Source of the DNA: a bacterium
Lineage (GTDB): Bacteria; Elusimicrobiota; Elusimicrobia; Elusimicrobiales; UBA9959
NCBI GenBank assembly: GCA_021811315.1
Contig: JAJZPF010000010.1
Span: 3,109-67,108, forward strand
Reading direction: 5' to 3'
Length of the DNA: 64,000 bases
Shown here: positions 1 through 64,000 of the stretch, in pieces
How the letters are laid out: the number at the start of each line of letters is the position of its first letter
Numbering within the stretch: position 1 is the stretch's first letter
The notes under the pieces: model-generated
Seen by the model: only the letters and a program-made list of their open reading frames with translations
Told to the model about the DNA's origin: nothing
The model's database searches: none
Made by a program: the position numbers and the translations under genes

Positions 1-20
1 TTGTTGACGTCAACAAAATG
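1..20. repeat. Palindrome TTGTTGAC|GTCAACAA(AATG), truncated by the window edge; near-identical copy at 155-180
   Basis: Read directly: ttgttgacgtcaacaaaatg is self-complementary about GAC|GTC. Confidence 0.6.
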
Positions 21-154
21 GTTGCTTATCCTAAACATGCGGAGGTGACGCAGGGAAATAAGCGTAGTGCGTCGGAATTCCCGACATACTGCTTTCTATC
101 TATAGGCGACAGTTGACAAGTATTCCTTGATAACTGAGTTTCATTCAATTCTTA

Positions 155-180
155 TCATTTTGTTGACATCAACAAAATGA
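155..180. repeat. 26-bp palindrome TCATTTTGTTGA-ca-TCAACAAAATGA with perfect 12-nt arms
   Basis: Reverse complement of the left arm equals the right arm exactly; lies in very AT-rich non-coding DNA. Confidence 0.85.
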
Positions 181-222
181 TACTCAATCTGCTGGCGTGA
201 GTAATAGCAAGATATTCTGAGC

Positions 223-248
223 CCATTTTCCTGATGTCAGGAAAATGG
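223..248. repeat. 26-bp palindrome CCATTTTCCTGA-tg-TCAGGAAAATGG with perfect 12-nt arms
   Basis: Read directly; same architecture as 155-180 but a different core sequence. Confidence 0.85.
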
Positions 249-414
249 TCGCCACATTGAAATATGATCAGCGACTTACGGCGCAAGGTTGAAATCTGCG
301 TTTGTACAATCATGATTCACCCGACAAAAGTCTTGATTCTCTTTATGTTTGAACTACCGAGGATTCCTCTATGGTTGCGGTAATGCAAAGTTATATGAAT
401 TGGTGGGTTTGGTA

Positions 415-439
415 GAAAATTCGGAATTTCCGAATTTTC
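415..439. repeat. 25-bp palindrome GAAAATTCGGAA-t-TTCCGAATTTTC, 15 nt beyond the stop of the last gene of the minus-strand island operon; possible terminator or operator
   Basis: Perfect 12-nt arms read directly; position just 3' of the CDS 454..750. Confidence 0.85.
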
Positions 440-453
440 TCATGATTAAGTGG

Positions 454-750
454 TTAATGCCGAGACTGCCCGGCAAGTCCTGTTAATTTTTCGCAGTTGC
501 TCTTTTTGCCAGGGTGCGTTAATCGGGGCCATTCCTTGCCACGGCTTAGGTGGTTCAGGAAACGCAGCAGGCGCGCGATCTTCTTTGTATCGACCTCCGC
601 CGGGGTCTGGTTAAGATAGATATGCAATCGCCTATCAAAGGCGGGATTATTGTCCTTTCTAGTAAAACAAACTATTGCCCTTCCGCAATGCCATTCCTCG
701 CTGTGCCGGCAATGCCTGTTTAGGAGCCTGCGCGCCGCAAGGGATTTCAT
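454..750 (-). CDS. Hypothetical 98-aa protein (MKSLAARRLLNRHCRHSEEWHC...), fourth gene of the island operon
   Basis: Internal ATG at 750 of ORF 454..849; ATGA start/stop overlap with the upstream gene (747-750); no family recognised. Confidence 0.5.
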   Translation of the reverse strand: MKSLAARRLLNRHCRHSEEWHCGRAIVCFTRKDNNPAFDRRLHIYLNQTPAEVDTKKIARLLRFLNHLSRGKEWPRLTHPGKKSNCEKLTGLAGQSRH

Positions 751-1028
751 GGGAACTCCTTCTTCAGGAACACGAGCAGGGCTTCTATATCTTTGGGCGC
801 GATATCCCAGCGCATATAAGTCGTGATCGCACATTGAAACCCGTTCCACCCCTCTGGGTTATTCTGGTCCAGTCGGATATCAACGGCAAAAGCCTGGTTC
901 GACTTCCACCATTCCCGGTGGTCCGCCCTGTCGTCCTGGGTATAGTGGCGCTTTTTTAGCAGCTGCTCCAACTGTTTCTTGATCCGCGTCTCCTGCGGCG
1001 TCATTCTTTTTTCTCGCGGCGGTTTCAT
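747..1028 (-). CDS. Hypothetical 93-aa protein (MKPPREKRMTPQETRIKKQLEQLL...), third gene of the island operon
   Basis: Internal ATG at 1028 of ORF 747..1127, 1 nt after the toxin-like gene stop (TGAcATG); no family recognised. Confidence 0.5.
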   Translation of the reverse strand: MKPPREKRMTPQETRIKKQLEQLLKKRHYTQDDRADHREWWKSNQAFAVDIRLDQNNPEGWNGFQCAITTYMRWDIAPKDIEALLVFLKKEFP

Positions 1029-1029
1029 G

Positions 1030-1392
1030 TCAGGGTTTGTAGTGTTTGAATATTCGAGCCCGGTCTTCCAGTTCTTTATCACCTTTGTAGTAGATCTCGA
1101 TAAACTGAACGCGATTTTCCTGGGCAAAGAAAGCGTAGATTATCCGAATTCCTGAATTGCTGCCAGTGCCGCTTAGGGCGCGGCAGGCGAACTTCCTTGC
1201 CTTGTATATCTTGGGCTCTTCGATACCGAGCCCGGCAATGTTCACTATGCCGCCGTTATCTTGCTTGAGCTCGTGGAAAAGGCGAAGCTGGACCGAGATA
1301 AAAGTCTTCAGGTCTGCCTCAAGCGTGCGATAGCGCTTGGACAGTTTTTTGAGTTCCTTCTCGAACTCCGGAAGACAATCAGTCTTTATCAC
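1030..1392 (-). CDS. RelE/ParE-superfamily toxin-like protein (120 aa)
   Basis: C-terminal pattern KARKFACRAL..GSNSGIRIIYAF..ENRVQFIEIYYKGDKE resembles the K.R...G.SGGYR.IY....V.L..IY.K pattern of RelE/HigB/Gp49-type toxins; start overlaps the stop of the upstream antitoxin-like gene by 14 nt. Confidence 0.7.
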   Translation of the reverse strand: MIKTDCLPEFEKELKKLSKRYRTLEADLKTFISVQLRLFHELKQDNGGIVNIAGLGIEEPKIYKARKFACRALSGTGSNSGIRIIYAFFAQENRVQFIEIYYKGDKELEDRARIFKHYKP

Positions 1393-2158
1393 TGTATTCC
1401 CTTACCGAGTATGCCGGTGTGCGATAAAAGACCGACTCGTAATCTATCTTTTTACCATCCTCGGCGGTCATCCAGGGCACGTCGCCATGGGAGTATTCTG
1501 CTATTTGCTTGGTGGACATATCCGACAACTTGTTTATTACCTGGTCGATAACCTCGGTTTCAGCGCCGCTCAGGATCGTGGTGTCTGCCGCCCGCAGCGG
1601 GAGATATTTCTTTTGCAGATAATCGAAATGCTTGTTCTTCACCATTACTAGGTCTTTGTCTTTCATGGTATCTATGATTTTGTGGAATTCTATCGGGGTA
1701 GGTCCGAAGCGATTGCGGATGTATGTGGCGCCAATAAGTTGGGTTTCATACTTCTCGTAGAAATTGAAGTCTATGAAATAGAGCAGCTTGTATATTACAG
1801 TTTCCCCAATATTAGGCTTGGCTCCTACCCTGTTGAGGATGTAGAGCAGGACCTCTTTGAATTTCTTTACATTCCTCTGTGGAACGTTTATGCGGATTTC
1901 TTCTTTTGACTGGGTAGGCATATTGCCCTCTTTTTCCAGGATTACCTGGGGTTCTTTGTTAAGGCTCAGTATGCTGTCCGCGTCAACGCTGAATATTTGT
2001 GTCAGCGCAATAACTTCTTCAGCGGTAACATGTCGTTCCCCGTTCTCAATCTGTGAGACGGAGGGGCGGGCAATCTTTAACTCTTTTGCCAATTGGTCTT
2101 GGCTTAGCCCGGCATTTTCTCTTAACTGACGTATTCTAAAACCTATTTGTTTATTCAT
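1379..2158 (-). CDS. XRE-family HTH fused to a DUF4065/Panacea (SocA-like) antitoxin domain (260 aa)
   Basis: N-terminus MNKQIGFRIRQLRENAGLSQDQLAKELKIARPSVSQIENGER is an HTH_3 pattern; YKLLYFIDFNFYEKYETQLIGATYIRNRFGPTP is a DUF4065 pattern; start moved to the internal ATG at 2158 because the upstream part overlaps a consensus promoter. Confidence 0.8.
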   Translation of the reverse strand: MNKQIGFRIRQLRENAGLSQDQLAKELKIARPSVSQIENGERHVTAEEVIALTQIFSVDADSILSLNKEPQVILEKEGNMPTQSKEEIRINVPQRNVKKFKEVLLYILNRVGAKPNIGETVIYKLLYFIDFNFYEKYETQLIGATYIRNRFGPTPIEFHKIIDTMKDKDLVMVKNKHFDYLQKKYLPLRAADTTILSGAETEVIDQVINKLSDMSTKQIAEYSHGDVPWMTAEDGKKIDYESVFYRTPAYSVREYSDKD

Positions 2159-2176
2159 GTTTGTTGGTGGGTGTTT

Positions 2177-2285
2177 ATAGTATAGCAGACGGAAAGAATA
2201 TCTGTCAATGCCATGTCCGATAATCTTACACACACGCTTAATGGTGCCCAATAAATACGCCTCCAGTGAAAATAGTATAGCAGAC
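2177..2285. repeat. Exact 14-nt direct repeat ATAGTATAGCAGAC at 2177-2190 and 2272-2285
   Basis: Read directly; the promoter-proximal copy contains the -10 element, so the pair are candidate operator sites. Confidence 0.8.
2179..2208 (-). promoter_or_regulatory. Sigma70-type promoter TTGACA-N18-TATACT for the island operon
   Basis: Minus strand reads TTGACAgatattctttccgtctgcTATACT; the -10 ends 20 nt before the ATG at 2158; no Shine-Dalgarno in between. Confidence 0.55.
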
Positions 2286-2311
2286 CATCGCGACAGCGTA
2301 GTGTCGCGATG
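2286..2311. other. Hairpin CATCGCGACA-gcgtag-TGTCGCGATG (10-bp perfect stem), adjacent to the distal 14-mer copy
   Basis: Read directly. Confidence 0.6.
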
Positions 2312-2391
2312 AAAATAGCTATTTTTGCTGTTTCTGCTTTCCCGGGTGGGTAATTCTGCGTACCTTATTTTGGGCGGGGGCATTTAAGGCG

Positions 2392-2443
2392 GGCCAGGCC
2401 AGAGGCGGCGTCCACCATGGGGAAAGCCGCTACTGGCCTGGCC
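2392..2443. other. Long GC-rich hairpin at the AT-rich/GC-rich boundary: GGCCAGGCCAG...CTGGCCTGGCC plus an inner GGCGGC/GCCGCT extension
   Basis: 11-bp perfect outer stem (2392-2402 with 2433-2443), an inner 6-bp extension with one G-U pair, and a 16-nt loop. Confidence 0.7.
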
Positions 2444-2652
2444 TCTCCATATTTCCGTTTGCAGTGTTCCCCCCTCTTCCGGGGGCTACATATAATTACC
2501 AGAAAAGCCCGCCAGGGCGAGCGAACAGCGAGCCGGGGCGGGTTTTTAATAAACCAAGGTGCCCCCGTATAAATTCTTTCCCCCGGTGGCCATAATTTAA
2601 AAATAAGAAAAAAATTAAATTCTGCGCTGTACGGGCCGCTGTTGCGGCCCGG

Positions 2653-2801
2653 GGGTGGAGCGCAGCGACACCGCAGTGCGGCCCGCCAAGGCCCCCGGTT
2701 TTGGGGGCCGGCTGGCCGCGCAGAAGGAGGTTGTTATAAGATGCAGCCTACCGGCGGAGCAAGAGCGAAGGCGCGTAGTGCCGGGTGGAGCGAAGCGACA
2801 C
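2653..2801 (+). repeat. Two copies of GGGTGGAGCG(C/A)AGCGACAC at 2653-2671 and 2783-2801, each followed by CAGTG a few nt later
   Basis: 18 of 19 identical, read directly; related GAGCGnnnAGCGAGC motifs at 2516-2534, 30380-30395 and 30479-30494. Confidence 0.7.
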
Positions 2802-3075
2802 AATTCAGTGATCAGGCCTTGCGAACCCGCTTCTCGCGGCAAGGAGCAGTGCGGGGCCGCGCTGCGTGGCCACGCCTGCGACGACATCTCGCGGTGTCAT
2901 GGGGCGTTCCAGGCGTTGGATCTGTAGAGGTTTTTCAGGAAGCGATACAAAGCAAGGCGGAATCGTCCCCACAGTTCAGCCGAAGGTAATGATGTGGACT
3001 TTTTTCACTGTGATATTTTACCTTTTCACAAGCTGGCGGTGTTTTTTGGTTTGTTGGGCAGGCAGCGGGAGTCCG

Positions 3076-3651
3076 TCATCTGACCGGCGCCGCGGCCGCC
3101 GCCTTCCAGGAGCGCAGGATGTAGGACGCTATGGCCGTTACGCCGAGAGCGCCTGTGAGCAGGGCGAGCGGCGCCTGCCAGGGGTGGGCGGTCAGGATCG
3201 CGGCTATGGCGAAGAATTGGGCTACAGTGGCGGCTTTACCGGTGAGCGAGGCCTGGAATTCCGGGCGCAGGCGGACACGGACGGCGGGCACCAGTTTCCA
3301 GGTCAGGGTCACCAGGGTCTGTATGATCTCGCGGGCTACCAGCAGCAGGATAAGGTAAACAGGGGGCCGGCGCGTTACTATCACGGCGCCGATGACCGAG
3401 AAAGCGAAGAGTTTGTCGCAGACCGGGTCCAGCCACATCCCGAAGGCCGGCGCCGAGGCCTCGCTCCGGCCTTCGCGCCTGAGCGCGCGCCTTTCAAGCC
3501 AGCCGTCCAGCACGTCGGTGGTCCCGGCCGCCGCCATAAGTGAAATTACGTAGGCCGCGCTGGCGGGCCGGACCCAGACCAGCGCGGCCAGGGGCACGCG
3601 TGAAAGCGTAAGCAGGTTAGGTACCGTAAAAAACGGCTCTGATCTGGACAT
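3076..3651 (-). CDS. CDP-alcohol phosphatidyltransferase family protein (PgsA-like, 191 aa)
   Basis: Motif DVLDGWLERRAL...GMWLDPVCDK fits D-G-x2-A/E-R...G-x3-D-x3-D; multiple hydrophobic helices. Confidence 0.8.
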   Translation of the reverse strand: MSRSEPFFTVPNLLTLSRVPLAALVWVRPASAAYVISLMAAAGTTDVLDGWLERRALRREGRSEASAPAFGMWLDPVCDKLFAFSVIGAVIVTRRPPVYLILLLVAREIIQTLVTLTWKLVPAVRVRLRPEFQASLTGKAATVAQFFAIAAILTAHPWQAPLALLTGALGVTAIASYILRSWKAAAAAPVR

Positions 3652-3917
3652 GTTCTACCGGTTAAAATATCATCGGAAGGGAATAGCTTGCCGCGTCCCC
3701 CCGATGTGAGAATTCTACATCTTTCAGGCGGCGGCCGCTACCGGGCGGGCTTTATGCCGGATAGAATGTTTGTACGGGTACTTGGCTTTATCGGAGACGG
3801 CCTGCTCTCCGGGCCGGGGCAAAAGAAAGAGCCTACGAATCCCGTTTATAAGGGCCGCAGGCTCAAGGATATTCTAGCACAAATATTTTAACTGTCAAGG
3901 CCCAAATTAGCAGGCGC

Positions 3918-5729
<1,812 letters not shown>

Positions 5730-5744
5730 TGGTGTGGTAGTTCT

Positions 5745-6845
5745 TTAGCGGCTTCCGCCGCGTTTGTGCTTCATAACGTCTTTCTGCATTTTGGAGAAAC
5801 GCTTGTCTCCGGCTTTGCGCTTCAGCCTTTCCGCTATGTCCATTTTAGCTTTTAGCCGGGAGGCTTCCTCGCGCATCTTCAGGTAATTTTTAAAGTGCTC
5901 CCGGTCCAGTTCGCCGGAATCCAGGGCTTCCCGCACTGCGCAGGACGCTTCGTTAGTATGGGAGCAGTTGCCGAACCGGCACCTGGCGGCGAGTTCCAGG
6001 ATGTCCTCGAAAGTCCTGTCCACCGTCCTTTCCCCGGCCCAGAGTTCCAGCCCGCGCATGCCCGGGGTGTCTATCAGAAGCGCCCCGCTGCCCGGCAGCA
6101 CGAACATCCGGCGCCCGGTGGTAGTGTGGCGGCCCTTCGAATCGTCCGCGCGCACGGCGGCGGTCAGCTGTTCGGCGCGGCCCAGCAAATTGTTCAGGAT
6201 GGTGGACTTGCCGGCCCCAGAGGACCCGGCGAAAACTATGGTCCGGCCCGGGCCCAGCAGTCCGGCCAGGGCCTCGTAGCCTTTCCGGTTCAGGGAATCC
6301 AGCGCCAGGGTTTTCGCCCCGAAGCCCAGCGAGTCTAGTTCCTTTATCCTGGGGGCGATGTCCTGGACCAGGTCCGCCTTGTTAAGGAGCACTACTGCCT
6401 CGGCGCCGCCGGCGCAGGCCGCGGCCAGGTAGCGTTCGGCGCGGCGCAGGTTGTAATCCGCGTCCAGGCCTATCACTATGAAGACGGTGTCGATATTGGC
6501 GGCGATGACCTGCTCGTCCTCCCCGCCGGGGTCTTTGCGCGAAAGGCGGGTGCGCCGCGGCAGCAGGGCCTGGATGGTCTGGCGCCGGGCCGCCGGGTCG
6601 AAAGCGAGGGCTACCCAGTCCCCCACCGCGGGGAAATCGGCCTTGGAGCCGGCGGCTTTGCGGAAATTGCCCGATACCTCGGCGGTGAATTCGCCGCGCG
6701 CGCAGACCAGGTCGCAGGCCATGCGGTGCTCGGCGATAACCCTCGCCGGGATCAGGCCCCGGAGGGCGAAGGGCTCGAAGCTCGCCTGCAGCCCGGGCGT
6801 CCAGCCGAGCTCCTCGATAGCGGGGGCTTTGCGCGGCCCCGTCAT
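5745..6845 (-). CDS. rsgA: Ribosome small-subunit-dependent GTPase A
   Basis: [26 protein letters not shown] and the zinc knuckle [16 protein letters not shown]; ATGA overlap with the pyk stop. Confidence 0.9.
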
Positions 6846-7876
6846 CTGGCGGGCCTGTTGGCTTCGGTGTATTTCACTATCTGGTTCATCATGCGCACGG
6901 TTTCGGCCGGGTATTTGCCGACGGCGCTTTCTCCGGACAGCATGACGTAATCCGTGCCGTCGAGGACGGCGTTGGCCACGTCGGAAACTTCGGCTCGGGT
7001 GGGGACGGGGCTGGCGGTCATGGTCTCTAGCATCTGGGTGGCGGTGATGACCGGCTTTTTTAAACGGTTGCAGACCTTGATTATGCGCTTCTGCAGGATG
7101 GGCACTTCCCAGAGCGGGAACATCACGCCCAGGTCGCCGCGGGCGACCATCAGCCCGTCGGCCGCCTCCGCTATCTCCTCCAGGTTCCCGACGGCCTCGC
7201 GGGCCTCTATCTTCGCTATTATTTTGCAGGAGGGCAGGCGGGGTTTTACCAACCGGGCCACCGCCAGCACGTCGGCCTTCGAGCGGACGAAAGACTGGGC
7301 GATAAAGTCCATTTTCTGCGCCACCCCGAATTCTATGTCTTTTCTGTCCTCGGCGGAGAGCAGCGGGAAATCAAGGCGGGCCAGGGGGATGTTCACGCCT
7401 TTGCGCTCTTTCAGAAGCCCCCCCGCCGCCACCTCGCAGGAAAGGGAGCCGCGCCCGCTGGCCTTGACTTCGAGCGCTATGTTTCCGTCGTCGATGTAGA
7501 TGAAGTGGCCTTTTTTTATTACTTTAAGCGAACCTTGATAATCGAACGGGATCTCCCCCGCGCCGCCGGCGGTGTCCGACTGAACAAGGTTCACGCGCTG
7601 CCTCTTTTTAAGCTCCACGGGGCTTTTAAGGCGGCCTATGCGTATGCGGTTCCCTTTCAGGTCCTGCAGTATCAGCACGTGCCTGCGCAGCTTTCTGTTG
7701 AGTTCCCGGACCAGCGAGACCCGGGCGGCGTGCTCCTCCGTGGTCCCGTGCGAGAAGTTGAGGCGCACCGCGTCCAGGCCGGCCAGGTACAGCCTGCGCA
7801 GCGTCGCGGGGCTCGAGCTCGCGGGCCCGAGCGTGGCGAGTATTTTAGTCTTCGGGCTGCGGGGTGTTTTTAGCAT
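6842..7876 (-). CDS. pyk: Pyruvate kinase, short form (344 aa; A and B domains only)
   Basis: [19 protein letters not shown]..., [24 protein letters not shown]; start set at the internal ATG at 7876 ([13 protein letters not shown]). Confidence 0.85.
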
Positions 7877-8030
7877 GCGCGGTTGCCTTTTGACGAGGGA
7901 GGGTCTTGCCGGAAGGCCTGCATAGCATTGTACAAAAACAGGAGAAAAACGTGTATAAATAAACAACCGTCTTTAACTGGGGCCCGACTGGAGCTCCACA
8001 AAAAGACGGCTGTCCGCTGCCTGTAAACTT

Positions 8031-11000
8031 TTAGCTGACTTTGCAGCGGCGGCGCTTCGAGATCAGGTATTCGCCATTGGTCTTGTGCATCCTGGCGACC
8101 AGCTGGTGCGTGCCCGGCTGCAGATTGCTCCAGTCGAACCACCAGTAGCCGACGGCGTTCCGGCAGGGCTGCCACGGCTGGTCGTTGACGGAAATGTCGA
8201 CGCCGGTGCAGTCGCTGGCGCCTATGCGCACCGAATACTGCCGGGAGGTTATGGTCTCCAGGTTCTTCGGGTGGTCCACTACGACGTACTCGTTCGTATC
8301 GACGATCTTCGTCTTAGTGGCGGTGTTCGTGTTTTTGGCGTTCTTCTTTACGGTTAACTTAAGCATTGTGCTCTCCTCCGCTTCTGGGGCAGCCGGGCTT
8401 TCCCCGGGCTTGCCTATCCTGGCTATGCGCTCGCTTAAATAGGCGAGCGATTTGTCCAGGGGGTGTTTCAGGTGCAGCCTTAAAACGCGCCTGTTCTTTG
8501 CGTCCAGGGCTTCAAAATCGCCCAGGGCTTGCGCCGTTTCAAGCTGCCAGAAAGTATATTTCTCCCCCGGTATCAATATATCTTTTTTTGCCTGGTTGGT
8601 CAAGATGATGAAGAAGGCATTGTCGGGTCCGCCTTTGTGGAGCTGGCCCGAGGAATGCAGGTAGCGCGGCCCGTAGGCCAGCGTGCAGGCCGACGAAGTG
8701 TAGCGGGTGAGGCTTTCCCGCAGCTTGATAAGCTCCGCCTCCACCTTGGGGCTGTTGGGCAGGTAGGCAAGGAGGCCTATATACTCCTTCTCCCCCAGCG
8801 CCGAGAAAACCGACCAGAACACGTCGTCGTAGCTGGCGATGGCCTTATCCGCCTTTTTCAGCGCGCGCGAGGCGTAAACGGCCACGCGGTCGGCCGAGAA
8901 GTCCGGCTTGGGCGCGGCTCTCTTCCCCTTCTCGGCGTACTTGGCCAGGACCTGCATCGTGAGCAGCTTGGCTTCCTGGACATTTGGCTGGTCGAAGGGA
9001 TTTATTTTCATCAGGGCGCCGGCCGCGGCCGTGGCGGCTTCCCAGCGGTAGAATTCCGCGCCCAGGTCGTAGGGGTCTTTTACCGTGATCGTATAGACGG
9101 GGTGCCCGGCTTTCTTCAGGGCGGCAAGGCCGGCTTCCTCTACGGCGCCGGAGAAGCCCTCCAGTTTTACCTGCACGAAGAAGCGGTCGGCCTGGTACTT
9201 GTCCGGCTCCATCAGCGGCTCGAGGCAGACCGGGATTATCCCCTTGCCCTCTTTGCCGGTGCTTTCGGCCACCAGCTGCTCCACCCACAGGCCGAAGTAT
9301 TTCAGCTTCTCCGGCAGCAGCAGCGTAAGCTTGTCGCGGCCCTGCAGGGCCAGGGAGCCCATCAGGGCGCCGAGCAGCGCCCCGGGGTTCTTTTCTATCA
9401 GCGGCTCCTTGCACAGGTCGGCCTCGCTTATCGCGCGCTCGAGCAGCTTCCTGATGTCGGCGCCGCAGAGGGCCGCCGGAACCATGCCGAAGCAGGAGAG
9501 CGCGGAGAAGCGCCCGCCGATATCGGAAGGATTGATGAACACCTTGCGGAATTTCTTTTCCGCGGCGAGCTTCTCCAGCCCGGTGCCGGAATCGGTGACG
9601 GCCATGAAGTTGTTCCCGGGGCTCTTCACTCCGGCTTTCTTCACCAGGCTCCAGAAATATTTGAAATGGCTGGACGGCTCTATGGTCCCGCCGGACTTGC
9701 TGGCGAAGATGAAGAGCGTGCGCTTGAGGTCGATCTGCCCGGCCACGGACTCTATCCAGGCGGGGTCGGTGGTATCCAGCACGAGCAGGCGCGGGAATTT
9801 GGGGTTCTGGAAAACGCCGCGGATGACTTCCGGGGCCAGGCTCGAGCCGCCCATCCCGAGCAGCACGGCGTGGGTGAAGCCGGCCGCGCGTATTTCCTCC
9901 GCGAAAGCCTCTATCTCGTTCACCCTCGCGAGCATTTTGTAGGGGATGTCCACCCAGCCGAGAGCGCCGGAGATCTGCTTTTTAGCGGCCTCGTCCTTCT
10001 TCCAGAGCTCGGGGTCCTTTTTCCAGAGGCGGGCGGCGAAATTCATCGCGGCCAGTTCCTTTACGGCGGCTGAAGCGTCTATCCCGGTAAGTTCTTCTTT
10101 CATATTTTCCTCCGGCCCTGCGGCTATCTCTTTTTGGATGCGGGCGAGCAGCCCGTCGTGCGAGCGCGCGAATTTCTCGATGCCGTCCTTCTCCAGGTCC
10201 TCGAGTACCGCGCCGAAATCCAGCCCTAGCTCTTTCAGTTCCGCGAAATAAGCCTCGGCCGCGGCGAAGCGGGGGCCGAGCGGGCCGCTGTTTATCCTGC
10301 CGCCGGAGAAATAGGCTTCGAGAGCTTCTTCGGGGGCGGTGTTCACGGAGCCGTCGAGGGCGAGCTCCTCCATGTACAGTGACGGGCGGTAGGCCGGGTC
10401 CTTGACGCTGGTGGACGCCCAGAGTATCCGCTGCGGCGGTATGCCGGAGGCCCTGAAGCCCGGGCAGTAGAAAAGGTCGCGGTAAAGCCTGTAGGCCAGC
10501 AGGGAGTTCTCGACGGCGGCGCGGCCGGCCAGTTTTTGCGCTGGGCCGGGCGGGAGGGCCCTCAGTTTCTTATCCACGGCGGTGTCTATGCGGCTTACGA
10601 AGAAGCTCGCCACGGAGGCGATCCCTTCCACGGGCAGCGAATGCTTCAGCCTCCAGGACATGGCGTGGGTGTAGGCCTGGGTCACCGCGCTGTAGCGGTT
10701 GACGGTAAAGATAAGGGTGAAGTTGACGCTGACGCCTTTTTTCAGCAGGTTCTCCCCGGCCAGCAGGCCCTGCTTCGTGGCCGGGACTTTTATCATCAGG
10801 TTCCTGCGCCCTATCCGCCCGGCCAGGCGCAGCCCCTCCGATTCCGTGCGGGCCGCGTCGAAAGCCAGCTTCGGGGACACTTCCATGCTGACGAAACCGT
10901 CCAGGCCTCCGGAGGCCTCGTAGACGGGGCGCAGGAGGTCGGCGGCGCGCTGGATGTCCTCTACGGCGAGGACTTCGAAGATCTCTTCGGCGGAGGCGCC

Positions 11001-11204
11001 GCCGGCGGCCAGCTTTTTTATCGGCGCCGCGTAATATTCCCCCGCCAGGGCTTTTTCAAAAATAGAGGGGTTGGAGGTGAGGCCGGTCACGGCCCGCTCC
11101 CTTACCAGCCTGGAGAGGCCGCCGGAAAAGAGCAGCTGGCGGCTGAGGTTGTCCAGCCAGAGGCTCTGGCCGGTCTTCCTGATCTCCTCCCGGGTCGGCA
11201 TCAA
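8031..11204 (-). CDS. tal-pgi: Bifunctional transaldolase / glucose-6-phosphate isomerase with an extra C-terminal domain of about 111 aa
   Basis: N-terminal LWLDNLSR...TSNPSIF (transaldolase); central LLGMGGSSLAPEV and the rest of a PGI-like region; single uninterrupted 1057-aa ORF. Confidence 0.9.
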   Translation of the reverse strand: MMPTREEIRKTGQSLWLDNLSRQLLFSGGLSRLVRERAVTGLTSNPSIFEKALAGEYYAAPIKKLAAGGASAEEIFEVLAVEDIQRAADLLRPVYEASGGLDGFVSMEVSPKLAFDAARTESEGLRLAGRIGRRNLMIKVPATKQGLLAGENLLKKGVSVNFTLIFTVNRYSAVTQAYTHAMSWRLKHSLPVEGIASVASFFVSRIDTAVDKKLRALPPGPAQKLAGRAAVENSLLAYRLYRDLFYCPGFRASGIPPQRILWASTSVKDPAYRPSLYMEELALDGSVNTAPEEALEAYFSGGRINSGPLGPRFAAAEAYFAELKELGLDFGAVLEDLEKDGIEKFARSHDGLLARIQKEIAAGPEENMKEELTGIDASAAVKELAAMNFAARLWKKDPELWKKDEAAKKQISGALGWVDIPYKMLARVNEIEAFAEEIRAAGFTHAVLLGMGGSSLAPEVIRGVFQNPKFPRLLVLDTTDPAWIESVAGQIDLKRTLFIFASKSGGTIEPSSHFKYFWSLVKKAGVKSPGNNFMAVTDSGTGLEKLAAEKKFRKVFINPSDIGGRFSALSCFGMVPAALCGADIRKLLERAISEADLCKEPLIEKNPGALLGALMGSLALQGRDKLTLLLPEKLKYFGLWVEQLVAESTGKEGKGIIPVCLEPLMEPDKYQADRFFVQVKLEGFSGAVEEAGLAALKKAGHPVYTITVKDPYDLGAEFYRWEAATAAAGALMKINPFDQPNVQEAKLLTMQVLAKYAEKGKRAAPKPDFSADRVAVYASRALKKADKAIASYDDVFWSVFSALGEKEYIGLLAYLPNSPKVEAELIKLRESLTRYTSSACTLAYGPRYLHSSGQLHKGGPDNAFFIILTNQAKKDILIPGEKYTFWQLETAQALGDFEALDAKNRRVLRLHLKHPLDKSLAYLSERIARIGKPGESPAAPEAEESTMLKLTVKKNAKNTNTATKTKIVDTNEYVVVDHPKNLETITSRQYSVRIGASDCTGVDISVNDQPWQPCRNAVGYWWFDWSNLQPGTHQLVARMHKTNGEYLISKRRRCKVS

Positions 11205-11659
11205 AACCCTTTTTCCAGCTCGTCGATCTTTTTGAGGCGGCGCAGGTGGCGCTCTTCGCCGGAGAACCTGGCGGCGGCGAAAGCGGCGGCGATCTCGAAG
11301 GCCAGGGCCTCGCCTATGATCCGCGCCCCCAGGCAGAGCACGTTCATGTCGTCGTGCTCCACGCCCTGGTGGGCGGAGTAAGTGTCGTGGCAGAGGCCGG
11401 CGCGGATGCCTTCCAGCTTGTTGGCCGCGATGCAGGCGCCAACGCCGGAGCCGCAGACTATTATGGCTTTTTCGGCGCGCCCGGCCAGCACTTCCCTGGA
11501 GGCCTTGGCCGCGAAATCCGGGTAGTCCACCGCTTTCTCCGCGGAGTCGGTGCCCTGGTCGGAGACTTCATAACCGGTCTTTTTAAGGAAAGGGATAAGC
11601 GCCGCTTTTAACGGGAACCCGGCGTGGTCGCTCGCGATAGCTATTTTCATGTTGTTCAC
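11201..11659 (-). CDS. rpiB: Ribose-5-phosphate isomerase B
   Basis: MKIAIASDHAGFPLK, CGSGVGACIAANK; 4-nt overlaps with both neighbouring genes. Confidence 0.9.
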   Translation of the reverse strand: MNNMKIAIASDHAGFPLKAALIPFLKKTGYEVSDQGTDSAEKAVDYPDFAAKASREVLAGRAEKAIIVCGSGVGACIAANKLEGIRAGLCHDTYSAHQGVEHDDMNVLCLGARIIGEALAFEIAAAFAAARFSGEERHLRRLKKIDELEKGF

Positions 11660-12405
11660 AGCCTCTCTATTTCCGTCTTTAGCGCCCAGCCTTTTATGCC
11701 TTCCTTCTGCAGCCCTATCTCGTAGTAGGCTTCGTCGCCCGTGTCGAGTATCCTGACGAGGCGCCCTTCCGGGGCGGAGGCGTAGGTCTTGAACTTTTCC
11801 CCCGGCCCGCTGAGCATCCGCGTCCCCCCGGCCTTTATAACTACGCCTGAGGAACTGAAGGGCGAGGACTGCCTGGCGCCCAGCCAGACCGCGGTGAAGA
11901 CGAGGAGCCCGGCCGCCGCGAGCGAAACGCGGCCGGCGGCCGCCCCGCCCCTGCCGCCGTCCAGGAGGAAGGCCGCCGCGCCGGCCAGGCAGGCCAGCCA
12001 GAAAAGAAGTATGGCCGAAGCTTTGAGCTCGGTTTCCGAAACCAGGTAATAGAGGTAATGGAGCGCCGCGGGCGCGCCTTCCGGCACCAGGGACTGGCCG
12101 GTCTGGCGCAGGGCGAAGTCGAGGTTGGCACGGATGTCAGGCGAGCGCGGGTCCAGCATGAAAGCCCGGGCATAATTGAACACGGCGGGGCCTATGCGGT
12201 TCAGGCGGAAAAGGGCGTTGCCCGCATTGTACCAGGCCCATTGGTTGGCGGGCTCCTTGGCTATTATCAGCTTGTAGCCCTCCAGGGCCTCCTCGTACTG
12301 GCCGTTCCGGTACTGGTCGTTGAACTCCGCCAGCTCGCCGCGGTCGTAAGCCGCGGCCGCCGAAGGCAGCGCTAAAATTAAAGCTAAAAATATCTTCTTC
12401 ATCAT
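11656..12405 (-). CDS. batE: BatE-like protein (signal peptide, TPR repeats, C-terminal SH3b-like domain)
   Basis: TPR-like YRNGQYEEALEGYKLIIAKEP.NQWAWYNAGNALF; position after batD; SH3-like tail. Confidence 0.7.
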   Translation of the reverse strand: MMKKIFLALILALPSAAAAYDRGELAEFNDQYRNGQYEEALEGYKLIIAKEPANQWAWYNAGNALFRLNRIGPAVFNYARAFMLDPRSPDIRANLDFALRQTGQSLVPEGAPAALHYLYYLVSETELKASAILLFWLACLAGAAAFLLDGGRGGAAAGRVSLAAAGLLVFTAVWLGARQSSPFSSSGVVIKAGGTRMLSGPGEKFKTYASAPEGRLVRILDTGDEAYYEIGLQKEGIKGWALKTEIERL

Positions 12406-12432
12406 CGATCTCTGCTTCCCTTCCCCGTTCGC

Positions 12433-12467
12433 CGACTCCCGACTCCCGATTCTCGACTTTCGATTTC
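12433..12467. repeat. Heptamer array: 5 tandem units of CGAYYYY (CGACTCC CGACTCC CGATTCT CGACTTT CGATTTC)
   Basis: Read directly; lies between the batD stop (12469) and the batE start (12405). Confidence 0.85.
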
Positions 12468-12468
12468 C

Positions 12469-14307
12469 CTATCTGAGTTCTTTTTCAAGCAGCTCTAAAA
12501 GAAGGGAATATTTTTTGGCCAGGTCCGAAGCCCCTTCCGAGCCCGCGGCCTCCGGCGAGAAATGGCGCAGCTCCAGGGCCGCCCAGAGCTCGCAGATCTC
12601 TTCGAGCGAGCGGTCGGTGGCGGCCGGGAAGCGGCTCTTGACCAGCCCCGCCGCCTTCCTTATGGTCAGGGCGCTCACTTTCACCCCGCATTTGTCGGAG
12701 AGATAGTTCATGAACGAATCGTAAAGCACGGAGACGGCCTCGTTGGGCTTGTTCGTTTTTATCAGCGCCTCGGCTTCGTCTATGTCGCGGGAGGCTTCGC
12801 TGCGGGCCTTGCGGAACCTGAAGAGGAGCGGGTTGGCCAGCTTGAAGCGGTTCATCCTGGCCAGCCAGAAGCAGAGGAGCAGCAGCACGACCGGGAAGGC
12901 GTGCGTCCAGTAAGGCAGGGCCAGTACCGAGGCGGCGAGGAAAGGCAGGGCGTCCGCGCCCTGCTTCTCGCTGACATAGCGGATGTCCGAGCCGGAGGCC
13001 GTGACCGGAGCGCCGCCGCTGCCGGTGTTGAAGTTTACGCTCTTGGCCGCCTGGCCGCCCTTTTCCACCTGCAGGGTGACCGGGTTGGTCTGGAGCTCGC
13101 GGTAAGCGCCGGAGCGCGGCTCGAAGAAGGAGAATTTTATCGGCGGGACGGTCTTCTTCCCCTCGTTGCGGGGGACGAGGATATAGGTGAAGGTCTTCTT
13201 TCCGCTGATCAGGTCCCCCTCCTTTTTCACGTCGAGGGAGCTCATGGTGTCGAAGACTTTGAAGTCCGGCAGGTCGGGGAATTTAGGGGCGGAGACGGCC
13301 TTCAGGTTGCCGCTGCCGGTGATGGTTATTGAAAAATTAACCGCCTCCCCGGCGCGGGCTTCGGGGCGGTCGGTCACCGCGGCGATGGTATAGTTCCCCA
13401 CGGCGCCGCTGAAGTCGGGCGGGGCGCCGGCGGGCAGCGGCTTTATATCGATCGACAGGGGCTCGGTGGAAAATTCCCTGCTCTGTCCCTGCTGCCCGCT
13501 TATGGCCATGAACTTCTGGAAGAAGTTCGGGTCGAACGGGTCTATCGCCTCCTCGGAGGGGACCTGGGCGATGACGGTGGCGGACCTGATCTCGGCGGGG
13601 CCGGGGTTCAGGGCGAAGAGGGCGGCCTTGATCTCGCTATAGGCGTAGCGCACGCCGCCGATATCCGTTTCCCCGTTGCGCACCGGGGGCAGGTCTTCCG
13701 AGATCAGGTTCTTGAAAGCCGGCGGCACGTACTGCGGGTTGGAGCTGAGCGGCACCGAGGTGTAGAACTTTATGCTGATATTGATCTGCTCGCCGGGGTA
13801 GGCCGTTTTTTTGTCCGTTTCGGCCTTGAGGAAGATCTGCTCGCCCCTGCCGGCGGTTTTGCCCCGGGCCTGCCGCTGCTGCCTGGAGGGCTGCTGCGGG
13901 CGCTGCTGGGCCGAGGGCTGTTTGGCCTTGGTCACCGTGACCTGCATCTCGGTGGTCGCCGCGTTCTCCCTGCCGTTGGAGACCGTGATGGAAGGGATGG
14001 TCTGCAGCCCCAGGAAACGGGGCGAGAGGATGTAGGTGAAAGAGACGGAGGTGGTGATCTTCCCGTTTATTATGGAGATGCTCTGGCTGCGCCCGGAGGA
14101 GTAGACGTTGAAGCTCTGCATGTTCGGGAGCTTCGGTTCCGGCACGCTGGCCGAATCGCCGGAGACGGTGACGGTAAGATAGAGGTTGCCGCTGATCTCC
14201 ACCGAGTCGCGGTCCGTCGAGGCCGTGACCGAGAGCAGGGCCGACGCCGGGGCGGCGAGCAGCAGCGCCAGGGCGCAGGCGGCAAAAGCGGAGGCGGATC
14301 TTCTCAC
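12469..14307 (-). CDS. batD: BatD-like protein (oxygen-tolerance family)
   Basis: Signal peptide, repeated beta-rich regions, late TM segment, position in the Bat operon; GTG start overlapping the batB/C stop (GTGA). Confidence 0.8.
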   Translation of the reverse strand: MRRSASAFAACALALLLAAPASALLSVTASTDRDSVEISGNLYLTVTVSGDSASVPEPKLPNMQSFNVYSSGRSQSISIINGKITTSVSFTYILSPRFLGLQTIPSITVSNGRENAATTEMQVTVTKAKQPSAQQRPQQPSRQQRQARGKTAGRGEQIFLKAETDKKTAYPGEQINISIKFYTSVPLSSNPQYVPPAFKNLISEDLPPVRNGETDIGGVRYAYSEIKAALFALNPGPAEIRSATVIAQVPSEEAIDPFDPNFFQKFMAISGQQGQSREFSTEPLSIDIKPLPAGAPPDFSGAVGNYTIAAVTDRPEARAGEAVNFSITITGSGNLKAVSAPKFPDLPDFKVFDTMSSLDVKKEGDLISGKKTFTYILVPRNEGKKTVPPIKFSFFEPRSGAYRELQTNPVTLQVEKGGQAAKSVNFNTGSGGAPVTASGSDIRYVSEKQGADALPFLAASVLALPYWTHAFPVVLLLLCFWLARMNRFKLANPLLFRFRKARSEASRDIDEAEALIKTNKPNEAVSVLYDSFMNYLSDKCGVKVSALTIRKAAGLVKSRFPAATDRSLEEICELWAALELRHFSPEAAGSEGASDLAKKYSLLLELLEKELR

Positions 14308-16070
14308 CAGTCCTCCAGGCGGTCCTGCGGCGGCGGCTTGCCTTTCTGCATGGCGGCCTGCTTCATGGCTTCCGGGTCCCGGGCCGCGGCTTTTTCTTTT
14401 TCTTTCATCATCTCGAGTATCTGGCGGCTCCGCTCTTTGGCTTCCGCCTTTTTCTTCTCCTGCTCTTTCTGCTTTTCCTTCTCCTGGTTCTCTTTATCCC
14501 CGCCGGACTTGTCCTCTTTCTTGTCCTGGTCGCCCGGCTTCTTTTTGTCCTGGTCTTTCTTGTCCTGGTCTTTCTTGTCCTCGTTCTTCTTGTCCTTCTG
14601 ATTCTCGTTCTTCTTCTGCTGCTCCAGGGCCTTCTGGAGGTTGAACTTGGCGTTCTCGTCCTTCGGGTCGAAAGAGAGGGCTTTGCGGTAGCCGGCTATG
14701 GCCCCGGCCAGGTCCCCGCTTTTAAAAAGCGCGTTGCCGCGGTTGTAATAGGCCCTGGCGGCCAACTTCGGCGAAGCCGCGGCCTGGTCGAAGAACTCCC
14801 CCGCCTTGGCGTAGTCCTCCTGCTTGTAGTAGGCGTCGCCGATATTGAAATTAAGGCGCTTGTCCGCCGGGGCTTTCTGCATCGCGCGGGAATAATATTC
14901 CACGGCGGCCTGCCAGTCCTTCTTCTTATAGGCGGAGGCGCCTTTGCGGGCGTCGGCGCCGGGGCCGGCGGCCTGCAGGGAGGAGGCGGCGGCCAGCAGC
15001 AGGAGCGCGGCCGCGCCGCGTTTAAAGCGCGGCAGCCTGGCCGAGAGCTTTTTAAAGTCCGGCGGCGTGAACCTGAAGCCTTTCTCCATCACCATCAATT
15101 CTATCAAAAGCAGGAGCAGCGCCATAGCCAGCGGCCACTGGTAGCGGTTCTTGAAGCTGGCGCGGCCTTTGCCCCGGCTCTTCTCCAGGTCCAGGGCGCC
15201 GACGGCCGAGCGCATGGCCTCGGCGGCCGAATCCGGGTCGGTGTAGCGCAGGTAGGCCGCCCCGGTCCGGCTGGCTATTTTCATCAGCGCGGCTTCGTCC
15301 ATCCTGCTCACCACGGTCTTGCCGGACTTGTCCTTTTTGTACTCCAGGGTGTTGCCGATGGAGTCCGTCATGGGGACGAGGTCGCCGTCAGGGCTGCCTA
15401 TGCCGATGGTGAAGATCTTCAGGTTCTGCTCTGTCGCCGCTTTAAGGGAGGTATCCAGCGCGGAGGAGTGGTCCTCGCCGTCCGTTATCAGGACCATCAC
15501 CTTCTGCCCCCCGTAGCGCGAGAGCATGCCGAGCACGGTCTCTATGGCCTCGGAAAAATCGGTGCCCTGCGAGGGGAGCATGCCCGGCTTAAGGCCCGAG
15601 GCGAAATAGCTGATGGCGTCCTGGTCGGTGGTAAGCGGGCACTGGATGTAAGCCTCGCCGGCGAAAGCCACCACGCCTATGCGGTAGTCGGAGAATTTCT
15701 GGGCTATGGCCCCGAGCAGGAGGCGGGCGTTGGAAAGCCTGTCCGGCTTCAGGTCCCGGGCGCCCATGGAAAGCGAGGTGTCAACCGCTATCACCACGTT
15801 GCCTTTCAGGTCGGTGACCGGGGAAAGCTCCACGCCCCACTGCGGCCCGGCGGCGGCCAGCGCCAGAAGGCCGAGGGCGGCGAAATAAAGCAGGCCGCGC
15901 AGGCGCCTGCGGGCCGCCTCCGGCCCGGAAACGAGTTTGTCAAAAGCGGGGCCTAACAGGCCGCGCGCCGCCTCCAGCCGGCGCTCTTCCGCCCTGAAGC
16001 GGAAAAATACCAGCGCGGCGAATGCCGCGGCCAGCCAGGCAAGAGTTAAAGGATATCTGAATAACTCCAT
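14304..16070 (-). CDS. batB: BatB-BatC fusion: N-terminal TM, VWA domain, TM, TPR repeats, K/D/E/Q-rich tail
   Basis: MIDAS motif VDTSLSM; TPR YYNRGNALFKSGDLAGAIAGYRKAL; low-complexity KDKKNEDKKDQDKKDQDKKK. Confidence 0.8.
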   Translation of the reverse strand: MELFRYPLTLAWLAAAFAALVFFRFRAEERRLEAARGLLGPAFDKLVSGPEAARRRLRGLLYFAALGLLALAAAGPQWGVELSPVTDLKGNVVIAVDTSLSMGARDLKPDRLSNARLLLGAIAQKFSDYRIGVVAFAGEAYIQCPLTTDQDAISYFASGLKPGMLPSQGTDFSEAIETVLGMLSRYGGQKVMVLITDGEDHSSALDTSLKAATEQNLKIFTIGIGSPDGDLVPMTDSIGNTLEYKKDKSGKTVVSRMDEAALMKIASRTGAAYLRYTDPDSAAEAMRSAVGALDLEKSRGKGRASFKNRYQWPLAMALLLLLIELMVMEKGFRFTPPDFKKLSARLPRFKRGAAALLLLAAASSLQAAGPGADARKGASAYKKKDWQAAVEYYSRAMQKAPADKRLNFNIGDAYYKQEDYAKAGEFFDQAAASPKLAARAYYNRGNALFKSGDLAGAIAGYRKALSFDPKDENAKFNLQKALEQQKKNENQKDKKNEDKKDQDKKDQDKKKPGDQDKKEDKSGGDKENQEKEKQKEQEKKKAEAKERSRQILEMMKEKEKAAARDPEAMKQAAMQKGKPPPQDRLEDW

Positions 16071-16089
16071 ATAAAATTAATCTTTTCTC

Positions 16090-16152
16090 CGAATTCCCGA
16101 TCTTCGACTCCCGACCCCCGATCCTCGATTCTCGACTCCCGGCTCTCGATCC
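16090..16152. repeat. Heptamer array: about 9 units of CGAYYYY
   Basis: cgaattc c cgatctt cgactcc cgacccc cgatcct cgattct cgactcc cggctct cgatcc; lies between the batA stop (16155) and the batB start (16070). Confidence 0.85.
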
Positions 16153-16154
16153 TT

Positions 16155-17138
16155 TTACGGCACGGTCCTAAAGTAGGTTCTTTCCAAGATAAAAAGTAAG
16201 GCTAAAAGGGCGAGGGCCGGGGCGAGGAAATACAGGTAGAGGTCCGCGTAGTTGGTGTAGGTCTTCGCCTCGAATTTGGTTTTTTCCAGGGAGTCGATCT
16301 TGCCGTAGATCTTTTCCAGGTCCTGGGCGCTCTTGGCGCGGTAGAACTCCCCGCTGGTGAGGCCGGCTATCTCGCGCAGCGTGGGTTCGTCCAGGTCCTC
16401 GTCGATATAGATCACGGGCTGAGTCGGGTCCCCGGTCGAGATCTGGGCCCTGCCTTTTCCCGCCGTGCCGATGGTATATATTTTTATGTCGTAGGCCGCC
16501 GCGGTCTTTGCCGCCAGGGCGAGGTCCGTCACCAGCCCGACGTTGGAGCGCCCGTCGGTCAGCAGCACTATGACTTTGCTTTTGGCCTTGCTCTCCTTAA
16601 GGTGGTTTACCGCGGTGACTATGGCGTCGCCTATCGCCGTGCCGTCGGCCCTGGTCATGTTCAGGTAGGCCGCGTCCAGCATCTCGAGCACCGATTGGTA
16701 ATCCAGCGTGAGCGGGCAGGTAAGCAGGGCCGTGCCGCCGAAAACCGTGACGCCGATGCGGTCGTTCTTGCGCTTCTTCACGAAGTCCGCGGCGGCCTTC
16801 TTGGCGGCTTCGAGGCGGTTCGGGGAAAAATCCTCGGCGGCCATGCTGTAGGAGGTGTCCAGTACCAGCATTATGTCTATGCCCTCCGCGGGCGGAACTT
16901 CCCCCCTGCTGGCTTTCTGCGGGCGGGCCAGCGCGAAAATCAGGAGCGTTATGGCCAGCACCCTGCCCCAGAAAGGAACTATGGCGAACAGGCGCGTCCG
17001 CGCCGTCCCGAGCGCCGGGAGGACCGCGGGCACGCCGGCGGAATTAAGGCGCCTGGCCGATTGCGACCGCGCGACGCCCGCCAGGACCCCGAGCAGGGGC
17101 ATAAGCAGGAGGATCCACGGGTGCTTGAAGAGGTTCAT
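16155..17138 (-). CDS. batA: BatA-like VWA domain membrane protein
   Basis: N-terminal MNLFKHPWILLLMPLL, MIDAS motif LDTSYSM, C-terminal TM; ATGA overlap with the upstream gene. Confidence 0.8.
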   Translation of the reverse strand: MNLFKHPWILLLMPLLGVLAGVARSQSARRLNSAGVPAVLPALGTARTRLFAIVPFWGRVLAITLLIFALARPQKASRGEVPPAEGIDIMLVLDTSYSMAAEDFSPNRLEAAKKAAADFVKKRKNDRIGVTVFGGTALLTCPLTLDYQSVLEMLDAAYLNMTRADGTAIGDAIVTAVNHLKESKAKSKVIVLLTDGRSNVGLVTDLALAAKTAAAYDIKIYTIGTAGKGRAQISTGDPTQPVIYIDEDLDEPTLREIAGLTSGEFYRAKSAQDLEKIYGKIDSLEKTKFEAKTYTNYADLYLYFLAPALALLALLFILERTYFRTVP

Positions 17139-18100
17139 GGTTTGCCTCCCGCCTGCTTCAGGGCGGCCGCGGCGGCGGCCGCCGCGAGAGTCCGCGCGTT
17201 CTCCGCCGCGCGGTTGAATTCCATCAGGAGCTCTTCGAGGGCGCGGGAGTCGTCCGCGGCGTCGGCGGGCTTGAGGCGGGCGAATTTCACGAGGTCCGAC
17301 TTCTGCAGCAGTTCCCTGGTCCTGAGCGCGGTCTTTATGTCGGCCCCGGTCTTCTTAAGCTCGCGGCCCAATACCGGGGTGGTCATCTGGGCGGCGTCGA
17401 TAGAAAATTCCTCGGCCAGGTAGAAGCGGAGCACGGAGGCGAGGCCGGTATAGAATTCTTTCAGCTTGCCGGCGGCGGCCAGCGGGGATTTCTCGAGCCC
17501 GTCCAGGCGGTCGCGGGCCCGCTGGTAGGGGGAGCGGGCGTCCAGCCAGGCGGCGCCCGGGGTTCCCGCCGCCGCCCGCCCGCGGCGGCGGTAGAAATAG
17601 AACGCCGCGGCGGCGGCGAGCGCGAGCGCCAGGAGCCAGAGCCAGGGGACGTAGCGGAAGGGCGGGTAGATGTCGCGGATGCCTTCCCCCTCCTTGGTCT
17701 TGAAGAGGGGCAGAACCTTGACGGTAAAGGAGGAACTCGTCACTTCCGCGCCGGGCGGGGCGCCGGCGCCCCCGAGGCGCCAGGAGAGGGCGGGGAAGGT
17801 GCTTATTCCGAGGGCGAAGGCCTTCGCCTCGACCTCGAAGGTCTGGGTCTTGCGGCCGTCCTTTTTCGCTTCGCCTGACCTGGTAAAGGAGACCAGTTCG
17901 AACCCCGAGCCCTCCGGGGTGGAGGTATCCGGCCTAAGGGAATAGTTTTCCGGGAGCGAAGCCTCGACCTTGAACTTGAAAGAGTCGGCCAGCTTTATCA
18001 CGCCCGACGGAGGAGTTACGGTCAGGGACACGGCCTCCTGCGCCGCGGCGGGCGCGGCGGCGAGGAAAGCGGACAGGAGCAGGGTGGTCGTTCGCCTCAT
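17135..18100 (-). CDS. Bat-operon membrane protein (BatD-like N-terminal region plus a DUF4381-like TM/cytoplasmic region)
   Basis: Signal peptide, then IRDIYPPFRYVPWLWLLALALAAAAAFYFYRRR; occupies the conserved slot between DUF58 and batA. Confidence 0.6.
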   Translation of the reverse strand: MRRTTTLLLSAFLAAAPAAAQEAVSLTVTPPSGVIKLADSFKFKVEASLPENYSLRPDTSTPEGSGFELVSFTRSGEAKKDGRKTQTFEVEAKAFALGISTFPALSWRLGGAGAPPGAEVTSSSFTVKVLPLFKTKEGEGIRDIYPPFRYVPWLWLLALALAAAAAFYFYRRRGRAAAGTPGAAWLDARSPYQRARDRLDGLEKSPLAAAGKLKEFYTGLASVLRFYLAEEFSIDAAQMTTPVLGRELKKTGADIKTALRTRELLQKSDLVKFARLKPADAADDSRALEELLMEFNRAAENARTLAAAAAAAALKQAGGKP

Positions 18101-18984
18101 AGTAGCTTGAAATTCTTTTTGCGCTGGCGGAAGAATTTTACCACCGGGCCGTGCACGGGCAGGGCCGGGTCGACGTCTATCCAGTCGGAGCCGGTGGAAC
18201 GCAGGACCGCCTCCATGGCCGCGCGGCGGGCGGCGGCCGCGGCCGCGTAAGCCGCGCGGTAGCCGGGGCTGGAGAGGTCGGCGGTGAAATGTTCCCCGCC
18301 CTCGAGCTGTTCGGTGACCAGCAGGGCGCGGGCCTCGGGCAGCGCGCGTTCGAAGCGGTCCGTGATCACCACGGGGATCAGGTCGTGGCGGCGGGCGGTC
18401 AGGCGCGCCTCCCTGGTGTAGTCCGGGGCGTTGAAGTCGGAGATCAGGATGATGATGCCGCGCCGCTTCATCACCCTGTTGGCCATTTTTAGCGCCATCG
18501 CGATGTCGGTGCCGCGGCTCTTCGGCGCGTAAGCCAGAAGTTCGCGGATGATGCGCAGGCTGTGGTTCTTGCCCTTGCGGGGCGGGATGTAAAGTTCCGT
18601 CTTGTCGCTGAAGAGCAGCAGGCCGCTCTTGTCGCTGTTCTTGAGCGCCGAGAAAGCGAACATGGCCGCCAGCTCGGCGGCGGCCTCGCTCTTTGGCTTC
18701 GCGGAAGAGCCGAAGGACTGCGACGCGGAAATGTCGCAGAGGATCATCAGCGTCAGCTCGCGCTCCTCGATGAACTGCTTCACGAAAGGCTTGGAGTTGC
18801 GGGCGGTCACGTTCCAGTCGATGGAGCGGACGTCGTCGCCGGGCACGTATTCCCGCACTTCCGAGAATTCGACGCCGCGGCCCTTGAACACGCTCTGGTA
18901 CTGGCCGGCGAAAGTCTCGCTGACCAGGCGCCCGGTCTTGATCTCTATCTGCCGGACCTTTTTAAGAATTTCAGCTGTGTTCAT
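18097..18984 (-). CDS. DUF58 domain protein (MoxR-associated, VWA-like)
   Basis: FKGRGVEFSEVREYVPGDDVRSIDWNVTAR; start set at the ATG at 18984 because the TTG at 19008 lies inside the repeat array. Confidence 0.85.
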   Translation of the reverse strand: MNTAEILKKVRQIEIKTGRLVSETFAGQYQSVFKGRGVEFSEVREYVPGDDVRSIDWNVTARNSKPFVKQFIEERELTLMILCDISASQSFGSSAKPKSEAAAELAAMFAFSALKNSDKSGLLLFSDKTELYIPPRKGKNHSLRIIRELLAYAPKSRGTDIAMALKMANRVMKRRGIIILISDFNAPDYTREARLTARRHDLIPVVITDRFERALPEARALLVTEQLEGGEHFTADLSSPGYRAAYAAAAAARRAAMEAVLRSTGSDWIDVDPALPVHGPVVKFFRQRKKNFKLL

Positions 18985-18994
18985 AGAAAAATAA

Positions 18995-19076
18995 GAGTCG
19001 AGGGTCAAGAGTCAGGGGTCGGGGGTCAGGAGTTCTGTGATTCTAGATCCTTGACTCCCGACTCTCGACTCCCGAC
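18995..19076. repeat. Inverted heptamer arrays: purine-rich (GAGTCGA GGGTCAA GAGTCAG GGGTCGG GGGTCAG) facing pyrimidine-rich (TTGACTC CCGACTC TCGACTC CCGAC); potential long imperfect hairpin
   Basis: Read directly; lies between the moxR stop (19082) and the DUF58 start (18984). Confidence 0.8.
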
Positions 19077-19081
19077 AGTTC

Positions 19082-20071
19082 TTACGGCACTTCTACGGCT
19101 TCGAAGATGCTCTTCAGTATATCTTCGGAGCCGATATTCTCGGCCTCGGCCTCGTAGGTGAGGAGTATGCGGTGGCGCATCACGTCGAAGCCCACGGCCT
19201 TGATGTCCTCGGGCGTCACGTAGCCCCGGCCGTTGATGAACGCGTAGGCCTTGGCGGCCTGGATCATGAAGATGGTGGCGCGCGGGCTGGCGCCGTAGTT
19301 TATCCAGGGCTTGATCTTCTCGAGGCCGTGCTTCTCCGGCTCGCGGGTGGCTATCACGAGGTCCAGGACGTAATTCTTGATCTTGTCGTCCACGTAGATC
19401 AGGTCGGCGGTCTGGCGCGCTTTCAGCACCTGCTCGATGCTTACCGCTTTGCCCGCGGCCGGCAGGGTCTGGCGGGCCATCAGTTCCAGGACGCGGGCTT
19501 CCTCCGTCTTCGTCGGGTAGGTGATGTTTATCTTCAGCATGAAGCGGTCCACCTGCGCTTCGGGCAGCGGGTAGGTTCCTTCCTGCTCTATCGGGTTCTG
19601 GGTGGCCAGCACCATGAAAAGGTCAGGCAGCTTGTAGGTGGAATCGGAGATGGTGACCTGCCGCTCCTGCATGCCTTCCAGGAGCGCGCTCTGCACCTTG
19701 GCCGGGGCGCGGTTTATTTCGTCGGCGAGCAGGATATTGGCGAAGATGGGGCCTTTGCGCACCGAGAAGGTGCCTTCTTTCGGGTTGAAGATCAGCGTGC
19801 CGGTGATGTCGGCGGGGAGCAGGTCCGGGGTGAACTGGATGCGCTGGAAAGTGGACGAGATCGCCTGGGCCAGCGTCTTTATGGTCAGGGTCTTGGCCAG
19901 GCCGGGCACGCCCTCCACCAGCACGTGGCCGTTGGCGATAAGCCCTACGAGGAGGCCGTTTATCAGGTCCTCCTGCCCGACTACCACCTTTGCCAGTTCC
20001 TTGCGGAGGTCCTGGATGAAAAGCGCGTCCTGCTGAATTTTCTGGTTCAGTTTGGAGATTTCCGAGTCCAT
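19082..20071 (-). CDS. moxR: MoxR-family AAA+ ATPase
   Basis: VLVEGVPGLAKT (Walker A), LLADEINRAPAKVQSALLEGMQE; start set at the ATG at 20071 (AAGGA upstream) because the TTG at 20164 is the -35 hexamer of a promoter. Confidence 0.9.
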   Translation of the reverse strand: MDSEISKLNQKIQQDALFIQDLRKELAKVVVGQEDLINGLLVGLIANGHVLVEGVPGLAKTLTIKTLAQAISSTFQRIQFTPDLLPADITGTLIFNPKEGTFSVRKGPIFANILLADEINRAPAKVQSALLEGMQERQVTISDSTYKLPDLFMVLATQNPIEQEGTYPLPEAQVDRFMLKINITYPTKTEEARVLELMARQTLPAAGKAVSIEQVLKARQTADLIYVDDKIKNYVLDLVIATREPEKHGLEKIKPWINYGASPRATIFMIQAAKAYAFINGRGYVTPEDIKAVGFDVMRHRILLTYEAEAENIGSEDILKSIFEAVEVP

Positions 20072-20135
20072 AGGTTGGTCCTTGTTTTCTTCGGTTTTTT
20101 CCGGGCGGTCCGGGGCGACCTCCCGCGGTCCTGAA

Positions 20136-20164
20136 ATTCTAAAAAAACGGGATTTTTTTGTCAA
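20136..20164 (-). promoter_or_regulatory. Sigma70-type promoter TTGACA-N17-TAGAAT upstream of moxR
   Basis: Minus strand reads TTGACAaaaaaaatcccgttttttTAGAAT; about 65 nt upstream of the ATG at 20071. Confidence 0.55.
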
Positions 20165-20191
20165 GCCGGGTTCCCGCGCCCCGGCCTCCGG

Positions 20192-20815
20192 CTACTCTAT
20201 CCGGAAGAGGGGCTTGGAATCCAGCTCGCGCAGCTGCTGCTCTTTGTGCGCCTCTATGTCCAGGCGGATGCGGTTCACCGCCTCTATGGCCTTGAGGCGC
20301 ACTTCCTCGTCGTAGTCCTGCAGGGCGGGCTTCAGGGCGGGGATGGCTTCTTTGTTCTGAAAGGTGCCGATGGCCTGTATGGCGGCCAGGCGGGTTTCTT
20401 TGTCGTAGTCCTTAAGCCCCTCGGTGAGCAGGGCCAGGCTGAGTTTGGTCTTGTCCTTGGAAAGCATGGTTATGAGGCTTTTTTTCACGAAGAGCTCGGT
20501 TTCGTTCTCGAACATATTCTTCACTACGCCGGGGGCGCTCTCGTCCTGCAGCTGCCAGAGCAGCTCGGCCGCGGCGAAGCGCACCTTTTCATTGGAGTCC
20601 TGCGTAAGGCTGCGGAGGGTCTTAAGTGTCTCCATTGAGAATTTTATAAGGTAGGTCTTTTCCGGCTTTACCGGCAGGCCGGGGTCCGGCAGGGAGGTGA
20701 TCTCGTCCTTTTTCGCCAGCTGCTGCATTTCTTTCTTTTTCGCCTCGTTCTTGTTCTGGTTCACCAGGTAGAAGACGCCGGCGAGAAAGATAAGAACCAT
20801 CAAAATCCATTTCAT
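20192..20815 (-). CDS. HEAT-repeat protein with an N-terminal membrane anchor
   Basis: Repeats of the type EKVRFAAAELLWQL, ETRLAAIQAIGTF, EEVRLKAIEAVNRI. Confidence 0.65.
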   Translation of the reverse strand: MKWILMVLIFLAGVFYLVNQNKNEAKKKEMQQLAKKDEITSLPDPGLPVKPEKTYLIKFSMETLKTLRSLTQDSNEKVRFAAAELLWQLQDESAPGVVKNMFENETELFVKKSLITMLSKDKTKLSLALLTEGLKDYDKETRLAAIQAIGTFQNKEAIPALKPALQDYDEEVRLKAIEAVNRIRLDIEAHKEQQLRELDSKPLFRIE

Positions 20816-21123
20816 AGTGCGATCCTTTTGAAGCTAAGCCGCAGTTTTCCCCCGCGCGTTTCGGCGCGCGCTATCTCCGGGTCGTTCATCTTTTTCCAGC
20901 CCTTGCCGGCGGCCGCTTCAAAAGCCGGTTTTTCGAGGCGCGCGGCTCCGGGGCTCTTAACCACTACAGGGGCCCGGGCGCGGAAAAAGCCTATCCCCCA
21001 GCCGTCGTCCTGGAACCTTCCTTTTACGGCGCCGGCCTGCGCGAGCAGGCTTTTTGGATTCCCGTAAAGAAGGTCCCGGCTTGAAGCCGGGCGGGAAGAC
21101 AGGGCCGCGGTTATTCTGCACAT
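20812..21123 (-). pseudogene. Truncated class-II (Ntn) glutamine amidotransferase N-terminal fragment (103 aa)
   Basis: MCRITAALS...LLYGNPKSLLAQA...DDGWGIGFF...VVKSPGAA matches the start of YafJ-type GATase-2 domains, with Cys at position 2. It ends after about 100 aa, whereas the domain is roughly 250 aa. Confidence 0.45.
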
Positions 21124-21157
21124 AAGTATAGATATTAAAACAATTTTGCGAGGGGTA

Positions 21158-21185
21158 TTCAAATACTTCGCGAAGTTGATATAAT
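21158..21185 (+). promoter_or_regulatory. Candidate promoter TTCAAA-N16-TATAAT with an upstream TG (TGaTATAAT)
   Basis: Read directly in the divergent intergenic region, 36 nt upstream of the ATG at 21222. Confidence 0.45.
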
Positions 21186-21221
21186 TAAACGACAGAATGT
21201 TTACGCATAGTTAGCGGGCAG

Positions 21222-22121
21222 ATGGGGTTAACAATGGAAAACAACGATTTTGATCTTAGGCCGCTGCCGGAAATCCCCGGCCAGGACGACGGCTCTTTCC
21301 GCGGGGCGGAAGGCCCGGTCCCGGCCGGGTTCAACGAGCGCTTCGTGGCTTATGTGGCGGACGCCCTGCCTTTCGTGCTGGCCGCTTCAGTGACGTTCAA
21401 GCTGGCTGTTAAGGCGGGACTTTTCCCCTATACCACGGGCAAGGAGTGGCTCTGGAAGCTGCTCTGGATAGGTCTCTATATTATTTATGAAACTATTTTT
21501 TCCAGCGGCGGCCGGGCCACGCTGGGCAAGTACCTGCTGAACATCCGGGTAAAGGCCAGCGACGGGGGCGACCTCCCGCTGTCCAGGGCCTTTGTAAGGT
21601 CCTTCGCTTATTTCCTGAGTTCCGCCACTTTTAACCTGGGCTACCTGATGGCGCTGTGGACCGAGAACAAGAGGGCTCTCCATGATTACGTCGCCGGAAG
21701 CCGCGTCGTAAGCATCAGGGAGCGCAGCGATTGGGGCAACGGCATCGTGCTCGCCTTCTCCTGGGGCATGATGGTGATACTGGCCGGGACCTGGCTGAAT
21801 AACACGGTGCTCAAGGTTACGCCGGCCGAGAAAAAGCAGGTGGTAGCGGCGCACCGCACTATCTCGAAGCTGGCTACCCTGGAAGAAATATACATGAAGC
21901 GGGAAGGCCATTATACGAACGACCTGCGCAAGCTGGCGGACCTTACCGGAAACGTTAACGCCGTCAGGGCCGAGCTTTTCCAGACCCTCGCGCCGGACAC
22001 GCTCATAATCTCCTCCAATGGCCGCAGGTTCCTTATAACCGCGAAGGCCAGGAACTGGCGGAAGACCGAGGTCCGCATCCCGTCCAGGGTGGACGCCCCC
22101 GAGCCGCCCCTCATCCAATAA
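21222..22121 (+). CDS. RDD-family membrane protein with a C-terminal soluble extension
   Basis: GGRATLGKYLLNIRV...RALHDYVAGSRVV is a typical RDD-domain pattern flanked by TM helices. Confidence 0.75.
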   Translation: MGLTMENNDFDLRPLPEIPGQDDGSFRGAEGPVPAGFNERFVAYVADALPFVLAASVTFKLAVKAGLFPYTTGKEWLWKLLWIGLYIIYETIFSSGGRATLGKYLLNIRVKASDGGDLPLSRAFVRSFAYFLSSATFNLGYLMALWTENKRALHDYVAGSRVVSIRERSDWGNGIVLAFSWGMMVILAGTWLNNTVLKVTPAEKKQVVAAHRTISKLATLEEIYMKREGHYTNDLRKLADLTGNVNAVRAELFQTLAPDTLIISSNGRRFLITAKARNWRKTEVRIPSRVDAPEPPLIQ

Positions 22122-22164
22122 TAAGCCGCCGGCCGGGTTTCTCCCGGCCCGGGGCAAATAAAAA

Positions 22165-22195
22165 GCCCCGCGCCTGCCGCGCGGGGCTTTCTTTT
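22165..22195. terminator. Bidirectional Rho-independent terminator between convergent genes
   Basis: AAAAA-GCCCCGCGC-ctgcc-GCGCGGGGC-TTTCTTTTT. Confidence 0.7.
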
Positions 22196-22214
22196 TAACC
22201 GGCTTCGCCTCCGG

Positions 22215-22712
22215 CTATACCCTGTTCTTTTCCGAGCCGCTCTGGCAGGCCATGCAGTAGCGGGCCGAAGGCAGCGCCTTGATGCGCTTCTTCTCTATGA
22301 TATTCTTGCAGTGTTCGCAGAGGCCGTAGGTTCCCTTTTCCATCTTGCGCAGCGCCGCTTCTATGTCGCGCAGGATCTTCCGCTCGTTGTCGGAAAGCTC
22401 GAACAGGATCTCCTTGTCCAGGCTCTGCGTGGCCTGGTCGATGGAGTCCCCCACTTCGGGCTCGAGCAGGTCCAGGTTCTTCTTGTCCTCTACGTTCTTG
22501 GCGATGTCGGTCTTCATTTCGCTGAGGCCGGCCGCGATCTCGGCCAGCTCGGCCTTTGTGAGCGCCTCGGACGCCGAGGTCTTTTTAGGCGCGGAGGGCT
22601 GCGCGGCTTTCACGGCCGGGGCCCGGTGGGGCGCCGATAGTATTTTGGCCGCTTTCTTAACGGGGGCTTTTTTTACCGCCGCTTTTTTAACCGTCTTTTT
22701 CATTTTTTTCAT
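22215..22712 (-). CDS. DksA/TraR-family C4 zinc-finger protein with a Lys/Ala-rich N-terminal extension
   Basis: GTYGLCEHCKNIIEKKRIKALPSARYCMACQ; N-terminus MKKMKKTVKKAAVKKAPVKKAAK. Confidence 0.8.
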   Translation of the reverse strand: MKKMKKTVKKAAVKKAPVKKAAKILSAPHRAPAVKAAQPSAPKKTSASEALTKAELAEIAAGLSEMKTDIAKNVEDKKNLDLLEPEVGDSIDQATQSLDKEILFELSDNERKILRDIEAALRKMEKGTYGLCEHCKNIIEKKRIKALPSARYCMACQSGSEKNRV

Positions 22713-22929
22713 AAGGCTCCATATCTGCGATAGCGATGCTGCCGAGTGCTGAAAATCTGCGGCGGACGGCGCCGTTCCCGCGGGTAATTCCGGCTTAACA
22801 ATCTATATTATTTGCCGTGGGGTGTCAACCAGGCTGGCGGAAGCGGGGAGCCGGAAAAAACGGCTCCGCCGGGGTCTTGCGGCGGGCGCGGTCCCGCCGC
22901 GCCGGTCCGGCCGGCTTTTAAGCTGCTCT

Positions 22930-23988
22930 TTATTTGAACGAGACGCCCTTCATCTTGGTGAAGACCGTGCGGTCGCGGCGCTGGAAGATCGGGCTGCGGA
23001 AAGGGAAATCGAAAGTGAGCGAGATCCGGTGGGTGGTGCCCAGCTCCCCCATCGGGGCGTAAGCGTAGTCCAGGCTGAAGAAGTGCAGCGTGGCTCCGAG
23101 CCCTATGGAGAGGCCGCCCAGGCCGTCGCTCATCTGCTGCGCGTTGAGGCCGCCGCGGATGCAGAGGCGGGTGAGCTCGTTGGGGGTGGTCGCCAGCTCC
23201 ACGCCGAGCAGCACGTTGGGCTGGTTGTTCTTGGGCAGCACCACGTCGGTGGCTACCAGGAGGTTGCGGAAAGGGTTCACCGCCGCGCCCAGCTTGAAGG
23301 TGAGCGGCAGGGGGTTGGATTCCTTGTCGTAAGTGAGGCCCCCGCCCATATTGGTCGCGGTGACGGCCAGGCGGTAGGGGATGTCGCCGAAGTTGTAGGT
23401 CATGATGCCCACGTCGCCGGCGTAGCTCTTCGCGGAGTCCACTATGCTGGATTTTATGTATTTGAGGGAGACGCCCACCGACACGTCGATGTCCTTGTCC
23501 GAGAACTCGAGTATGGCCTTGCTGTAGGACAGGGTGAAGACCTGGTCGCGCGGGGTGAAGCTGCCGGACGGCATGATGCCGCCGGAGATATCCGTTTCCG
23601 TTATGGCGCCGATGTCGGTGAGCAGCACCGAGCCGGCCATTACGGAGTCGTAGGAGAGGCGGTGCGCGTAGGCGGCGTACTGGTAGCTTATTTCCTCCAG
23701 GTACTGGGCGCGCATGAAGACGGCGGAAAGCTTGGGGATCTGGACGAGGCCGGCCGGGTTCCAGTAGACGGCCGAGGCTTCGTCGCTTATGGCGGAATAG
23801 GCGCCGCCCATGGCCGCCGCCCTGGCCCCTGCCGCCAGGTTCAGGAAGTCGGCCGTGGTGGTGCCCGCCGCTTTGCTGGAAAAATACCGGGGATCCTCGG
23901 CGGCGAAAAGCGGGTCGGAAAAAGAGAAAGCCAGGCCGGCGGCCGCCAGTGAGGCCGTGAGGACCGCTTTGGTGTAAGTCTTTTTCAT
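22930..23988 (-). CDS. PorV/PorQ-like outer-membrane beta-barrel protein
   Basis: Signal peptide, then GARAAAMGGAYSAISDEASAVYWNPAGL and alternating beta-strand patterns ending in F; begins 4 nt after the giant gene stop. Confidence 0.7.
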   Translation of the reverse strand: MKKTYTKAVLTASLAAAGLAFSFSDPLFAAEDPRYFSSKAAGTTTADFLNLAAGARAAAMGGAYSAISDEASAVYWNPAGLVQIPKLSAVFMRAQYLEEISYQYAAYAHRLSYDSVMAGSVLLTDIGAITETDISGGIMPSGSFTPRDQVFTLSYSKAILEFSDKDIDVSVGVSLKYIKSSIVDSAKSYAGDVGIMTYNFGDIPYRLAVTATNMGGGLTYDKESNPLPLTFKLGAAVNPFRNLLVATDVVLPKNNQPNVLLGVELATTPNELTRLCIRGGLNAQQMSDGLGGLSIGLGATLHFFSLDYAYAPMGELGTTHRISLTFDFPFRSPIFQRRDRTVFTKMKGVSFK

Positions 23989-23992
23989 AAAC

Positions 23993-26900
23993 TTACCTTT
24001 CCACCGCCAGCTTGAAAACTTTCTTGCCGGAGCTGGCGTCCACCACCACCAGGTAGATGCCGCTGGCCACCTGGTAGCCGGACTTGTTGACGCCTTTCCA
24101 GATCACGACGCCGGTGGTGCCCGAGGTGGTTTCCCAGACCTTGTCGCCGGAGAGGGTGTAGATGCGCACCTTGGCGCTGGCCGGGATCTTGTCGATGGTC
24201 ACGAAGCCCTGGCCGCGGTTGGGGTAGAAAGGGTTGGGGTAGATAAGCACGCCGGCCAGGTTCGAGGCCGCGACGCGCTTCATGAGCTGGAACAGGCTGA
24301 AGTGGTTGAGCGTGGCCTTTATCGTGCGGTCGCCCACGCTCACCACCGTTTCCAGCGGCAGGCACTGCTGCGTGTCCGGGTTGTAGCGGGCCAGGACTAT
24401 CTGGGAGGCGTTCGTGATGATATCGTTCTTGGTCGCGTCAGCGTCCTTGTCGAAATGCAGGGTGAAAGTTACAGGGCTCTGGGGCTGGGCGCCGTTCTCG
24501 GAGAAGATCTCCACCCCCACCGGTATCCCGCCGGGGAGGTAGCCGCAGTCGTTGCGGGTGGAGGAAGAGATGGCTATCGCGGTCTTCGCGGGGAAGGAGG
24601 CGGCCGGGATGTACATATCCACGGTGCGGTTGTTCGGGAGGCTGCCGGAGATGGTGGCCGCCGCGTACGGGTCGCTGGTTCCGCCTATCGAGCCGGACGG
24701 CGCGCCGCTTGGCCCCGCCAGCGTGAAGGCGGCCGGGGCGCGCTTGCGGGCCGTCACGGCGTACTCGCCGTTGCGGGCGGCCACGTCGAAATAGTAGGTG
24801 GTGGAGGTGAGCAGGCCGTTCACGAAGGCCGTATTGGCGGTGAGATAGCGGGCGAACTCCACGGGGGTCGTTATCGGGGCGGAGAAGTTCTCGTTGGTGG
24901 AGCTGCGGATCTCGTAGATGGTCTCGCCGGAATTATCTTCGGTGTCCCACTGCAGCGTGATCCCTGACATGGAGATGTCGGTGGCGGCGAGGCTGGCCGG
25001 AACCTTGGCCAGCGTGTATTTAGAGCCCAGGTTCAGGGTCGTTCCCTCTATGCCGTCGCCGTTGATGGGCGTGAGGCGCAGGTAGTAGCGGACATTGGGG
25101 GACAGGTTGGTGAAGGAGAAAAAGCTGTCCGTGGTCTCGAGGGTGTTCGGCGCGGAGAAAGTGCTGTCGAGCGAGCCCGTCAGCCTGTAAACGGTCCAGG
25201 TGGAGTTGCCGTTGGTTATCCAGTTCGCGTTGATGCTGCCGGTGCTGACATTGGTGTAAATGTTGGGCGTGGCGGGGAGCGCCGCCACCGTGAGCGTGAA
25301 GACCGGCGCCGCCCAGGAAATGGGGCCTCTTATGGGGCCGCTCCCTTCCGAGTCGTTGACGGCGTCTACGGCCGCCTGGTAGCTCCTGTTGGCCAGGAGG
25401 CCGGTCTGCGAGAAACTGCCGGCGGTGGCCGAGCCCAGGAAGACGGCGTTCATGCTGCCCGCCGTGATATCGTAGACCTCGTAGTAAGTGGCGCCGAGCG
25501 CGTCGTCCCAGGACCAGTTGATGGTAGAGCTGCTCAGGGCCTCTCCGGTAAAGTTGTTCACCGCGCTCACCGTTATCGTGGTGGCGTAGTTGGTAAAGTC
25601 CGTAATTATACCCGCGCCGTTTTTGGCCCTGACGCGGAAGTCGTACTTCTGATTTGCGGAGAGCGCCGCTATTACGGTGGAGGTGCTCGTGTAATTCACG
25701 CTGAAAGGGACCGGCGTGGAAATATCCAGCGTGCTGGAGAATGGAGGCGCCTTGGCCGGGGACATGGAGACTTCGTAGGTCGTGATCTCGGAGTTGTTGT
25801 TCCGGGTCCATTCCAGCGCGGCGGTCTCGAAGCTGGCGGCGGTTATGTTGAGCGGGGTGGGAACGGCCGCAAGCGTGTAATAAGTGGTGGACTTTGAGAG
25901 CGCCCCGTTGCCGCCCAGATTGTAGGCCGAGACCATGACCGAGGCCGCGGTGTTGGGCGCCAGGCCCGTCTGGGTATAGAAGACGGTGTTGGAATCGTTG
26001 AAGAACGCGACGGTGGTTATGAACAAGCTGTCCGTGGCCGAATAGACGTTGTAGCCGTCGGCGGAGGTCACGTTCCCGCGGTTCCAGGACCAGGTGATGG
26101 AGCTCACCCCGAGCACGGTGCCGGTGGCGACCGAGGGCGTGCCGTCGGGGCGGGCAACGGTCACCTGCACGGTGCGGCCGTCGGAGAAGACGCCGTTGGC
26201 CGCCACGCGCATATTGTAAAAGCCGTGAGGAAGCTCGCCGGCGGCCGTGGGCATGACGACGGAGATGGAGGAAAGGGTGGTTTCCCAGGCGGTATTCGGG
26301 CCGCCGTACCAGGAATAGATCCTGGTGGAAAGCTCCGTTATGAAGCCGCTGGGATTGTCCAGCTGCTGGATGTAGATCCGCGGGTTGCTCTGCGAGGAAT
26401 TCGCCGGGCCGGCGGCGCCGCCGGAGGCTTCCGAGATGCCGTGGAAATTGGAGGTGTTGCTGAGCAGCGTGACATTGTGGCCCTGGTTGAACAGAAGCGT
26501 GCTGGAGGAGATGGTCGGCTGCCTTACTATCTCGGCATCCAGCCCGTCGGTGTCGGGAGAGAAAGAGAAGTAAGCCAGGTCCGTGGTGTCCAGGCACTTG
26601 GAGCCGTCCCAGCCGCCTATATTGAGGACGTAATTATCCTTGGTGAGCACCGTGGTATGGTTGGCCCGGCCCGAGGTCATTTCGGACTGGAGGCTGAAGA
26701 CGGGGAAGTCGGGGTCGAAACCCTCGGCCAGGGTGAGGGAATACCCGGGGGTCTCTCCGCCGGTGATCATGATCTTGCCGTTGGGCAGGAGCAGGCTGCG
26801 GTGGTTGGCCCTGTCCATGTTCAGCAGCGGCAGGTACGTCCAGGCGCCCGCCGTATAGATCTCGGCGGTTATCTGGCTCAGGTAGTTATTGGAGCCGCCT

Positions 26901-29740
26901 ATCGCCACTACCCGCCCGTCCCTGAGCAGGGTCGCGGTATGCGCGTACCTGGCGGTGTTCAGATCTCCGCCGGCGCTGAAAGTGCGGTTCAGGTAATCGT
27001 ACTCTTCGGTTTCCTTCACCGCGCCGAAGGCGTTGACGCCGCCCGTCATAAGGACGTTGCCGCTCCTCAGCAGGGTGGCCGTATGCTGGGACCTGCCGGT
27101 GGTCATCGAACCGGAGGTCTGCCAGTAGGCGGTGGAGGAGATATACAGTTCGGTGGTGGCGGCGTAGCTGTTCAGCGTGCCGCCGCCGGCTACAAGGACG
27201 TTGCCGTCGGGCAGCAGCGTGGCCGTGTGGTTCTGCCTGCCTTCGGCCATCGAAGTGGTGGGCCGCCATCTCTGCGTGTCCGGATAATAGATCTCGGCCG
27301 AGTCGGCCGCCGCGCTCAGCGGCGTGACCCCGCCGGTCACCAGCACATTGCCGTTAGGCAGCAGCGTGGCGGTATGCCTGGACCTGGCCACGCTCATCGA
27401 GCCGGTGGGCGTCCATTTCTTGGTCTCCGGGTCCATCAGTTCGCAGCTGTCCAGTTGCTTCGCGCCGTCCGTGCCGCCGCAGGTCAGTATCTGCCCCGAC
27501 CTGAGCATGGTGCTGGTATGGAAAGCCCTCTTGGTATTGAGCTTTTCCGAGACGGCCCAGTTCTTGGTGACCGGGATGAAAGCTGTGATGGAGTCCCTCG
27601 CGGTGAAAGTTTTCGCGGTCCGCAGGCAGTCCGCGGCCGGGGCGGCTTCGCAGTTCCTCCCCCCCAATATCAGCGTGTCGGCCGCCGGGGTTACCAACGC
27701 GGTATGGTTGAACACCGGGGCGCCGAGGGTCGGCGACACGTCGGTATCCGTCAGGTCCTTCCAGGTGTTGTCCCTGGGCGTGAAGCCGAGCGCGCTGGAG
27801 AAGATCATTTCCCTTATAACTATGTCCGAGCGGCCGTAGTTGAGCGTCGGGTAGTTGTCGCCGGTCCAGATCTCGTCGGCGGTATAGGGCAGGTCCATCG
27901 TTACGCTCAGCAGGCCGCCGGCGGCGTTCAAAGGCGAGTTAAGCGTGGTGGCCGAGGAAATATTGGTCAATATCCCGGTCACGGACCCCGCGCCGGTGAA
28001 AGTCATCGTGGTCTTGAACAAGCAGGTGTTCACGTCGCAGGAGGTGGGAGTGGGGATATCTATGTCGTCGTAGGCGCCGGCGTCCAGGGTGATGCTGTAG
28101 ACAGCGCTCGGATCCGTTATCGTGCCGGAATTTAGGGTGCCTCTGCCTTTAATGCCGCGATAAATTTTCGGCAGGTTGATCCCGATCCAGCCCGTCAGGG
28201 TCCCGGTAAAATTAACGGGGGCGCTGCCGGTGGAGAGCGGCGAGGCGAAAGCGAGGTTGGAGACGGTTACCGTCAGGCCCGTGGTCATGGAAGGGTCGGA
28301 GGAGACGGACTCTTTTGTAAAGGTAGCGGTGCCGGTCGGGTTCGTCAGCTTCATGATGCCGTCAAAGCTGCCCGGCTTGTGGAGATCGTCTATAAGGGTG
28401 CCCACCGCGTAGCCGTCCAGGGCCGCCGTGCTGTGGTTAAGGAACACTTTCGCGTTCAGGATGGCGATAGAGGGATTTTCAGCCGGCTTCTCGGGTTTTG
28501 AGAAAAAGGCGTCGGCGTTCACCAGCCTGCCGGAGACGGGCCTGGAGAGGGGCGTTTCCACCGGAAATTTTATCGTGCTGGAGGGGAGCACGTTCGCGGT
28601 GGTGGCGCCGGTCTTCTGCAGGCGGATGACGGAGTCGTCCGCCAGCGGCGGGGAGGCGGTGAAGACGGTGCGGACTATGCCGCCGTAGCCGCCATGCATG
28701 TTCCAGCCGCCGTCGGGCCGCAGCGCGGCGGAATGCTTGTGCACCCTGTACGGCGCGGTTCCGAAATAGGATTCTCCCAGCACCGTGCGCCCGCCGTTCT
28801 GGTCGAAATACTCCATGCCGTCCAGGTAGCCGTGGCTGCTGAAGTCCTGGGGGCCGTTGCCGTAGCCCCAATAGTATTCATCCCCGAAGTCCGCGGTGGT
28901 CCAGCAATCCTCTCCCTGCGCGGAGGAGGACATCGTGCTCGGGCTGCACTTATAAGTGTCGACGCCGTTGTAGCCGCCCGCTATCACGATCACCCCGTTG
29001 TTCAGCACCGTGGCGGTATGGTCTATCCTGCCCTGCAGCAGGGCGTCCTTGGGGGTCCAGGAGCCGGCCAGGGTATCCGGGGTGTAGACTTCGTTCATCG
29101 GCTCGTAGATCCAGGCGGTATTCAGCGCGTTGCGCCTCTTGCCGCCGGTGACAAAAACTTTCCCTGACCGCAGGAGGACGGCGGCGTGGCCTATGCGCGG
29201 GCTGAGCATGGCCGCGGTGTCGGAGATGGTGTCGTCGGCGGGGTTGAAAAGGTCGCAGTCTCCGGTCAGGGCGGTGGCGGCTCCGGTCTGGCCGCCGCAG
29301 AGAAGTACGCGGCCGGCGCTGGCGCCCTTGGAAAGGAGGGTGGCGGTATGTCCCCCCCTGGCCGGGTTCATGACGGCGCCTATCGCGGCGCAGGATTTCG
29401 CTTTAGGGTCGCAGATCGCCAGAGAGTTAAGCGGCGTTCCCGAGTTGAAGCCGCCGGCTATCAGCACCCTGCCGTCCGACATCAGCGTGGCCGTGTGCGA
29501 GGACCTTGCCCCGATGGCGCCGGCCCAGTTCTCGTAATCGTTGGTGGCCATGTTATACATCTGCACGCTGGCCGTGGGGGCGTTCCCGGAGCCCGTGACG
29601 CCCCCCGTTATAAGGAGGTTGCCGTCGGGCAGGAGCGTTATGGCGTGGCTGTGGCGGGCCAGTAAAGCCACCGCCCCCGCGTCCGGCGTAAAGGAGGCCA
29701 GAGCGAGGACCAATAAAGGAAGGACTTTTCTGAAATTCAT
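23993..29740 (-). CDS. 1915-aa secreted surface protein: signal peptide, two Kelch-type beta-propeller regions, about 6 FN3-like repeats, T9SS-type (Por_Secre_tail / FlgD-Ig-like) C-terminal domain
   Basis: Repeated HTATLLPDGNVLVAGG-type Kelch blades; FN3-like units (ITWSWN...YNVY..., LEWT...YEV..., LQWD...YEIR); C-terminus YPNPF...VRIYTLSGDKV...WKGVNKSGYQVASGIYLVVV. Confidence 0.85.
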   Translation of the reverse strand: MNFRKVLPLLVLALASFTPDAGAVALLARHSHAITLLPDGNLLITGGVTGSGNAPTASVQMYNMATNDYENWAGAIGARSSHTATLMSDGRVLIAGGFNSGTPLNSLAICDPKAKSCAAIGAVMNPARGGHTATLLSKGASAGRVLLCGGQTGAATALTGDCDLFNPADDTISDTAAMLSPRIGHAAVLLRSGKVFVTGGKRRNALNTAWIYEPMNEVYTPDTLAGSWTPKDALLQGRIDHTATVLNNGVIVIAGGYNGVDTYKCSPSTMSSSAQGEDCWTTADFGDEYYWGYGNGPQDFSSHGYLDGMEYFDQNGGRTVLGESYFGTAPYRVHKHSAALRPDGGWNMHGGYGGIVRTVFTASPPLADDSVIRLQKTGATTANVLPSSTIKFPVETPLSRPVSGRLVNADAFFSKPEKPAENPSIAILNAKVFLNHSTAALDGYAVGTLIDDLHKPGSFDGIMKLTNPTGTATFTKESVSSDPSMTTGLTVTVSNLAFASPLSTGSAPVNFTGTLTGWIGINLPKIYRGIKGRGTLNSGTITDPSAVYSITLDAGAYDDIDIPTPTSCDVNTCLFKTTMTFTGAGSVTGILTNISSATTLNSPLNAAGGLLSVTMDLPYTADEIWTGDNYPTLNYGRSDIVIREMIFSSALGFTPRDNTWKDLTDTDVSPTLGAPVFNHTALVTPAADTLILGGRNCEAAPAADCLRTAKTFTARDSITAFIPVTKNWAVSEKLNTKRAFHTSTMLRSGQILTCGGTDGAKQLDSCELMDPETKKWTPTGSMSVARSRHTATLLPNGNVLVTGGVTPLSAAADSAEIYYPDTQRWRPTTSMAEGRQNHTATLLPDGNVLVAGGGTLNSYAATTELYISSTAYWQTSGSMTTGRSQHTATLLRSGNVLMTGGVNAFGAVKETEEYDYLNRTFSAGGDLNTARYAHTATLLRDGRVVAIGGSNNYLSQITAEIYTAGAWTYLPLLNMDRANHRSLLLPNGKIMITGGETPGYSLTLAEGFDPDFPVFSLQSEMTSGRANHTTVLTKDNYVLNIGGWDGSKCLDTTDLAYFSFSPDTDGLDAEIVRQPTISSSTLLFNQGHNVTLLSNTSNFHGISEASGGAAGPANSSQSNPRIYIQQLDNPSGFITELSTRIYSWYGGPNTAWETTLSSISVVMPTAAGELPHGFYNMRVAANGVFSDGRTVQVTVARPDGTPSVATGTVLGVSSITWSWNRGNVTSADGYNVYSATDSLFITTVAFFNDSNTVFYTQTGLAPNTAASVMVSAYNLGGNGALSKSTTYYTLAAVPTPLNITAASFETAALEWTRNNNSEITTYEVSMSPAKAPPFSSTLDISTPVPFSVNYTSTSTVIAALSANQKYDFRVRAKNGAGIITDFTNYATTITVSAVNNFTGEALSSSTINWSWDDALGATYYEVYDITAGSMNAVFLGSATAGSFSQTGLLANRSYQAAVDAVNDSEGSGPIRGPISWAAPVFTLTVAALPATPNIYTNVSTGSINANWITNGNSTWTVYRLTGSLDSTFSAPNTLETTDSFFSFTNLSPNVRYYLRLTPINGDGIEGTTLNLGSKYTLAKVPASLAATDISMSGITLQWDTEDNSGETIYEIRSSTNENFSAPITTPVEFARYLTANTAFVNGLLTSTTYYFDVAARNGEYAVTARKRAPAAFTLAGPSGAPSGSIGGTSDPYAAATISGSLPNNRTVDMYIPAASFPAKTAIAISSSTRNDCGYLPGGIPVGVEIFSENGAQPQSPVTFTLHFDKDADATKNDIITNASQIVLARYNPDTQQCLPLETVVSVGDRTIKATLNHFSLFQLMKRVAASNLAGVLIYPNPFYPNRGQGFVTIDKIPASAKVRIYTLSGDKVWETTSGTTGVVIWKGVNKSGYQVASGIYLVVVDASSGKKVFKLAVER

Positions 29741-29812
29741 ATAGCGCCCACGGATAGTCTACAAAAAGCCTGTTACAGGATTGTTAACAAAATTTGAACT
29801 TTGGCTAGAAGC

Positions 29813-30340
29813 CTAATTCACGCTTATCAGGGAGTCGCCGGTCGGTGCTTTGGGTTTGCCCGGGTCCAGTTTTTTCTTGCCGTCCACGGTGAAATGGTAG
29901 GGATAGGTGCCCGGCAGGATATAGACGTCGGTTTTCCAGACGCCGTCCTTCTTCGTCATCTTCTTTTCTTTCCAGGAGGTGAAGCTGCCGGCTATCAGCA
30001 CCGATTTGGCTTTTGCGTTCTTGTATTCGAAAGCCGTTTTCACGGCTTTGGTCTTATCGGCGTCGCCTTTGGCGGGCGCGGCCGGTCCCTTCGTCGCGGG
30101 CTTGGCTTCTTCCCCGGCGTCTTCTTTGTCCGCTTCGTTCATTCTGGCTATAGCCGCGGCCCTGGCGGCGGAGGAATCTTCTTCCTCCTCCTGCGCGAGC
30201 GGCACGGGTACCGGTTTCACCTCTATAGTGTCGCCGGAGAAATGCAGGGACATGCGCCCGTAGATGGAATAGCCGGCAAAAGCCATGACGGCCAGGCTGA
30301 TAAGCGCCGCGGCCGCCCAGAATTTTTTGGATTTAGTCAT
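29813..30340 (-). CDS. Membrane-anchored protein with a CBM48/AMPK-beta-type glycogen-binding domain
   Basis: N-terminal TM; C-terminus SVLIAGSFTSWKEKKMTKKDGVWKTDVYILPGTYPYHFTVDGKKKLDP. Confidence 0.7.
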   Translation of the reverse strand: MTKSKKFWAAAALISLAVMAFAGYSIYGRMSLHFSGDTIEVKPVPVPLAQEEEEDSSAARAAAIARMNEADKEDAGEEAKPATKGPAAPAKGDADKTKAVKTAFEYKNAKAKSVLIAGSFTSWKEKKMTKKDGVWKTDVYILPGTYPYHFTVDGKKKLDPGKPKAPTGDSLISVN

Positions 30341-30379
30341 TGAATTTTTTGAGTATTCTTCCCTATCTTCTTTAATCAG

Positions 30380-30494
30380 GCGAGCGTCAGCGAGCTTCTT
30401 GAATAAATCTTATCCCCTAATCCCCTCTTATAGCGGGCTTCTTGAATAATCCCCATCCCCCTCTTAAGCGGGCGACAAGCGAGCGTCAGCGAGC
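30380..30494. repeat. Repeat cluster downstream of the tRNA: exact 16-mer GCGAGCGTCAGCGAGC (30380-30395, 30479-30494) bracketing two units of about 43 nt that start GCTTCTTGAATAA (30394, 30437)
   Basis: Read directly. Confidence 0.75.
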
Positions 30495-30574
30495 ACTCCC
30501 CATAAGGAAGATTCCCATCGCCCACGCATAATGTGGCTATGGGAAAATAATGAAACCGCACTAACACTGAAAAA

Positions 30575-30644
30575 GCGGGCGATGGGAATCGAACCCACGT
30601 CTAATGCTTGGGAAGCACTCGTACTACCATTGTACGACGCCCGC
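30575..30644 (-). tRNA. tRNA-Gly, anticodon CCC
   Basis: Minus strand reads GCGGGCG TC GTAC AATGGTA GTAC G AGTGC TTCCCAA GCATT AGAC GTGGG TTCGATT CCCAT CGCCCGC and folds as a cloverleaf; CCA is not encoded. Confidence 0.9.
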
Positions 30645-30698
30645 GTTTTTCTGCCGCTCAGTAAAAAGATCAACTGCCTAAGGAACTAATACCCGTAA

Positions 30699-30727
30699 AT
30701 TCTACTTAAAACCCAGATAGATTTCAA
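30699..30727 (-). promoter_or_regulatory. Sigma70-type promoter TTGAAA-N17-TAGAAT upstream of tRNA-Gly
   Basis: Minus strand reads TTGAAAtctatctgggttttaagTAGAAT, about 55 nt upstream of the tRNA 5' end. Confidence 0.5.
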
Positions 30728-30732
30728 TATTA

Positions 30733-31290
30733 TTATTGTTTCTTTATAAGATTCAGGAATTCTTCCCTTACTTTGCTGTCGGTCCGGAAGACGCCCAGCA
30801 TGGAGCTGGTGGTGGCGAAAGAGGTCTCGTTCTTCACCCCGCGCATGCTGACGCAGAGATGCTCCGCCTCCATCACTATGCCCACCCCGCGCGGCTTAAG
30901 CTCCTTGAACAGGGTGTCCGCTATTTCCACGGTAAGCCGCTCCTGTACCTGGAGGCGGCGGGCGAAAGCCTCCACCAGGCGCGGGATCTTTGAAAGGCCC
31001 ACTATGCGCTTGTTCGGGATATAAGCCACGTGGGCTTTGCCGAAGAAAGGCAGCATGTGATGTTCGCAGAGCGAGTAAAAAGCTATATCCTTTACTATCA
31101 CCATCTCGTGGTACTTGGCCTTGAAGAAGGCGCCGTTGAAGACCTTGGCCATGTCGGCGTTATAGCCGGAGGTTATTTCGCGCAGGGCCCGCGCCACGCG
31201 CTGCGGGGTTTTCTTCAGGCCTTCCCTCCGCGGGTCCTCACCCAGGGATCTGAGGATCTGCAGTGCTGCCGTTTCAAGCGGGTCTTTCAT
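30733..31290 (-). CDS. folE: GTP cyclohydrolase I
   Basis: SLCEHHMLPFFGKAHVAYIP, VGLSKIPRLVEAFARRLQVQERLT. Confidence 0.9.
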   Translation of the reverse strand: MKDPLETAALQILRSLGEDPRREGLKKTPQRVARALREITSGYNADMAKVFNGAFFKAKYHEMVIVKDIAFYSLCEHHMLPFFGKAHVAYIPNKRIVGLSKIPRLVEAFARRLQVQERLTVEIADTLFKELKPRGVGIVMEAEHLCVSMRGVKNETSFATTSSMLGVFRTDSKVREEFLNLIKKQ

Positions 31291-31319
31291 GCTTATAATT
31301 TTACTAGTTTTGAAAGCAT

Positions 31320-31344
31320 AAAAAAATCCCCCGCGCGGGGCGGA
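31320..31344 (-). terminator. Rho-independent terminator after the 31382..32002 gene
   Basis: Minus strand reads CCGCCCCGCGCGGGGGA followed by TTTTTTT. Confidence 0.6.
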
Positions 31345-31381
31345 GGATCTTTTCGCGGATCAGGCGGGGTTTCTTTCCCGC

Positions 31382-32002
31382 TTACTGCGACGCGATATAC
31401 AGCCATTTGCTGGTAGCGGCGAGGTCGCGCGAGGCCGCGCGCAGGTTCCTGACGTCGGCGGAAAGCTTCTCGACCGCGGCCTTTTCATCCAGGATCTGGG
31501 TCAGCTTTTTGCCGCGGACCTTCTTGCCGCCCTTCGAGGAGACGGCGTCGCGCATGGAGGCTTTTTTGTTCTTTGCGGCCAGCTGCGCCACCAGGACGTT
31601 CACTTTGCCCACCTTGCGGTTGACCTTGCGGCTGTAGCTGAGGATGGTGTTCGTGTAGTTGGACAGGGCGGAGCCGGGCTGGATGGAGGAGAACTCCGTC
31701 TTGTTGAGGGAGGAAATGTGCTTGAGATTGCCGGCTATCGTCTTCAGGCTGACTCCGAGAGCGGCCAGGTCCTCCGCCCCGGCGGGGCCGCTGGAGGAAT
31801 CCAGGGTCTCGAGGGCTTCGTCCAGGTATTCGTCCTGGCGCACCAGTTTGAAGAGGATATCCTTGAATTCTTTTATTTTCCCGTCCTGCTGCTTCACGGA
31901 GGGGGTCTGTATGAGGACGGTCTTTTCCGCGGTGTCCGCGAAAGCCAGGCCCAGGCCCGCTATAAGTATGAGCCCCGCTGAAAGTATCGATTTGTTTTTC
32001 AT
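31382..32002 (-). CDS. Secreted hypothetical protein (206 aa)
   Basis: Start at the ATG at 32002 preceded by GGAGGA; signal peptide MKNKSILSAGLILIAGLGLAFA; no family recognised. Confidence 0.55.
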   Translation of the reverse strand: MKNKSILSAGLILIAGLGLAFADTAEKTVLIQTPSVKQQDGKIKEFKDILFKLVRQDEYLDEALETLDSSSGPAGAEDLAALGVSLKTIAGNLKHISSLNKTEFSSIQPGSALSNYTNTILSYSRKVNRKVGKVNVLVAQLAAKNKKASMRDAVSSKGGKKVRGKKLTQILDEKAAVEKLSADVRNLRAASRDLAATSKWLYIASQ

Positions 32003-32125
32003 TATTCTTCCTCCATCCTGTAGGTATAGTCTACCTTCAGGAGGGCGGAACCGCATGGGCCTTGCGACTACATCCATAAATAAAAAAGGCCTACGCCGTC
32101 GTAGGCCTTTCGGGTAAGCGCGGCT

Positions 32126-33607
32126 CTACCCCATTCCCTTCAGGGCTTTCAGGGCCTGCTCGCGGGTCTTTATTTTCCCCTCGAACTGCAGCAGGTGGAT
32201 CTTTTCCAGGAGCTCGCCCACCTTGGGGCCTTCCGGCAGTTTCAGGGTTTTTATCACGTCATTGCCGTCGATCAGCCTGGCCGAGCGGGACTTCATGTTC
32301 TTCTTTATGTAAACCCTGAAGAGCTGGCTGAGCACCTGCATATAGCGCAGGGTCTTTTTCGGAGAATTATAGGGGAGGCCGGCCGGGAGCGGCGCCGGCG
32401 GGTTTTGCAGCTTTCTCTTCAGCCCTTTAAGCTGGCCGGAGGAAATATAGCTCGCGTGGTCGGCCCAGGAAAGCGCGAGCAGCGGGACGGTATGCTCCCC
32501 CATCGTCCTGAAGAAGCGGAACATCGCCCTGTCGGAAATGATATCGTTGGCGGCCAGATTGCCGGGGCGCAGGTGCGTGCCTATTATTTTCGAGACCAGG
32601 CGGATGTCCTCGCGCGAAAAGCGCAGCCGCTCCATCACCTTCTCCGCCATTACCGCGCCGTATTCCTCGTGGCCGAAGAAGCGCAGGCGGCCTTTTATCA
32701 TGGCGGCTTTCGGCGGCTTGGCGATGTCGTGCAGCAGGGCGGCGAATTTCATGACGCGCGGGGCCGGCATCAGCTCCGCCACTTTTTTATATTCCGGCAG
32801 GTAAACGGGGAGGTTCTCGAAAAGGTGGTCCATGCGCTCGACTACCAGCAGCGTGTGCTTGAGCACCCCGCCCTTGCCGTAATAGGCGGTGGCGCAGGTT
32901 TCCTGGGCCGCCAGGTCGGGGAAAATGGCGGTTAGCAGGCCGTGCTTGTGCATCAGCGCCAGCCATTTGTGGGAGACGGGGCTTTCGAAAAGGCGCAGCA
33001 GCTCTTCCCTCACGCGCTCCTGCGCGGTGGAGGCTATCAGGGCGGCGTGCTTTTTCACGGCTTTGAGCGCGTCCGGGGTCACGCTGAAATCCAGCGCGGC
33101 GGCCACGCGGAAGGCCCGCAGCAGGCGCACCGGGTCCTCGGTGAAAATGGCGTCCGAGACCGGCCTGACTTTTTTCGCGGCCAGGTCTTTCAGTCCCCCG
33201 GCCCGGTCGATCACTTTCGACCTGTCGAGGCGCAGCCTGAAAGCCCCGGTCTTTTTATCCGCGGTGAAAACGGCGGAAGGCGTAAGCTTGTAGGCCAGGG
33301 CGTTCACGGTGAAGTCCCGCCTGCCCAGGTCGGCTTCCAGGGCGCCGCCGACGAAGGGCATGACGTCCAGCTGGCAGAACGGGGCCTTGCGCTGCGCCAG
33401 GCGGTAAACCTGCGCTTCTTCGTCGAGCGGGAAGCAGGACGCGCCCAGCTTGCGGGCCAGGCGCCGGGTTTTTTCCTTGAAATCCGCGGAGGGCGGCACC
33501 GCCAGGTCGATGTCCTTGAAAGGGCGCTTCAGGAGCGCGTCGCGCAGCGCTCCCCCTACCAGGTAAACTTCTTTGAAGACGCCGGTTATGTCGGCTGTGA
33601 GGTTCAT
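32126..33607 (-). CDS. cca: CCA-adding enzyme / poly(A) polymerase-family tRNA nucleotidyltransferase with an HD domain
   Basis: VYLVGGALRDALL..KDIDLAV; HD motif LLHDIAKP. Confidence 0.85.
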   Translation of the reverse strand: MNLTADITGVFKEVYLVGGALRDALLKRPFKDIDLAVPPSADFKEKTRRLARKLGASCFPLDEEAQVYRLAQRKAPFCQLDVMPFVGGALEADLGRRDFTVNALAYKLTPSAVFTADKKTGAFRLRLDRSKVIDRAGGLKDLAAKKVRPVSDAIFTEDPVRLLRAFRVAAALDFSVTPDALKAVKKHAALIASTAQERVREELLRLFESPVSHKWLALMHKHGLLTAIFPDLAAQETCATAYYGKGGVLKHTLLVVERMDHLFENLPVYLPEYKKVAELMPAPRVMKFAALLHDIAKPPKAAMIKGRLRFFGHEEYGAVMAEKVMERLRFSREDIRLVSKIIGTHLRPGNLAANDIISDRAMFRFFRTMGEHTVPLLALSWADHASYISSGQLKGLKRKLQNPPAPLPAGLPYNSPKKTLRYMQVLSQLFRVYIKKNMKSRSARLIDGNDVIKTLKLPEGPKVGELLEKIHLLQFEGKIKTREQALKALKGMG

Positions 33608-33630
33608 TTTTTAAGCCTTACTTCGGGAGT

Positions 33631-35226
33631 TTAATTGCCGGCCTGCGGCTCCGCCATCAGCGCGCCGGCCCGTTTTTCAAGTTCGCGTCTCAGCAGTTCG
33701 CGCTTCAGCACCTTCTGCAGGGTGTTCTTGGGCAGGGCCGTCACGACTTCCACGTCGCGGGGCCGCTTATAGGGGTCCAGGTGCGCCCGGATATATTTCA
33801 TCACTTCTGATTTTTCCAGCGGCAGCCCGGGCCTGGCGACGCAGAAGCATTTCATCGTCTCGTTGCCGGTTCCGTCCGGGACGCCTATCACGGCGTTCTC
33901 GAGCACCTTCGGATGCGCGTTTATCACCTGCTCGATCTGGGCCGGGAAGACCTTGAGGCCTTTCACTATCACCATGTCCTTCTTGCGGTCGCGGATGAAC
34001 AGGAAGCCGTCGGTGTCGAGCACGCCTATGTCGCCGGTCCTGAGCCAGCCGTCCCGGGTGAACAGGTCCTTCGTGGCGCTGTCGTTATCGTGGTAGCCGC
34101 GGGTTATGTTGGGGCCCTGCACGCAGATCTCCCCCTCTTCTCCGTGCTTAAGGTGGTTCCCGTTCTCGTCGACTATTTTAATAGTTACGCCGCGGATGGC
34201 TTTGCCTACCGAGCCGCGCTTGTTCGATTTCGGCGGGACGATGGTGACCACCGGGCTGGTTTCCGTAAGGCCGTAGCCCTCCAGGATCTGCAGGCCGAAA
34301 GCTTTGTGGAAGTGCTGGGAGATCGCGTGGTTGAGCGGCGCGGCGCCGGAAAGGCAGAGGCGGACCCGGCGCAGGCTCCAGAACCGGAGGAAGAATTTCT
34401 TCAGGCCTTTGGCTTCCTTTGCCAGCACGCCGAAGATCTGCGGGACGGCGATCAGCACGCTTACGCCTTCGCGGCCCATGGCCTGCAGCCAGAGCTTGGG
34501 CGGGGTGATGTTCTTTACGATGAGCGTCTTGGAGCCGAGCAGCATCGGCGTTATCACGTTGCCGGTCCACGAGAAAGTGTGGAACATCGGCAGGAGCGCC
34601 ATGAAGACGTCTTTCTTCGTCGGCTCGAGCGTGTGCATGGCGGCCCTGGAGTTCTCTATCATGTTGTGGTGGGTCAGCAGCACGCCTTTCGGGTGGCCGG
34701 TAGTGCCGGAGGTGTAAAGTATGGTGGCCACGTCGTGCTCGTGCGCGGCCGTCCTGCCGGCCTGCGGGTCGTGCCGGGCGCGCTCGAGGGCGGGCCAGAA
34801 CTCCGTGACCCCTTCCAGGCCGCAGGGATCCGCGGAGATTATGAAGAGGCCGGGGAGTTTCTTTTTTACCGAGGCGTAGGTTTTTACGAATTCTTTTTCG
34901 GTCACCACGCCCTTGCAGGCGGAATTCTCGAGGATGAAGCAGATCTCCTCGGCTTTGGAGACCAGGAAATTTACGGGCACGGCCACCGCGCCGATCTTTA
35001 CCAGGCCGAAATAGGCTATTACGAATTCCGGCGAGTTGCGGAGCACTATGGCCGCGCGGTCCCCTTTGCGCAGGCCCAGCTGCCGGAACAGGCCGGCGGC
35101 GCGGTCAACGGCGGAAAGGACTTCGGCCCAGGAGAGGCGGCTGTCCCCGGTCACGTAGGCCGAATCTTCCGGGTATTTGCCGGCGGTCTTCGCGAGGCAG
35201 GAATAGAGGTCTTTGGGTTCGCTCAT
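33631..35226 (-). CDS. fadD: Long-chain acyl-CoA ligase (AMP-binding family)
   Basis: ILYTSGTTGHPKGVLLTHHN, GYGLTETS, TGDIG..D.DGFLFIRDRKKD. Confidence 0.85.
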   Translation of the reverse strand: MSEPKDLYSCLAKTAGKYPEDSAYVTGDSRLSWAEVLSAVDRAAGLFRQLGLRKGDRAAIVLRNSPEFVIAYFGLVKIGAVAVPVNFLVSKAEEICFILENSACKGVVTEKEFVKTYASVKKKLPGLFIISADPCGLEGVTEFWPALERARHDPQAGRTAAHEHDVATILYTSGTTGHPKGVLLTHHNMIENSRAAMHTLEPTKKDVFMALLPMFHTFSWTGNVITPMLLGSKTLIVKNITPPKLWLQAMGREGVSVLIAVPQIFGVLAKEAKGLKKFFLRFWSLRRVRLCLSGAAPLNHAISQHFHKAFGLQILEGYGLTETSPVVTIVPPKSNKRGSVGKAIRGVTIKIVDENGNHLKHGEEGEICVQGPNITRGYHDNDSATKDLFTRDGWLRTGDIGVLDTDGFLFIRDRKKDMVIVKGLKVFPAQIEQVINAHPKVLENAVIGVPDGTGNETMKCFCVARPGLPLEKSEVMKYIRAHLDPYKRPRDVEVVTALPKNTLQKVLKRELLRRELEKRAGALMAEPQAGN

Positions 35227-35248
35227 TGATATTCTCTCGGGCTGCTAA

Positions 35249-35277
35249 ATTGTAGATAAAAGAAGGTCCTGTAACAA
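35249..35277 (-). promoter_or_regulatory. Sigma70-type promoter TTGTTA-N17-TACAAT upstream of the acyl-CoA ligase gene
   Basis: Minus strand reads TTGTTAcaggaccttcttttatcTACAAT, 22 nt before the ATG at 35226. Confidence 0.5.
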
Positions 35278-35278
35278 G

Positions 35279-35307
35279 GTTGTCCTGGCTTATGTTGTCC
35301 TGGCTTA
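35279..35307. repeat. Tandem duplication of a 14-mer GTTGTCCTGGCTTA (35279-35292, 35294-35307); the second copy contains the permease stop codon
   Basis: Read directly. Confidence 0.8.
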
Positions 35308-36177
35308 CTGCTGCCTCGGGTCGAGCACGTCGCGGAAGGCGTCGCCGAGCAGGTTCCAGGCCAGCACGAAAAGGAAGATGGCCCCGCCGGGGATCAGCAG
35401 GGTATGCCAGTAGGCGAACGGGCTGCCGGCGCCGCCGAGGATCCAGTTGCGCGACATGGCCACCAGCTGGCCCCAGTCGGAGTAGCCCGCCGGGGCGCCG
35501 AGGCCGAGGAAGCTCAGGGCGGCGGCGGTGAGGACCACGCTGCCTATGTCCAGGCTGGCCACGACCACCACCGGGTAGATGGAGTTGGGCAGGATATGCC
35601 GCGTGAAGATCCAGAAGTCCCCCGCCCCCATCAGGCGGGAGGCGGTGACGTAATCCTGCTTTTTGACCGTGAGGATATCGCCGCGGAAAAGGCGGGCGTA
35701 GGCCGGCCAGGAGACCGCGGCGATAGCGAAGATGACTTTCTCTATCCCCGGGCCGAGCATCGCCACGATGACCACGGCCAGGACTATCCCGGGGAAGGCC
35801 AGGATTATATCGGTAAGCCGCATCGCCCCCTCGTCAGCCCAGCCGCCGTAATAGCCCGCGAGGCCGCCGATTATAAGGCCGGCGCCGAGGGCTACGAAAA
35901 TAACGGCCGCGCCGATCTTGAAAGCCGTGCGCGCGCCCCAGACCACGCCGTAGAACAGGTCGTACTGGGATTCCGTGGTCCCGAAGATCTTTCCGGCGGA
36001 AGGTCTCTGCGGCTCCGAGGAATAGCCGGACTGCGGCATCTGGTAAGGGTCCGAGCCCTGCGGCTTCGCGATAAAAGGCGCAAGCAGGGCCAGCAGCAGG
36101 AAAGCGGCTATCAGCCCCAGCCCGAAGATGGAGGCTTTGCTTTTCTTGAACCGCTTTATAGTTCTCTCGTCAAACAT
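35305..36177 (-). CDS. Peptide-type ABC transporter permease (OppC/DppC-like)
   Basis: BPD-transporter pattern with 6 TM segments; ASRLMGAGDFWIFTRHILPNS EAA-like loop. Confidence 0.85.
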   Translation of the reverse strand: MFDERTIKRFKKSKASIFGLGLIAAFLLLALLAPFIAKPQGSDPYQMPQSGYSSEPQRPSAGKIFGTTESQYDLFYGVVWGARTAFKIGAAVIFVALGAGLIIGGLAGYYGGWADEGAMRLTDIILAFPGIVLAVVIVAMLGPGIEKVIFAIAAVSWPAYARLFRGDILTVKKQDYVTASRLMGAGDFWIFTRHILPNSIYPVVVVASLDIGSVVLTAAALSFLGLGAPAGYSDWGQLVAMSRNWILGGAGSPFAYWHTLLIPGGAIFLFVLAWNLLGDAFRDVLDPRQQ

Positions 36178-36203
36178 GATAAATGATACTGCTGTTGATC
36201 CCA

Positions 36204-36334
36204 GGCCGCCGGCGGGACCGGGTTAGCAAAACCCTCTCGGAAGGCGAGGCTTGCGTAAGCGCCGAGCCTGAGAGCGGGAAGCGCGCGCACGGTGTGCGCG
36301 ACGCTGTTTTTGCGTTCCGGTCCCGTTGGCGGCC
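36204..36334 (-). other. Structured intergenic element between the two permease genes (closing stem plus at least two internal hairpins)
   Basis: 36204-36221 pairs with 36317-36334 at 16 of 18 positions; inner hairpins CGCGCAC-ggt-GTGCGCG (36284-36300) and CTCTC/AGGCT...AGCCT/GAGAG (36234-36274). Confidence 0.5.
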
Positions 36335-36350
36335 CGCAACCTGTGCCGGA

Positions 36351-37385
36351 CTATTCCCCATATCTTATTCTCGGGTCCATGACCGCGTAGAGCACGTCGG
36401 AGACGGTGTTCGCCAGCACGAAGAGCAGCGCGCTCATCAGCGAGAAGCCCATCACGCCGGCCAGGTCCAGCTGCTGCGCCGCCTTCACGCCCCAGCGCCC
36501 TATGCCGGGGAAATCGAAAACCGTTTCCGTTATCACCACGCCGCCCAGCAGCCTGACGAACTGCAGGCTGACGAGGGTTATCACGGGGATCATCGCGTTG
36601 CGGCGCACGTGCGCGGCGATGACGTAGCTTTCCCTGAGGCCCTTGGCGCGCGCCGTGCGCACATAGTCCTTGTTCAGCTCCTCCAGCATGGAGGTGCGCG
36701 TTATGCGGATCAGCATGGCCACGCTGCCGAAGCAGAGCACCGAGGCCGGCAATACCAGGTGCTTCACCGCGTCCCAGAAAACCGCCGGCTTGAAATTCAG
36801 CAGCGAGTCCACGGTGAGGAGCCCCGTATAGCTTTTGAAGGCGCCGGAGTGGATGAGCATGTCGGTCTCGAAGGAATACCTGCCCGGGCCCAGCACGCCC
36901 AGCCAGCCGTAAAAGAACATCAGCGCCAGGAGGCCGAAGACGAAAGTGGGCAGCGAATAGCCGGTGATGGCCAGCAGCCGGGTCAGCTGGTCCGGCCATT
37001 TGTCCTTTTTTACCGCGGAGATAGTGCCCAGCCTGGTCCCGATGAAGAAGATAGGTATGATGGCGAAAATGGTCAGCTCCAGCGTGGCGCTGAGGTAGGT
37101 CTTTATAGCGTCGGTGACCTTCATCCTGGCCGTCTCCGAATAGCCCAGGTCGCCCTTGAGCAGGCTCTTCAGCCAGGTCCCGTAGCGCACTACCAGCGGC
37201 GCGTCCAGCTTATGCTCCTTTATGAGTTCCTGCATCAGCTCCGGGGTCAGCTCGCGCTGGTCCTGGAGGTAGATGGAGGCGCGCATTTCCGGCGGCAGCA
37301 GGCCGGTGAGGGAGAACAGCAGGAAAGTGACGCCTAGCGCCACCAGCGGCAGCATCAGGGCCCTTTTAAGGAGGAACTTCCGCAT
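36351..37385 (-). CDS. Peptide-type ABC transporter permease (OppB/DppB-like)
   Basis: MRKFLLKRALMLP..., YVRTARAKGL EAA loop; ATGA overlap with the upstream regulator stop. Confidence 0.85.
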   Translation of the reverse strand: MRKFLLKRALMLPLVALGVTFLLFSLTGLLPPEMRASIYLQDQRELTPELMQELIKEHKLDAPLVVRYGTWLKSLLKGDLGYSETARMKVTDAIKTYLSATLELTIFAIIPIFFIGTRLGTISAVKKDKWPDQLTRLLAITGYSLPTFVFGLLALMFFYGWLGVLGPGRYSFETDMLIHSGAFKSYTGLLTVDSLLNFKPAVFWDAVKHLVLPASVLCFGSVAMLIRITRTSMLEELNKDYVRTARAKGLRESYVIAAHVRRNAMIPVITLVSLQFVRLLGGVVITETVFDFPGIGRWGVKAAQQLDLAGVMGFSLMSALLFVLANTVSDVLYAVMDPRIRYGE

Positions 37386-38377
37386 CAGCTTTTGTCTCCG
37401 TCCCGCATTTTCCGGTAAAGCTCGTCGAAGCGCGGGGTCAGTTTGATGAAGGCGGCCATTACTTCCGGGTCGAAGTGCTCCGGCTTCATCCGGTCGTCGC
37501 CTTTCGTGATTATGCCGACGGCGCCGTCGTGGTCGTAGTTAGGCTTGTAGACGCGGGAATTGCGCAGCGCGTCGTAGCAGTCGCAGATCGAAGTGATGCG
37601 CGCCTCCAGGGGGATCTCCGTGCCTTTGAGCCCGTTGGGGTAGCCGGTCCCGTCCCAGCGCTCGTGGTGGCAGAGCGCTATGCGCTTGCCGAATTCCAGG
37701 TGCGGGTGGTCGCCTATGATCATGGCCCCGAAGGTGGTGTGCTTCTTCATCTCCTCCATTTCCTCCGGGGTAAGGCGCCCTGCCTTCTTGAGGATATGGC
37801 TGGGGATATGCACCTTCCCCACGTCGTGCAGCGTGGCCTGGCTGCGTATCAGTTCGGTGAATTTCTCGCTCTGGTTCAGCTCGCGCGCCATCAGGCCGGC
37901 GTATTCCCCCACCCGCATGATATGGTTGCCCGTGTCTATGTCGTTGGCCTCGGCGGCGCGGGCCAGCGCCAGGATAAGGTATTCGAAGGCGCCCTCGTAT
38001 TCGGCCGAGCGCAGGATGTTCCCGACCCGTAAAAGCATTTCGGCCTGGTCGAAGGGCTTGGAGAGGAATTCCTCCGCCCCGGCCTCCATGCCTTTCATCT
38101 TGTTCTCTTTCGAGTCCAGCGAGGTGATCATGATCACCGGGATATGGGAGAGCTGCGGGTCGGATTTGATCTTTTTGCAGAGCTCGTGCCCGTTCATGAC
38201 CGGCATGTTGATGTCCAGCAGGACCAGGTCCACCGGTTTTTCGGCCAGCACCGCCAGCGCCTCGCGGCCGTTAAGGGCGGTCAGGGTTTCATAGCCGTGC
38301 GGGCGCAGCAGCGCCTCCAGCAGGTCCAGGTTGAAATCTTCGTCGTCCACGCAGAGTATGCGGTGTGAGCGTTTCAT
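37385..38377 (-). CDS. Response regulator receiver fused to an HD-GYP phosphohydrolase domain
   Basis: REC: ILCVDDEDFN...LLDINMP...K; HD-GYP: LHDVGKVHIP and HHERWDGTGYPNGL. Confidence 0.85.
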   Translation of the reverse strand: MKRSHRILCVDDEDFNLDLLEALLRPHGYETLTALNGREALAVLAEKPVDLVLLDINMPVMNGHELCKKIKSDPQLSHIPVIMITSLDSKENKMKGMEAGAEEFLSKPFDQAEMLLRVGNILRSAEYEGAFEYLILALARAAEANDIDTGNHIMRVGEYAGLMARELNQSEKFTELIRSQATLHDVGKVHIPSHILKKAGRLTPEEMEEMKKHTTFGAMIIGDHPHLEFGKRIALCHHERWDGTGYPNGLKGTEIPLEARITSICDCYDALRNSRVYKPNYDHDGAVGIITKGDDRMKPEHFDPEVMAAFIKLTPRFDELYRKMRDGDKS

Positions 38378-38396
38378 AAGGTGGAGCCTGGCCCCG

Positions 38397-38978
38397 TCAG
38401 GCCGCGGCTTTTTTGCAGGTAAAAAGGATATGGGAGGCGCCCAGTTCCGCGCCGGCCGGTTCCGTAAAGCCGGTTTTTTTCAGGAGCACCTGCATTTCGT
38501 CCTCGGACAGCCTCTCTTTCAGGGGCGGGCCCTTGGGCGTCTCTTTCTTTATCCATTCGATAATGGCCAGGCGCGCGCCGGGCTTAAGGGCTGCTCCGAC
38601 GGCGGCCAGGAAAGACCTTTTATCCTCGACTTCGTGGAGCGTATCGGAGATGAAGGCCATCGTGGCTTCGGTCTCCGGCATCTTCAGCTTTGCCTGCGGC
38701 GTCTGGAGCGTGTGGATATTGAAAATGCCCAGCGAAGCGACCTTGGACCGGATCTCGGCCAGCATCACGCCCGAGGCGTCCACGGCGTAGACGAGCCCCT
38801 TCGGGCCGACCATCCGGGCCGCGGGCAGCGAAAAATAGCCCGTGCCGCAGCCGATGTCGAAAAAAACGTCCCCCGGTTTTATCCCGGCTTTGACGAGGGT
38901 CTCTTCGGGCGGCATCTCCGCCCTGCGCTCCGGGCTGTCCAGTTTCGCTCTTTCTTCCGGGTCGAATATATGTGCCAT
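38397..38978 (-). CDS. Class I SAM-dependent methyltransferase
   Basis: VFFDIGCGTGYFSLPAA...VYAVDAS; start set at the ATG at 38978 because the ATG at 39005 lies in the heptamer repeat. Confidence 0.75.
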   Translation of the reverse strand: MAHIFDPEERAKLDSPERRAEMPPEETLVKAGIKPGDVFFDIGCGTGYFSLPAARMVGPKGLVYAVDASGVMLAEIRSKVASLGIFNIHTLQTPQAKLKMPETEATMAFISDTLHEVEDKRSFLAAVGAALKPGARLAIIEWIKKETPKGPPLKERLSEDEMQVLLKKTGFTEPAGAELGASHILFTCKKAAA

Positions 38979-38989
38979 AAGTTTTGAAT

Positions 38990-39011
38990 GATTCCCGATT
39001 CTCAATTCCCG
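38990..39011. repeat. Short heptamer array (GATTCCC GATTCTC AATTCCC)
   Basis: Read directly, between the peptidase stop (39013) and the methyltransferase start (38978). Confidence 0.6.
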
Positions 39012-39012
39012 C

Positions 39013-40182
39013 TTAATTCTTGCTGTCCCCCGCTTTGGTCCAGCCGGCTATCACTTTAAGGGTGAGGCGGGCGCAGCCGAAGAAGTCCTTGAGGTCCAGG
39101 TATTCGTGGGTGGTGTGGACGTCTCGCATGCCGGTCGACAGGATAGGGGCTTTTATGCCGTGGCCGTAGAGGATGTTGCCGTCGGTACCCCCGCCTGAGG
39201 CGGAAGGCTTCATTTTGAGGCCTTCTTCGCGCATGGCCGCGGCTATCAGGTGGAGGACCGGGTTGTTCTTGTCTATGCGCAGGTTCGGGAATTTGTTCTC
39301 TATGAGGAATTCGTAGCGCGGGGTTACGACCTTCCCGTCGGCCATGATCCTTATTTTTTTGACGGCTTTCTTCAGGCAGTCCTCCATGTGCTTGGTCTGC
39401 TTCCTGAGCTTGGCGGGGTCGTGGCTGCGGGCTTCCCCGGAGAGCTCCACGAGGGGCGGCACGATGTTGATCGCGTTTCCGCCCGAGATGAAGCCGATAT
39501 TGGCGGTGGTCTGGGAGTCTATGCGGCCCAGCTTCATTCCGGCTATGGCGCTGGAGACCACTTTGATGGCGGAGATGCCTTTTTCGGGCGCTACGCCGGA
39601 ATGGGCGGCGGCGCCGTAAACTTTTATCTCCATGCTGTCGGCGGCGGGGGCGCTGGTGATCACGTTCTCGAGGCCCTGCTCATTGTCGAAGATGAGGCCG
39701 TAGCGGGAGCGGAGCCTCGAATAATTCAGGTACTTGGCGCCCATCAGGGCCATCTCCTCGCTGATGGTGAAGACGGCTTCTATGGGCGGGTGCGGGATCT
39801 TGTTCTCGTCCAGGGTCTTTATGACCTCGAGGATTATGGCTATGCCGGCTTTGCAGTCGGCGCCGAGTATGGTGGTCCCGTCGGAGGTGATGCGGTCCCT
39901 GGTGACGTGCGGATGGACATTGTCGGCGGGGCCGACGGTGTCCATGTGGGCGGAGAGCAGGAAGGGTTCGCCGGGGGCGGTGCCGGGGAAGCGGGCTATG
40001 AGATTACCGGTTTCTCCTCCTATCTTGCGCCCGGCGTCGTCGATATCCACTTCGGCGCCCATGAATTTCAGGAGTATGGAGAGGCGGCGCGCTATGGCGC
40101 CCTCCTTCCCGGAGAGGGAGGTTATCTTAGCGAGGTCGCAGAACAGCTGCACCATCCGCTTTTCGTTTATGGCCGGTGTCAT
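39013..40182 (-). CDS. M20-family metallopeptidase (tripeptidase/PepT-like)
   Basis: LSAHMDTV, GADCKAGIA, FTISEEMALMGA, GGTDGN. Confidence 0.8.
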   Translation of the reverse strand: MTPAINEKRMVQLFCDLAKITSLSGKEGAIARRLSILLKFMGAEVDIDDAGRKIGGETGNLIARFPGTAPGEPFLLSAHMDTVGPADNVHPHVTRDRITSDGTTILGADCKAGIAIILEVIKTLDENKIPHPPIEAVFTISEEMALMGAKYLNYSRLRSRYGLIFDNEQGLENVITSAPAADSMEIKVYGAAAHSGVAPEKGISAIKVVSSAIAGMKLGRIDSQTTANIGFISGGNAINIVPPLVELSGEARSHDPAKLRKQTKHMEDCLKKAVKKIRIMADGKVVTPRYEFLIENKFPNLRIDKNNPVLHLIAAAMREEGLKMKPSASGGGTDGNILYGHGIKAPILSTGMRDVHTTHEYLDLKDFFGCARLTLKVIAGWTKAGDSKN

Positions 40183-40188
40183 ATGTCT

Positions 40189-40217
40189 ATTATTTAAATT
40201 TTAAAGCGCGTTTACAA
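40189..40217 (-). promoter_or_regulatory. Promoter TTGTAA-N17-AATAAT placed 6 nt before the ATG of the peptidase gene (leaderless-type arrangement)
   Basis: Minus strand reads TTGTAAacgcgctttaaaatttaAATAATagacatATG. Confidence 0.5.
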
Positions 40218-40274
40218 TGAAAATCACCATAAAGCGGCGCGGAAGCGCCGGAGAGATTTTGTACAATTTAGATT

Positions 40275-40982
40275 ATGAACACATGGAAAAAGCAGCTGGT
40301 TTTTATTTTTGCCGCGCTGGCGCTGGGCGCCTGCGCCCATAGGCAGCCTGCCGTCTCCGGGCAGCAGCCGGCTCAGCAGGTTTACTATGTAAATGCCGAG
40401 CCTTTTAAAAGCGTGCAGTTCGGCCCGCCCCCCGTTCCCGGTTCGATGCAGCAGGAGGCCGATATAGCCGCCGTCCTCTCCTGGCAGAACAAGCGCACCG
40501 AGGCCGACTGCGCCAAGTCGCAGCGCACCTCGGAAGAGACCTACGATTCTTTCTGGGCGGGCAAAAGCCCCTTTCCCGAGCCCCTGCCCGCCGAAGTCAA
40601 GAACTTCTTTGAGCGGCTGGCCTCGGACCTGGGGAAGGCCGACAGGAACATGAAAGAGCGCTACCGGCGCCCGCGCCCGTTCATGGCTTATCCCGAAGCC
40701 AGGCCCTGCATTAAAAAGCCTGGAAGCTTTTCCTACCCCAGCGGCCACGCTCTTTATTCGAGGTTGTTCGCGAGCGTCCTGGCCGACATAGTTCCGGACC
40801 GCGCCTCCGAATTCTTCGCGAAAGCGGACGAGATAGCCCGGGACCGCGTCATCGGCGGCGTGCATTACCCGGCCGACATAACCGCCGGCAAGGCTTTCGC
40901 CGACATGTACCACGACGAACTGCTCAAATCCGAAGCCTACCGCAGGGATATTGAAAAGATGAAGGCCCTGCTGGTCAAGTAA
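40275..40982 (+). CDS. Class A acid phosphatase / PAP2-family phosphatase, secreted
   Basis: KERYRRPRP, YPSGHA, DRVIGGVHYPADI (KX6RP, PSGH, SRX5HX3D-type motifs). Confidence 0.85.
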   Translation: MNTWKKQLVFIFAALALGACAHRQPAVSGQQPAQQVYYVNAEPFKSVQFGPPPVPGSMQQEADIAAVLSWQNKRTEADCAKSQRTSEETYDSFWAGKSPFPEPLPAEVKNFFERLASDLGKADRNMKERYRRPRPFMAYPEARPCIKKPGSFSYPSGHALYSRLFASVLADIVPDRASEFFAKADEIARDRVIGGVHYPADITAGKAFADMYHDELLKSEAYRRDIEKMKALLVK

Positions 40983-41002
40983 GGGCCGGCCCGAAACCGC
41001 GT

Positions 41003-41036
41003 AAAAAAGCCGGGGGCTTATGCTCCCGGCTTTTTT
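41003..41036. terminator. Bidirectional Rho-independent terminator between convergent genes
   Basis: AAAAAA-GCCGGGGGC-ttat-GCTCCCGGC-TTTTTT. Confidence 0.75.
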
Positions 41037-41051
41037 ACGCGCCCGCGGGCG

Positions 41052-42071
41052 CTATTCGGTCTTTGATCGCAGCTTCGCGTCCATGCGGCGGAGGACGGCG
41101 TAGGTCAAGGCGCCTATGACGACCATCCCCAGCACGAAAGCCGGATAGGAAATTTTCCAGTTGGCGGGGCCGGTCATCATGCTCCATTCCGACATCCCGC
41201 CTATCCCGGCCAGCAGGGTAAGGGGCATGAAAATAGTGGTAATGAAAGTCAGCCGCCTGACGGTAGTGTTGGTGCGGTTGGCGATCAGGCTCATCCGGTT
41301 GTTCACCATCGAGAGGTACATCTCGGTGAGGCTCAGTATGACCTCCCGGTAGATCTCCGCCTCCTCGTAATACTTGGTGACGTGGTCGTAGCTGTCCCTG
41401 AAATGGTAGACGGCTTTCTCCCCCACGAAAGGCGAGTCCCGCCGGCAGAGCTTGATGAGGATCTCCCTTTCGTAGAAAAGGCTCTTCCTCATGAGCAGGA
41501 TATTCTTCCTCAGGTGGACCAGCCGCGACATGCGGAAGCCGGAGAGGTCGGTGACGATGCTCTCCTCGGTCTCGTCCACTTCCGCTTCAAGCGCGGAAAT
41601 GGCTTTGTGCTTGCCGTCTATCACCTGGTTCATCAGGGCGTGCAGCAGGAAATCGGGGCCCTGCCCCAGGGTCCGGGGCTCCAGCTTGAAAACGGCGTCG
41701 ATGTCCTTGTCGTCCCAGTGCCCGGCTTTGCCCCTGCCGCCTACGGAGACCAGGAAATTGGCGCCGAGGATGAAGTCTATCTCCCCGGTTACGAGGACGC
41801 CGTCCTGGTACGAGTAGGAGTTGATCAGCACGAAGGTGCTTTTTTCGAAGTTGTCGATCTTCGGGACCTGCGCTTCGTCGAGGCAATCCGCTATCGACAG
41901 CGAGTGCACCCCCAGCTGCTCCACCAGAGGCTTCAGGTCTTCCGGGGAAGGGTTCCTGAAATCCAGCCAGGCGTAGCCGCCGCCGGGCGCGCTGCGCGCG
42001 GCTTCGGTGACCGAAGGCTCGGGCAGCCGCTCTCCGGCGGGGCTGATACGGTAGAACCTGTAGTTAGACAT
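41052..42071 (-). CDS. CorA-family divalent-cation transporter-like protein with GMS in place of the GMN signature
   Basis: Two C-terminal TM helices, FMPLTLLAGIGGMSEW at the position of YGMNF. Confidence 0.8.
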   Translation of the reverse strand: MSNYRFYRISPAGERLPEPSVTEAARSAPGGGYAWLDFRNPSPEDLKPLVEQLGVHSLSIADCLDEAQVPKIDNFEKSTFVLINSYSYQDGVLVTGEIDFILGANFLVSVGGRGKAGHWDDKDIDAVFKLEPRTLGQGPDFLLHALMNQVIDGKHKAISALEAEVDETEESIVTDLSGFRMSRLVHLRKNILLMRKSLFYEREILIKLCRRDSPFVGEKAVYHFRDSYDHVTKYYEEAEIYREVILSLTEMYLSMVNNRMSLIANRTNTTVRRLTFITTIFMPLTLLAGIGGMSEWSMMTGPANWKISYPAFVLGMVVIGALTYAVLRRMDAKLRSKTE

Positions 42072-42086
42072 GCTGGCCTTCCCGGG

Positions 42087-44138
42087 CTACCGCCCCTTTC
42101 CGCGGCCCCTGCCCCTGCTTCTTCCGCCTCCGCGTCCCTTGTTCCGCGCGACGCGGGCGAAGTTCAGCGGCGGCCGCTGCCTGCCTTTTCCGCCGCCGGC
42201 CTGGCGCGGCCCGTTCCCCTGGGGCTGCTGCCCTTGCGCCGCCTGGGGCGGGCGACCGCCTTCCAGCGAGAGGTCTATTTTCCCCTCCGCCGTATCCACT
42301 CCGGCTATCATCACTTTTATCTTCATGCCGGGTTTCAGGCCGTTCACGCGCAGCAGGCCCTCCGCCCCGGTGTCGCCGAGCATTATGAAAGCCCCGCTGT
42401 CTATGATCGTGGTGACCGCGCCGTCCATGATGGAACCCACAAGCTCTTTCATCATCTCCGCGCGCATGATGTCCACCGACTTATGCTCGGCGTCGGCGGC
42501 CGCCCGCTCCCGCTCGGAGCAGTGCACGCCGGCCTTGTCGAGAGGGAGGGCCGTATGGTTCTCCTTCGTGCCCGCGAGCAGCGCCTTTACGGCGCGGTGC
42601 GTCATCAGGTCCGGGTAGCGCCGTATGGGCGAAGTGAAATGCGAATAGAAGCGCGTCGCGATGCCGAAATGACCTTCCGACTCCGGCGAGTAGACCGCCT
42701 GGCGCATGCTGCGCACCATCAGCGAATTTATCAGCGTCGTCAGCGGGTGCCCCTCCGCCTGGCGGAGCACGTCCTGCAGGCCCTTAGCCGCGTTAGACCC
42801 TTCTATATGCCCCGCGGTAAGTCCCAGCTCCCCGAGCGCGATGGAAAGGTTCTTAAGCTTGAGAGGGTCCGGGTTGTCGTGCCTGCGGTGCAGGAAAGGC
42901 CTTTTCGCGGCGAAAAGCTCCGTGGCGACGGCCTCGTTGGCGAGCAGCATGAACTCCTCTATCAGGCGGTGGCTCTTGAGCCGCGGCCTGAGGCTGACGC
43001 CCAGCGGCCGGCCGTGGGGGTCGGCGTTGATCCTGTATTCCGGCAGGTTGAAGTCCAGCGCGCCGCGGGCGACGCGCCGTTTGTAAAGCACGTCGGTAAG
43101 GGCGCCCATCCTTTTGACGGCCTCGCCTATCGACTTGTGCACGTCCGGGACCTTGCCGCCTTCGAGCATGGTCTGGATCTCGTCGTAAGTGAAGCGCCGC
43201 CAGGAGCGGATGACCGTTTTCGCGAGGCGCCGCTTGACCACCTTGCCCGAAGAGTTTATGTCCATGAAAGCGGACATGGTCAGGCGTTCCTGCCGCGGGA
43301 CCAGGCTGCAGAGATTGTCCGACAGGGCCGGCGGCAGCATGGGCACCACGCGGTCAGGCAGGTAAACGCTGGTGGCGCGCGCGTAAGCCTCCGCGTCGAG
43401 CGCGGTGCCGGGCTTGACGTAATGCGCCACGTCGGCGATATGCACGCCCAGGCGCAGCATCCCGCCTCCGAGGTCTTCGAGGGAGACGGCGTCGTCGAAG
43501 TCTTTCGCGTCCGCCCCGTCTATGGTGCAGATGGGCAGGTCGATCAGGTTCTCCCTGTCCTCCCACTGCGCCGGCTCCAGGCGCGCGCCGAAGCTTTCGG
43601 CCTGCGCGACCACTTCCGGCGGGAAATTTTCTTTTATGCCGCGCGCGCGGAGTATGGAGTCGATCCTGGCGCGCATGTCGCCCGGATCTCCCAGTATTTC
43701 GTTCACCAGCCCGGCCGCGCCCGCGCCGGGGGCAGGCCAGCGGGTTACTTCAAGCACGGCGAAAGCGCCCTCGATCGGGACGATTTTAGGGGCGAAGCCG
43801 CTCACGATGGCCGGAGGCGCGTTGCCCTTTTCCGGGAACAGGACCCAGTTGTTATTGACGCGCTTGAGAATGCCCACCATCGAGGTGCGGGCGCGTTTCA
43901 CCACGGCGATGATCTCGCCGGCCAGGCGGCCGGTCTTCTCGGGCCGCACGCGCGCCTGCACGCGGTCCCCGTCCATGGCCAGGTCCAGGCCCCGGCCGCG
44001 GATGAAGACGTCCTCCACCCCGGGCTTCTCCGAGAGCAGGAAAGCGAAAGTGCCTTTGTGCTGTATTACGCCCTCGACGATAGCCTCATGTCCGCCTGCG
44101 GCGCCGCGGGTTTCTTTTTTCTTCCAATGTGGTCTCAT
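42087..44138 (-). CDS. rnr: Ribonuclease R
   Basis: N-terminal cold-shock-like region, RNB core (DGADAKDFDDAVS...), S1 domain, Arg/Gly-rich basic tail. Confidence 0.9.
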   Translation of the reverse strand: MRPHWKKKETRGAAGGHEAIVEGVIQHKGTFAFLLSEKPGVEDVFIRGRGLDLAMDGDRVQARVRPEKTGRLAGEIIAVVKRARTSMVGILKRVNNNWVLFPEKGNAPPAIVSGFAPKIVPIEGAFAVLEVTRWPAPGAGAAGLVNEILGDPGDMRARIDSILRARGIKENFPPEVVAQAESFGARLEPAQWEDRENLIDLPICTIDGADAKDFDDAVSLEDLGGGMLRLGVHIADVAHYVKPGTALDAEAYARATSVYLPDRVVPMLPPALSDNLCSLVPRQERLTMSAFMDINSSGKVVKRRLAKTVIRSWRRFTYDEIQTMLEGGKVPDVHKSIGEAVKRMGALTDVLYKRRVARGALDFNLPEYRINADPHGRPLGVSLRPRLKSHRLIEEFMLLANEAVATELFAAKRPFLHRRHDNPDPLKLKNLSIALGELGLTAGHIEGSNAAKGLQDVLRQAEGHPLTTLINSLMVRSMRQAVYSPESEGHFGIATRFYSHFTSPIRRYPDLMTHRAVKALLAGTKENHTALPLDKAGVHCSERERAAADAEHKSVDIMRAEMMKELVGSIMDGAVTTIIDSGAFIMLGDTGAEGLLRVNGLKPGMKIKVMIAGVDTAEGKIDLSLEGGRPPQAAQGQQPQGNGPRQAGGGKGRQRPPLNFARVARNKGRGGGRSRGRGRGKGR

Positions 44139-44170
44139 TTTTTCCTTAGATCTTTAGTTTCAATATTATA

Positions 44171-45139
44171 TCAGTTGGCCCCGGCTTCCGCGCGGACGCA
44201 GCGCACGAAGTGGCCGGGGGCGGCCTCGGTATAGTCCGGCCGTTTTTTCAGGCAGGCCTCGGCCGCGCGCGGGCAGCGGTCCGAGAAGACGCAGGCCTGC
44301 GGCCCGGGGCCGCCGCTCCCGTCCCGCCTCTCCTCGAGGACCGTTTTCCTGGCGGGATCGGGGTCGGGCACCGCCGAGAGGAGGAGCCTGGTGTAGGGAT
44401 GCCGGGTATCGCGGAAAAGCTCCGCCGCCGGGGCGTATTCCACCACGCAGCCCCTGTACATCACGGCGACGAAATCGCAGAGGTAGCGGACGGCGGCCAG
44501 GTCGTGGGAAATGAAAATATAGGAGATCCCAAGCTCTTTCTTGAGCCGGTTGAGCAGGTTCATGATCTGGGCCTGGATGGAGATGTCCAGGCTGGAGATA
44601 GGTTCGTCGGCCAGGATCATGCCGGGCCCGGTGGCGAGGGCGCGGGCTATGGCGACCCGCTGCCTCTGGCCGCCGGAGAACTCGTGCGGGTAGCGCAGCA
44701 GCGCGTCGGGCTTGAGGCCCACTCTTTCGAGGAGGGCCGCCGCGGTCTTTTCGCCGTCCGCGATCTTTTCCCCCGCCGCTCTCAGCGGCTCCAGGACTAT
44801 GTCTATTATCTTCATGCGCGGGTTCAGGCTGGAATACGGGTCCTGGAAGACCATCTGCGCGCCGCGCCGCGCCAGGCGCAGCTCCGCGCCGGAAAGCGAG
44901 GAGAGCTCCCTCCCGTCCAGGGTGACCCGCCCTGAGTCCGGCTTCTCGATGCCGAGGATAAGCTTCGCCAGGGTGGTCTTGCCGGAGCCGGATTCCCCGA
45001 CTATGCCCAGCGTCGTATTCTTTTCGAGCGCCAGGGAAACGCCGTCCACCGCGGTGAAGAGCTGCCCCCCGGAGCTGAAGAGACCGCCCGCTTTGCGGTA
45101 GCGCTTGGTTACATTGTCGATATTAAGTATGACGGGCAT
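44171..45139 (-). CDS. Peptide-type ABC transporter ATP-binding protein (OppF/DppF-like)
   Basis: [24 protein letters not shown]-terminal oligopeptide-ABC extension with Cys residues. Confidence 0.9.
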   Translation of the reverse strand: MPVILNIDNVTKRYRKAGGLFSSGGQLFTAVDGVSLALEKNTTLGIVGESGSGKTTLAKLILGIEKPDSGRVTLDGRELSSLSGAELRLARRGAQMVFQDPYSSLNPRMKIIDIVLEPLRAAGEKIADGEKTAAALLERVGLKPDALLRYPHEFSGGQRQRVAIARALATGPGMILADEPISSLDISIQAQIMNLLNRLKKELGISYIFISHDLAAVRYLCDFVAVMYRGCVVEYAPAAELFRDTRHPYTRLLLSAVPDPDPARKTVLEERRDGSGGPGPQACVFSDRCPRAAEACLKKRPDYTEAAPGHFVRCVRAEAGAN

Positions 45140-45140
45140 A

Positions 45141-46133
45141 TTATGGTTTAAAGCCGGGCTCGCCGCGCCAGCATTTCGAGCCGCGCCTTTCCCCCGTCCT
45201 GAATTCCGGCGGCTCGGCCGAGCGGCACTTGTCGAAGACTTCCGGGCATCTCGGCGCGAAGGGGCAGCCGGGCAGGTCCTCGTCGAAACTCGGGGGCAGG
45301 CCTTCTATCGTCTTGAGCGGTTCCCCGGGGTTGTCGCTCATTTTCGGCAGCGAATTCAGCAGGGCGCGGCTGTAGGGATGGGAGGGGCTTTTGAAGAAAT
45401 GTTCCGCCGGCCCGCGCTCCACCACGCGTCCGGCGTAAAAGACCAGGACGTAGTCGGCGCGCTGGGCCACGATGCCGAGGTTATGGGTGATGAGGGCCAG
45501 CGCCAGGCCGCTTTCTTTTTTCAGCGCGTCCACCAGGTCGAGTATCTGGGCCTGCACGGTGACGTCGAGCGCCGTGGTAGGCTCGTCGGCGATCACCAGG
45601 TCCGGGCCGCAGGCCAGCGCCATGGCTATCATGACGCGCTGGCGCATGCCGCCGGAAAAATTATGCGGGTACTGGGCGAGCCGGTTCCCGGCGTCGGTGA
45701 TCCCGACCTTTTCCAGCAGTTTCTCGCAGGCCGGCAGCGCCTCGGAGTAAGAAAGGCCTTTGTGCTCCATAAGCGGCTCCGCCAGCTGCAGGCCGATGGT
45801 GAGCACGGGATTGAGGGAGGTCATCGGCTCCTGGAAGACCATAGAGATCCCGGCGCCGCGCACGCCGCGCAGCTCTTCTTCCGGGAGCGCGGCCAGGTCC
45901 TTTCCCTTGTAGAGCACGCTGCCGGAGTCGATCTTCGCGCCGGGAGGCAGCAGGCGCACTACGGAAAGCGCGCCTATGGTCTTGCCGGAGCCGGATTCCC
46001 CGACTATAGCCAGCGTTTCCCCGGGGTAGATCCGGTAGCTTACGCCGCGCAGGATCCTGGTGGGCGTCCCGTCGCGCGCGACGGAGACGGAAAGGTCCCG
46101 GACTTCGAGCAGGGGCGCGGTCCTGTCTGTCAT
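45141..46133 (-). CDS. Peptide-type ABC transporter ATP-binding protein (OppD/DppD-like)
   Basis: [27 protein letters not shown]. Confidence 0.9.
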
Positions 46134-46837
46134 CTTAAGGTTTCCTCGCCGTTAATTTTAAGGCTTTTAAACCGGGCGTAGGCGCCCTGCGGGTCGCCGC
46201 CGGCGAAGCCGCCAAGGAAGAATTTCTGGGACGGCGCGTCTTCCGCCGAAGAGGCGTCCAGGCGGAGGACGGGGATGAAGGTCTTCCTGTTCATGGCGTA
46301 GGAAACCGTGAAATAGTTCCCGTCGCGCGCGAAGCGCAGCACTTTCAGCTTCTTCGGAAGCGGGAAGGGCTTTCCCCCGGGCAGGCAGAAGAGCGTGAGG
46401 CTGTCGTCCGCGGGCCTGGGGCCGTTCTGGCGCTGCACCAGCACCTTAAGCAGCGCGGAGGCGTTCCCGACGGAAGGCCGCGCCGCGTCGCCGCCCATCC
46501 AGATGCCGTAGGAGAAGCGCTTCATCTGGCCGGGCGGTATTTTAAAATCGGCCTCCAGGTCCGCCTGCCACTTCGTCCCGGAAAGCTCGCGCGAAAGTAT
46601 GAGGCCGGGGGCGTAGCCGTCGGAGGGCTCGTCGCGGCTGTCGTCCTGCCGGGCGGTAAGATGATAGTAAAGGCCGTCCCCCCTGACCTCGTGGGAGCCG
46701 TATTCGTCGTTCCAGCCCGTCCAGGTTTCCCAGTCGTCGGCGGCAAAAGCCCCTTTCTTGAATATCGCGGGGCTGCAGCCAGCGCTAAACATCGCGGCGG
46801 CCGCGATCGCCGCAAGAAATAAAAGATCTTTTCTCAT
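46130..46837 (-). CDS. Hypothetical lipoprotein (beta-rich, 235 aa)
   Basis: Signal peptide with lipobox-like MFSAGC; 4-nt overlaps on both sides. Confidence 0.55.
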
Positions 46838-47337
46838 CCTAATTCATTTCCCCCGCTCCCGGTCCGCGATCTTCGATTCTCGACTCCCGATTCCCGATTT
46901 GCTTTGCTGTCCAGCCACAGGGTCACCGGGCCGTCGTTGATTATTTCCACTTCCATGTCCGCGGCGAAAACGCCGGTCTTGACCGGCACGCCCTTGCCCC
47001 GCAGCGCTTTTACGAAATATTCATAGAGCCTGCTGGCTTCCGGGGGCCTGGCGGCCGCGGTGAAATCCGGGCGGCGGCCCTTCGAGGCGTCGCCGTAAAG
47101 AGTGAACTGCGAGACCACCAGCGCTTCGCCCTTGACGTCCAGCAGCGAGTGGTCGAATTTGCCGGAGGAGTTGGAGAAGACCCGCAGGTTGGCCGTCTTT
47201 TCGGCCAGAAGCTCGGCGTCCGCCTCAGCGTCGCCCTCCCCCACCGCGAGCAGCACCACGAGGCCGCGGCCTATGGTTTCATGCGCGCCGGCGGTTTTTA
47301 CACCGCCGCGTTTCACCCGTTGTATAAGCGCCCTCAT
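46834..47337 (-). CDS. dtd: D-aminoacyl-tRNA deacylase with a 23-aa C-terminal tail encoded by the heptamer-repeat region
   Basis: [27 protein letters not shown]; the tail [23 protein letters not shown] follows the usual end of the family. Confidence 0.85.
46867..46901. repeat. Heptamer array: 5 units (CGATCTT CGATTCT CGACTCC CGATTCC CGATTTG)
   Basis: Read directly; 30 nt upstream of the lipoprotein ATG (46837) and inside the dtd tail. Confidence 0.8.
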
Positions 47338-47442
47338 AGATTCATTATAAATAATTTATCCTCACTCCCGCACTAGCGCGCGGCCGGGCCGCCGCTGAAC
47401 CGGGACTCCGGCGCTGAGCGGGCGGGCGGGTCCCGGACAGGC

Positions 47443-47471
47443 TTGAATATGTCGGTGCCCGGTTGTATAAT
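47443..47471 (+). promoter_or_regulatory. Sigma70-type promoter TTGAAT-N17-TATAAT
   Basis: Read directly; 46 nt upstream of the ATG at 47518, with a GCGCGG...CCGCGC hairpin and an AAAGGA ribosome-binding site in the leader. Confidence 0.55.
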
Positions 47472-47517
47472 TAAGTGTAAGGGCGCGGAACGGCTAAACC
47501 CCGCGCAAAGGAAAAAT

Positions 47518-47751
47518 ATGGTAACCGGACTCGTACTTGTTAAATTATTGCCTGGCAAAGAGAAGCAGACCCTCGGCAAGCTGAAGGCTCTCAAGAGCGT
47601 CGTTCATATGTCGGCCGTCTTCGGGCGCTGGGACCTGGTGCTCGACATGGAGACTGACGACCTGCCGGCGCTTTCCAATATAGTAGTGCAGGAAATACGC
47701 TCGATCCCGGGCGTGCTTTCCACCGAGACGCTGGTCACTACGTCGCTGTAG
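47518..47751 (+). CDS. Small Lrp/AsnC-type ligand-binding-domain-only protein (77 aa)
   Basis: MVTGLVLVKLLPGKEKQTLGKLKALKSVVHMSAVFGRWDLVLDME... resembles the AsnC_trans_reg fold pattern; internal ATG with a ribosome-binding site. Confidence 0.65.
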   Translation: MVTGLVLVKLLPGKEKQTLGKLKALKSVVHMSAVFGRWDLVLDMETDDLPALSNIVVQEIRSIPGVLSTETLVTTSL

Positions 47752-47753
47752 CG

Positions 47754-48263
47754 ATGCGTTCACTGATAGCCTGCCTATTGCTGGCTTTTGCCGCCGGTCC
47801 CGCCCGGGCCCAGTTATTCCTGGGCGCGGAAGTGGGGCCCGACGCTTTCATGAAGGCGGACCCCGGGAAAATAGATACCGACGGCGAGGACGCTTTCGCC
47901 TGGGCGCTCAGCTCCGAGGTCAGCACTTCCACGCTGTACTCCGTTTTCGGGTCCACGGACCCGGAGAAGGAGATCTTCGGCTACCTGCGGGGCGGCATTT
48001 ACAGGCAGGAGCTTGCGGCCCTCCTGCTGCTTTCCGAGAAAACTTCGGTCCCGTTCAAAAAACTCGCCGCCGAGCTCCCTAAAGCCGGCGGCTTCGGAGG
48101 CCTGGCGAAAAAACACGAAGCCGACGCTATGGCTATTTTTGACGCGGCCGGCCGCCTTAAGGCCGCGGCCGACCTCAGGACGCCGCTTTTCCTGTCGGCT
48201 CCGGCGGACGCCGGCGTCCGGCCCTCTACCGCCCCCGCGCTCTCCACCGATGAAAAAAACTAG
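47754..48263 (+). CDS. Secreted hypothetical protein (169 aa)
   Basis: Signal peptide MRSLIACLLLAFAAGPARA; begins 2 nt after the upstream stop. Confidence 0.5.
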   Translation: MRSLIACLLLAFAAGPARAQLFLGAEVGPDAFMKADPGKIDTDGEDAFAWALSSEVSTSTLYSVFGSTDPEKEIFGYLRGGIYRQELAALLLLSEKTSVPFKKLAAELPKAGGFGGLAKKHEADAMAIFDAAGRLKAAADLRTPLFLSAPADAGVRPSTAPALSTDEKN

Positions 48264-48723
48264 CCTGCTGCTCATAGTTTCCCTGCTGCTCTGCGGCCGC
48301 GCCTCCGCGCTTTCGGTGCCTAGCGGGGCTTCTTCGGCCAAACTCGTCCTCCCGGACGGCTTCAGCGTGAAGGCCGAGCTCGCGCTTACCCCGGAAACGC
48401 AGGAGAAGGGGCTGATGTTCCGCGAGGAGCTGCCGCGCGACCGGGGGATGCTTTTTGTGTTCGCGCGGCTGGAGCTCAGGTCTTTCTGGATGAAGAACAC
48501 TTTTATAGACCTGGACATGGTTTTCCTCGACGCCGGCCTGAAAGTGATAAAAGTGTTCCACCGGGTGCCGCGCTCGACCGCGGGCCAGCCCGAGGAGGAG
48601 GTCGCGCGGGTTTCGGCGCCAGCCGCCTGCGTGCTGGAACTTCCCGCCGGGGCCGCCCGCGCGCACCGGATAAAGCCCGGCTCTAAAATTAAAATTTCCT
48701 TTCCCGCGCCCGCGGTCAAATAA
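48250..48723 (+). CDS. DUF192-family secreted protein
   Basis: Internal ATG at 48250; GLMFREELPRDRGMLFVF....SFWMKNTFIDLDMVFLD is a typical DUF192 pattern. Confidence 0.7.
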   Translation: MKKTSLLLIVSLLLCGRASALSVPSGASSAKLVLPDGFSVKAELALTPETQEKGLMFREELPRDRGMLFVFARLELRSFWMKNTFIDLDMVFLDAGLKVIKVFHRVPRSTAGQPEEEVARVSAPAACVLELPAGAARAHRIKPGSKIKISFPAPAVK

Positions 48724-48726
48724 AAA

Positions 48727-48752
48727 GGCGGGCCGCCCGGCCCGCCTTTCTT
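48727..48752. terminator. Bidirectional Rho-independent terminator
   Basis: AAAAA-GGCGGGCC-gccc-GGCCCGCC-TTTCTT between convergent genes. Confidence 0.7.
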
Positions 48753-48766
48753 CCCCCCGCCGCCCG

Positions 48767-49071
48767 TCAGTTCCCGCTTCCCTGGTTCTGCTGCGCCTGT
48801 TTCAGCATCCCGGACATGTCGGGCATCCCGGCGCCGCTTTTCTGCGTTCCGGTTTTGTCGGGGGCGTCCGTGCCGAAGGGCTTCGCGCCCTGCAGGCGGG
48901 GTATGGTCGTGCGCTGCTTAAGCTTTTTCGAAGCGGCGGCTTTCTTCTTCCCCGGGGCCGGCGCCGGAGGGATCTTCGCGGTTTCCGGCTGCGCCTGCTT
49001 CGCCGCGGCCTGCCGGGGGGGGCCGCGGCCGGCTCTGTTCTCGTCCCGCCAGTTATTTGAGATATAAACAT
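48767..49071 (-). pseudogene. Small low-complexity (Ala/Lys/Pro/Gln-rich) gene whose ATG (49071) and coding-like frame are out of register across a G8 tract
   Basis: The downstream frame (to the stop at 48767) has high third-position GC but no canonical start. The ATG at 49071 is in the frame that a one-base change in the tract at 49015-49022 would join to it. Confidence 0.3.
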
Positions 49072-49096
49072 TTATTTTTATTGTAAAATAATCTAC

Positions 49097-49429
49097 ATGG
49101 GAATCTGGAAAAACGCTTTTAAAATACCGGAGCCCCCGGAGCCTACTCCTGAAGAAAAAAAGCTGCTGGACGACCTTGCGGAAAAAGCCGCGCGGCGGGG
49201 GCTGGGCGAAATAGCCGCTTTCACGGTTGAAAGCACCGCTCCCCTTCACAGCCTGGGCGCGCAGGGGATGATCTTTATCGAGCCGGCGCTTACGACGCTG
49301 TTTAAAAAAGAGGACGTGGAAAAGTACAGGGCCCTGCTGGAGAACAGCAAGGCCGTGAAATATTTAGTGAGCCGGCTGAACGCCGAGACGGAAGAAAAGG
49401 AAGCCACCAATGTCAAAAAAAGACCTTGA
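49097..49429 (+). CDS. Hypothetical 110-aa protein, first gene of the GlmL-like module
   Basis: ATG 7 nt after a TAAAAT box; overlaps the next gene by 20 nt; no family recognised. Confidence 0.5.
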   Translation: MGIWKNAFKIPEPPEPTPEEKKLLDDLAEKAARRGLGEIAAFTVESTAPLHSLGAQGMIFIEPALTTLFKKEDVEKYRALLENSKAVKYLVSRLNAETEEKEATNVKKRP

Positions 49430-51203
49430 AATCATTATAGCCACCGACTGCGGCAGCACTACCACGAAAGCCATCCTCATAGAAAAGAAAGGCGATACCT
49501 ACCGCCAGACTTTCCGCGGCGAGGCCCCGACCACGGTCGAGGCCCCGTTCGAGGACGTCACCAAGGGCGTGCTGAACTCGATCACGGAGGTCGAGGAACT
49601 CTCCGGCCGCAAAATACTCGACGGCGAAAGGATCATAACTCCCAACAGCGGCAACGTGGGAGCGGACATCTACGTCTCCACCTCCTCGGCCGGCGGCGGC
49701 CTGCAGATGATGGTCGCCGGGGCCGTGAAAGCGATGACCGGCGAGTCCGCGCAGCGCTGCGCCCTGGGCGCCGGCGCCATCGTGATGGACGTGCTGGCCT
49801 CCAACGACGGCCGCGCCGACCATGAGAAGATAGAGCGCATCCGCCAGCTGCGCCCGGACATGATGCTCCTCTCCGGCGGCACCGACGGCGGAACCATCAC
49901 CCACGTGGTCGAGCTCGCCCAGTTCCTGAAGGCCGCCGACCCCAAGCCCCGCCTCGGCGCCTCCTACAAGCTGCCGGTGATCTACGCCGGCAACAACAAG
50001 GCCCACGCGCAGATCAAGGAAATACTCGGCGACCGCACGGCGCTGATCATCACCGAGAACCTCCGCCCCACGCTGGAGAAAGAGAATTTGATGCCGGCCC
50101 GCCACAAGATCCACGACATCTTCCTCGAGCACGTGATGCAGCAGGCCCCCGGCTACCCGCGCCTGATGAAGATGGTGGGCGCCCCGATAATGCCCACTCC
50201 GGCCGCGGTAGGCACTATGACGGAAAAGTTCGCCAAGGCCAATAAATTCAACGTCCTGGCCGTCGATATCGGCGGCGCCACTACCGACGTGTTCTCGGTC
50301 TTCTCGGAAGTTTTCAACCGCACCGTGAGCGCCAACCTGGGCATGAGCTACTCCATCTCCAACGTGATGGCCGAGGCCGGCCTGGCCAATATCCTGCGCT
50401 GGCTCCCTTTCGACATGGACGAGCAGGACCTCAGGAACCGCCTGAAGAACAAGATGATAAGGCCCACCACCATCCCCCAGACGGTAGAGGACCTGCAGAT
50501 CGAGCACGCGGTCGCGCGCGAGGCTCTCCGCCTGGCTTTCGACCAGCATAAGGCGCTGGCCGTGGGGCTGAAGGGCGTCCAGCAGGAGCGCTCCATCTCC
50601 GACGCTTTCGACCAGACCGCCTCCGGGGCCAGCCTCATCAACGTGATGCGGCTGGATTACGTGATAGGCTCAGGCGGCATCCTCGCGCATTCCCCCCGCC
50701 GCACCCAGTCCATGCTTATGATGATAGACGCCTACCAGCCCGAGGGCATCACCCGCATGGCCGTGGACTCCATCTTCATGATGCCGCACCTGGGCGTGCT
50801 GGCGCAGATCAGCGAGAAAGCCGCGCTGGACGTGTTCTACCACGACTGCCTGGTGAGGCTGGGCACGTGCCTCGCGCCTAAGGGCCTGGCCAAGGAAGGC
50901 CAGCTTATCATGGAGTGGGAAGTGACCGGTTCCGACGGCAGCCGCCAGGCCGGCGAGCTCCGCTTCGGCGATATCCTCCACGTCCCCTTCGCGGCCCCCA
51001 AGGCCAGGCTGGTGGCCAAGCCGGTCAAAGGCTTCGACATGGGCGCCGGCTCCGGCAGCCGCGTAGAGGCGGACATAGAAGGCGGCGTGGTCGGCCTGGT
51101 GCTGGACGGGCGCGGCAGGCCCTTCAACATTTCCAAGGAGCCGGCAAAGCGCCGCGACGACCTGAACAAGTGGTACAAAGCGATGGGGATGTACCCGGTC
51201 TAA
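49410..51203 (+). CDS. GlmL/MutL-like ASKHA-fold ATPase (glutamate mutase L family-like, 597 aa)
   Basis: IIATDCGSTTTKAILIEK and VLAVDIGGATTDVFSVF phosphate-binding motifs typical of the GlmL family. Confidence 0.75.
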   Translation: MSKKDLEIIIATDCGSTTTKAILIEKKGDTYRQTFRGEAPTTVEAPFEDVTKGVLNSITEVEELSGRKILDGERIITPNSGNVGADIYVSTSSAGGGLQMMVAGAVKAMTGESAQRCALGAGAIVMDVLASNDGRADHEKIERIRQLRPDMMLLSGGTDGGTITHVVELAQFLKAADPKPRLGASYKLPVIYAGNNKAHAQIKEILGDRTALIITENLRPTLEKENLMPARHKIHDIFLEHVMQQAPGYPRLMKMVGAPIMPTPAAVGTMTEKFAKANKFNVLAVDIGGATTDVFSVFSEVFNRTVSANLGMSYSISNVMAEAGLANILRWLPFDMDEQDLRNRLKNKMIRPTTIPQTVEDLQIEHAVAREALRLAFDQHKALAVGLKGVQQERSISDAFDQTASGASLINVMRLDYVIGSGGILAHSPRRTQSMLMMIDAYQPEGITRMAVDSIFMMPHLGVLAQISEKAALDVFYHDCLVRLGTCLAPKGLAKEGQLIMEWEVTGSDGSRQAGELRFGDILHVPFAAPKARLVAKPVKGFDMGAGSGSRVEADIEGGVVGLVLDGRGRPFNISKEPAKRRDDLNKWYKAMGMYPV

Positions 51204-51206
51204 AAA

Positions 51207-51280
51207 CGATCGAGAATCGGGGATCGGGAATTCAGGAGCAGATTCCCCCGATTCCCGACTCGCGATCCCTGATTCATCGG
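51207..51280. repeat. Inverted heptamer arrays: purine-rich ATCGAGA ATCGGGG ATCGGGA facing pyrimidine-rich CGATTCC CGACTCG CGATCCC TGATTCA
   Basis: Read directly, between the GlmL-like stop (51203) and the next start (51319). Confidence 0.75.
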
Positions 51281-51318
51281 TATATGGTTTTCAATTTGGT
51301 TTTTTAAGGAGACAGCTT

Positions 51319-52443
51319 ATGGCGCACGCATATACACCCGGACTTAAAGTAATGCCCTGCACGCTGCTGAAGAAGAAGAGGCTCCTGCCTATTCCCGGAA
51401 AGGTGCTTGCCGAAATGGGCCGGCAGGTGGATTCCCTGGACGTGGTGGCGCAGACCGAACTGCCGGGGAAAGTCTTCTCCGTCAACGTGGCCAACCGGCT
51501 GGCCGTCGGCCCCGACGAAATAAAGAATTTCATGACCAAGGGCGAAGGCGACGCCGTGAAGAAAGGCGAGACCATCGCCGAGAACAAGCCCTTCCTGAAA
51601 TGGTTCAAGACCTCCGTCGAGTCCCCCGTGGACGGCGTCGTGGAGGCCGTCTCCCTTATCACCGGCCAGGTGCTGCTGCGCGAGCCGCCGAAAGTCCTCC
51701 CGATAAAAGCCTATGTGAAAGGCAAAGTGGTGGAGGTCACGCCCAATTTCGGCGTCGTTATCGAGACCGAGGGCACCTTCATCCAGGGCATCTTCGGCGT
51801 GGGCGGCGAGACCAACGGCGAGATCTGCATGGCCGTCGCGAGCCCCGACGAGGACCTGACGACCGAAGATATCAAGGAGAACCACAGGGGCAAGATAGTC
51901 ATCGGCGGGAAACACGCCAGCCTTTCCACCATAAAGCGCGCCATCGAACTGGGCGTTAACGCCATCGTGGTGGGCGGGATACACGACCGCGACCTGCGCC
52001 AGCTGCTGGGCTACGATATCGGCGTGGCGGTGACCGGCCATGAACAGCTGGGGATCACCGTGATCGTTACCGAGGGGTTCGGAATGATCCCGATGGCGGA
52101 ATATACTTTCAAGCTGCTCGCCTCCCGCAACGGCGAGAGCGCCTCGGTGTCGGGCGCGACGCAGATCCGCGCCGGGGTGATGCGCCCCGAGATCATAGTC
52201 CCGGGCTTTCCCAAGAACGTGACCGAGTCCAAGAAGGACCAGGGCCGCGGCTGGATAGAGCCCGGCGACCCGATACGGATAATCCGCGAGCCGCATTTCG
52301 GCGTGATAGGCACGGTCAGATCCCTGCCCCCCGAGCTTACGGTGATCGGCAGCGAGAGCCACGCCCGGGTGCTGGAAGTGACCCTGGACAGCGGCGAAGT
52401 CATCGTCGTCCCGCGCGCGAACATCGAAGTGCTTGAAAAATAA
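51319..52443 (+). CDS. Hypothetical 374-aa protein with a lipoyl/hybrid-barrel-like segment and KOW-like beta segments
   Basis: Strong ribosome-binding site TAAGGAGA; VKKGETIAENKPFLKWFKTSVESPVDGVVEAV resembles a biotinyl/lipoyl-type hammerhead; no family assigned. Confidence 0.6.
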   Translation: MAHAYTPGLKVMPCTLLKKKRLLPIPGKVLAEMGRQVDSLDVVAQTELPGKVFSVNVANRLAVGPDEIKNFMTKGEGDAVKKGETIAENKPFLKWFKTSVESPVDGVVEAVSLITGQVLLREPPKVLPIKAYVKGKVVEVTPNFGVVIETEGTFIQGIFGVGGETNGEICMAVASPDEDLTTEDIKENHRGKIVIGGKHASLSTIKRAIELGVNAIVVGGIHDRDLRQLLGYDIGVAVTGHEQLGITVIVTEGFGMIPMAEYTFKLLASRNGESASVSGATQIRAGVMRPEIIVPGFPKNVTESKKDQGRGWIEPGDPIRIIREPHFGVIGTVRSLPPELTVIGSESHARVLEVTLDSGEVIVVPRANIEVLEK

Positions 52444-52461
52444 CGGTGAACGGGGTCTTGT

Positions 52462-52556
52462 GATCGGTAATCAGAGCCAGGGTCGAAAAAAACCGCGCTG
52501 ATTGCCGATCTCTGATTCCCGAATACCGGATCCCCGGTCCTCTGCTTTCGACTCCG
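52462..52556. repeat. Degenerate heptamer region with an inverted pair GATCGGTAATCAGAG (52462-52476) / CTCTGATTCCCGAAT (52510-52524)
   Basis: 12 of 15 positions complementary; downstream 7-nt periodicity CCGATCT CTGATTC CCGAATA CCGGATC. Confidence 0.6.
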
Positions 52557-52561
52557 TGGTT

Positions 52562-54727
52562 ATGGCTAAAAAAACCAAAAAACCTTATGTCAAACCGGCG
52601 CCGGTCCCGGAGCCGAAGGACCGGTTCCCGGCCTGGCTTGTCTGGCCGGTCGTCGCGGCCTGGGGTGTTTTTGTCCTTAAAAGCTACTATTCAAAATTCC
52701 CCGTTAATCCGGACCTGCTTTCCAGCATCCTCTCGCCGGAGCAGTATACCGCCGGCCTTTTCAGCGTCCTGCCCGGGCATTTCCTGAACGTCCTGTACGC
52801 CGCGGTTTTCCTGTTCGCCTGCTTCTCGGCCGGCCGCGCGGCCCTTAAGGCGGCCCGGTTCGGCTTTGCCGGCGCGCTTGAGGAAGCGGTTTTTTCCTGC
52901 GGCGCGGGTTTCGGCCTGCTGGCCGCTTATGTTTTCATCCTTGCCGCTTTCAAGCTGCTTTACTTCTGGCCCGTGGCCGCTTTCATTCTCCTGGCCGGCG
53001 CCGCGGGGATCTATTCCCTGCGCAAGGAGCCCCTTCGCGCCGCCGGCGGCCCGGCCGCGTTAGGCCCCGCCGACTTCGCCGCGCTGGCGGTGCTCCTGCT
53101 GGCCATGCTGCTGAACCTGGCGGGGGCGCTGAGCCCCGAGATCTTCTACGACGCCCTGGTCTACCATCTTGCGGTCCCCAATTATTTCGTGATCAAACAC
53201 GGGATAGCCCCGATGCCCTATAATTTTTATTCCGACCTGCCTTTCACGCACGGGATGCTTTACGCCGCGGCGCTGCTGCTTAAGGGCGAGGCCCTGGCCA
53301 AATTTATAAATTACGGGGCGGGGCTCCTGACGGCCGGGGCCGTGCTGGCCCTCGGCGCGCGCCGTTTCTCCCTCAGGGCTGGGCTCTGGGGCGCGGCTAT
53401 ATTCTATACCGTAGGCCACGCCATGCTCGCCTCCTGGGCTACCGGCACCGAAACGCTGCTGATGTTCTTCTCCACCCTCGCGCTCTACGCGGTCCTGAAC
53501 CGTACCGACGAAGAGCCGCGCTGGCTCTGGCTCGCGGCCTGCTTCTGCGGCCTGGCCATGGGCGTCAAGTACACGGGCTTCTTTACCGCCGTGGGCGTTA
53601 TGCTGGTTTACGCCTGGCCGGCCCGCTCCCGGCCGCTGGCCGCGGCTAAGAACCTGGCGCTCTTCACGCTGGTCGCCTCTTTCTTCGTCGGGCCCTGGCT
53701 GATAAAGAATTATCTTTACCAGGGCGACCCGGTTTTTCCTTTCGCCCTGGGCCTCTTCGGCGCGGGCCCGCATTCCGACGCGCTGAAACTTAAGGAATTT
53801 ATCAGCCAGGCCAGCCAGATGGGGCCGCTGAGGCCGCTGTACTGGCTGACCATGCCCTGGAAGATCACGATGGGCCAGGTCCCGAACTCCGAATATTTCA
53901 GCCCGCTTTTTATCGTCATGCTCCCGCTCGCTTTCCTCCTGTCGGGGGCGGCGGGGCCGGCCCTCTCCGGCCTCTGGATATTTTTTCTTTCCGTCTGGGC
54001 GGGCTTTTCGGTCTCTTCCACCATGGTGCGCTTCCTTATGCCGGCCTATCCCGCGGCCGGGCTGATAATGGCGGCCTACCTTTTTTCACCGGGCCACAAG
54101 GCGCTGAAAAGCGCGCTCAAAGCCGCGGCGCTGGCCGTCTGCTTCACCGGGCTTTACTGGGCCGTGGTGATCTTTTATTCCCAGGGACGCTGGCGGCCCC
54201 TGGCCGGGGCCGTGGCCGTGGAGGACTACCTGAGCCATACCCAGCCCACTTATCCTTACAGCAGCTACGCCGGGGTAAAATACATCAACGAAAAAACCGC
54301 GCCCGGCTCCAAAGTCCTGCTGGTCGGCGACGAGCGGAGCTATTATCTTAAGAAAGATTTTATCGTAAGTTCGGTCTATGACAATACGGCCGCTGTGGAA
54401 TACGCCGCGGCGTCCAAAGACGGCGAGGACCTTTACGCGCGGCTTAAAGCCGACGGCGTTACGCATATACTTCTAAACACGGCCGAGGCCATAAGGCTGG
54501 GCACGAGTTACCGGATGTTCTACTGGGACGAGCGCGCCCGCGGCGTTTTCTATTCCTTCTGGGACCGGCATGCCAGGGAGGTGTTCTCCTTCGACGAAGC
54601 GCAGAACGGGCAGGTCTTCAACCGCGTTCTGGTCTACGAGCTCGACGATAAACTCCCCGCCGGCGTTCCCCCGGCCTTCAATGTGATGAAAGAAATTATC
54701 ATGAAGAACATCGAAGCGAAACATTAG
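52562..54727 (+). CDS. GT-C fold membrane glycosyltransferase (family 39 / ArnT-PMT-like) with a C-terminal soluble domain
   Basis: More than 10 predicted TM helices, first-loop motif PEIFYDALVYH, length and topology typical of PMT_2 proteins; internal ATG at 52562. Confidence 0.65.
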   Translation: MAKKTKKPYVKPAPVPEPKDRFPAWLVWPVVAAWGVFVLKSYYSKFPVNPDLLSSILSPEQYTAGLFSVLPGHFLNVLYAAVFLFACFSAGRAALKAARFGFAGALEEAVFSCGAGFGLLAAYVFILAAFKLLYFWPVAAFILLAGAAGIYSLRKEPLRAAGGPAALGPADFAALAVLLLAMLLNLAGALSPEIFYDALVYHLAVPNYFVIKHGIAPMPYNFYSDLPFTHGMLYAAALLLKGEALAKFINYGAGLLTAGAVLALGARRFSLRAGLWGAAIFYTVGHAMLASWATGTETLLMFFSTLALYAVLNRTDEEPRWLWLAACFCGLAMGVKYTGFFTAVGVMLVYAWPARSRPLAAAKNLALFTLVASFFVGPWLIKNYLYQGDPVFPFALGLFGAGPHSDALKLKEFISQASQMGPLRPLYWLTMPWKITMGQVPNSEYFSPLFIVMLPLAFLLSGAAGPALSGLWIFFLSVWAGFSVSSTMVRFLMPAYPAAGLIMAAYLFSPGHKALKSALKAAALAVCFTGLYWAVVIFYSQGRWRPLAGAVAVEDYLSHTQPTYPYSSYAGVKYINEKTAPGSKVLLVGDERSYYLKKDFIVSSVYDNTAAVEYAAASKDGEDLYARLKADGVTHILLNTAEAIRLGTSYRMFYWDERARGVFYSFWDRHAREVFSFDEAQNGQVFNRVLVYELDDKLPAGVPPAFNVMKEIIMKNIEAKH

Positions 54728-54797
54728 GTTCGTTTATTTATTCCTCTCCCCGCCAAAGATTTGCTACTTTATACTTAAAGCGGCGGTTTTTATCTGA

Positions 54798-56579
54798 ATG
54801 CTTATAAAACGCTTCATTTTCTCCTCCTTGTGCTTCATTCTTCTCTCGGGCTTCTCGCCCGCGCGCGCTTTCGACCCCTCCGGCTGGCAGACCAGCAAAG
54901 ATTATCCGCTGATCGGCTCGCCGGAGGCTAAAAAAGGCGGGACGCTCCGCTCTACCTGGCTGAGCTTCCCCCCGACGCTGCGGGTCCTCGGCCCTAATTC
55001 CAATACCATGGAGAGCAGGGACCTGCAGAACATGGTCTACGAGACCCTGCTGGGCCTGCACCCGGAGACGCTCGAGTACATGCCCGGCCTCGCCGATTAC
55101 TGGAAGATCTCTCCCGACAAGCGCAAGTTCTATTTCCATATAAACCCGAAGGCCCGCTGGGCCGACGGCAGCCCGGTTACCGCCGAGGACGTGGTGGCCA
55201 GTTGGGAATTCAAGGTCCGCAAGGATATCAAGGACCCTTATTCCTTGATGATGTGGAGCGAGAGCTACGAGAAACCGGTGGCCGAGAGCGCCGACATCGT
55301 CTCGGTGAAGACGAAGAAACTGCACTGGCGCCTCTTTATGTATTTCAGCGGCACTGCGATCTACCCGGCAAAAGAGCTCAAGAACCTGACCGGGGATAAA
55401 TACCTGGAAGATTATAACTGGAAGATGTTCATGGGCTCAGGCCCCTATGAATTGAAGCCGGAGAATATCAGGAACGGGGAATCCATCACGCTGACCCGCC
55501 GCCCGGATTACTGGGGCGAGAAAGAAAGAGGCAATATAGGCCTCAATAATTTCGACAAGCTCACCTGGCTGGTAGTGATGGACGAGGAGCTCGCTTTCGA
55601 GAAGTTCAAGAAGGGCGAGCTTGATTATTATTACGTCAATAAGTCCCAGCGCTGGCTCGAGGAATCCGATTTCGACAAGGTGCAGAAAGGCTGGATCCTG
55701 AAGCGCAAGATCTTCACCCGGGCGCCGCAAGGTTTTTCCGGCCTGGTCTTCAATATGCGCAAGCCCCCCTTCGACGACCGGAACGTCCGCAAGGCTTTCG
55801 CCTACCTTTATAACCGGGACAAGCTGATAGACAAGCTTTTCTTCGGAGAATACGGCTTTATCGACAGCTATTACCCCGGCAGCGACTGGGGCAATCCGGA
55901 CAACCCGAAGATACGCTATAACCCGCGGATGGCCAAGCGCCTGCTTGCGCGGGCGGGCTGGAAGACCCGCAACCAGGACGGCTGGCTGGAGAAAGACGGG
56001 AAGCCTTTCGAGATAACCCTGGAATACGGAGACCCCGGCTCGACCAGGATACACAAGGTGGTGCAGGAAGACTTTAAGAAAGCCGGCATCAAGATGAACC
56101 TCAAGCTCATCGACCGGAACACGCTGATGAAGAAGGTCGGCGAGCGCAATTTCACCATCCATTCCCAGGCCTGGGGCGCGCTGCAGTTCCCAAACCCCGT
56201 CAGCTCCTGGAGCGGCGAGCTGGCGGACAAGAACGACAATAACAACCTCCCGGGCTTCAAGAACGCCGAGGTGGACGCGCTCTGCAAAGAATACGACCTG
56301 GCTTTCGATGTTAAGACCCAGAAGCGCCTTATCCGCAGGATAGACGGCCTAATCTTCAGGGCGCATCCTTACGCGCTGGGCTGGAGCGCGGGTTTCAGCC
56401 GGATACTTTACGTTAACCGGTTCGGCCACCCGGATAAATATTTCTCCAAGATCGGGGATTACAGGGGCATAATTTCCCTGTGGTGGGCGGATCCCGACAA
56501 GGAAAAAGCGCTGGCGGAGGCCGTGAAGAGCGGCAAGAGCCTGCCGGTAGGGGAGACGGAACTGCGGCCCTGGGACTGA
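54798..56579 (+). CDS. ABC transporter substrate-binding protein, family 5 (peptide/opine/nickel type; YejA-like length)
   Basis: Signal peptide; family-5 SBP patterns such as KKGGTLR, WADGSPVTAEDV, RPDYWG. Confidence 0.85.
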   Translation: MLIKRFIFSSLCFILLSGFSPARAFDPSGWQTSKDYPLIGSPEAKKGGTLRSTWLSFPPTLRVLGPNSNTMESRDLQNMVYETLLGLHPETLEYMPGLADYWKISPDKRKFYFHINPKARWADGSPVTAEDVVASWEFKVRKDIKDPYSLMMWSESYEKPVAESADIVSVKTKKLHWRLFMYFSGTAIYPAKELKNLTGDKYLEDYNWKMFMGSGPYELKPENIRNGESITLTRRPDYWGEKERGNIGLNNFDKLTWLVVMDEELAFEKFKKGELDYYYVNKSQRWLEESDFDKVQKGWILKRKIFTRAPQGFSGLVFNMRKPPFDDRNVRKAFAYLYNRDKLIDKLFFGEYGFIDSYYPGSDWGNPDNPKIRYNPRMAKRLLARAGWKTRNQDGWLEKDGKPFEITLEYGDPGSTRIHKVVQEDFKKAGIKMNLKLIDRNTLMKKVGERNFTIHSQAWGALQFPNPVSSWSGELADKNDNNNLPGFKNAEVDALCKEYDLAFDVKTQKRLIRRIDGLIFRAHPYALGWSAGFSRILYVNRFGHPDKYFSKIGDYRGIISLWWADPDKEKALAEAVKSGKSLPVGETELRPWD

Positions 56580-56596
56580 GGCCTCACCCTTAAATT

Positions 56597-57643
56597 ATGC
56601 ACGGAATGATCACCTATTTTATCCGCCGGCTGCTTCTGATCCCGGTCACTTTCATCGCTATAACTTTCCTGGTCTACTTCATGCTGCGCGTCGTGCCGGG
56701 CGGCCCGATAGAGCAGGCGCAGCTGCAGATAAAGATGGCGATGATGGGCGAGGGCGGCTCCTCAGGCATGGCCAGCGAGCAGGGCGAGCTCCAGATCCCG
56801 GCAGCGGCGATGGCCGAGCTGAAGAAGTATTACCATCTCGACAAGAGCATTCCCGAGGGCTACGCGCGCTGGCTGTGGGGCATCTGCCGCCTCGATTTCG
56901 GCCGCTCCTACGTTTACAGCGAGCCCGTGCTCGACGTGATAATTTCAAAGTTCCCGGTCTCCATCTATTTCGGCCTGATAGGCTATTTCGCTTCCTGGCT
57001 GATCTGCGTGCCTCTGGGCGTGACCAAGGCCATAAGGCATAAGTCGGGTTACGACACTGCCACCTCCATCATAGTCTTTCTCGGCTATTCCATCCCCGGT
57101 TTCGTGGCCTGCCTGATGCTGATGGTGCTGCTGGGCGGCGGCAGCTACCTCGACATTTTACCCCTCGGCGGTTTCCGGTCCGAGAACTGGGCCCAGCTCG
57201 GCTTCTTCGCCAAGATCGCCGACCAGCTGCGGCATACGGCCATCCCGGTGCTCGGCTACGTTATGGGCGGCTTCGCCACGATGACCATATTGATGAAGAA
57301 TTCCCTGCTGGATAACCTGGGCGCGGATTATGTGCGCACGGCCTTCGCCAAGGGCCTCTCCGAGAACCGCGTCCTCTTCGTTCACGCTATGCGCAATTCC
57401 CTGATCCCGATGACCGTGGGCATCGGCCACGCGCTCGGCCTGCTTTTCGCCGGCTCTTTCCTTATAGAGAAGACCTGCAATATCCAGGGTATGGGCCTGC
57501 TCAGCTTTAATTCGGTCATACAGCGCGACTACCCGGTGATACTCGGAACGCTGGTGTTCCTGGTGTTGATAAGGCTGATGGGCAATATTTTCTCCGACGT
57601 GGTGTGGGCGCTGATAGACCCCAGGATAAGGTTCGGCAAATGA
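56597..57643 (+). CDS. ABC transporter permease (YejB/OppB-like)
   Basis: MITYFIRRLLLIPV..., YVRTAFAKGL EAA loop. Confidence 0.85.
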   Translation: MHGMITYFIRRLLLIPVTFIAITFLVYFMLRVVPGGPIEQAQLQIKMAMMGEGGSSGMASEQGELQIPAAAMAELKKYYHLDKSIPEGYARWLWGICRLDFGRSYVYSEPVLDVIISKFPVSIYFGLIGYFASWLICVPLGVTKAIRHKSGYDTATSIIVFLGYSIPGFVACLMLMVLLGGGSYLDILPLGGFRSENWAQLGFFAKIADQLRHTAIPVLGYVMGGFATMTILMKNSLLDNLGADYVRTAFAKGLSENRVLFVHAMRNSLIPMTVGIGHALGLLFAGSFLIEKTCNIQGMGLLSFNSVIQRDYPVILGTLVFLVLIRLMGNIFSDVVWALIDPRIRFGK

Positions 57644-59022
57644 TCGTACTAAAGCTTGTAGAGACCGCCGTCCTGCTGACCGCCGGGCATCTTTTTACCC
57701 ACAGGGCGCTGCCCTCTCTTTACGTCAAGACGGGCGCCGCGCTCGGCTTCGACATGAAGCTCGCCCCGCACTGGGAAAAGCGCATCAAGCGCTTTAAGAC
57801 CATAAAGCGCGGCTATTATTCTTTCCTTATAATTACCACGCTGTTCGTGATGTCCCTGTTCCTGGAGTTCATGGTGAACAATAAACCGCTGTTCATCCGC
57901 TACGGCTCCAAGGTCTCTTTTCCGGCCGTGGCCGAGTGGACCGATCAGCTTCTTTTCTTCAAAGCCCCCCGCCCGATGAACATGAAAGCCGATTTCGGGC
58001 AGATAGGCGACGACGAGGTCGATTACCGGCTGTTCGCGGCGGCCCGCAAAGACCCGTCCCTGTTCGATTCCCAGGCGAAGGCGCTTGAGGCCGAGATAGG
58101 CGAGATCCGCAGGCAGCTCGCCGTCAAGCCGGCCCCCCGCGCCACCCCGGAGGAACTGCAGGACTACAGGGACCTGCAGGAGATAGTCCCCGATATCGAG
58201 GCCGAGCTCAAGGCCCTGGCCGAAGCAAAGAGCATGTTCGCGGCCGGCAAGGCGGCGATACTGATGCCGGTCTACCCATATTCCCCGCGGGAGCATCTGC
58301 TGGATATGCCGGGCAGGCCGCCGCACAGGCCCGGCAATGACCACCTGCTTGGCACCGACGATTCAGGTACCGATGTTTTCGCCCAGCTGGTCTACGGCTT
58401 CAGGACCTCCATGTCTTTCGCGCTGATAGTCTCCATCCTCGGCTATCTCATCGGCATCGTAGTCGGCGGGGTGATGGGCTACTTCGGCGGCTGGACCGAC
58501 ATTCTTTTACAGCGCTTCATAGAGATCTGGGCCTCCATCCCTTTCCTGTTCATGCTTATCATTATCGCGTCTATGGTCCAGCCCACTTTCCTGCTGCTGG
58601 TTTCGCTGATAGTGCTGCTGCAGGGCTGGGTGGGCATCTCCTACTATATCCGCGGCGAGTTCTACCGCGAGAAGTCCAGGGATTATGTGCACGCGGCCGT
58701 GGCCATGGGCGCGAGCGAATGGTCGGTGATGATGAAGCATATCCTGCCCAACTCGCTGGTCCCGCTGGTCACCTTCGCGCCTTTCAGTATCGTCGGGACT
58801 ATCGGCTCGCTGGTGTCCCTCGACTTCCTCGGCTTCGGCCTGCCGGTGGGGACGCCCAGCTGGGGCGTGCTGCTGGACCAGGGGATGAAATACCTGAAGT
58901 ATTACCCGCACCTTATTCTTACCCCCTCCATCGCGCTGGCGGTGACGCTCTTCATGGTGGTCATGGTCGGCGAGGCGGTGCGCGAAGCTTTCGACCCGAA
59001 GGTTTTCTCGAGGCTGAGATAA
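57640..59022 (+). CDS. ABC transporter permease with a long N-terminal extension (YejE/OppC-like)
   Basis: ATGA overlap with the upstream stop; HLLGTDDSGTDVF and AAVAMGASEWSVMMKHILPNS. Confidence 0.85.
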   Translation: MIVLKLVETAVLLTAGHLFTHRALPSLYVKTGAALGFDMKLAPHWEKRIKRFKTIKRGYYSFLIITTLFVMSLFLEFMVNNKPLFIRYGSKVSFPAVAEWTDQLLFFKAPRPMNMKADFGQIGDDEVDYRLFAAARKDPSLFDSQAKALEAEIGEIRRQLAVKPAPRATPEELQDYRDLQEIVPDIEAELKALAEAKSMFAAGKAAILMPVYPYSPREHLLDMPGRPPHRPGNDHLLGTDDSGTDVFAQLVYGFRTSMSFALIVSILGYLIGIVVGGVMGYFGGWTDILLQRFIEIWASIPFLFMLIIIASMVQPTFLLLVSLIVLLQGWVGISYYIRGEFYREKSRDYVHAAVAMGASEWSVMMKHILPNSLVPLVTFAPFSIVGTIGSLVSLDFLGFGLPVGTPSWGVLLDQGMKYLKYYPHLILTPSIALAVTLFMVVMVGEAVREAFDPKVFSRLR

Positions 59023-59023
59023 T

Positions 59024-60028
59024 ATGCCCGGAACCCCCGAAAAGAAAAAACTGCTGGAAGTCAGAGGCCTGAAAACCTCATTCCAGGTCGACGACAAAAG
59101 AGCCAGGGCCGTGGACGGCGTGGATTTTCATATTTACGAGAACGAGGTCCTGGGCCTCGTCGGCGAGTCCGGCTGCGGCAAGTCCGTGACAGCGCTGAGC
59201 CTGCTCCGCCTGATCCCCGACCCCCCGGGCAAAATAACCGACGGGGAGATAATTTTCAGGGGCAGGGACCTGCTGAAGCTGTCCTATCCGGAGATGCGCA
59301 AGATCCGCGGCAAAGAGATCTCGATGATCTTCCAGGAGCCGATGACCTCCCTGAACCCGGTCTTCTCCATCGGCTGGCAGCTGATGGAGGCAATCCGCTT
59401 CCACCAGGAAGGCCTGACGAAAAAGCAGATCGAGGCCCGGGCCGTGGAGATGCTCGGCCTGGTCGGCATCCCCTCCCCTAAAGAGCGTCTTAACGATTAT
59501 CCCCACCAGTTTTCCGGCGGCATGCGGCAGCGCGTGATGATCGCTATGGCGCTGTCCTCCGACCCCGCCCTCCTTATCGCGGACGAGCCGACGACGGCGC
59601 TCGACGTCACCATCCAGGCGCAGATCCTGGACCTGATGCTGGAGGTGAAAAAAAAGACGCACGACGCGGCTATCCTGCTCATCACCCACGACCTGGCCGT
59701 GGTGGCCGAGACCTGCCAGCGCGTAGTCGTGATGTACGGCGGGAAGATCCAGGAAATTTCCGACGTGAAGCCGCTTTTCGACGGGCCGCTTCACCCGTAT
59801 ACGGTAGGCCTCCTCAAGTCCCTGCCCGGCTTCAAGAACGAGCCCGGCAAGCGCCTGCCCGTTATAGAAGGGATGGTTCCCGACATCCTGAGCTTCCCCA
59901 AAGGCTGCAAATTCAACAACCGCTGTTCCGAGGTCATGCCGGTCTGCCGCGAGACCGAGCCGGAGCTGGTCGAGGTCTCCCCCGGCAGGCAGGTAAGGTG
60001 TCACAAATGTCCAAAAAAACAGCCGTAA
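59024..60028 (+). CDS. ABC transporter ATP-binding protein (OppD-like)
   Basis: [27 protein letters not shown]. Confidence 0.9.
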
Positions 60029-61026
60029 AAGACAGCCCGGCGGGCGGGAATATCCTGGAGGTCTCTGACCTCAAAGTGCATTTCCCCATACACGGCGGGC
60101 TGCTCCTCCGCCAGGTAGGCGAGGTCAAGGCCGTCGACGGCGTATCTTTTTCTATGAAGCCCGGCGAGACGCTGGGCATGGTGGGCGAATCCGGCTGCGG
60201 CAAGACCACCATCGGCAAGGCCCTCATTAACCTAGTGAAGTCCACTTCCGGAAAAATAATGTTCCCTGACAGCAGCGGCAAGATGGTTGACATCGCCAAT
60301 CTGAGCCGTTCGGCCATGCGCCCGTTCCGCTCGCGCATCCAGATGGTCTTCCAGGACCCTTATTCCTCGCTTAATTCCCGGCTGTCGGTGGAGTCGATCG
60401 TCGAGGAGCCGCTGAATATCCATCTGCCGGACCTGAGCCGCAAAGAGAAGCGCGAGAAGGTCGCCTGGCTGCTTGAAAAAGTGGGGCTCCGGGCCGCCTA
60501 CGCCTCCCGCTACCCGCACGAGTTCTCGGGTGGTCAGCGCCAGCGCATCGGCCTGGCCAGGGCCCTCGCCACCAACCCGGCCTTCATCATCGCCGACGAA
60601 CCGGTCTCGGCCCTGGACGTTTCCATCCAGGCGCAGATCATAAACCTGCTGCAGGACCTGCAGGACGAATTCAAACTGACCTATCTTTTCATCGCCCACG
60701 ACCTCTCCGTCGTGGAGCATATCAGCTCCCGGATAGCCGTCATGTACCTCGGCAATATGGTGGAACTCGGCCCGGCCCGCGATATAAATAAAGATCCTCT
60801 GCACCCGTATACCAGGGCCCTTATGTCGGCCGCCCCCCAGCCGGACCCTTATAAGACCCGGGAAGGGCGGATAATATTGAAAGGGGACGTCCCCAGTCCC
60901 CTCGCCAAACCGTCCGGCTGCGGCTTCAGGACGCGCTGCCCGATGGCCAAAGAAGATTGCGCCCTTAAGGTCCCGGTCCTGGTCGAAAAAAAACCGGGGC
61001 ATTTCGCGGCCTGCCCGTACGTCTAG
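60007..61026 (+). CDS. ABC transporter ATP-binding protein (OppF-like)
   Basis: GESGCGKTT, FSGGQRQR, IIADEPVSALD; the ATG at 60007 is preferred over the GTG at 59998. Confidence 0.9.
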   Translation: MSKKTAVKDSPAGGNILEVSDLKVHFPIHGGLLLRQVGEVKAVDGVSFSMKPGETLGMVGESGCGKTTIGKALINLVKSTSGKIMFPDSSGKMVDIANLSRSAMRPFRSRIQMVFQDPYSSLNSRLSVESIVEEPLNIHLPDLSRKEKREKVAWLLEKVGLRAAYASRYPHEFSGGQRQRIGLARALATNPAFIIADEPVSALDVSIQAQIINLLQDLQDEFKLTYLFIAHDLSVVEHISSRIAVMYLGNMVELGPARDINKDPLHPYTRALMSAAPQPDPYKTREGRIILKGDVPSPLAKPSGCGFRTRCPMAKEDCALKVPVLVEKKPGHFAACPYV

Positions 61027-61108
61027 CGCCGCGGCGCGTTCCGGACGGTTTCCCCCGGGTGATTTTCGCTTGCCTGAAAAATCCATAAAGTGTATATTAT
61101 TGTAAGTT

Positions 61109-62380
61109 ATGATCAAACATAAAGTCTTTCTCACCTTATTTTTATCCTTATCCGCCGTGTGCGGCCTTTTTGCCGCCAAGCCAGCGCCCGCCGCGAAAAA
61201 AGCGGCTTCCCTCCCCCCGGCGGCCGTCCTCGGCGGCGTTACGGCGGCGGACATGCCTTACGACGTGGGAGGCGCCGTCCTCCTCAGGTGGGCCGTCAAC
61301 CCCTCCGATACTCCGGCCACTACCTACACGGTTTACGCTTCCTCCCTCCAGGCCGGCGGCTGGGTAGAGGCGGAGAGTTTCGCCTCCACGGCTAAAACAG
61401 GCAAAGACATCGATCTTCCTTTCTGGGCCTGGGACGGTTCCGCCTCTGAACACGCCGTAAAGATCGAACTTACGAATTTCTTCGGCGAGATAAAGGACGG
61501 GGATGTTTTCCACTTCAAGGTCGCCGCGCTGGAGAACGGCAAGCTTGTCGCCGAATCCCTGCCGCTGGACGCTTCCACCACCAGCAACTGGTTCCGGCTG
61601 GACCGGCTGAATAACGTCGTGATGCTGCTGCTCGTGACCATCGTGTTCTTCTGGGCGGTCTCCCACGCCAAGCGCAAGGGCCTGTTTATCCGCCGCATAG
61701 CCGGCCTCGACGCCATCGACGAGGCCATCGGCCGCGCCACGGAGATGGGCAAGCCGATCTATTACGTCCCGGGCATAGGCGACATGACCATGGTGTCCAC
61801 CATCGCCTCCACTTTCATCCTCGGCGAGGTCGCTAAAAAAGTGGCGCAGTACGATACGACCATAAAAGTGCCGCATTACAACCCGGTCGTTATGACCGTG
61901 TCGAAAGAAGTCGTAAAGCAGGCTTTCCTCGAAGCCGGGCGCCCGGACTCCTTCCGCGAGGATATCAACCAGTTCATCAGCTCCGACCAGTTCTCCTACG
62001 CCGCTTCCGTCGACGGCATGATCTCCCGCGAGAAGCCGGCGGCCTGCTTCTTCATGGGTTACTTCATGGCGGAGTCCCTGCTGCTGGCCGAAGTGGGAGC
62101 CACCACCGGCGCTATACAGATAGCCGGCACCGATTCGGAGAGCCAGCTGCCCTTCTTCTTTACCGCCTGCGACTATACGCTTATCGGCGAGGAGCTCTAC
62201 GCCGCCGGGGCTTATCTTTCTAAAGACCCCATGCTGCAGAGCGCTCTGAAAGCCCAGGATTTCGGCAAGCTGGTGGTTATGATCTCCGTAGCCCTGGGCG
62301 TGATCCTGACCGCGGTCGGCGCCCTGATGAAATGGGGCGCCTTTACCCAAACGATCGCCGATCTCTTCAAGGCTTATTGA
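61109..62380 (+). CDS. Hypothetical membrane protein (423 aa): signal/anchor, FN3-like ectodomain, TM, about 230-aa conserved-looking region, C-terminal TM
   Basis: ORF with good coding character; hydrophobic segments VVMLLLVTIVFFWAV and LVVMISVALGVILTAVGALM; no family confidently recognised. Confidence 0.6.
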   Translation: MIKHKVFLTLFLSLSAVCGLFAAKPAPAAKKAASLPPAAVLGGVTAADMPYDVGGAVLLRWAVNPSDTPATTYTVYASSLQAGGWVEAESFASTAKTGKDIDLPFWAWDGSASEHAVKIELTNFFGEIKDGDVFHFKVAALENGKLVAESLPLDASTTSNWFRLDRLNNVVMLLLVTIVFFWAVSHAKRKGLFIRRIAGLDAIDEAIGRATEMGKPIYYVPGIGDMTMVSTIASTFILGEVAKKVAQYDTTIKVPHYNPVVMTVSKEVVKQAFLEAGRPDSFREDINQFISSDQFSYAASVDGMISREKPAACFFMGYFMAESLLLAEVGATTGAIQIAGTDSESQLPFFFTACDYTLIGEELYAAGAYLSKDPMLQSALKAQDFGKLVVMISVALGVILTAVGALMKWGAFTQTIADLFKAY

Positions 62381-62386
62381 TAACTT

Positions 62387-63055
62387 ATGAAATTAATCAA
62401 AAAAACCATACCGCTGGCCATCGTCTTCGTTTTCGGCATCCTGACGCTGCTGACTTATTATGTGCCGCACAAGCATTCCGTGGACTTCCTGGAAACGATG
62501 AATAAATGGGAAAATATCGTGACGGCTTTCGCGTTCTTCCTGGGCTTGATAAGCCTTTTTTACGCCCATTCCACCAAGATCTCCCGCAAGGCCGACGGCT
62601 GGGGCTACAGCCTTTTCGTCTTTGTAGGCTTCCTCGCGATAATAATCCCGGCCTATATCAGCAAAGGCAAGAACATGAACGGCGCGGAGCTGACCTGGAT
62701 GGGCTGGGCTTTCCAGTATATCTACAACCCGCTTTCGGCCACCATGTTCGCCGTGCTGGCTTTCTACATCGTTTCCACCGCGTATAAGTCTTTCCGCATA
62801 AAGTCCCTCCAGGCCTTCGTCCTCTTCGTGGCGGCGATGTTCCTGATACTCGGGAACGTCCCGCTCGGCCAGATCATCTGGGACAAAATGCTGGGCTGGA
62901 CCGGCTATAACATCTCGCAGGTCGTGGATTGGATCATGCACGTGCCGGCCGTGGCCGGAAAGCGCGGCATCATGATAGGCATCTCCATAGGCGCGGTAGT
63001 CACGGCCCTTAAAATTATTTTCGGTATTGAACGTCAATACCTCGGCAAGGATTGA
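62387..63055 (+). CDS. Hypothetical polytopic membrane protein (222 aa, about 6 TM)
   Basis: Begins 6 nt after the upstream stop; strongly hydrophobic throughout. Confidence 0.6.
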   Translation: MKLIKKTIPLAIVFVFGILTLLTYYVPHKHSVDFLETMNKWENIVTAFAFFLGLISLFYAHSTKISRKADGWGYSLFVFVGFLAIIIPAYISKGKNMNGAELTWMGWAFQYIYNPLSATMFAVLAFYIVSTAYKSFRIKSLQAFVLFVAAMFLILGNVPLGQIIWDKMLGWTGYNISQVVDWIMHVPAVAGKRGIMIGISIGAVVTALKIIFGIERQYLGKD

Positions 63056-63060
63056 ACCTT

Positions 63061-63885
63061 ATGTTAAAAGACAAACTTAACGCTGTTCTCAAGATAGACA
63101 GGCGCTGGATCTTCCTGGCCCTGACCGTGGTCCTGTTCGGCGCCATCATCCATCCCCTCGGCCTGCTGAGTAAAAATATCGCCAGGGACACGCAGAACGC
63201 CTACGAGTTCATGGACAAGATCCCGGCCGGTTCCTTTATCCTGCTCGACCTGGACTACGATCCCTCGACCGCCCCCGAGCTCAGCCCCCAGGCCATGGCC
63301 GTGGCCCGCCACGCTTTCAGGAACAATCTGCGCGTCGGGGTCGTAACCTATTCCGCCGGGGCCACCGGTCTCATCGAGCAGCTCTTCGCCGTAGTGCCCG
63401 GCGAGTTCAAGAAAGAATACGGCAAGGACTACGTGATCCTTCCCTACCAGCCTAACGCCGTGGCCGTGATGACGCAGATGGCTTCCGACCTTTACGGGAT
63501 CTACGACAAAGATAAGGACGGCAAGGACACCAGGTCGATGCCGGTCATGAAAGGGATACAGAACTACAAGAACATCTCCCTCGTGGTCTGTATAGCCGGA
63601 ACCAGCATCACGGATATCTGGGTCGCCTATGTAGGCGACAAATACAACGTTCCTTTTATCGCCGGGGTGACCGCGATAAGCCAGCCCGGCTACGGGCCCT
63701 ACCTGCAGAAGAAGCAGATGAGGGGCCTCCTCGGCGGCATGAAAGGCGCCGCGGAGTACGAGCACCTTATTAAAACGCCGGGCAAAGGCTCCTCCGGCAT
63801 CGACGCGCTGAGCCTGGCCCATGTAATGGTCGCGGCGCTGATAATAGTTTCCAATATCGCGATGGTGATCTTGAAGTATTTATAA
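63061..63885 (+). CDS. Hypothetical bitopic membrane protein (274 aa): N-terminal TM, soluble alpha/beta-like domain, C-terminal TM
   Basis: The ATG at 63061 (AAGGA upstream) is preferred over the TTG at 63052; WIFLALTVVLFGAII and VMVAALIIVSNIAMVIL. Confidence 0.6.
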   Translation: MLKDKLNAVLKIDRRWIFLALTVVLFGAIIHPLGLLSKNIARDTQNAYEFMDKIPAGSFILLDLDYDPSTAPELSPQAMAVARHAFRNNLRVGVVTYSAGATGLIEQLFAVVPGEFKKEYGKDYVILPYQPNAVAVMTQMASDLYGIYDKDKDGKDTRSMPVMKGIQNYKNISLVVCIAGTSITDIWVAYVGDKYNVPFIAGVTAISQPGYGPYLQKKQMRGLLGGMKGAAEYEHLIKTPGKGSSGIDALSLAHVMVAALIIVSNIAMVILKYL

Positions 63886-63926
63886 GCGGGCGAAGGCCCT
63901 AATTTTCAGCTGGAGCGTGCATTAAA

Positions 63927-64000
63927 ATGTCTCATACTGTCCTTATAGCCGGAGCCTGGATCTCCGCCGGCCTGACGATCTTCCTGTTCAGTTTCCTTTA
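63927..64000 (+). CDS. 5' end of a further membrane protein gene (runs off the window)
   Basis: ATG at 63927, MSHTVLIAGAWISAGLTIFLFSFL is hydrophobic; only 24 codons are visible. Confidence 0.35.
   Translation, partial: MSHTVLIAGAWISAGLTIFLFSFL

Follow-up and report, generated by a model that had tools for sequence, protein, structure and literature searches.

The closest named relatives of the ATPase described here, MutL597, are the GlmL/MutL proteins, putative reactivases of the B12-dependent glutamate mutase. GlmL relatives are thought to act as ATP-dependent, chaperone-like reactivases. MutL597 shares with them a match to Pfam PF13941 and the ASKHA nucleotide-binding motifs, but it falls far under the GlmL cut-offs, carries at its C-terminus an additional conserved domain (about 120 aa) and, instead of having mutase genes nearby, is linked to four membrane proteins (g1–g4). 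In layout, the locus also recalls the Na+-NQR and Rnf complexes, with one protein (u374) organised like a peripheral subunit, two small polytopic subunits and a TM-anchored subunit with a periplasmic domain. Homology to these complexes, however, is detectable in a generic barrel-sandwich domain alone; cofactor motifs and counterparts of NqrB/RnfD and NqrF are absent, and an ASKHA ATPase is found instead. ABC-type machines of the envelope such as LptB2FGC, MlaFEDB and LolCDE likewise combine a cytoplasmic ATPase with two polytopic subunits and TM-anchored subunits bearing periplasmic domains, but here the ATPase fold is ASKHA and not ABC, and none of the seven proteins of the locus has an ABC_tran or permease-family match. 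Finally, an actin-fold protein is combined with membrane proteins having periplasmic domains in PilM-PilN-PilO, GspL-GspM, MreB-MreC-MreD and FtsA systems. MutL597, in contrast, belongs to the hydantoinase/GlmL branch, no homology to the partners in those systems was detected, and genes for pili, secretion or division are absent nearby.

In the Elusimicrobia genome studied here, g1–g4 are four tightly packed plus-strand genes at 61109–64000 (ORF list) of the window, that is, the whole stretch of 64,000 nucleotides that was analysed. The initial annotation had described four close-set genes with gaps of 6, 5 and 41 nt, an 82-nt spacer after a peptide ABC operon and a fourth TM-protein gene that leaves the window, and the gene coordinates agree, with the stop of the ABC operon at 61026 and the ATG of g4 at 63927. 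The genes for u113, MutL597 and u374 occupy 49097–52443, 8.7 kb 5' of g1–g4, and the first two overlap by 20 nt. An alternative TTG start for g3, at 63052, would give a product of 277 aa. No RNA element was found in the region with Rfam.

Table 1. Features of the locus in the window (nucleotide positions; residues given for parts of g1).
Feature	Position (nt)	Residues	Strand	Description and basis
u113 promoter-like element	49065-49092		+	TAAAAT -10 box ends 7 nt before u113 ATG; promoter scan
u113	49097-49429		+	110 aa; first gene of the seven-gene system; ORF list and translation
MutL597	49410-51203		+	597 aa; GlmL/MutL-family ASKHA ATPase; Pfam PF13941
u374	51319-52443		+	374 aa; soluble; weak Pfam matches
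GT-C glycosyltransferase	52553-54727		+	PMT/PMT_2-type membrane protein; Pfam PMT and PMT_2
Opp/Dpp-type peptide ABC importer operon	54798-61026		+	five genes; ORFs
g1-g4 promoter	61070-61100		+	TTGCCT, 17-nt spacer, TATATT(AT); promoter scan
g1	61109-62380		+	423 aa; DUF6754 protein
g1 FN3-like ectodomain	61241-61576	45-156	+	AF2, Foldseek
g1 TM1	61598-61678	164-190	+	
g1 Rossmann-like domain	61688-62221	194-371	+	five-stranded, cytoplasmic
g1 TM2	62228-62326	374-406	+	
g2	62387-63055		+	222 aa; six-TM membrane protein
g3	63061-63885		+	ATG at 63061; 274 aa; two TM helices and Rossmann-like domain
g4	63927-64000		+	ATG at 63927; first 24 codons, rest beyond window edge

The products of g1–g4 had initially been regarded as unassignable. 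This does not hold for g1, which is a member of Pfam DUF6754 (PF20539; E = 2.4e-112, 374.7 bits against a cut-off of 27, model positions 2–250 of 257), as are its orthologues from Nitrospira, Planctomycetota and Binatia; it does hold for g2, g3 and g4, none of which has a Pfam, NCBIfam or PDB match. From its N-terminus, g1 consists of a signal peptide, an FN3-like ectodomain, TM1, a cytoplasmic Rossmann-like domain and TM2. That the ectodomain is FN3-like, as first proposed, was borne out by an AF2 model (moderate confidence, pLDDT 70), in which residues 45–156 form a beta-sandwich, and by Foldseek matches to FN3 domains with probability 1.0, including 1x5f and 3mpc (TM-scores of 0.65 and 0.63 relative to the target). 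The Foldseek matches of the whole model fell mostly in this ectodomain, with nothing informative for the DUF6754 domain, and a sequence-profile search of the PDB with g1 gave no significant match. The g1 of the window has no Pfam fn3 match; longer members of the DUF6754 family do match fn3 (E = 6e-23). The two motifs highlighted in the initial annotation both fall where g1 is most conserved. The flanks of the alpha/beta domain carry 4.6 and 3.0 Lys + Arg (charge distribution), suggesting that this domain is cytoplasmic, on the same side as the soluble proteins. Across the family (2153 clusters at 50% identity), the DUF6754 domain is always C-terminal. The cytoplasmic domain is at least 50% identical throughout, whereas the ectodomain is variable, with lengths between about 36 and more than 1000 aa, and made of FN3 repeats or a beta-propeller. 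We found no paper mentioning DUF6754 (PF20539) in a literature search, and the domain is without a solved structure.

The six TM segments first noticed in g2 were recovered in an alignment-averaged hydropathy profile, and hydropathy together with a positive-inside analysis predicts that both of its termini are cytoplasmic. The protein, found in 82 of the 83 related loci examined (see below), lies outside described families. So does g3, for which none of 542 homologues carries a Pfam domain. The original description of g3 as a bitopic protein with an alpha/beta domain was right about the domain; in the AF2 model (pLDDT 91.6, pTM 0.86), however, an N-terminal signal-anchor TM helix is followed by a six-stranded Rossmann-like domain and then by a C-terminal TM helix, so that there is a helix at each end. 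Because positive charge is found at the termini, the positive-inside rule places the domain probably in the periplasm. Foldseek returned only generic Rossmann matches for g3, at E >= 1.8e-3 (C-terminal domains of GT-B enzymes, alcohol dehydrogenases and transhydrogenase domain III). Full-length g4 has 243 aa in L085, 246 aa in L001 and 244 aa in L002, with convergent genes next; in the closest relative it is a 243-aa protein encoded by the last gene of the operon. About seven TM segments are predicted for g4, oriented by the positive-inside rule. No invariant Cys or cofactor motif is present in g2, g3 or g4. Paralogy among the parts (g1/g3, g2/g4 and other pairs) was rejected, as all profile-profile probabilities were 3.5% or less. 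The secondary-structure elements of g1 and g3 do follow the same order, without a sequence signal for common descent.

Turning to the soluble proteins, u113 is small, has no Pfam or NCBIfam match, and has homologues encoded 5' of the ATPase gene in 60 of the 83 related loci. MutL597, of the ASKHA fold class (actin/Hsp70/hydantoinase-A fold), matches the Pfam MutL model (PF13941) end to end over residues 9–479 (E = 2e-127, 426 bits against a gathering threshold of 27). It scores below the cut-offs of both the NCBIfam GlmL equivalog NF040745 (232.9 versus 475 bits) and the subfamily TIGR01319 (168.2 versus 204 bits). Across phyla, alignment columns average 78% identity, and the invariant positions include the ASKHA phosphate and adenosine motifs DxGSTxxK, DIGGATTD and GSGG, as well as C14, C480 and C487, the last two forming a C-x6-C pair. 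The invariance of the ASKHA motifs, together with the strong MutL match, makes the ATPase look active. MutL597 also matches Pfam Hydantoinase_A (E = 8e-5); the match to MreB-like_C was not significant (E = 0.026). No genes for B12-dependent mutases (glmS/glmE, oraS/oraE) were found among the neighbours in the window, in the related loci or in the 25 families that were most frequent in the survey of neighbours. The third protein, u374, begins with a barrel-sandwich-hybrid (lipoyl/RnfC_N-like) domain, continues with an alpha/beta region and has a KOW-like C-terminus. Its Pfam matches are weak: among 25 aligned members, Biotin_lipoyl was matched by 17, RnfC_N by 15 (best E = 9e-5), KOW by seven and NQRA_N by six, with RnfC_N and NQRA_N scores under the Pfam cut-offs. 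An NqrA-like identity for u374 was tried and rejected; when compared by hhalign with Vibrio cholerae NqrA (NqrA sequence verified as identical to PDB 7xk3_A), only residues 17–118, in the N-terminal domain, were aligned, with a probability of 17%. Sequence-profile searches of the PDB with MutL597 and u374 gave no significant match.

That these proteins belong together is indicated by their conservation in 83 related loci from genome and metagenome assemblies, 23 of the Elusimicrobia type and 60 from other phyla (Nitrospirota, Methylomirabilota, Planctomycetota, Binatia and Latescibacterota). Wherever the contig was long enough, g1–g4 were found together on the same strand and, with the exception of one locus, in unchanged order. 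Of the 60 loci from the other phyla, 58 have u374 directly 5' of g1, the gap having a median of 33 nt; the remaining two end at a contig edge. MutL597 is present in 55 of the 60. In loci from Binatia, Planctomycetota and others, all seven genes follow one another without interruption, either closely spaced or with start and stop codons that overlap. Identity between the Elusimicrobia proteins and those of the other phyla is 67% for MutL597, 55% for u374, 47% for g1, 42% for g2, 39% for g3 and 44% for g4. The genes flanking the seven differ between phyla, suggesting that the seven form a unit, one that is conserved in at least six bacterial phyla at a near-housekeeping level, like that of a housekeeping complex. 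Thus, rather than forming the four-gene unit first proposed, g1–g4 make up the membrane half of a system of seven genes; the other half lies upstream in the window and is adjacent in most other phyla. The original reading of g1–g4 as a novel membrane-protein module otherwise stands, since they are real genes, kept together across loci, and match no characterised family. In four Elusimicrobia loci (L004, L014, L016 and L022), the soluble half is absent within 6–8 kb of g1–g4; the two halves can therefore be genomically unlinked. A Pfam survey of 87 flanking proteins revealed no common theme among the neighbours, so that no cargo can be deduced from them. In L026 a TldD/PmbA pair and an SBP_bac_5 gene sit in or beside the cluster, and in L032 an M16 peptidase. 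An anti-phage defence system was also considered and rejected because PADLOC gave no matches for the seven proteins. No relevant description of DUF6754, of PF13941 or a GlmL-like context, or of the function of the system and most of its protein families was found in the literature.

The two blocks that separate the halves in the window are confined to the Elusimicrobia type. The GT-C gene occurs in 16 of 23 such loci and in none of the 60 from other phyla, and is an Elusimicrobia-specific insertion, probably not a core part. The Opp/Dpp-type operon occurs in five of 24 Elusimicrobia-type loci (the window, L015, L017, L019 and L020) and in no other phylum, so the position of g1–g4 3' of a peptide ABC importer, to which the initial annotation had drawn attention, reflects a lineage-specific insertion. 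A functional tie to the importer was rejected because this insertion is confined to a sub-clade, and the operon does not belong to the system. On contig L084, the g1 product is identical to that of the window and the gene directly 5' of g1 has Pfam ABC_tran and oligo_HPY matches.

A promoter of their own, in leaderless geometry, had also been proposed for g1–g4, on the basis of TATTAT-N8-ATG. The TATTAT lies at 61095–61100, 8 nt ahead of the g1 ATG, and both promoter and geometry are conserved in Elusimicrobia relatives. In an alignment of 13 Elusimicrobia loci, neither the -35 TTGC nor the -10 TATTA varies, the sequence further 5' is unalignable, and the promoter is kept regardless of which gene lies upstream. 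The g1 ATG is 8–10 nt past the -10 box and a Shine-Dalgarno sequence is absent; this geometry, recurring in the 13 loci, is in keeping with a probably leaderless g1–g4 transcript. The promoter motif occurs once in the window, and the idea that the -35-like motif CTTGCCTGAAAAA is a repeated regulatory site was discarded, as it is not repeated there. The element upstream of u113 also has leaderless geometry, and the block TTTTATtGTAaAATAAT is kept 5' of the u113 ATG in at least 12 Elusimicrobia loci. Each half has its own conserved, probably leaderless promoter.

We propose, with a probability of about 0.5, that u113, MutL597, u374 and g1–g4 are one system, an ATP-coupled transport or envelope-assembly machine of which g1–g4 are the integral-membrane half. 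We infer its physical assembly, ATP coupling and transport-type function; the genes present and their co-conservation, the protein families and folds, the likely topology and the conservation of the promoters are observed. In this model, g1–g4 would assemble in the inner membrane as a single complex whose polytopic core is g2 and g4, and the cytoplasmic alpha/beta domain of g1 would serve as the docking platform for MutL597, u374 and u113. ATP binding and hydrolysis by MutL597 would then drive conformational changes, and the TM helices would pass these on to the periplasmic face, which is where g1 would have its FN3-like stalk and g3 its alpha/beta domain. In the genome of the window, the halves are separate transcription units, split by the insertion of the GT-C gene and the peptide ABC operon. 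It counts against a machine of this kind that, to our knowledge, GlmL-family proteins are otherwise soluble accessories of B12-dependent mutases and not motors of membrane machines.

The separation of the halves by 8.7 kb in the window, the conserved promoter of g1–g4 in Elusimicrobia and the four loci without a nearby soluble half would also fit a self-sufficient transporter or secretion complex made of g1–g4, perhaps driven by an ion gradient, with the ATPase genes merely as frequent neighbours. We consider this distinctly unlikely, because u374 abuts g1, often with overlapping codons, in nearly all loci of five other phyla, where the remaining neighbours vary. Moreover, g1 is most conserved in its cytoplasmic domain, which suggests a cytoplasmic partner. 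Another reading is an envelope scaffold or sensor. The ASKHA protein would then be a cytoskeletal or chaperone element tethered to the membrane, comparable to MreB-MreC-MreD, FtsA or PilM-PilN-PilO, and g1 would be its TM anchor, with a variable ectodomain that contacts or senses the envelope. A variable ectodomain joined to a conserved cytoplasmic domain, as in the DUF6754 family, is typical of anchors and receptors, and ASKHA proteins often dock onto bitopic membrane proteins. We nevertheless give this possibility little credence, as filament formation is not known from the hydantoinase/GlmL branch, the MreB-like_C match is not significant and two conserved polytopic subunits would be left unexplained.

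The branch to which MutL597 belongs, that of the hydantoinase/oxoprolinase ASKHA proteins (Hydantoinase_A and MutL matches), raises the possibility of vectorial metabolism, with g2 and g4 as an uptake channel and a hydantoinase-A-like ATPase that uses ATP to activate chemically or trap an imported small molecule, in the manner of hydantoinase, oxoprolinase or acetone carboxylase. The substrate might be derived from peptides or amino acids, given the peptide-related genes in some Elusimicrobia-type loci (Opp in five, and those in L026 and L032). However, such neighbours are few and are absent from the Nitrospirota, Methylomirabilota and Planctomycetota loci, a hydantoinase-B-type catalytic partner is absent, and the varied ectodomains of g1 (FN3 or propeller) are not easily reconciled with a small-molecule permease, making this reading unlikely. 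We regard as very improbable a redox or ion-motive complex resembling Rnf or Na+-NQR, in which u374 would correspond to the N-terminal part of NqrA/RnfC, g3 to NqrC/RnfG, and g2 and g4 to the small polytopic pair. The weak RnfC_N and NQRA_N matches of u374, the similar subunit architecture, the appearance of transhydrogenase domain III in the fold search with g3 (TM-score of 0.5 relative to the target) and the C-x6-C pair of MutL597 are in line with it. Yet g1–g4 have no Rnf-Nqr, NQR2_RnfD_RnfE or FMN_bind match even at E <= 1 or E <= 0.05, the sole Pfam match being DUF6754 in g1; the alignment of u374 with NqrA is limited to the barrel-sandwich domain, which Biotin_lipoyl fits equally well; and neither invariant cysteines or cofactor motifs in g2, g3 and g4 nor counterparts of NqrB/RnfD and NqrF are present.

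For the ATP-coupled machine that we favour, we tentatively suggest, as a possibility somewhat doubtful at this stage, that it represents a new class of ATP-powered membrane machine, with a GlmL-type ASKHA motor in place of an ABC, AAA+, P-type or rotary ATPase, and that it is conserved at a near-housekeeping level in Nitrospirota (nitrite oxidisers among them), Methylomirabilota, Elusimicrobiota, Planctomycetota, Binatia and Latescibacterota. Among the seven families involved, GlmL is a named relative of one, another is a DUF without further annotation and five lie outside Pfam, with u374 showing weak barrel-sandwich and KOW matches. DUF6754 is now given a context, in the form of a domain layout, a likely topology and a fixed partnership with six other genes. 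With gene set, likely topology and promoters defined, the system is open to testing. Its carriers include environmentally important organisms, among them nitrifiers (Nitrospira) and nitrite-dependent methane oxidisers (Methylomirabilis). If the proposal is true, a membrane process would be coupled to ATP in a new way, by an ASKHA ATPase working with a complex of four membrane subunits.

The four membrane-protein genes, g1 to g4, are consecutive on the plus strand, and the ORF list and sequence bear out the gaps of 6, 5 and 41 nt reported in the initial annotation. A spacer of 82 nt separates g1 from the last gene of the preceding ABC operon (stop 61026). The nearest homologues of g1 come from Elusimicrobia metagenome bins, and one JGI metagenome contig carries an identical g1 product and the same gene order. 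In the relative L085, whose g3 product is 95% identical to that of the window, g4 codes for 243 aa and is followed by convergent SurA-like and MscS genes, an arrangement also found in L001 and L002. Thus, the operon, which runs off the window, ends with its fourth gene.

Coordinates of the two halves of the system and of the genes between them
Feature	Coordinates	Strand	Length	Remarks
u113	49097-49429		~110 aa	upstream half
MutL597	49410-51203		597 aa	upstream half
u374	51319-52443		374 aa	upstream half
GT-C (PMT/PMT_2, LIC_10190-like) membrane glycosyltransferase	52553-54727		~720 aa	between u374 and g1
Opp/Dpp-type peptide ABC operon	54798-61026			five genes, between the two halves
g1	61109-62380	+	423 aa	ORF list and sequence
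g2	62387-63055	+	222 aa	ORF list and sequence
g3	63061 (ATG)-63885	+	274 aa	ORF list and sequence
g4	63927 (ATG)-	+		continues past the window edge; ORF list and sequence

A genome scan with an alignment of g1 returned 80 loci, from Elusimicrobiota, Methylomirabilota, Nitrospirota, Planctomycetota, Binatia and Latescibacterota. The genes of the window, together with neighbours from close relatives, were also compared by tblastn with 83 related loci. Across these loci g1 to g4 are co-conserved, with g2, g3 and g4 accompanying g1 wherever there is enough contig, and their order is altered in L050 only. On this Planctomycetia contig, the one case of a rearranged membrane half, g1, g3, g2 and g4 span ~7.5 kb (L050:8001-15554), out of the usual order and with other genes interspersed. 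The unit is, however, larger than the four genes first described, and comprises seven: three extra genes, u113, MutL597 and u374, lie upstream of g1. u374 was found in 58 of the 60 loci outside Elusimicrobiota (the remaining two end at a contig edge), at a median distance of 33 nt from g1. The seven genes run on without interruption in loci from Binatia, Planctomycetota and others, and their codons overlap or nearly abut.

In the window, the GT-C gene and the ABC operon separate the two halves. Of 23 Elusimicrobia-type loci, 16 have the GT-C gene, which is absent from all loci of other phyla. The ABC operon occupies the same junction only in L015, L017, L019 and L020 (4 of the 83 related loci); it is therefore a lineage-specific insertion, restricted to an Elusimicrobia sub-clade, and marks no function of the module. 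In L026, an Elusimicrobiota single-cell genome, paired genes for TldD/PmbA metallopeptidases sit between u374 and g1, with a gene for an SBP_bac_5 peptide-binding protein after g4 (4619-7826 and 11965-13725), and L032 has an M16 peptidase gene after g4 (5088-7679). The Opp insertion and these neighbours hint, weakly, at a lineage-restricted association with peptides. Outside the seven genes, neighbours are not kept between phyla, with the partial exception of a Memo-like gene. It lies 3' of g4, in the same orientation, in 38 loci, almost all of them Nitrospirota, and the one at L034:11641-12876 matches Pfam PF01875 (E = 9e-41). Radical SAM genes are found near the system in two surveyed neighbourhoods; with the Memo gene, they hint that the AmmeMemoRadiSam system may be connected.

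The g1 product matches Pfam DUF6754 (E = 2.4e-112), and no match was found in NCBIfam or among PDB sequences. Its AF2 model (pLDDT 70) consists of a beta-sandwich (aa 45-156) and a TM helix (164-190), followed by a five-stranded parallel alpha/beta domain (194-371) and a C-terminal TM helix (374-406). The beta-sandwich was matched by Foldseek to FN3 domains with a probability of 1.0, in keeping with the FN3-like ectodomain predicted earlier; the DUF6754 domain found no match. By the positive-inside rule, the charge distribution would place the alpha/beta domain on the cytoplasmic side. When the DUF6754 part of g1 was run against all 1.84 billion cluster representatives, 2153 clusters matched at E <= 1e-3, and 739 clusters did so at E <= 1e-30. 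The domain is C-terminal in every member, and the ectodomain at the N-terminus can be as short as about 36 aa or exceed 1000 aa, with FN3 repeats or a PQQ-type beta-propeller in long members. Variation of this kind is seen in P0269, P0288, P0344, P0325 and P0294, some with FN3 repeats and one with a PQQ/BamB-like beta-propeller. In the two longest members listed (~1270 aa), the N-terminal regions of ~1000 aa have no Pfam match. Constraint sits on the cytoplasmic domain and leaves the exposed region free to change.

No match to Pfam, NCBIfam or PDB was found for g2, g3 or g4, and none of the four proteins matches a characterised family. g2 has the six hydrophobic segments expected, and Lys/Arg-rich loops follow TM2 and TM4, which places both termini in the cytoplasm. 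The model of g3, a confident one (pLDDT 91.6, pTM 0.86), shows a six-stranded Rossmann-like domain with a TM helix at each end. The alpha/beta-like domain proposed for this protein stands, but with two membrane spans the protein cannot be called bitopic. Foldseek returned only generic Rossmann matches (E >= 1.8e-3), and the charge distribution, again by the positive-inside rule, suggests that the domain is periplasmic. The fourth gene codes, as predicted, for a TM protein, with about seven segments. Paralogy was not detectable for any pair of the proteins.

MutL597 matches Pfam PF13941 (E = 2e-127), which places it in the MutL/GlmL, hydantoinase-A branch of the ASKHA superfamily. It scores well under the NCBIfam GlmL cut-offs, and no gene for a B12-dependent mutase lies nearby. 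Its conservation is remarkable, with a mean column identity of 78% in an alignment of 23 sequences that span several phyla. Invariant features are the phosphate-binding and adenosine motifs of the ASKHA fold, C14, C480 and C487, and a C-terminal extension of ~120 aa past the Pfam model, which covers aa 9-479. C480 and C487 form a C-x6-C pair where this subfamily-specific extension begins. By analogy with BcrAD/HgdC-type ASKHA activases, the invariant cysteines could form a metal or Fe-S site. Members of the u374 family gave sub-threshold matches to barrel-sandwich-hybrid domains (Biotin_lipoyl in 17 of 25, RnfC_N in 15, NQRA_N in 6), and KOW was matched in 7 of 25. One u374 homologue, P0400, is on a 4.2-kb contig labeled Petrachloros mirabilis (a cyanobacterium) at NCBI; the gene may truly belong there, or the contig may be contamination by a Nitrospira-like organism. 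u113 has no family match, and PADLOC defence models matched none of the seven proteins.

A promoter scan detected TTGCCT-17-TATATT at 61070-61098, a match that, alone, is no better than chance for the region. Among Elusimicrobia relatives, however, neither the TTGC of the -35 nor the TATATTA of the -10 varies and their spacing is fixed, despite unalignable sequence with different genes (GT-C or ABC) farther upstream. Thus, the promoter of its own that the initial annotation had assigned to g1-g4 is well supported. The g1 ATG lies 8-10 nt past the -10 box and a Shine-Dalgarno sequence is absent; judging from this spacing, the g1-g4 transcript is likely leaderless or nearly so. A similar conserved TAAAAT box ends 7 nt ahead of the u113 ATG. 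SD-like motifs are rare in the window (~9 of 48 ORFs), and a TAnnnT -10-like hexamer ends 5-8 nt before the start of several other genes, with no SD, at 30733-31290 (-), 35305-36177 (-), 40275-40982 (+), 46834-47337 (-) and 49097 (+). Leaderless transcription may be widespread in this Elusimicrobia genome. Other features of the window are a GC content of 0.47 at 1-2000, much lower than the approximately 0.6 elsewhere, an ORF of 1915 aa at 23993-29740 (-) and a tRNA-Gly(CCC) at 30574-30644 (-), the sole RNA gene found.

The reading best supported is that the proteins form one complex in the inner membrane. Co-conservation, assignment to families, folds and conservation of the promoters are observed, and we infer the topology, the assembly into a physical complex, the coupling to ATP and a function in transport or assembly. 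g2 and g4 would form the polytopic core, and g1 and g3 would each add two TM helices and one domain, the two domains lying on opposite sides of the membrane. Through its cytoplasmic domain, g1 would recruit the ASKHA ATPase, MutL597, with u374 and u113, and conformational changes driven by ATP would be passed across the membrane.

Each of the alternatives is less probable and has specific evidence against it. That g1-g4 act as a stand-alone module is at odds with the occurrence of u374 upstream of g1 in other phyla. A redox complex of the Rnf/NQR kind would recall the RnfC_N and NQRA_N matches of u374, but only the N-terminal domain of u374 aligns with verified V. cholerae NqrA, with a probability of 17%. 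Uptake coupled with ATP-dependent chemical trapping, and a scaffold or sensor, are likewise disfavored. The literature searched makes no mention of DUF6754, PF20539 or PF13941 in this context, g1-g4, MutL597 and u374 have no sequence relative in the PDB, and five of the seven proteins fall outside any Pfam family. The putative system fits no known kind of membrane machine among those it was tested against.
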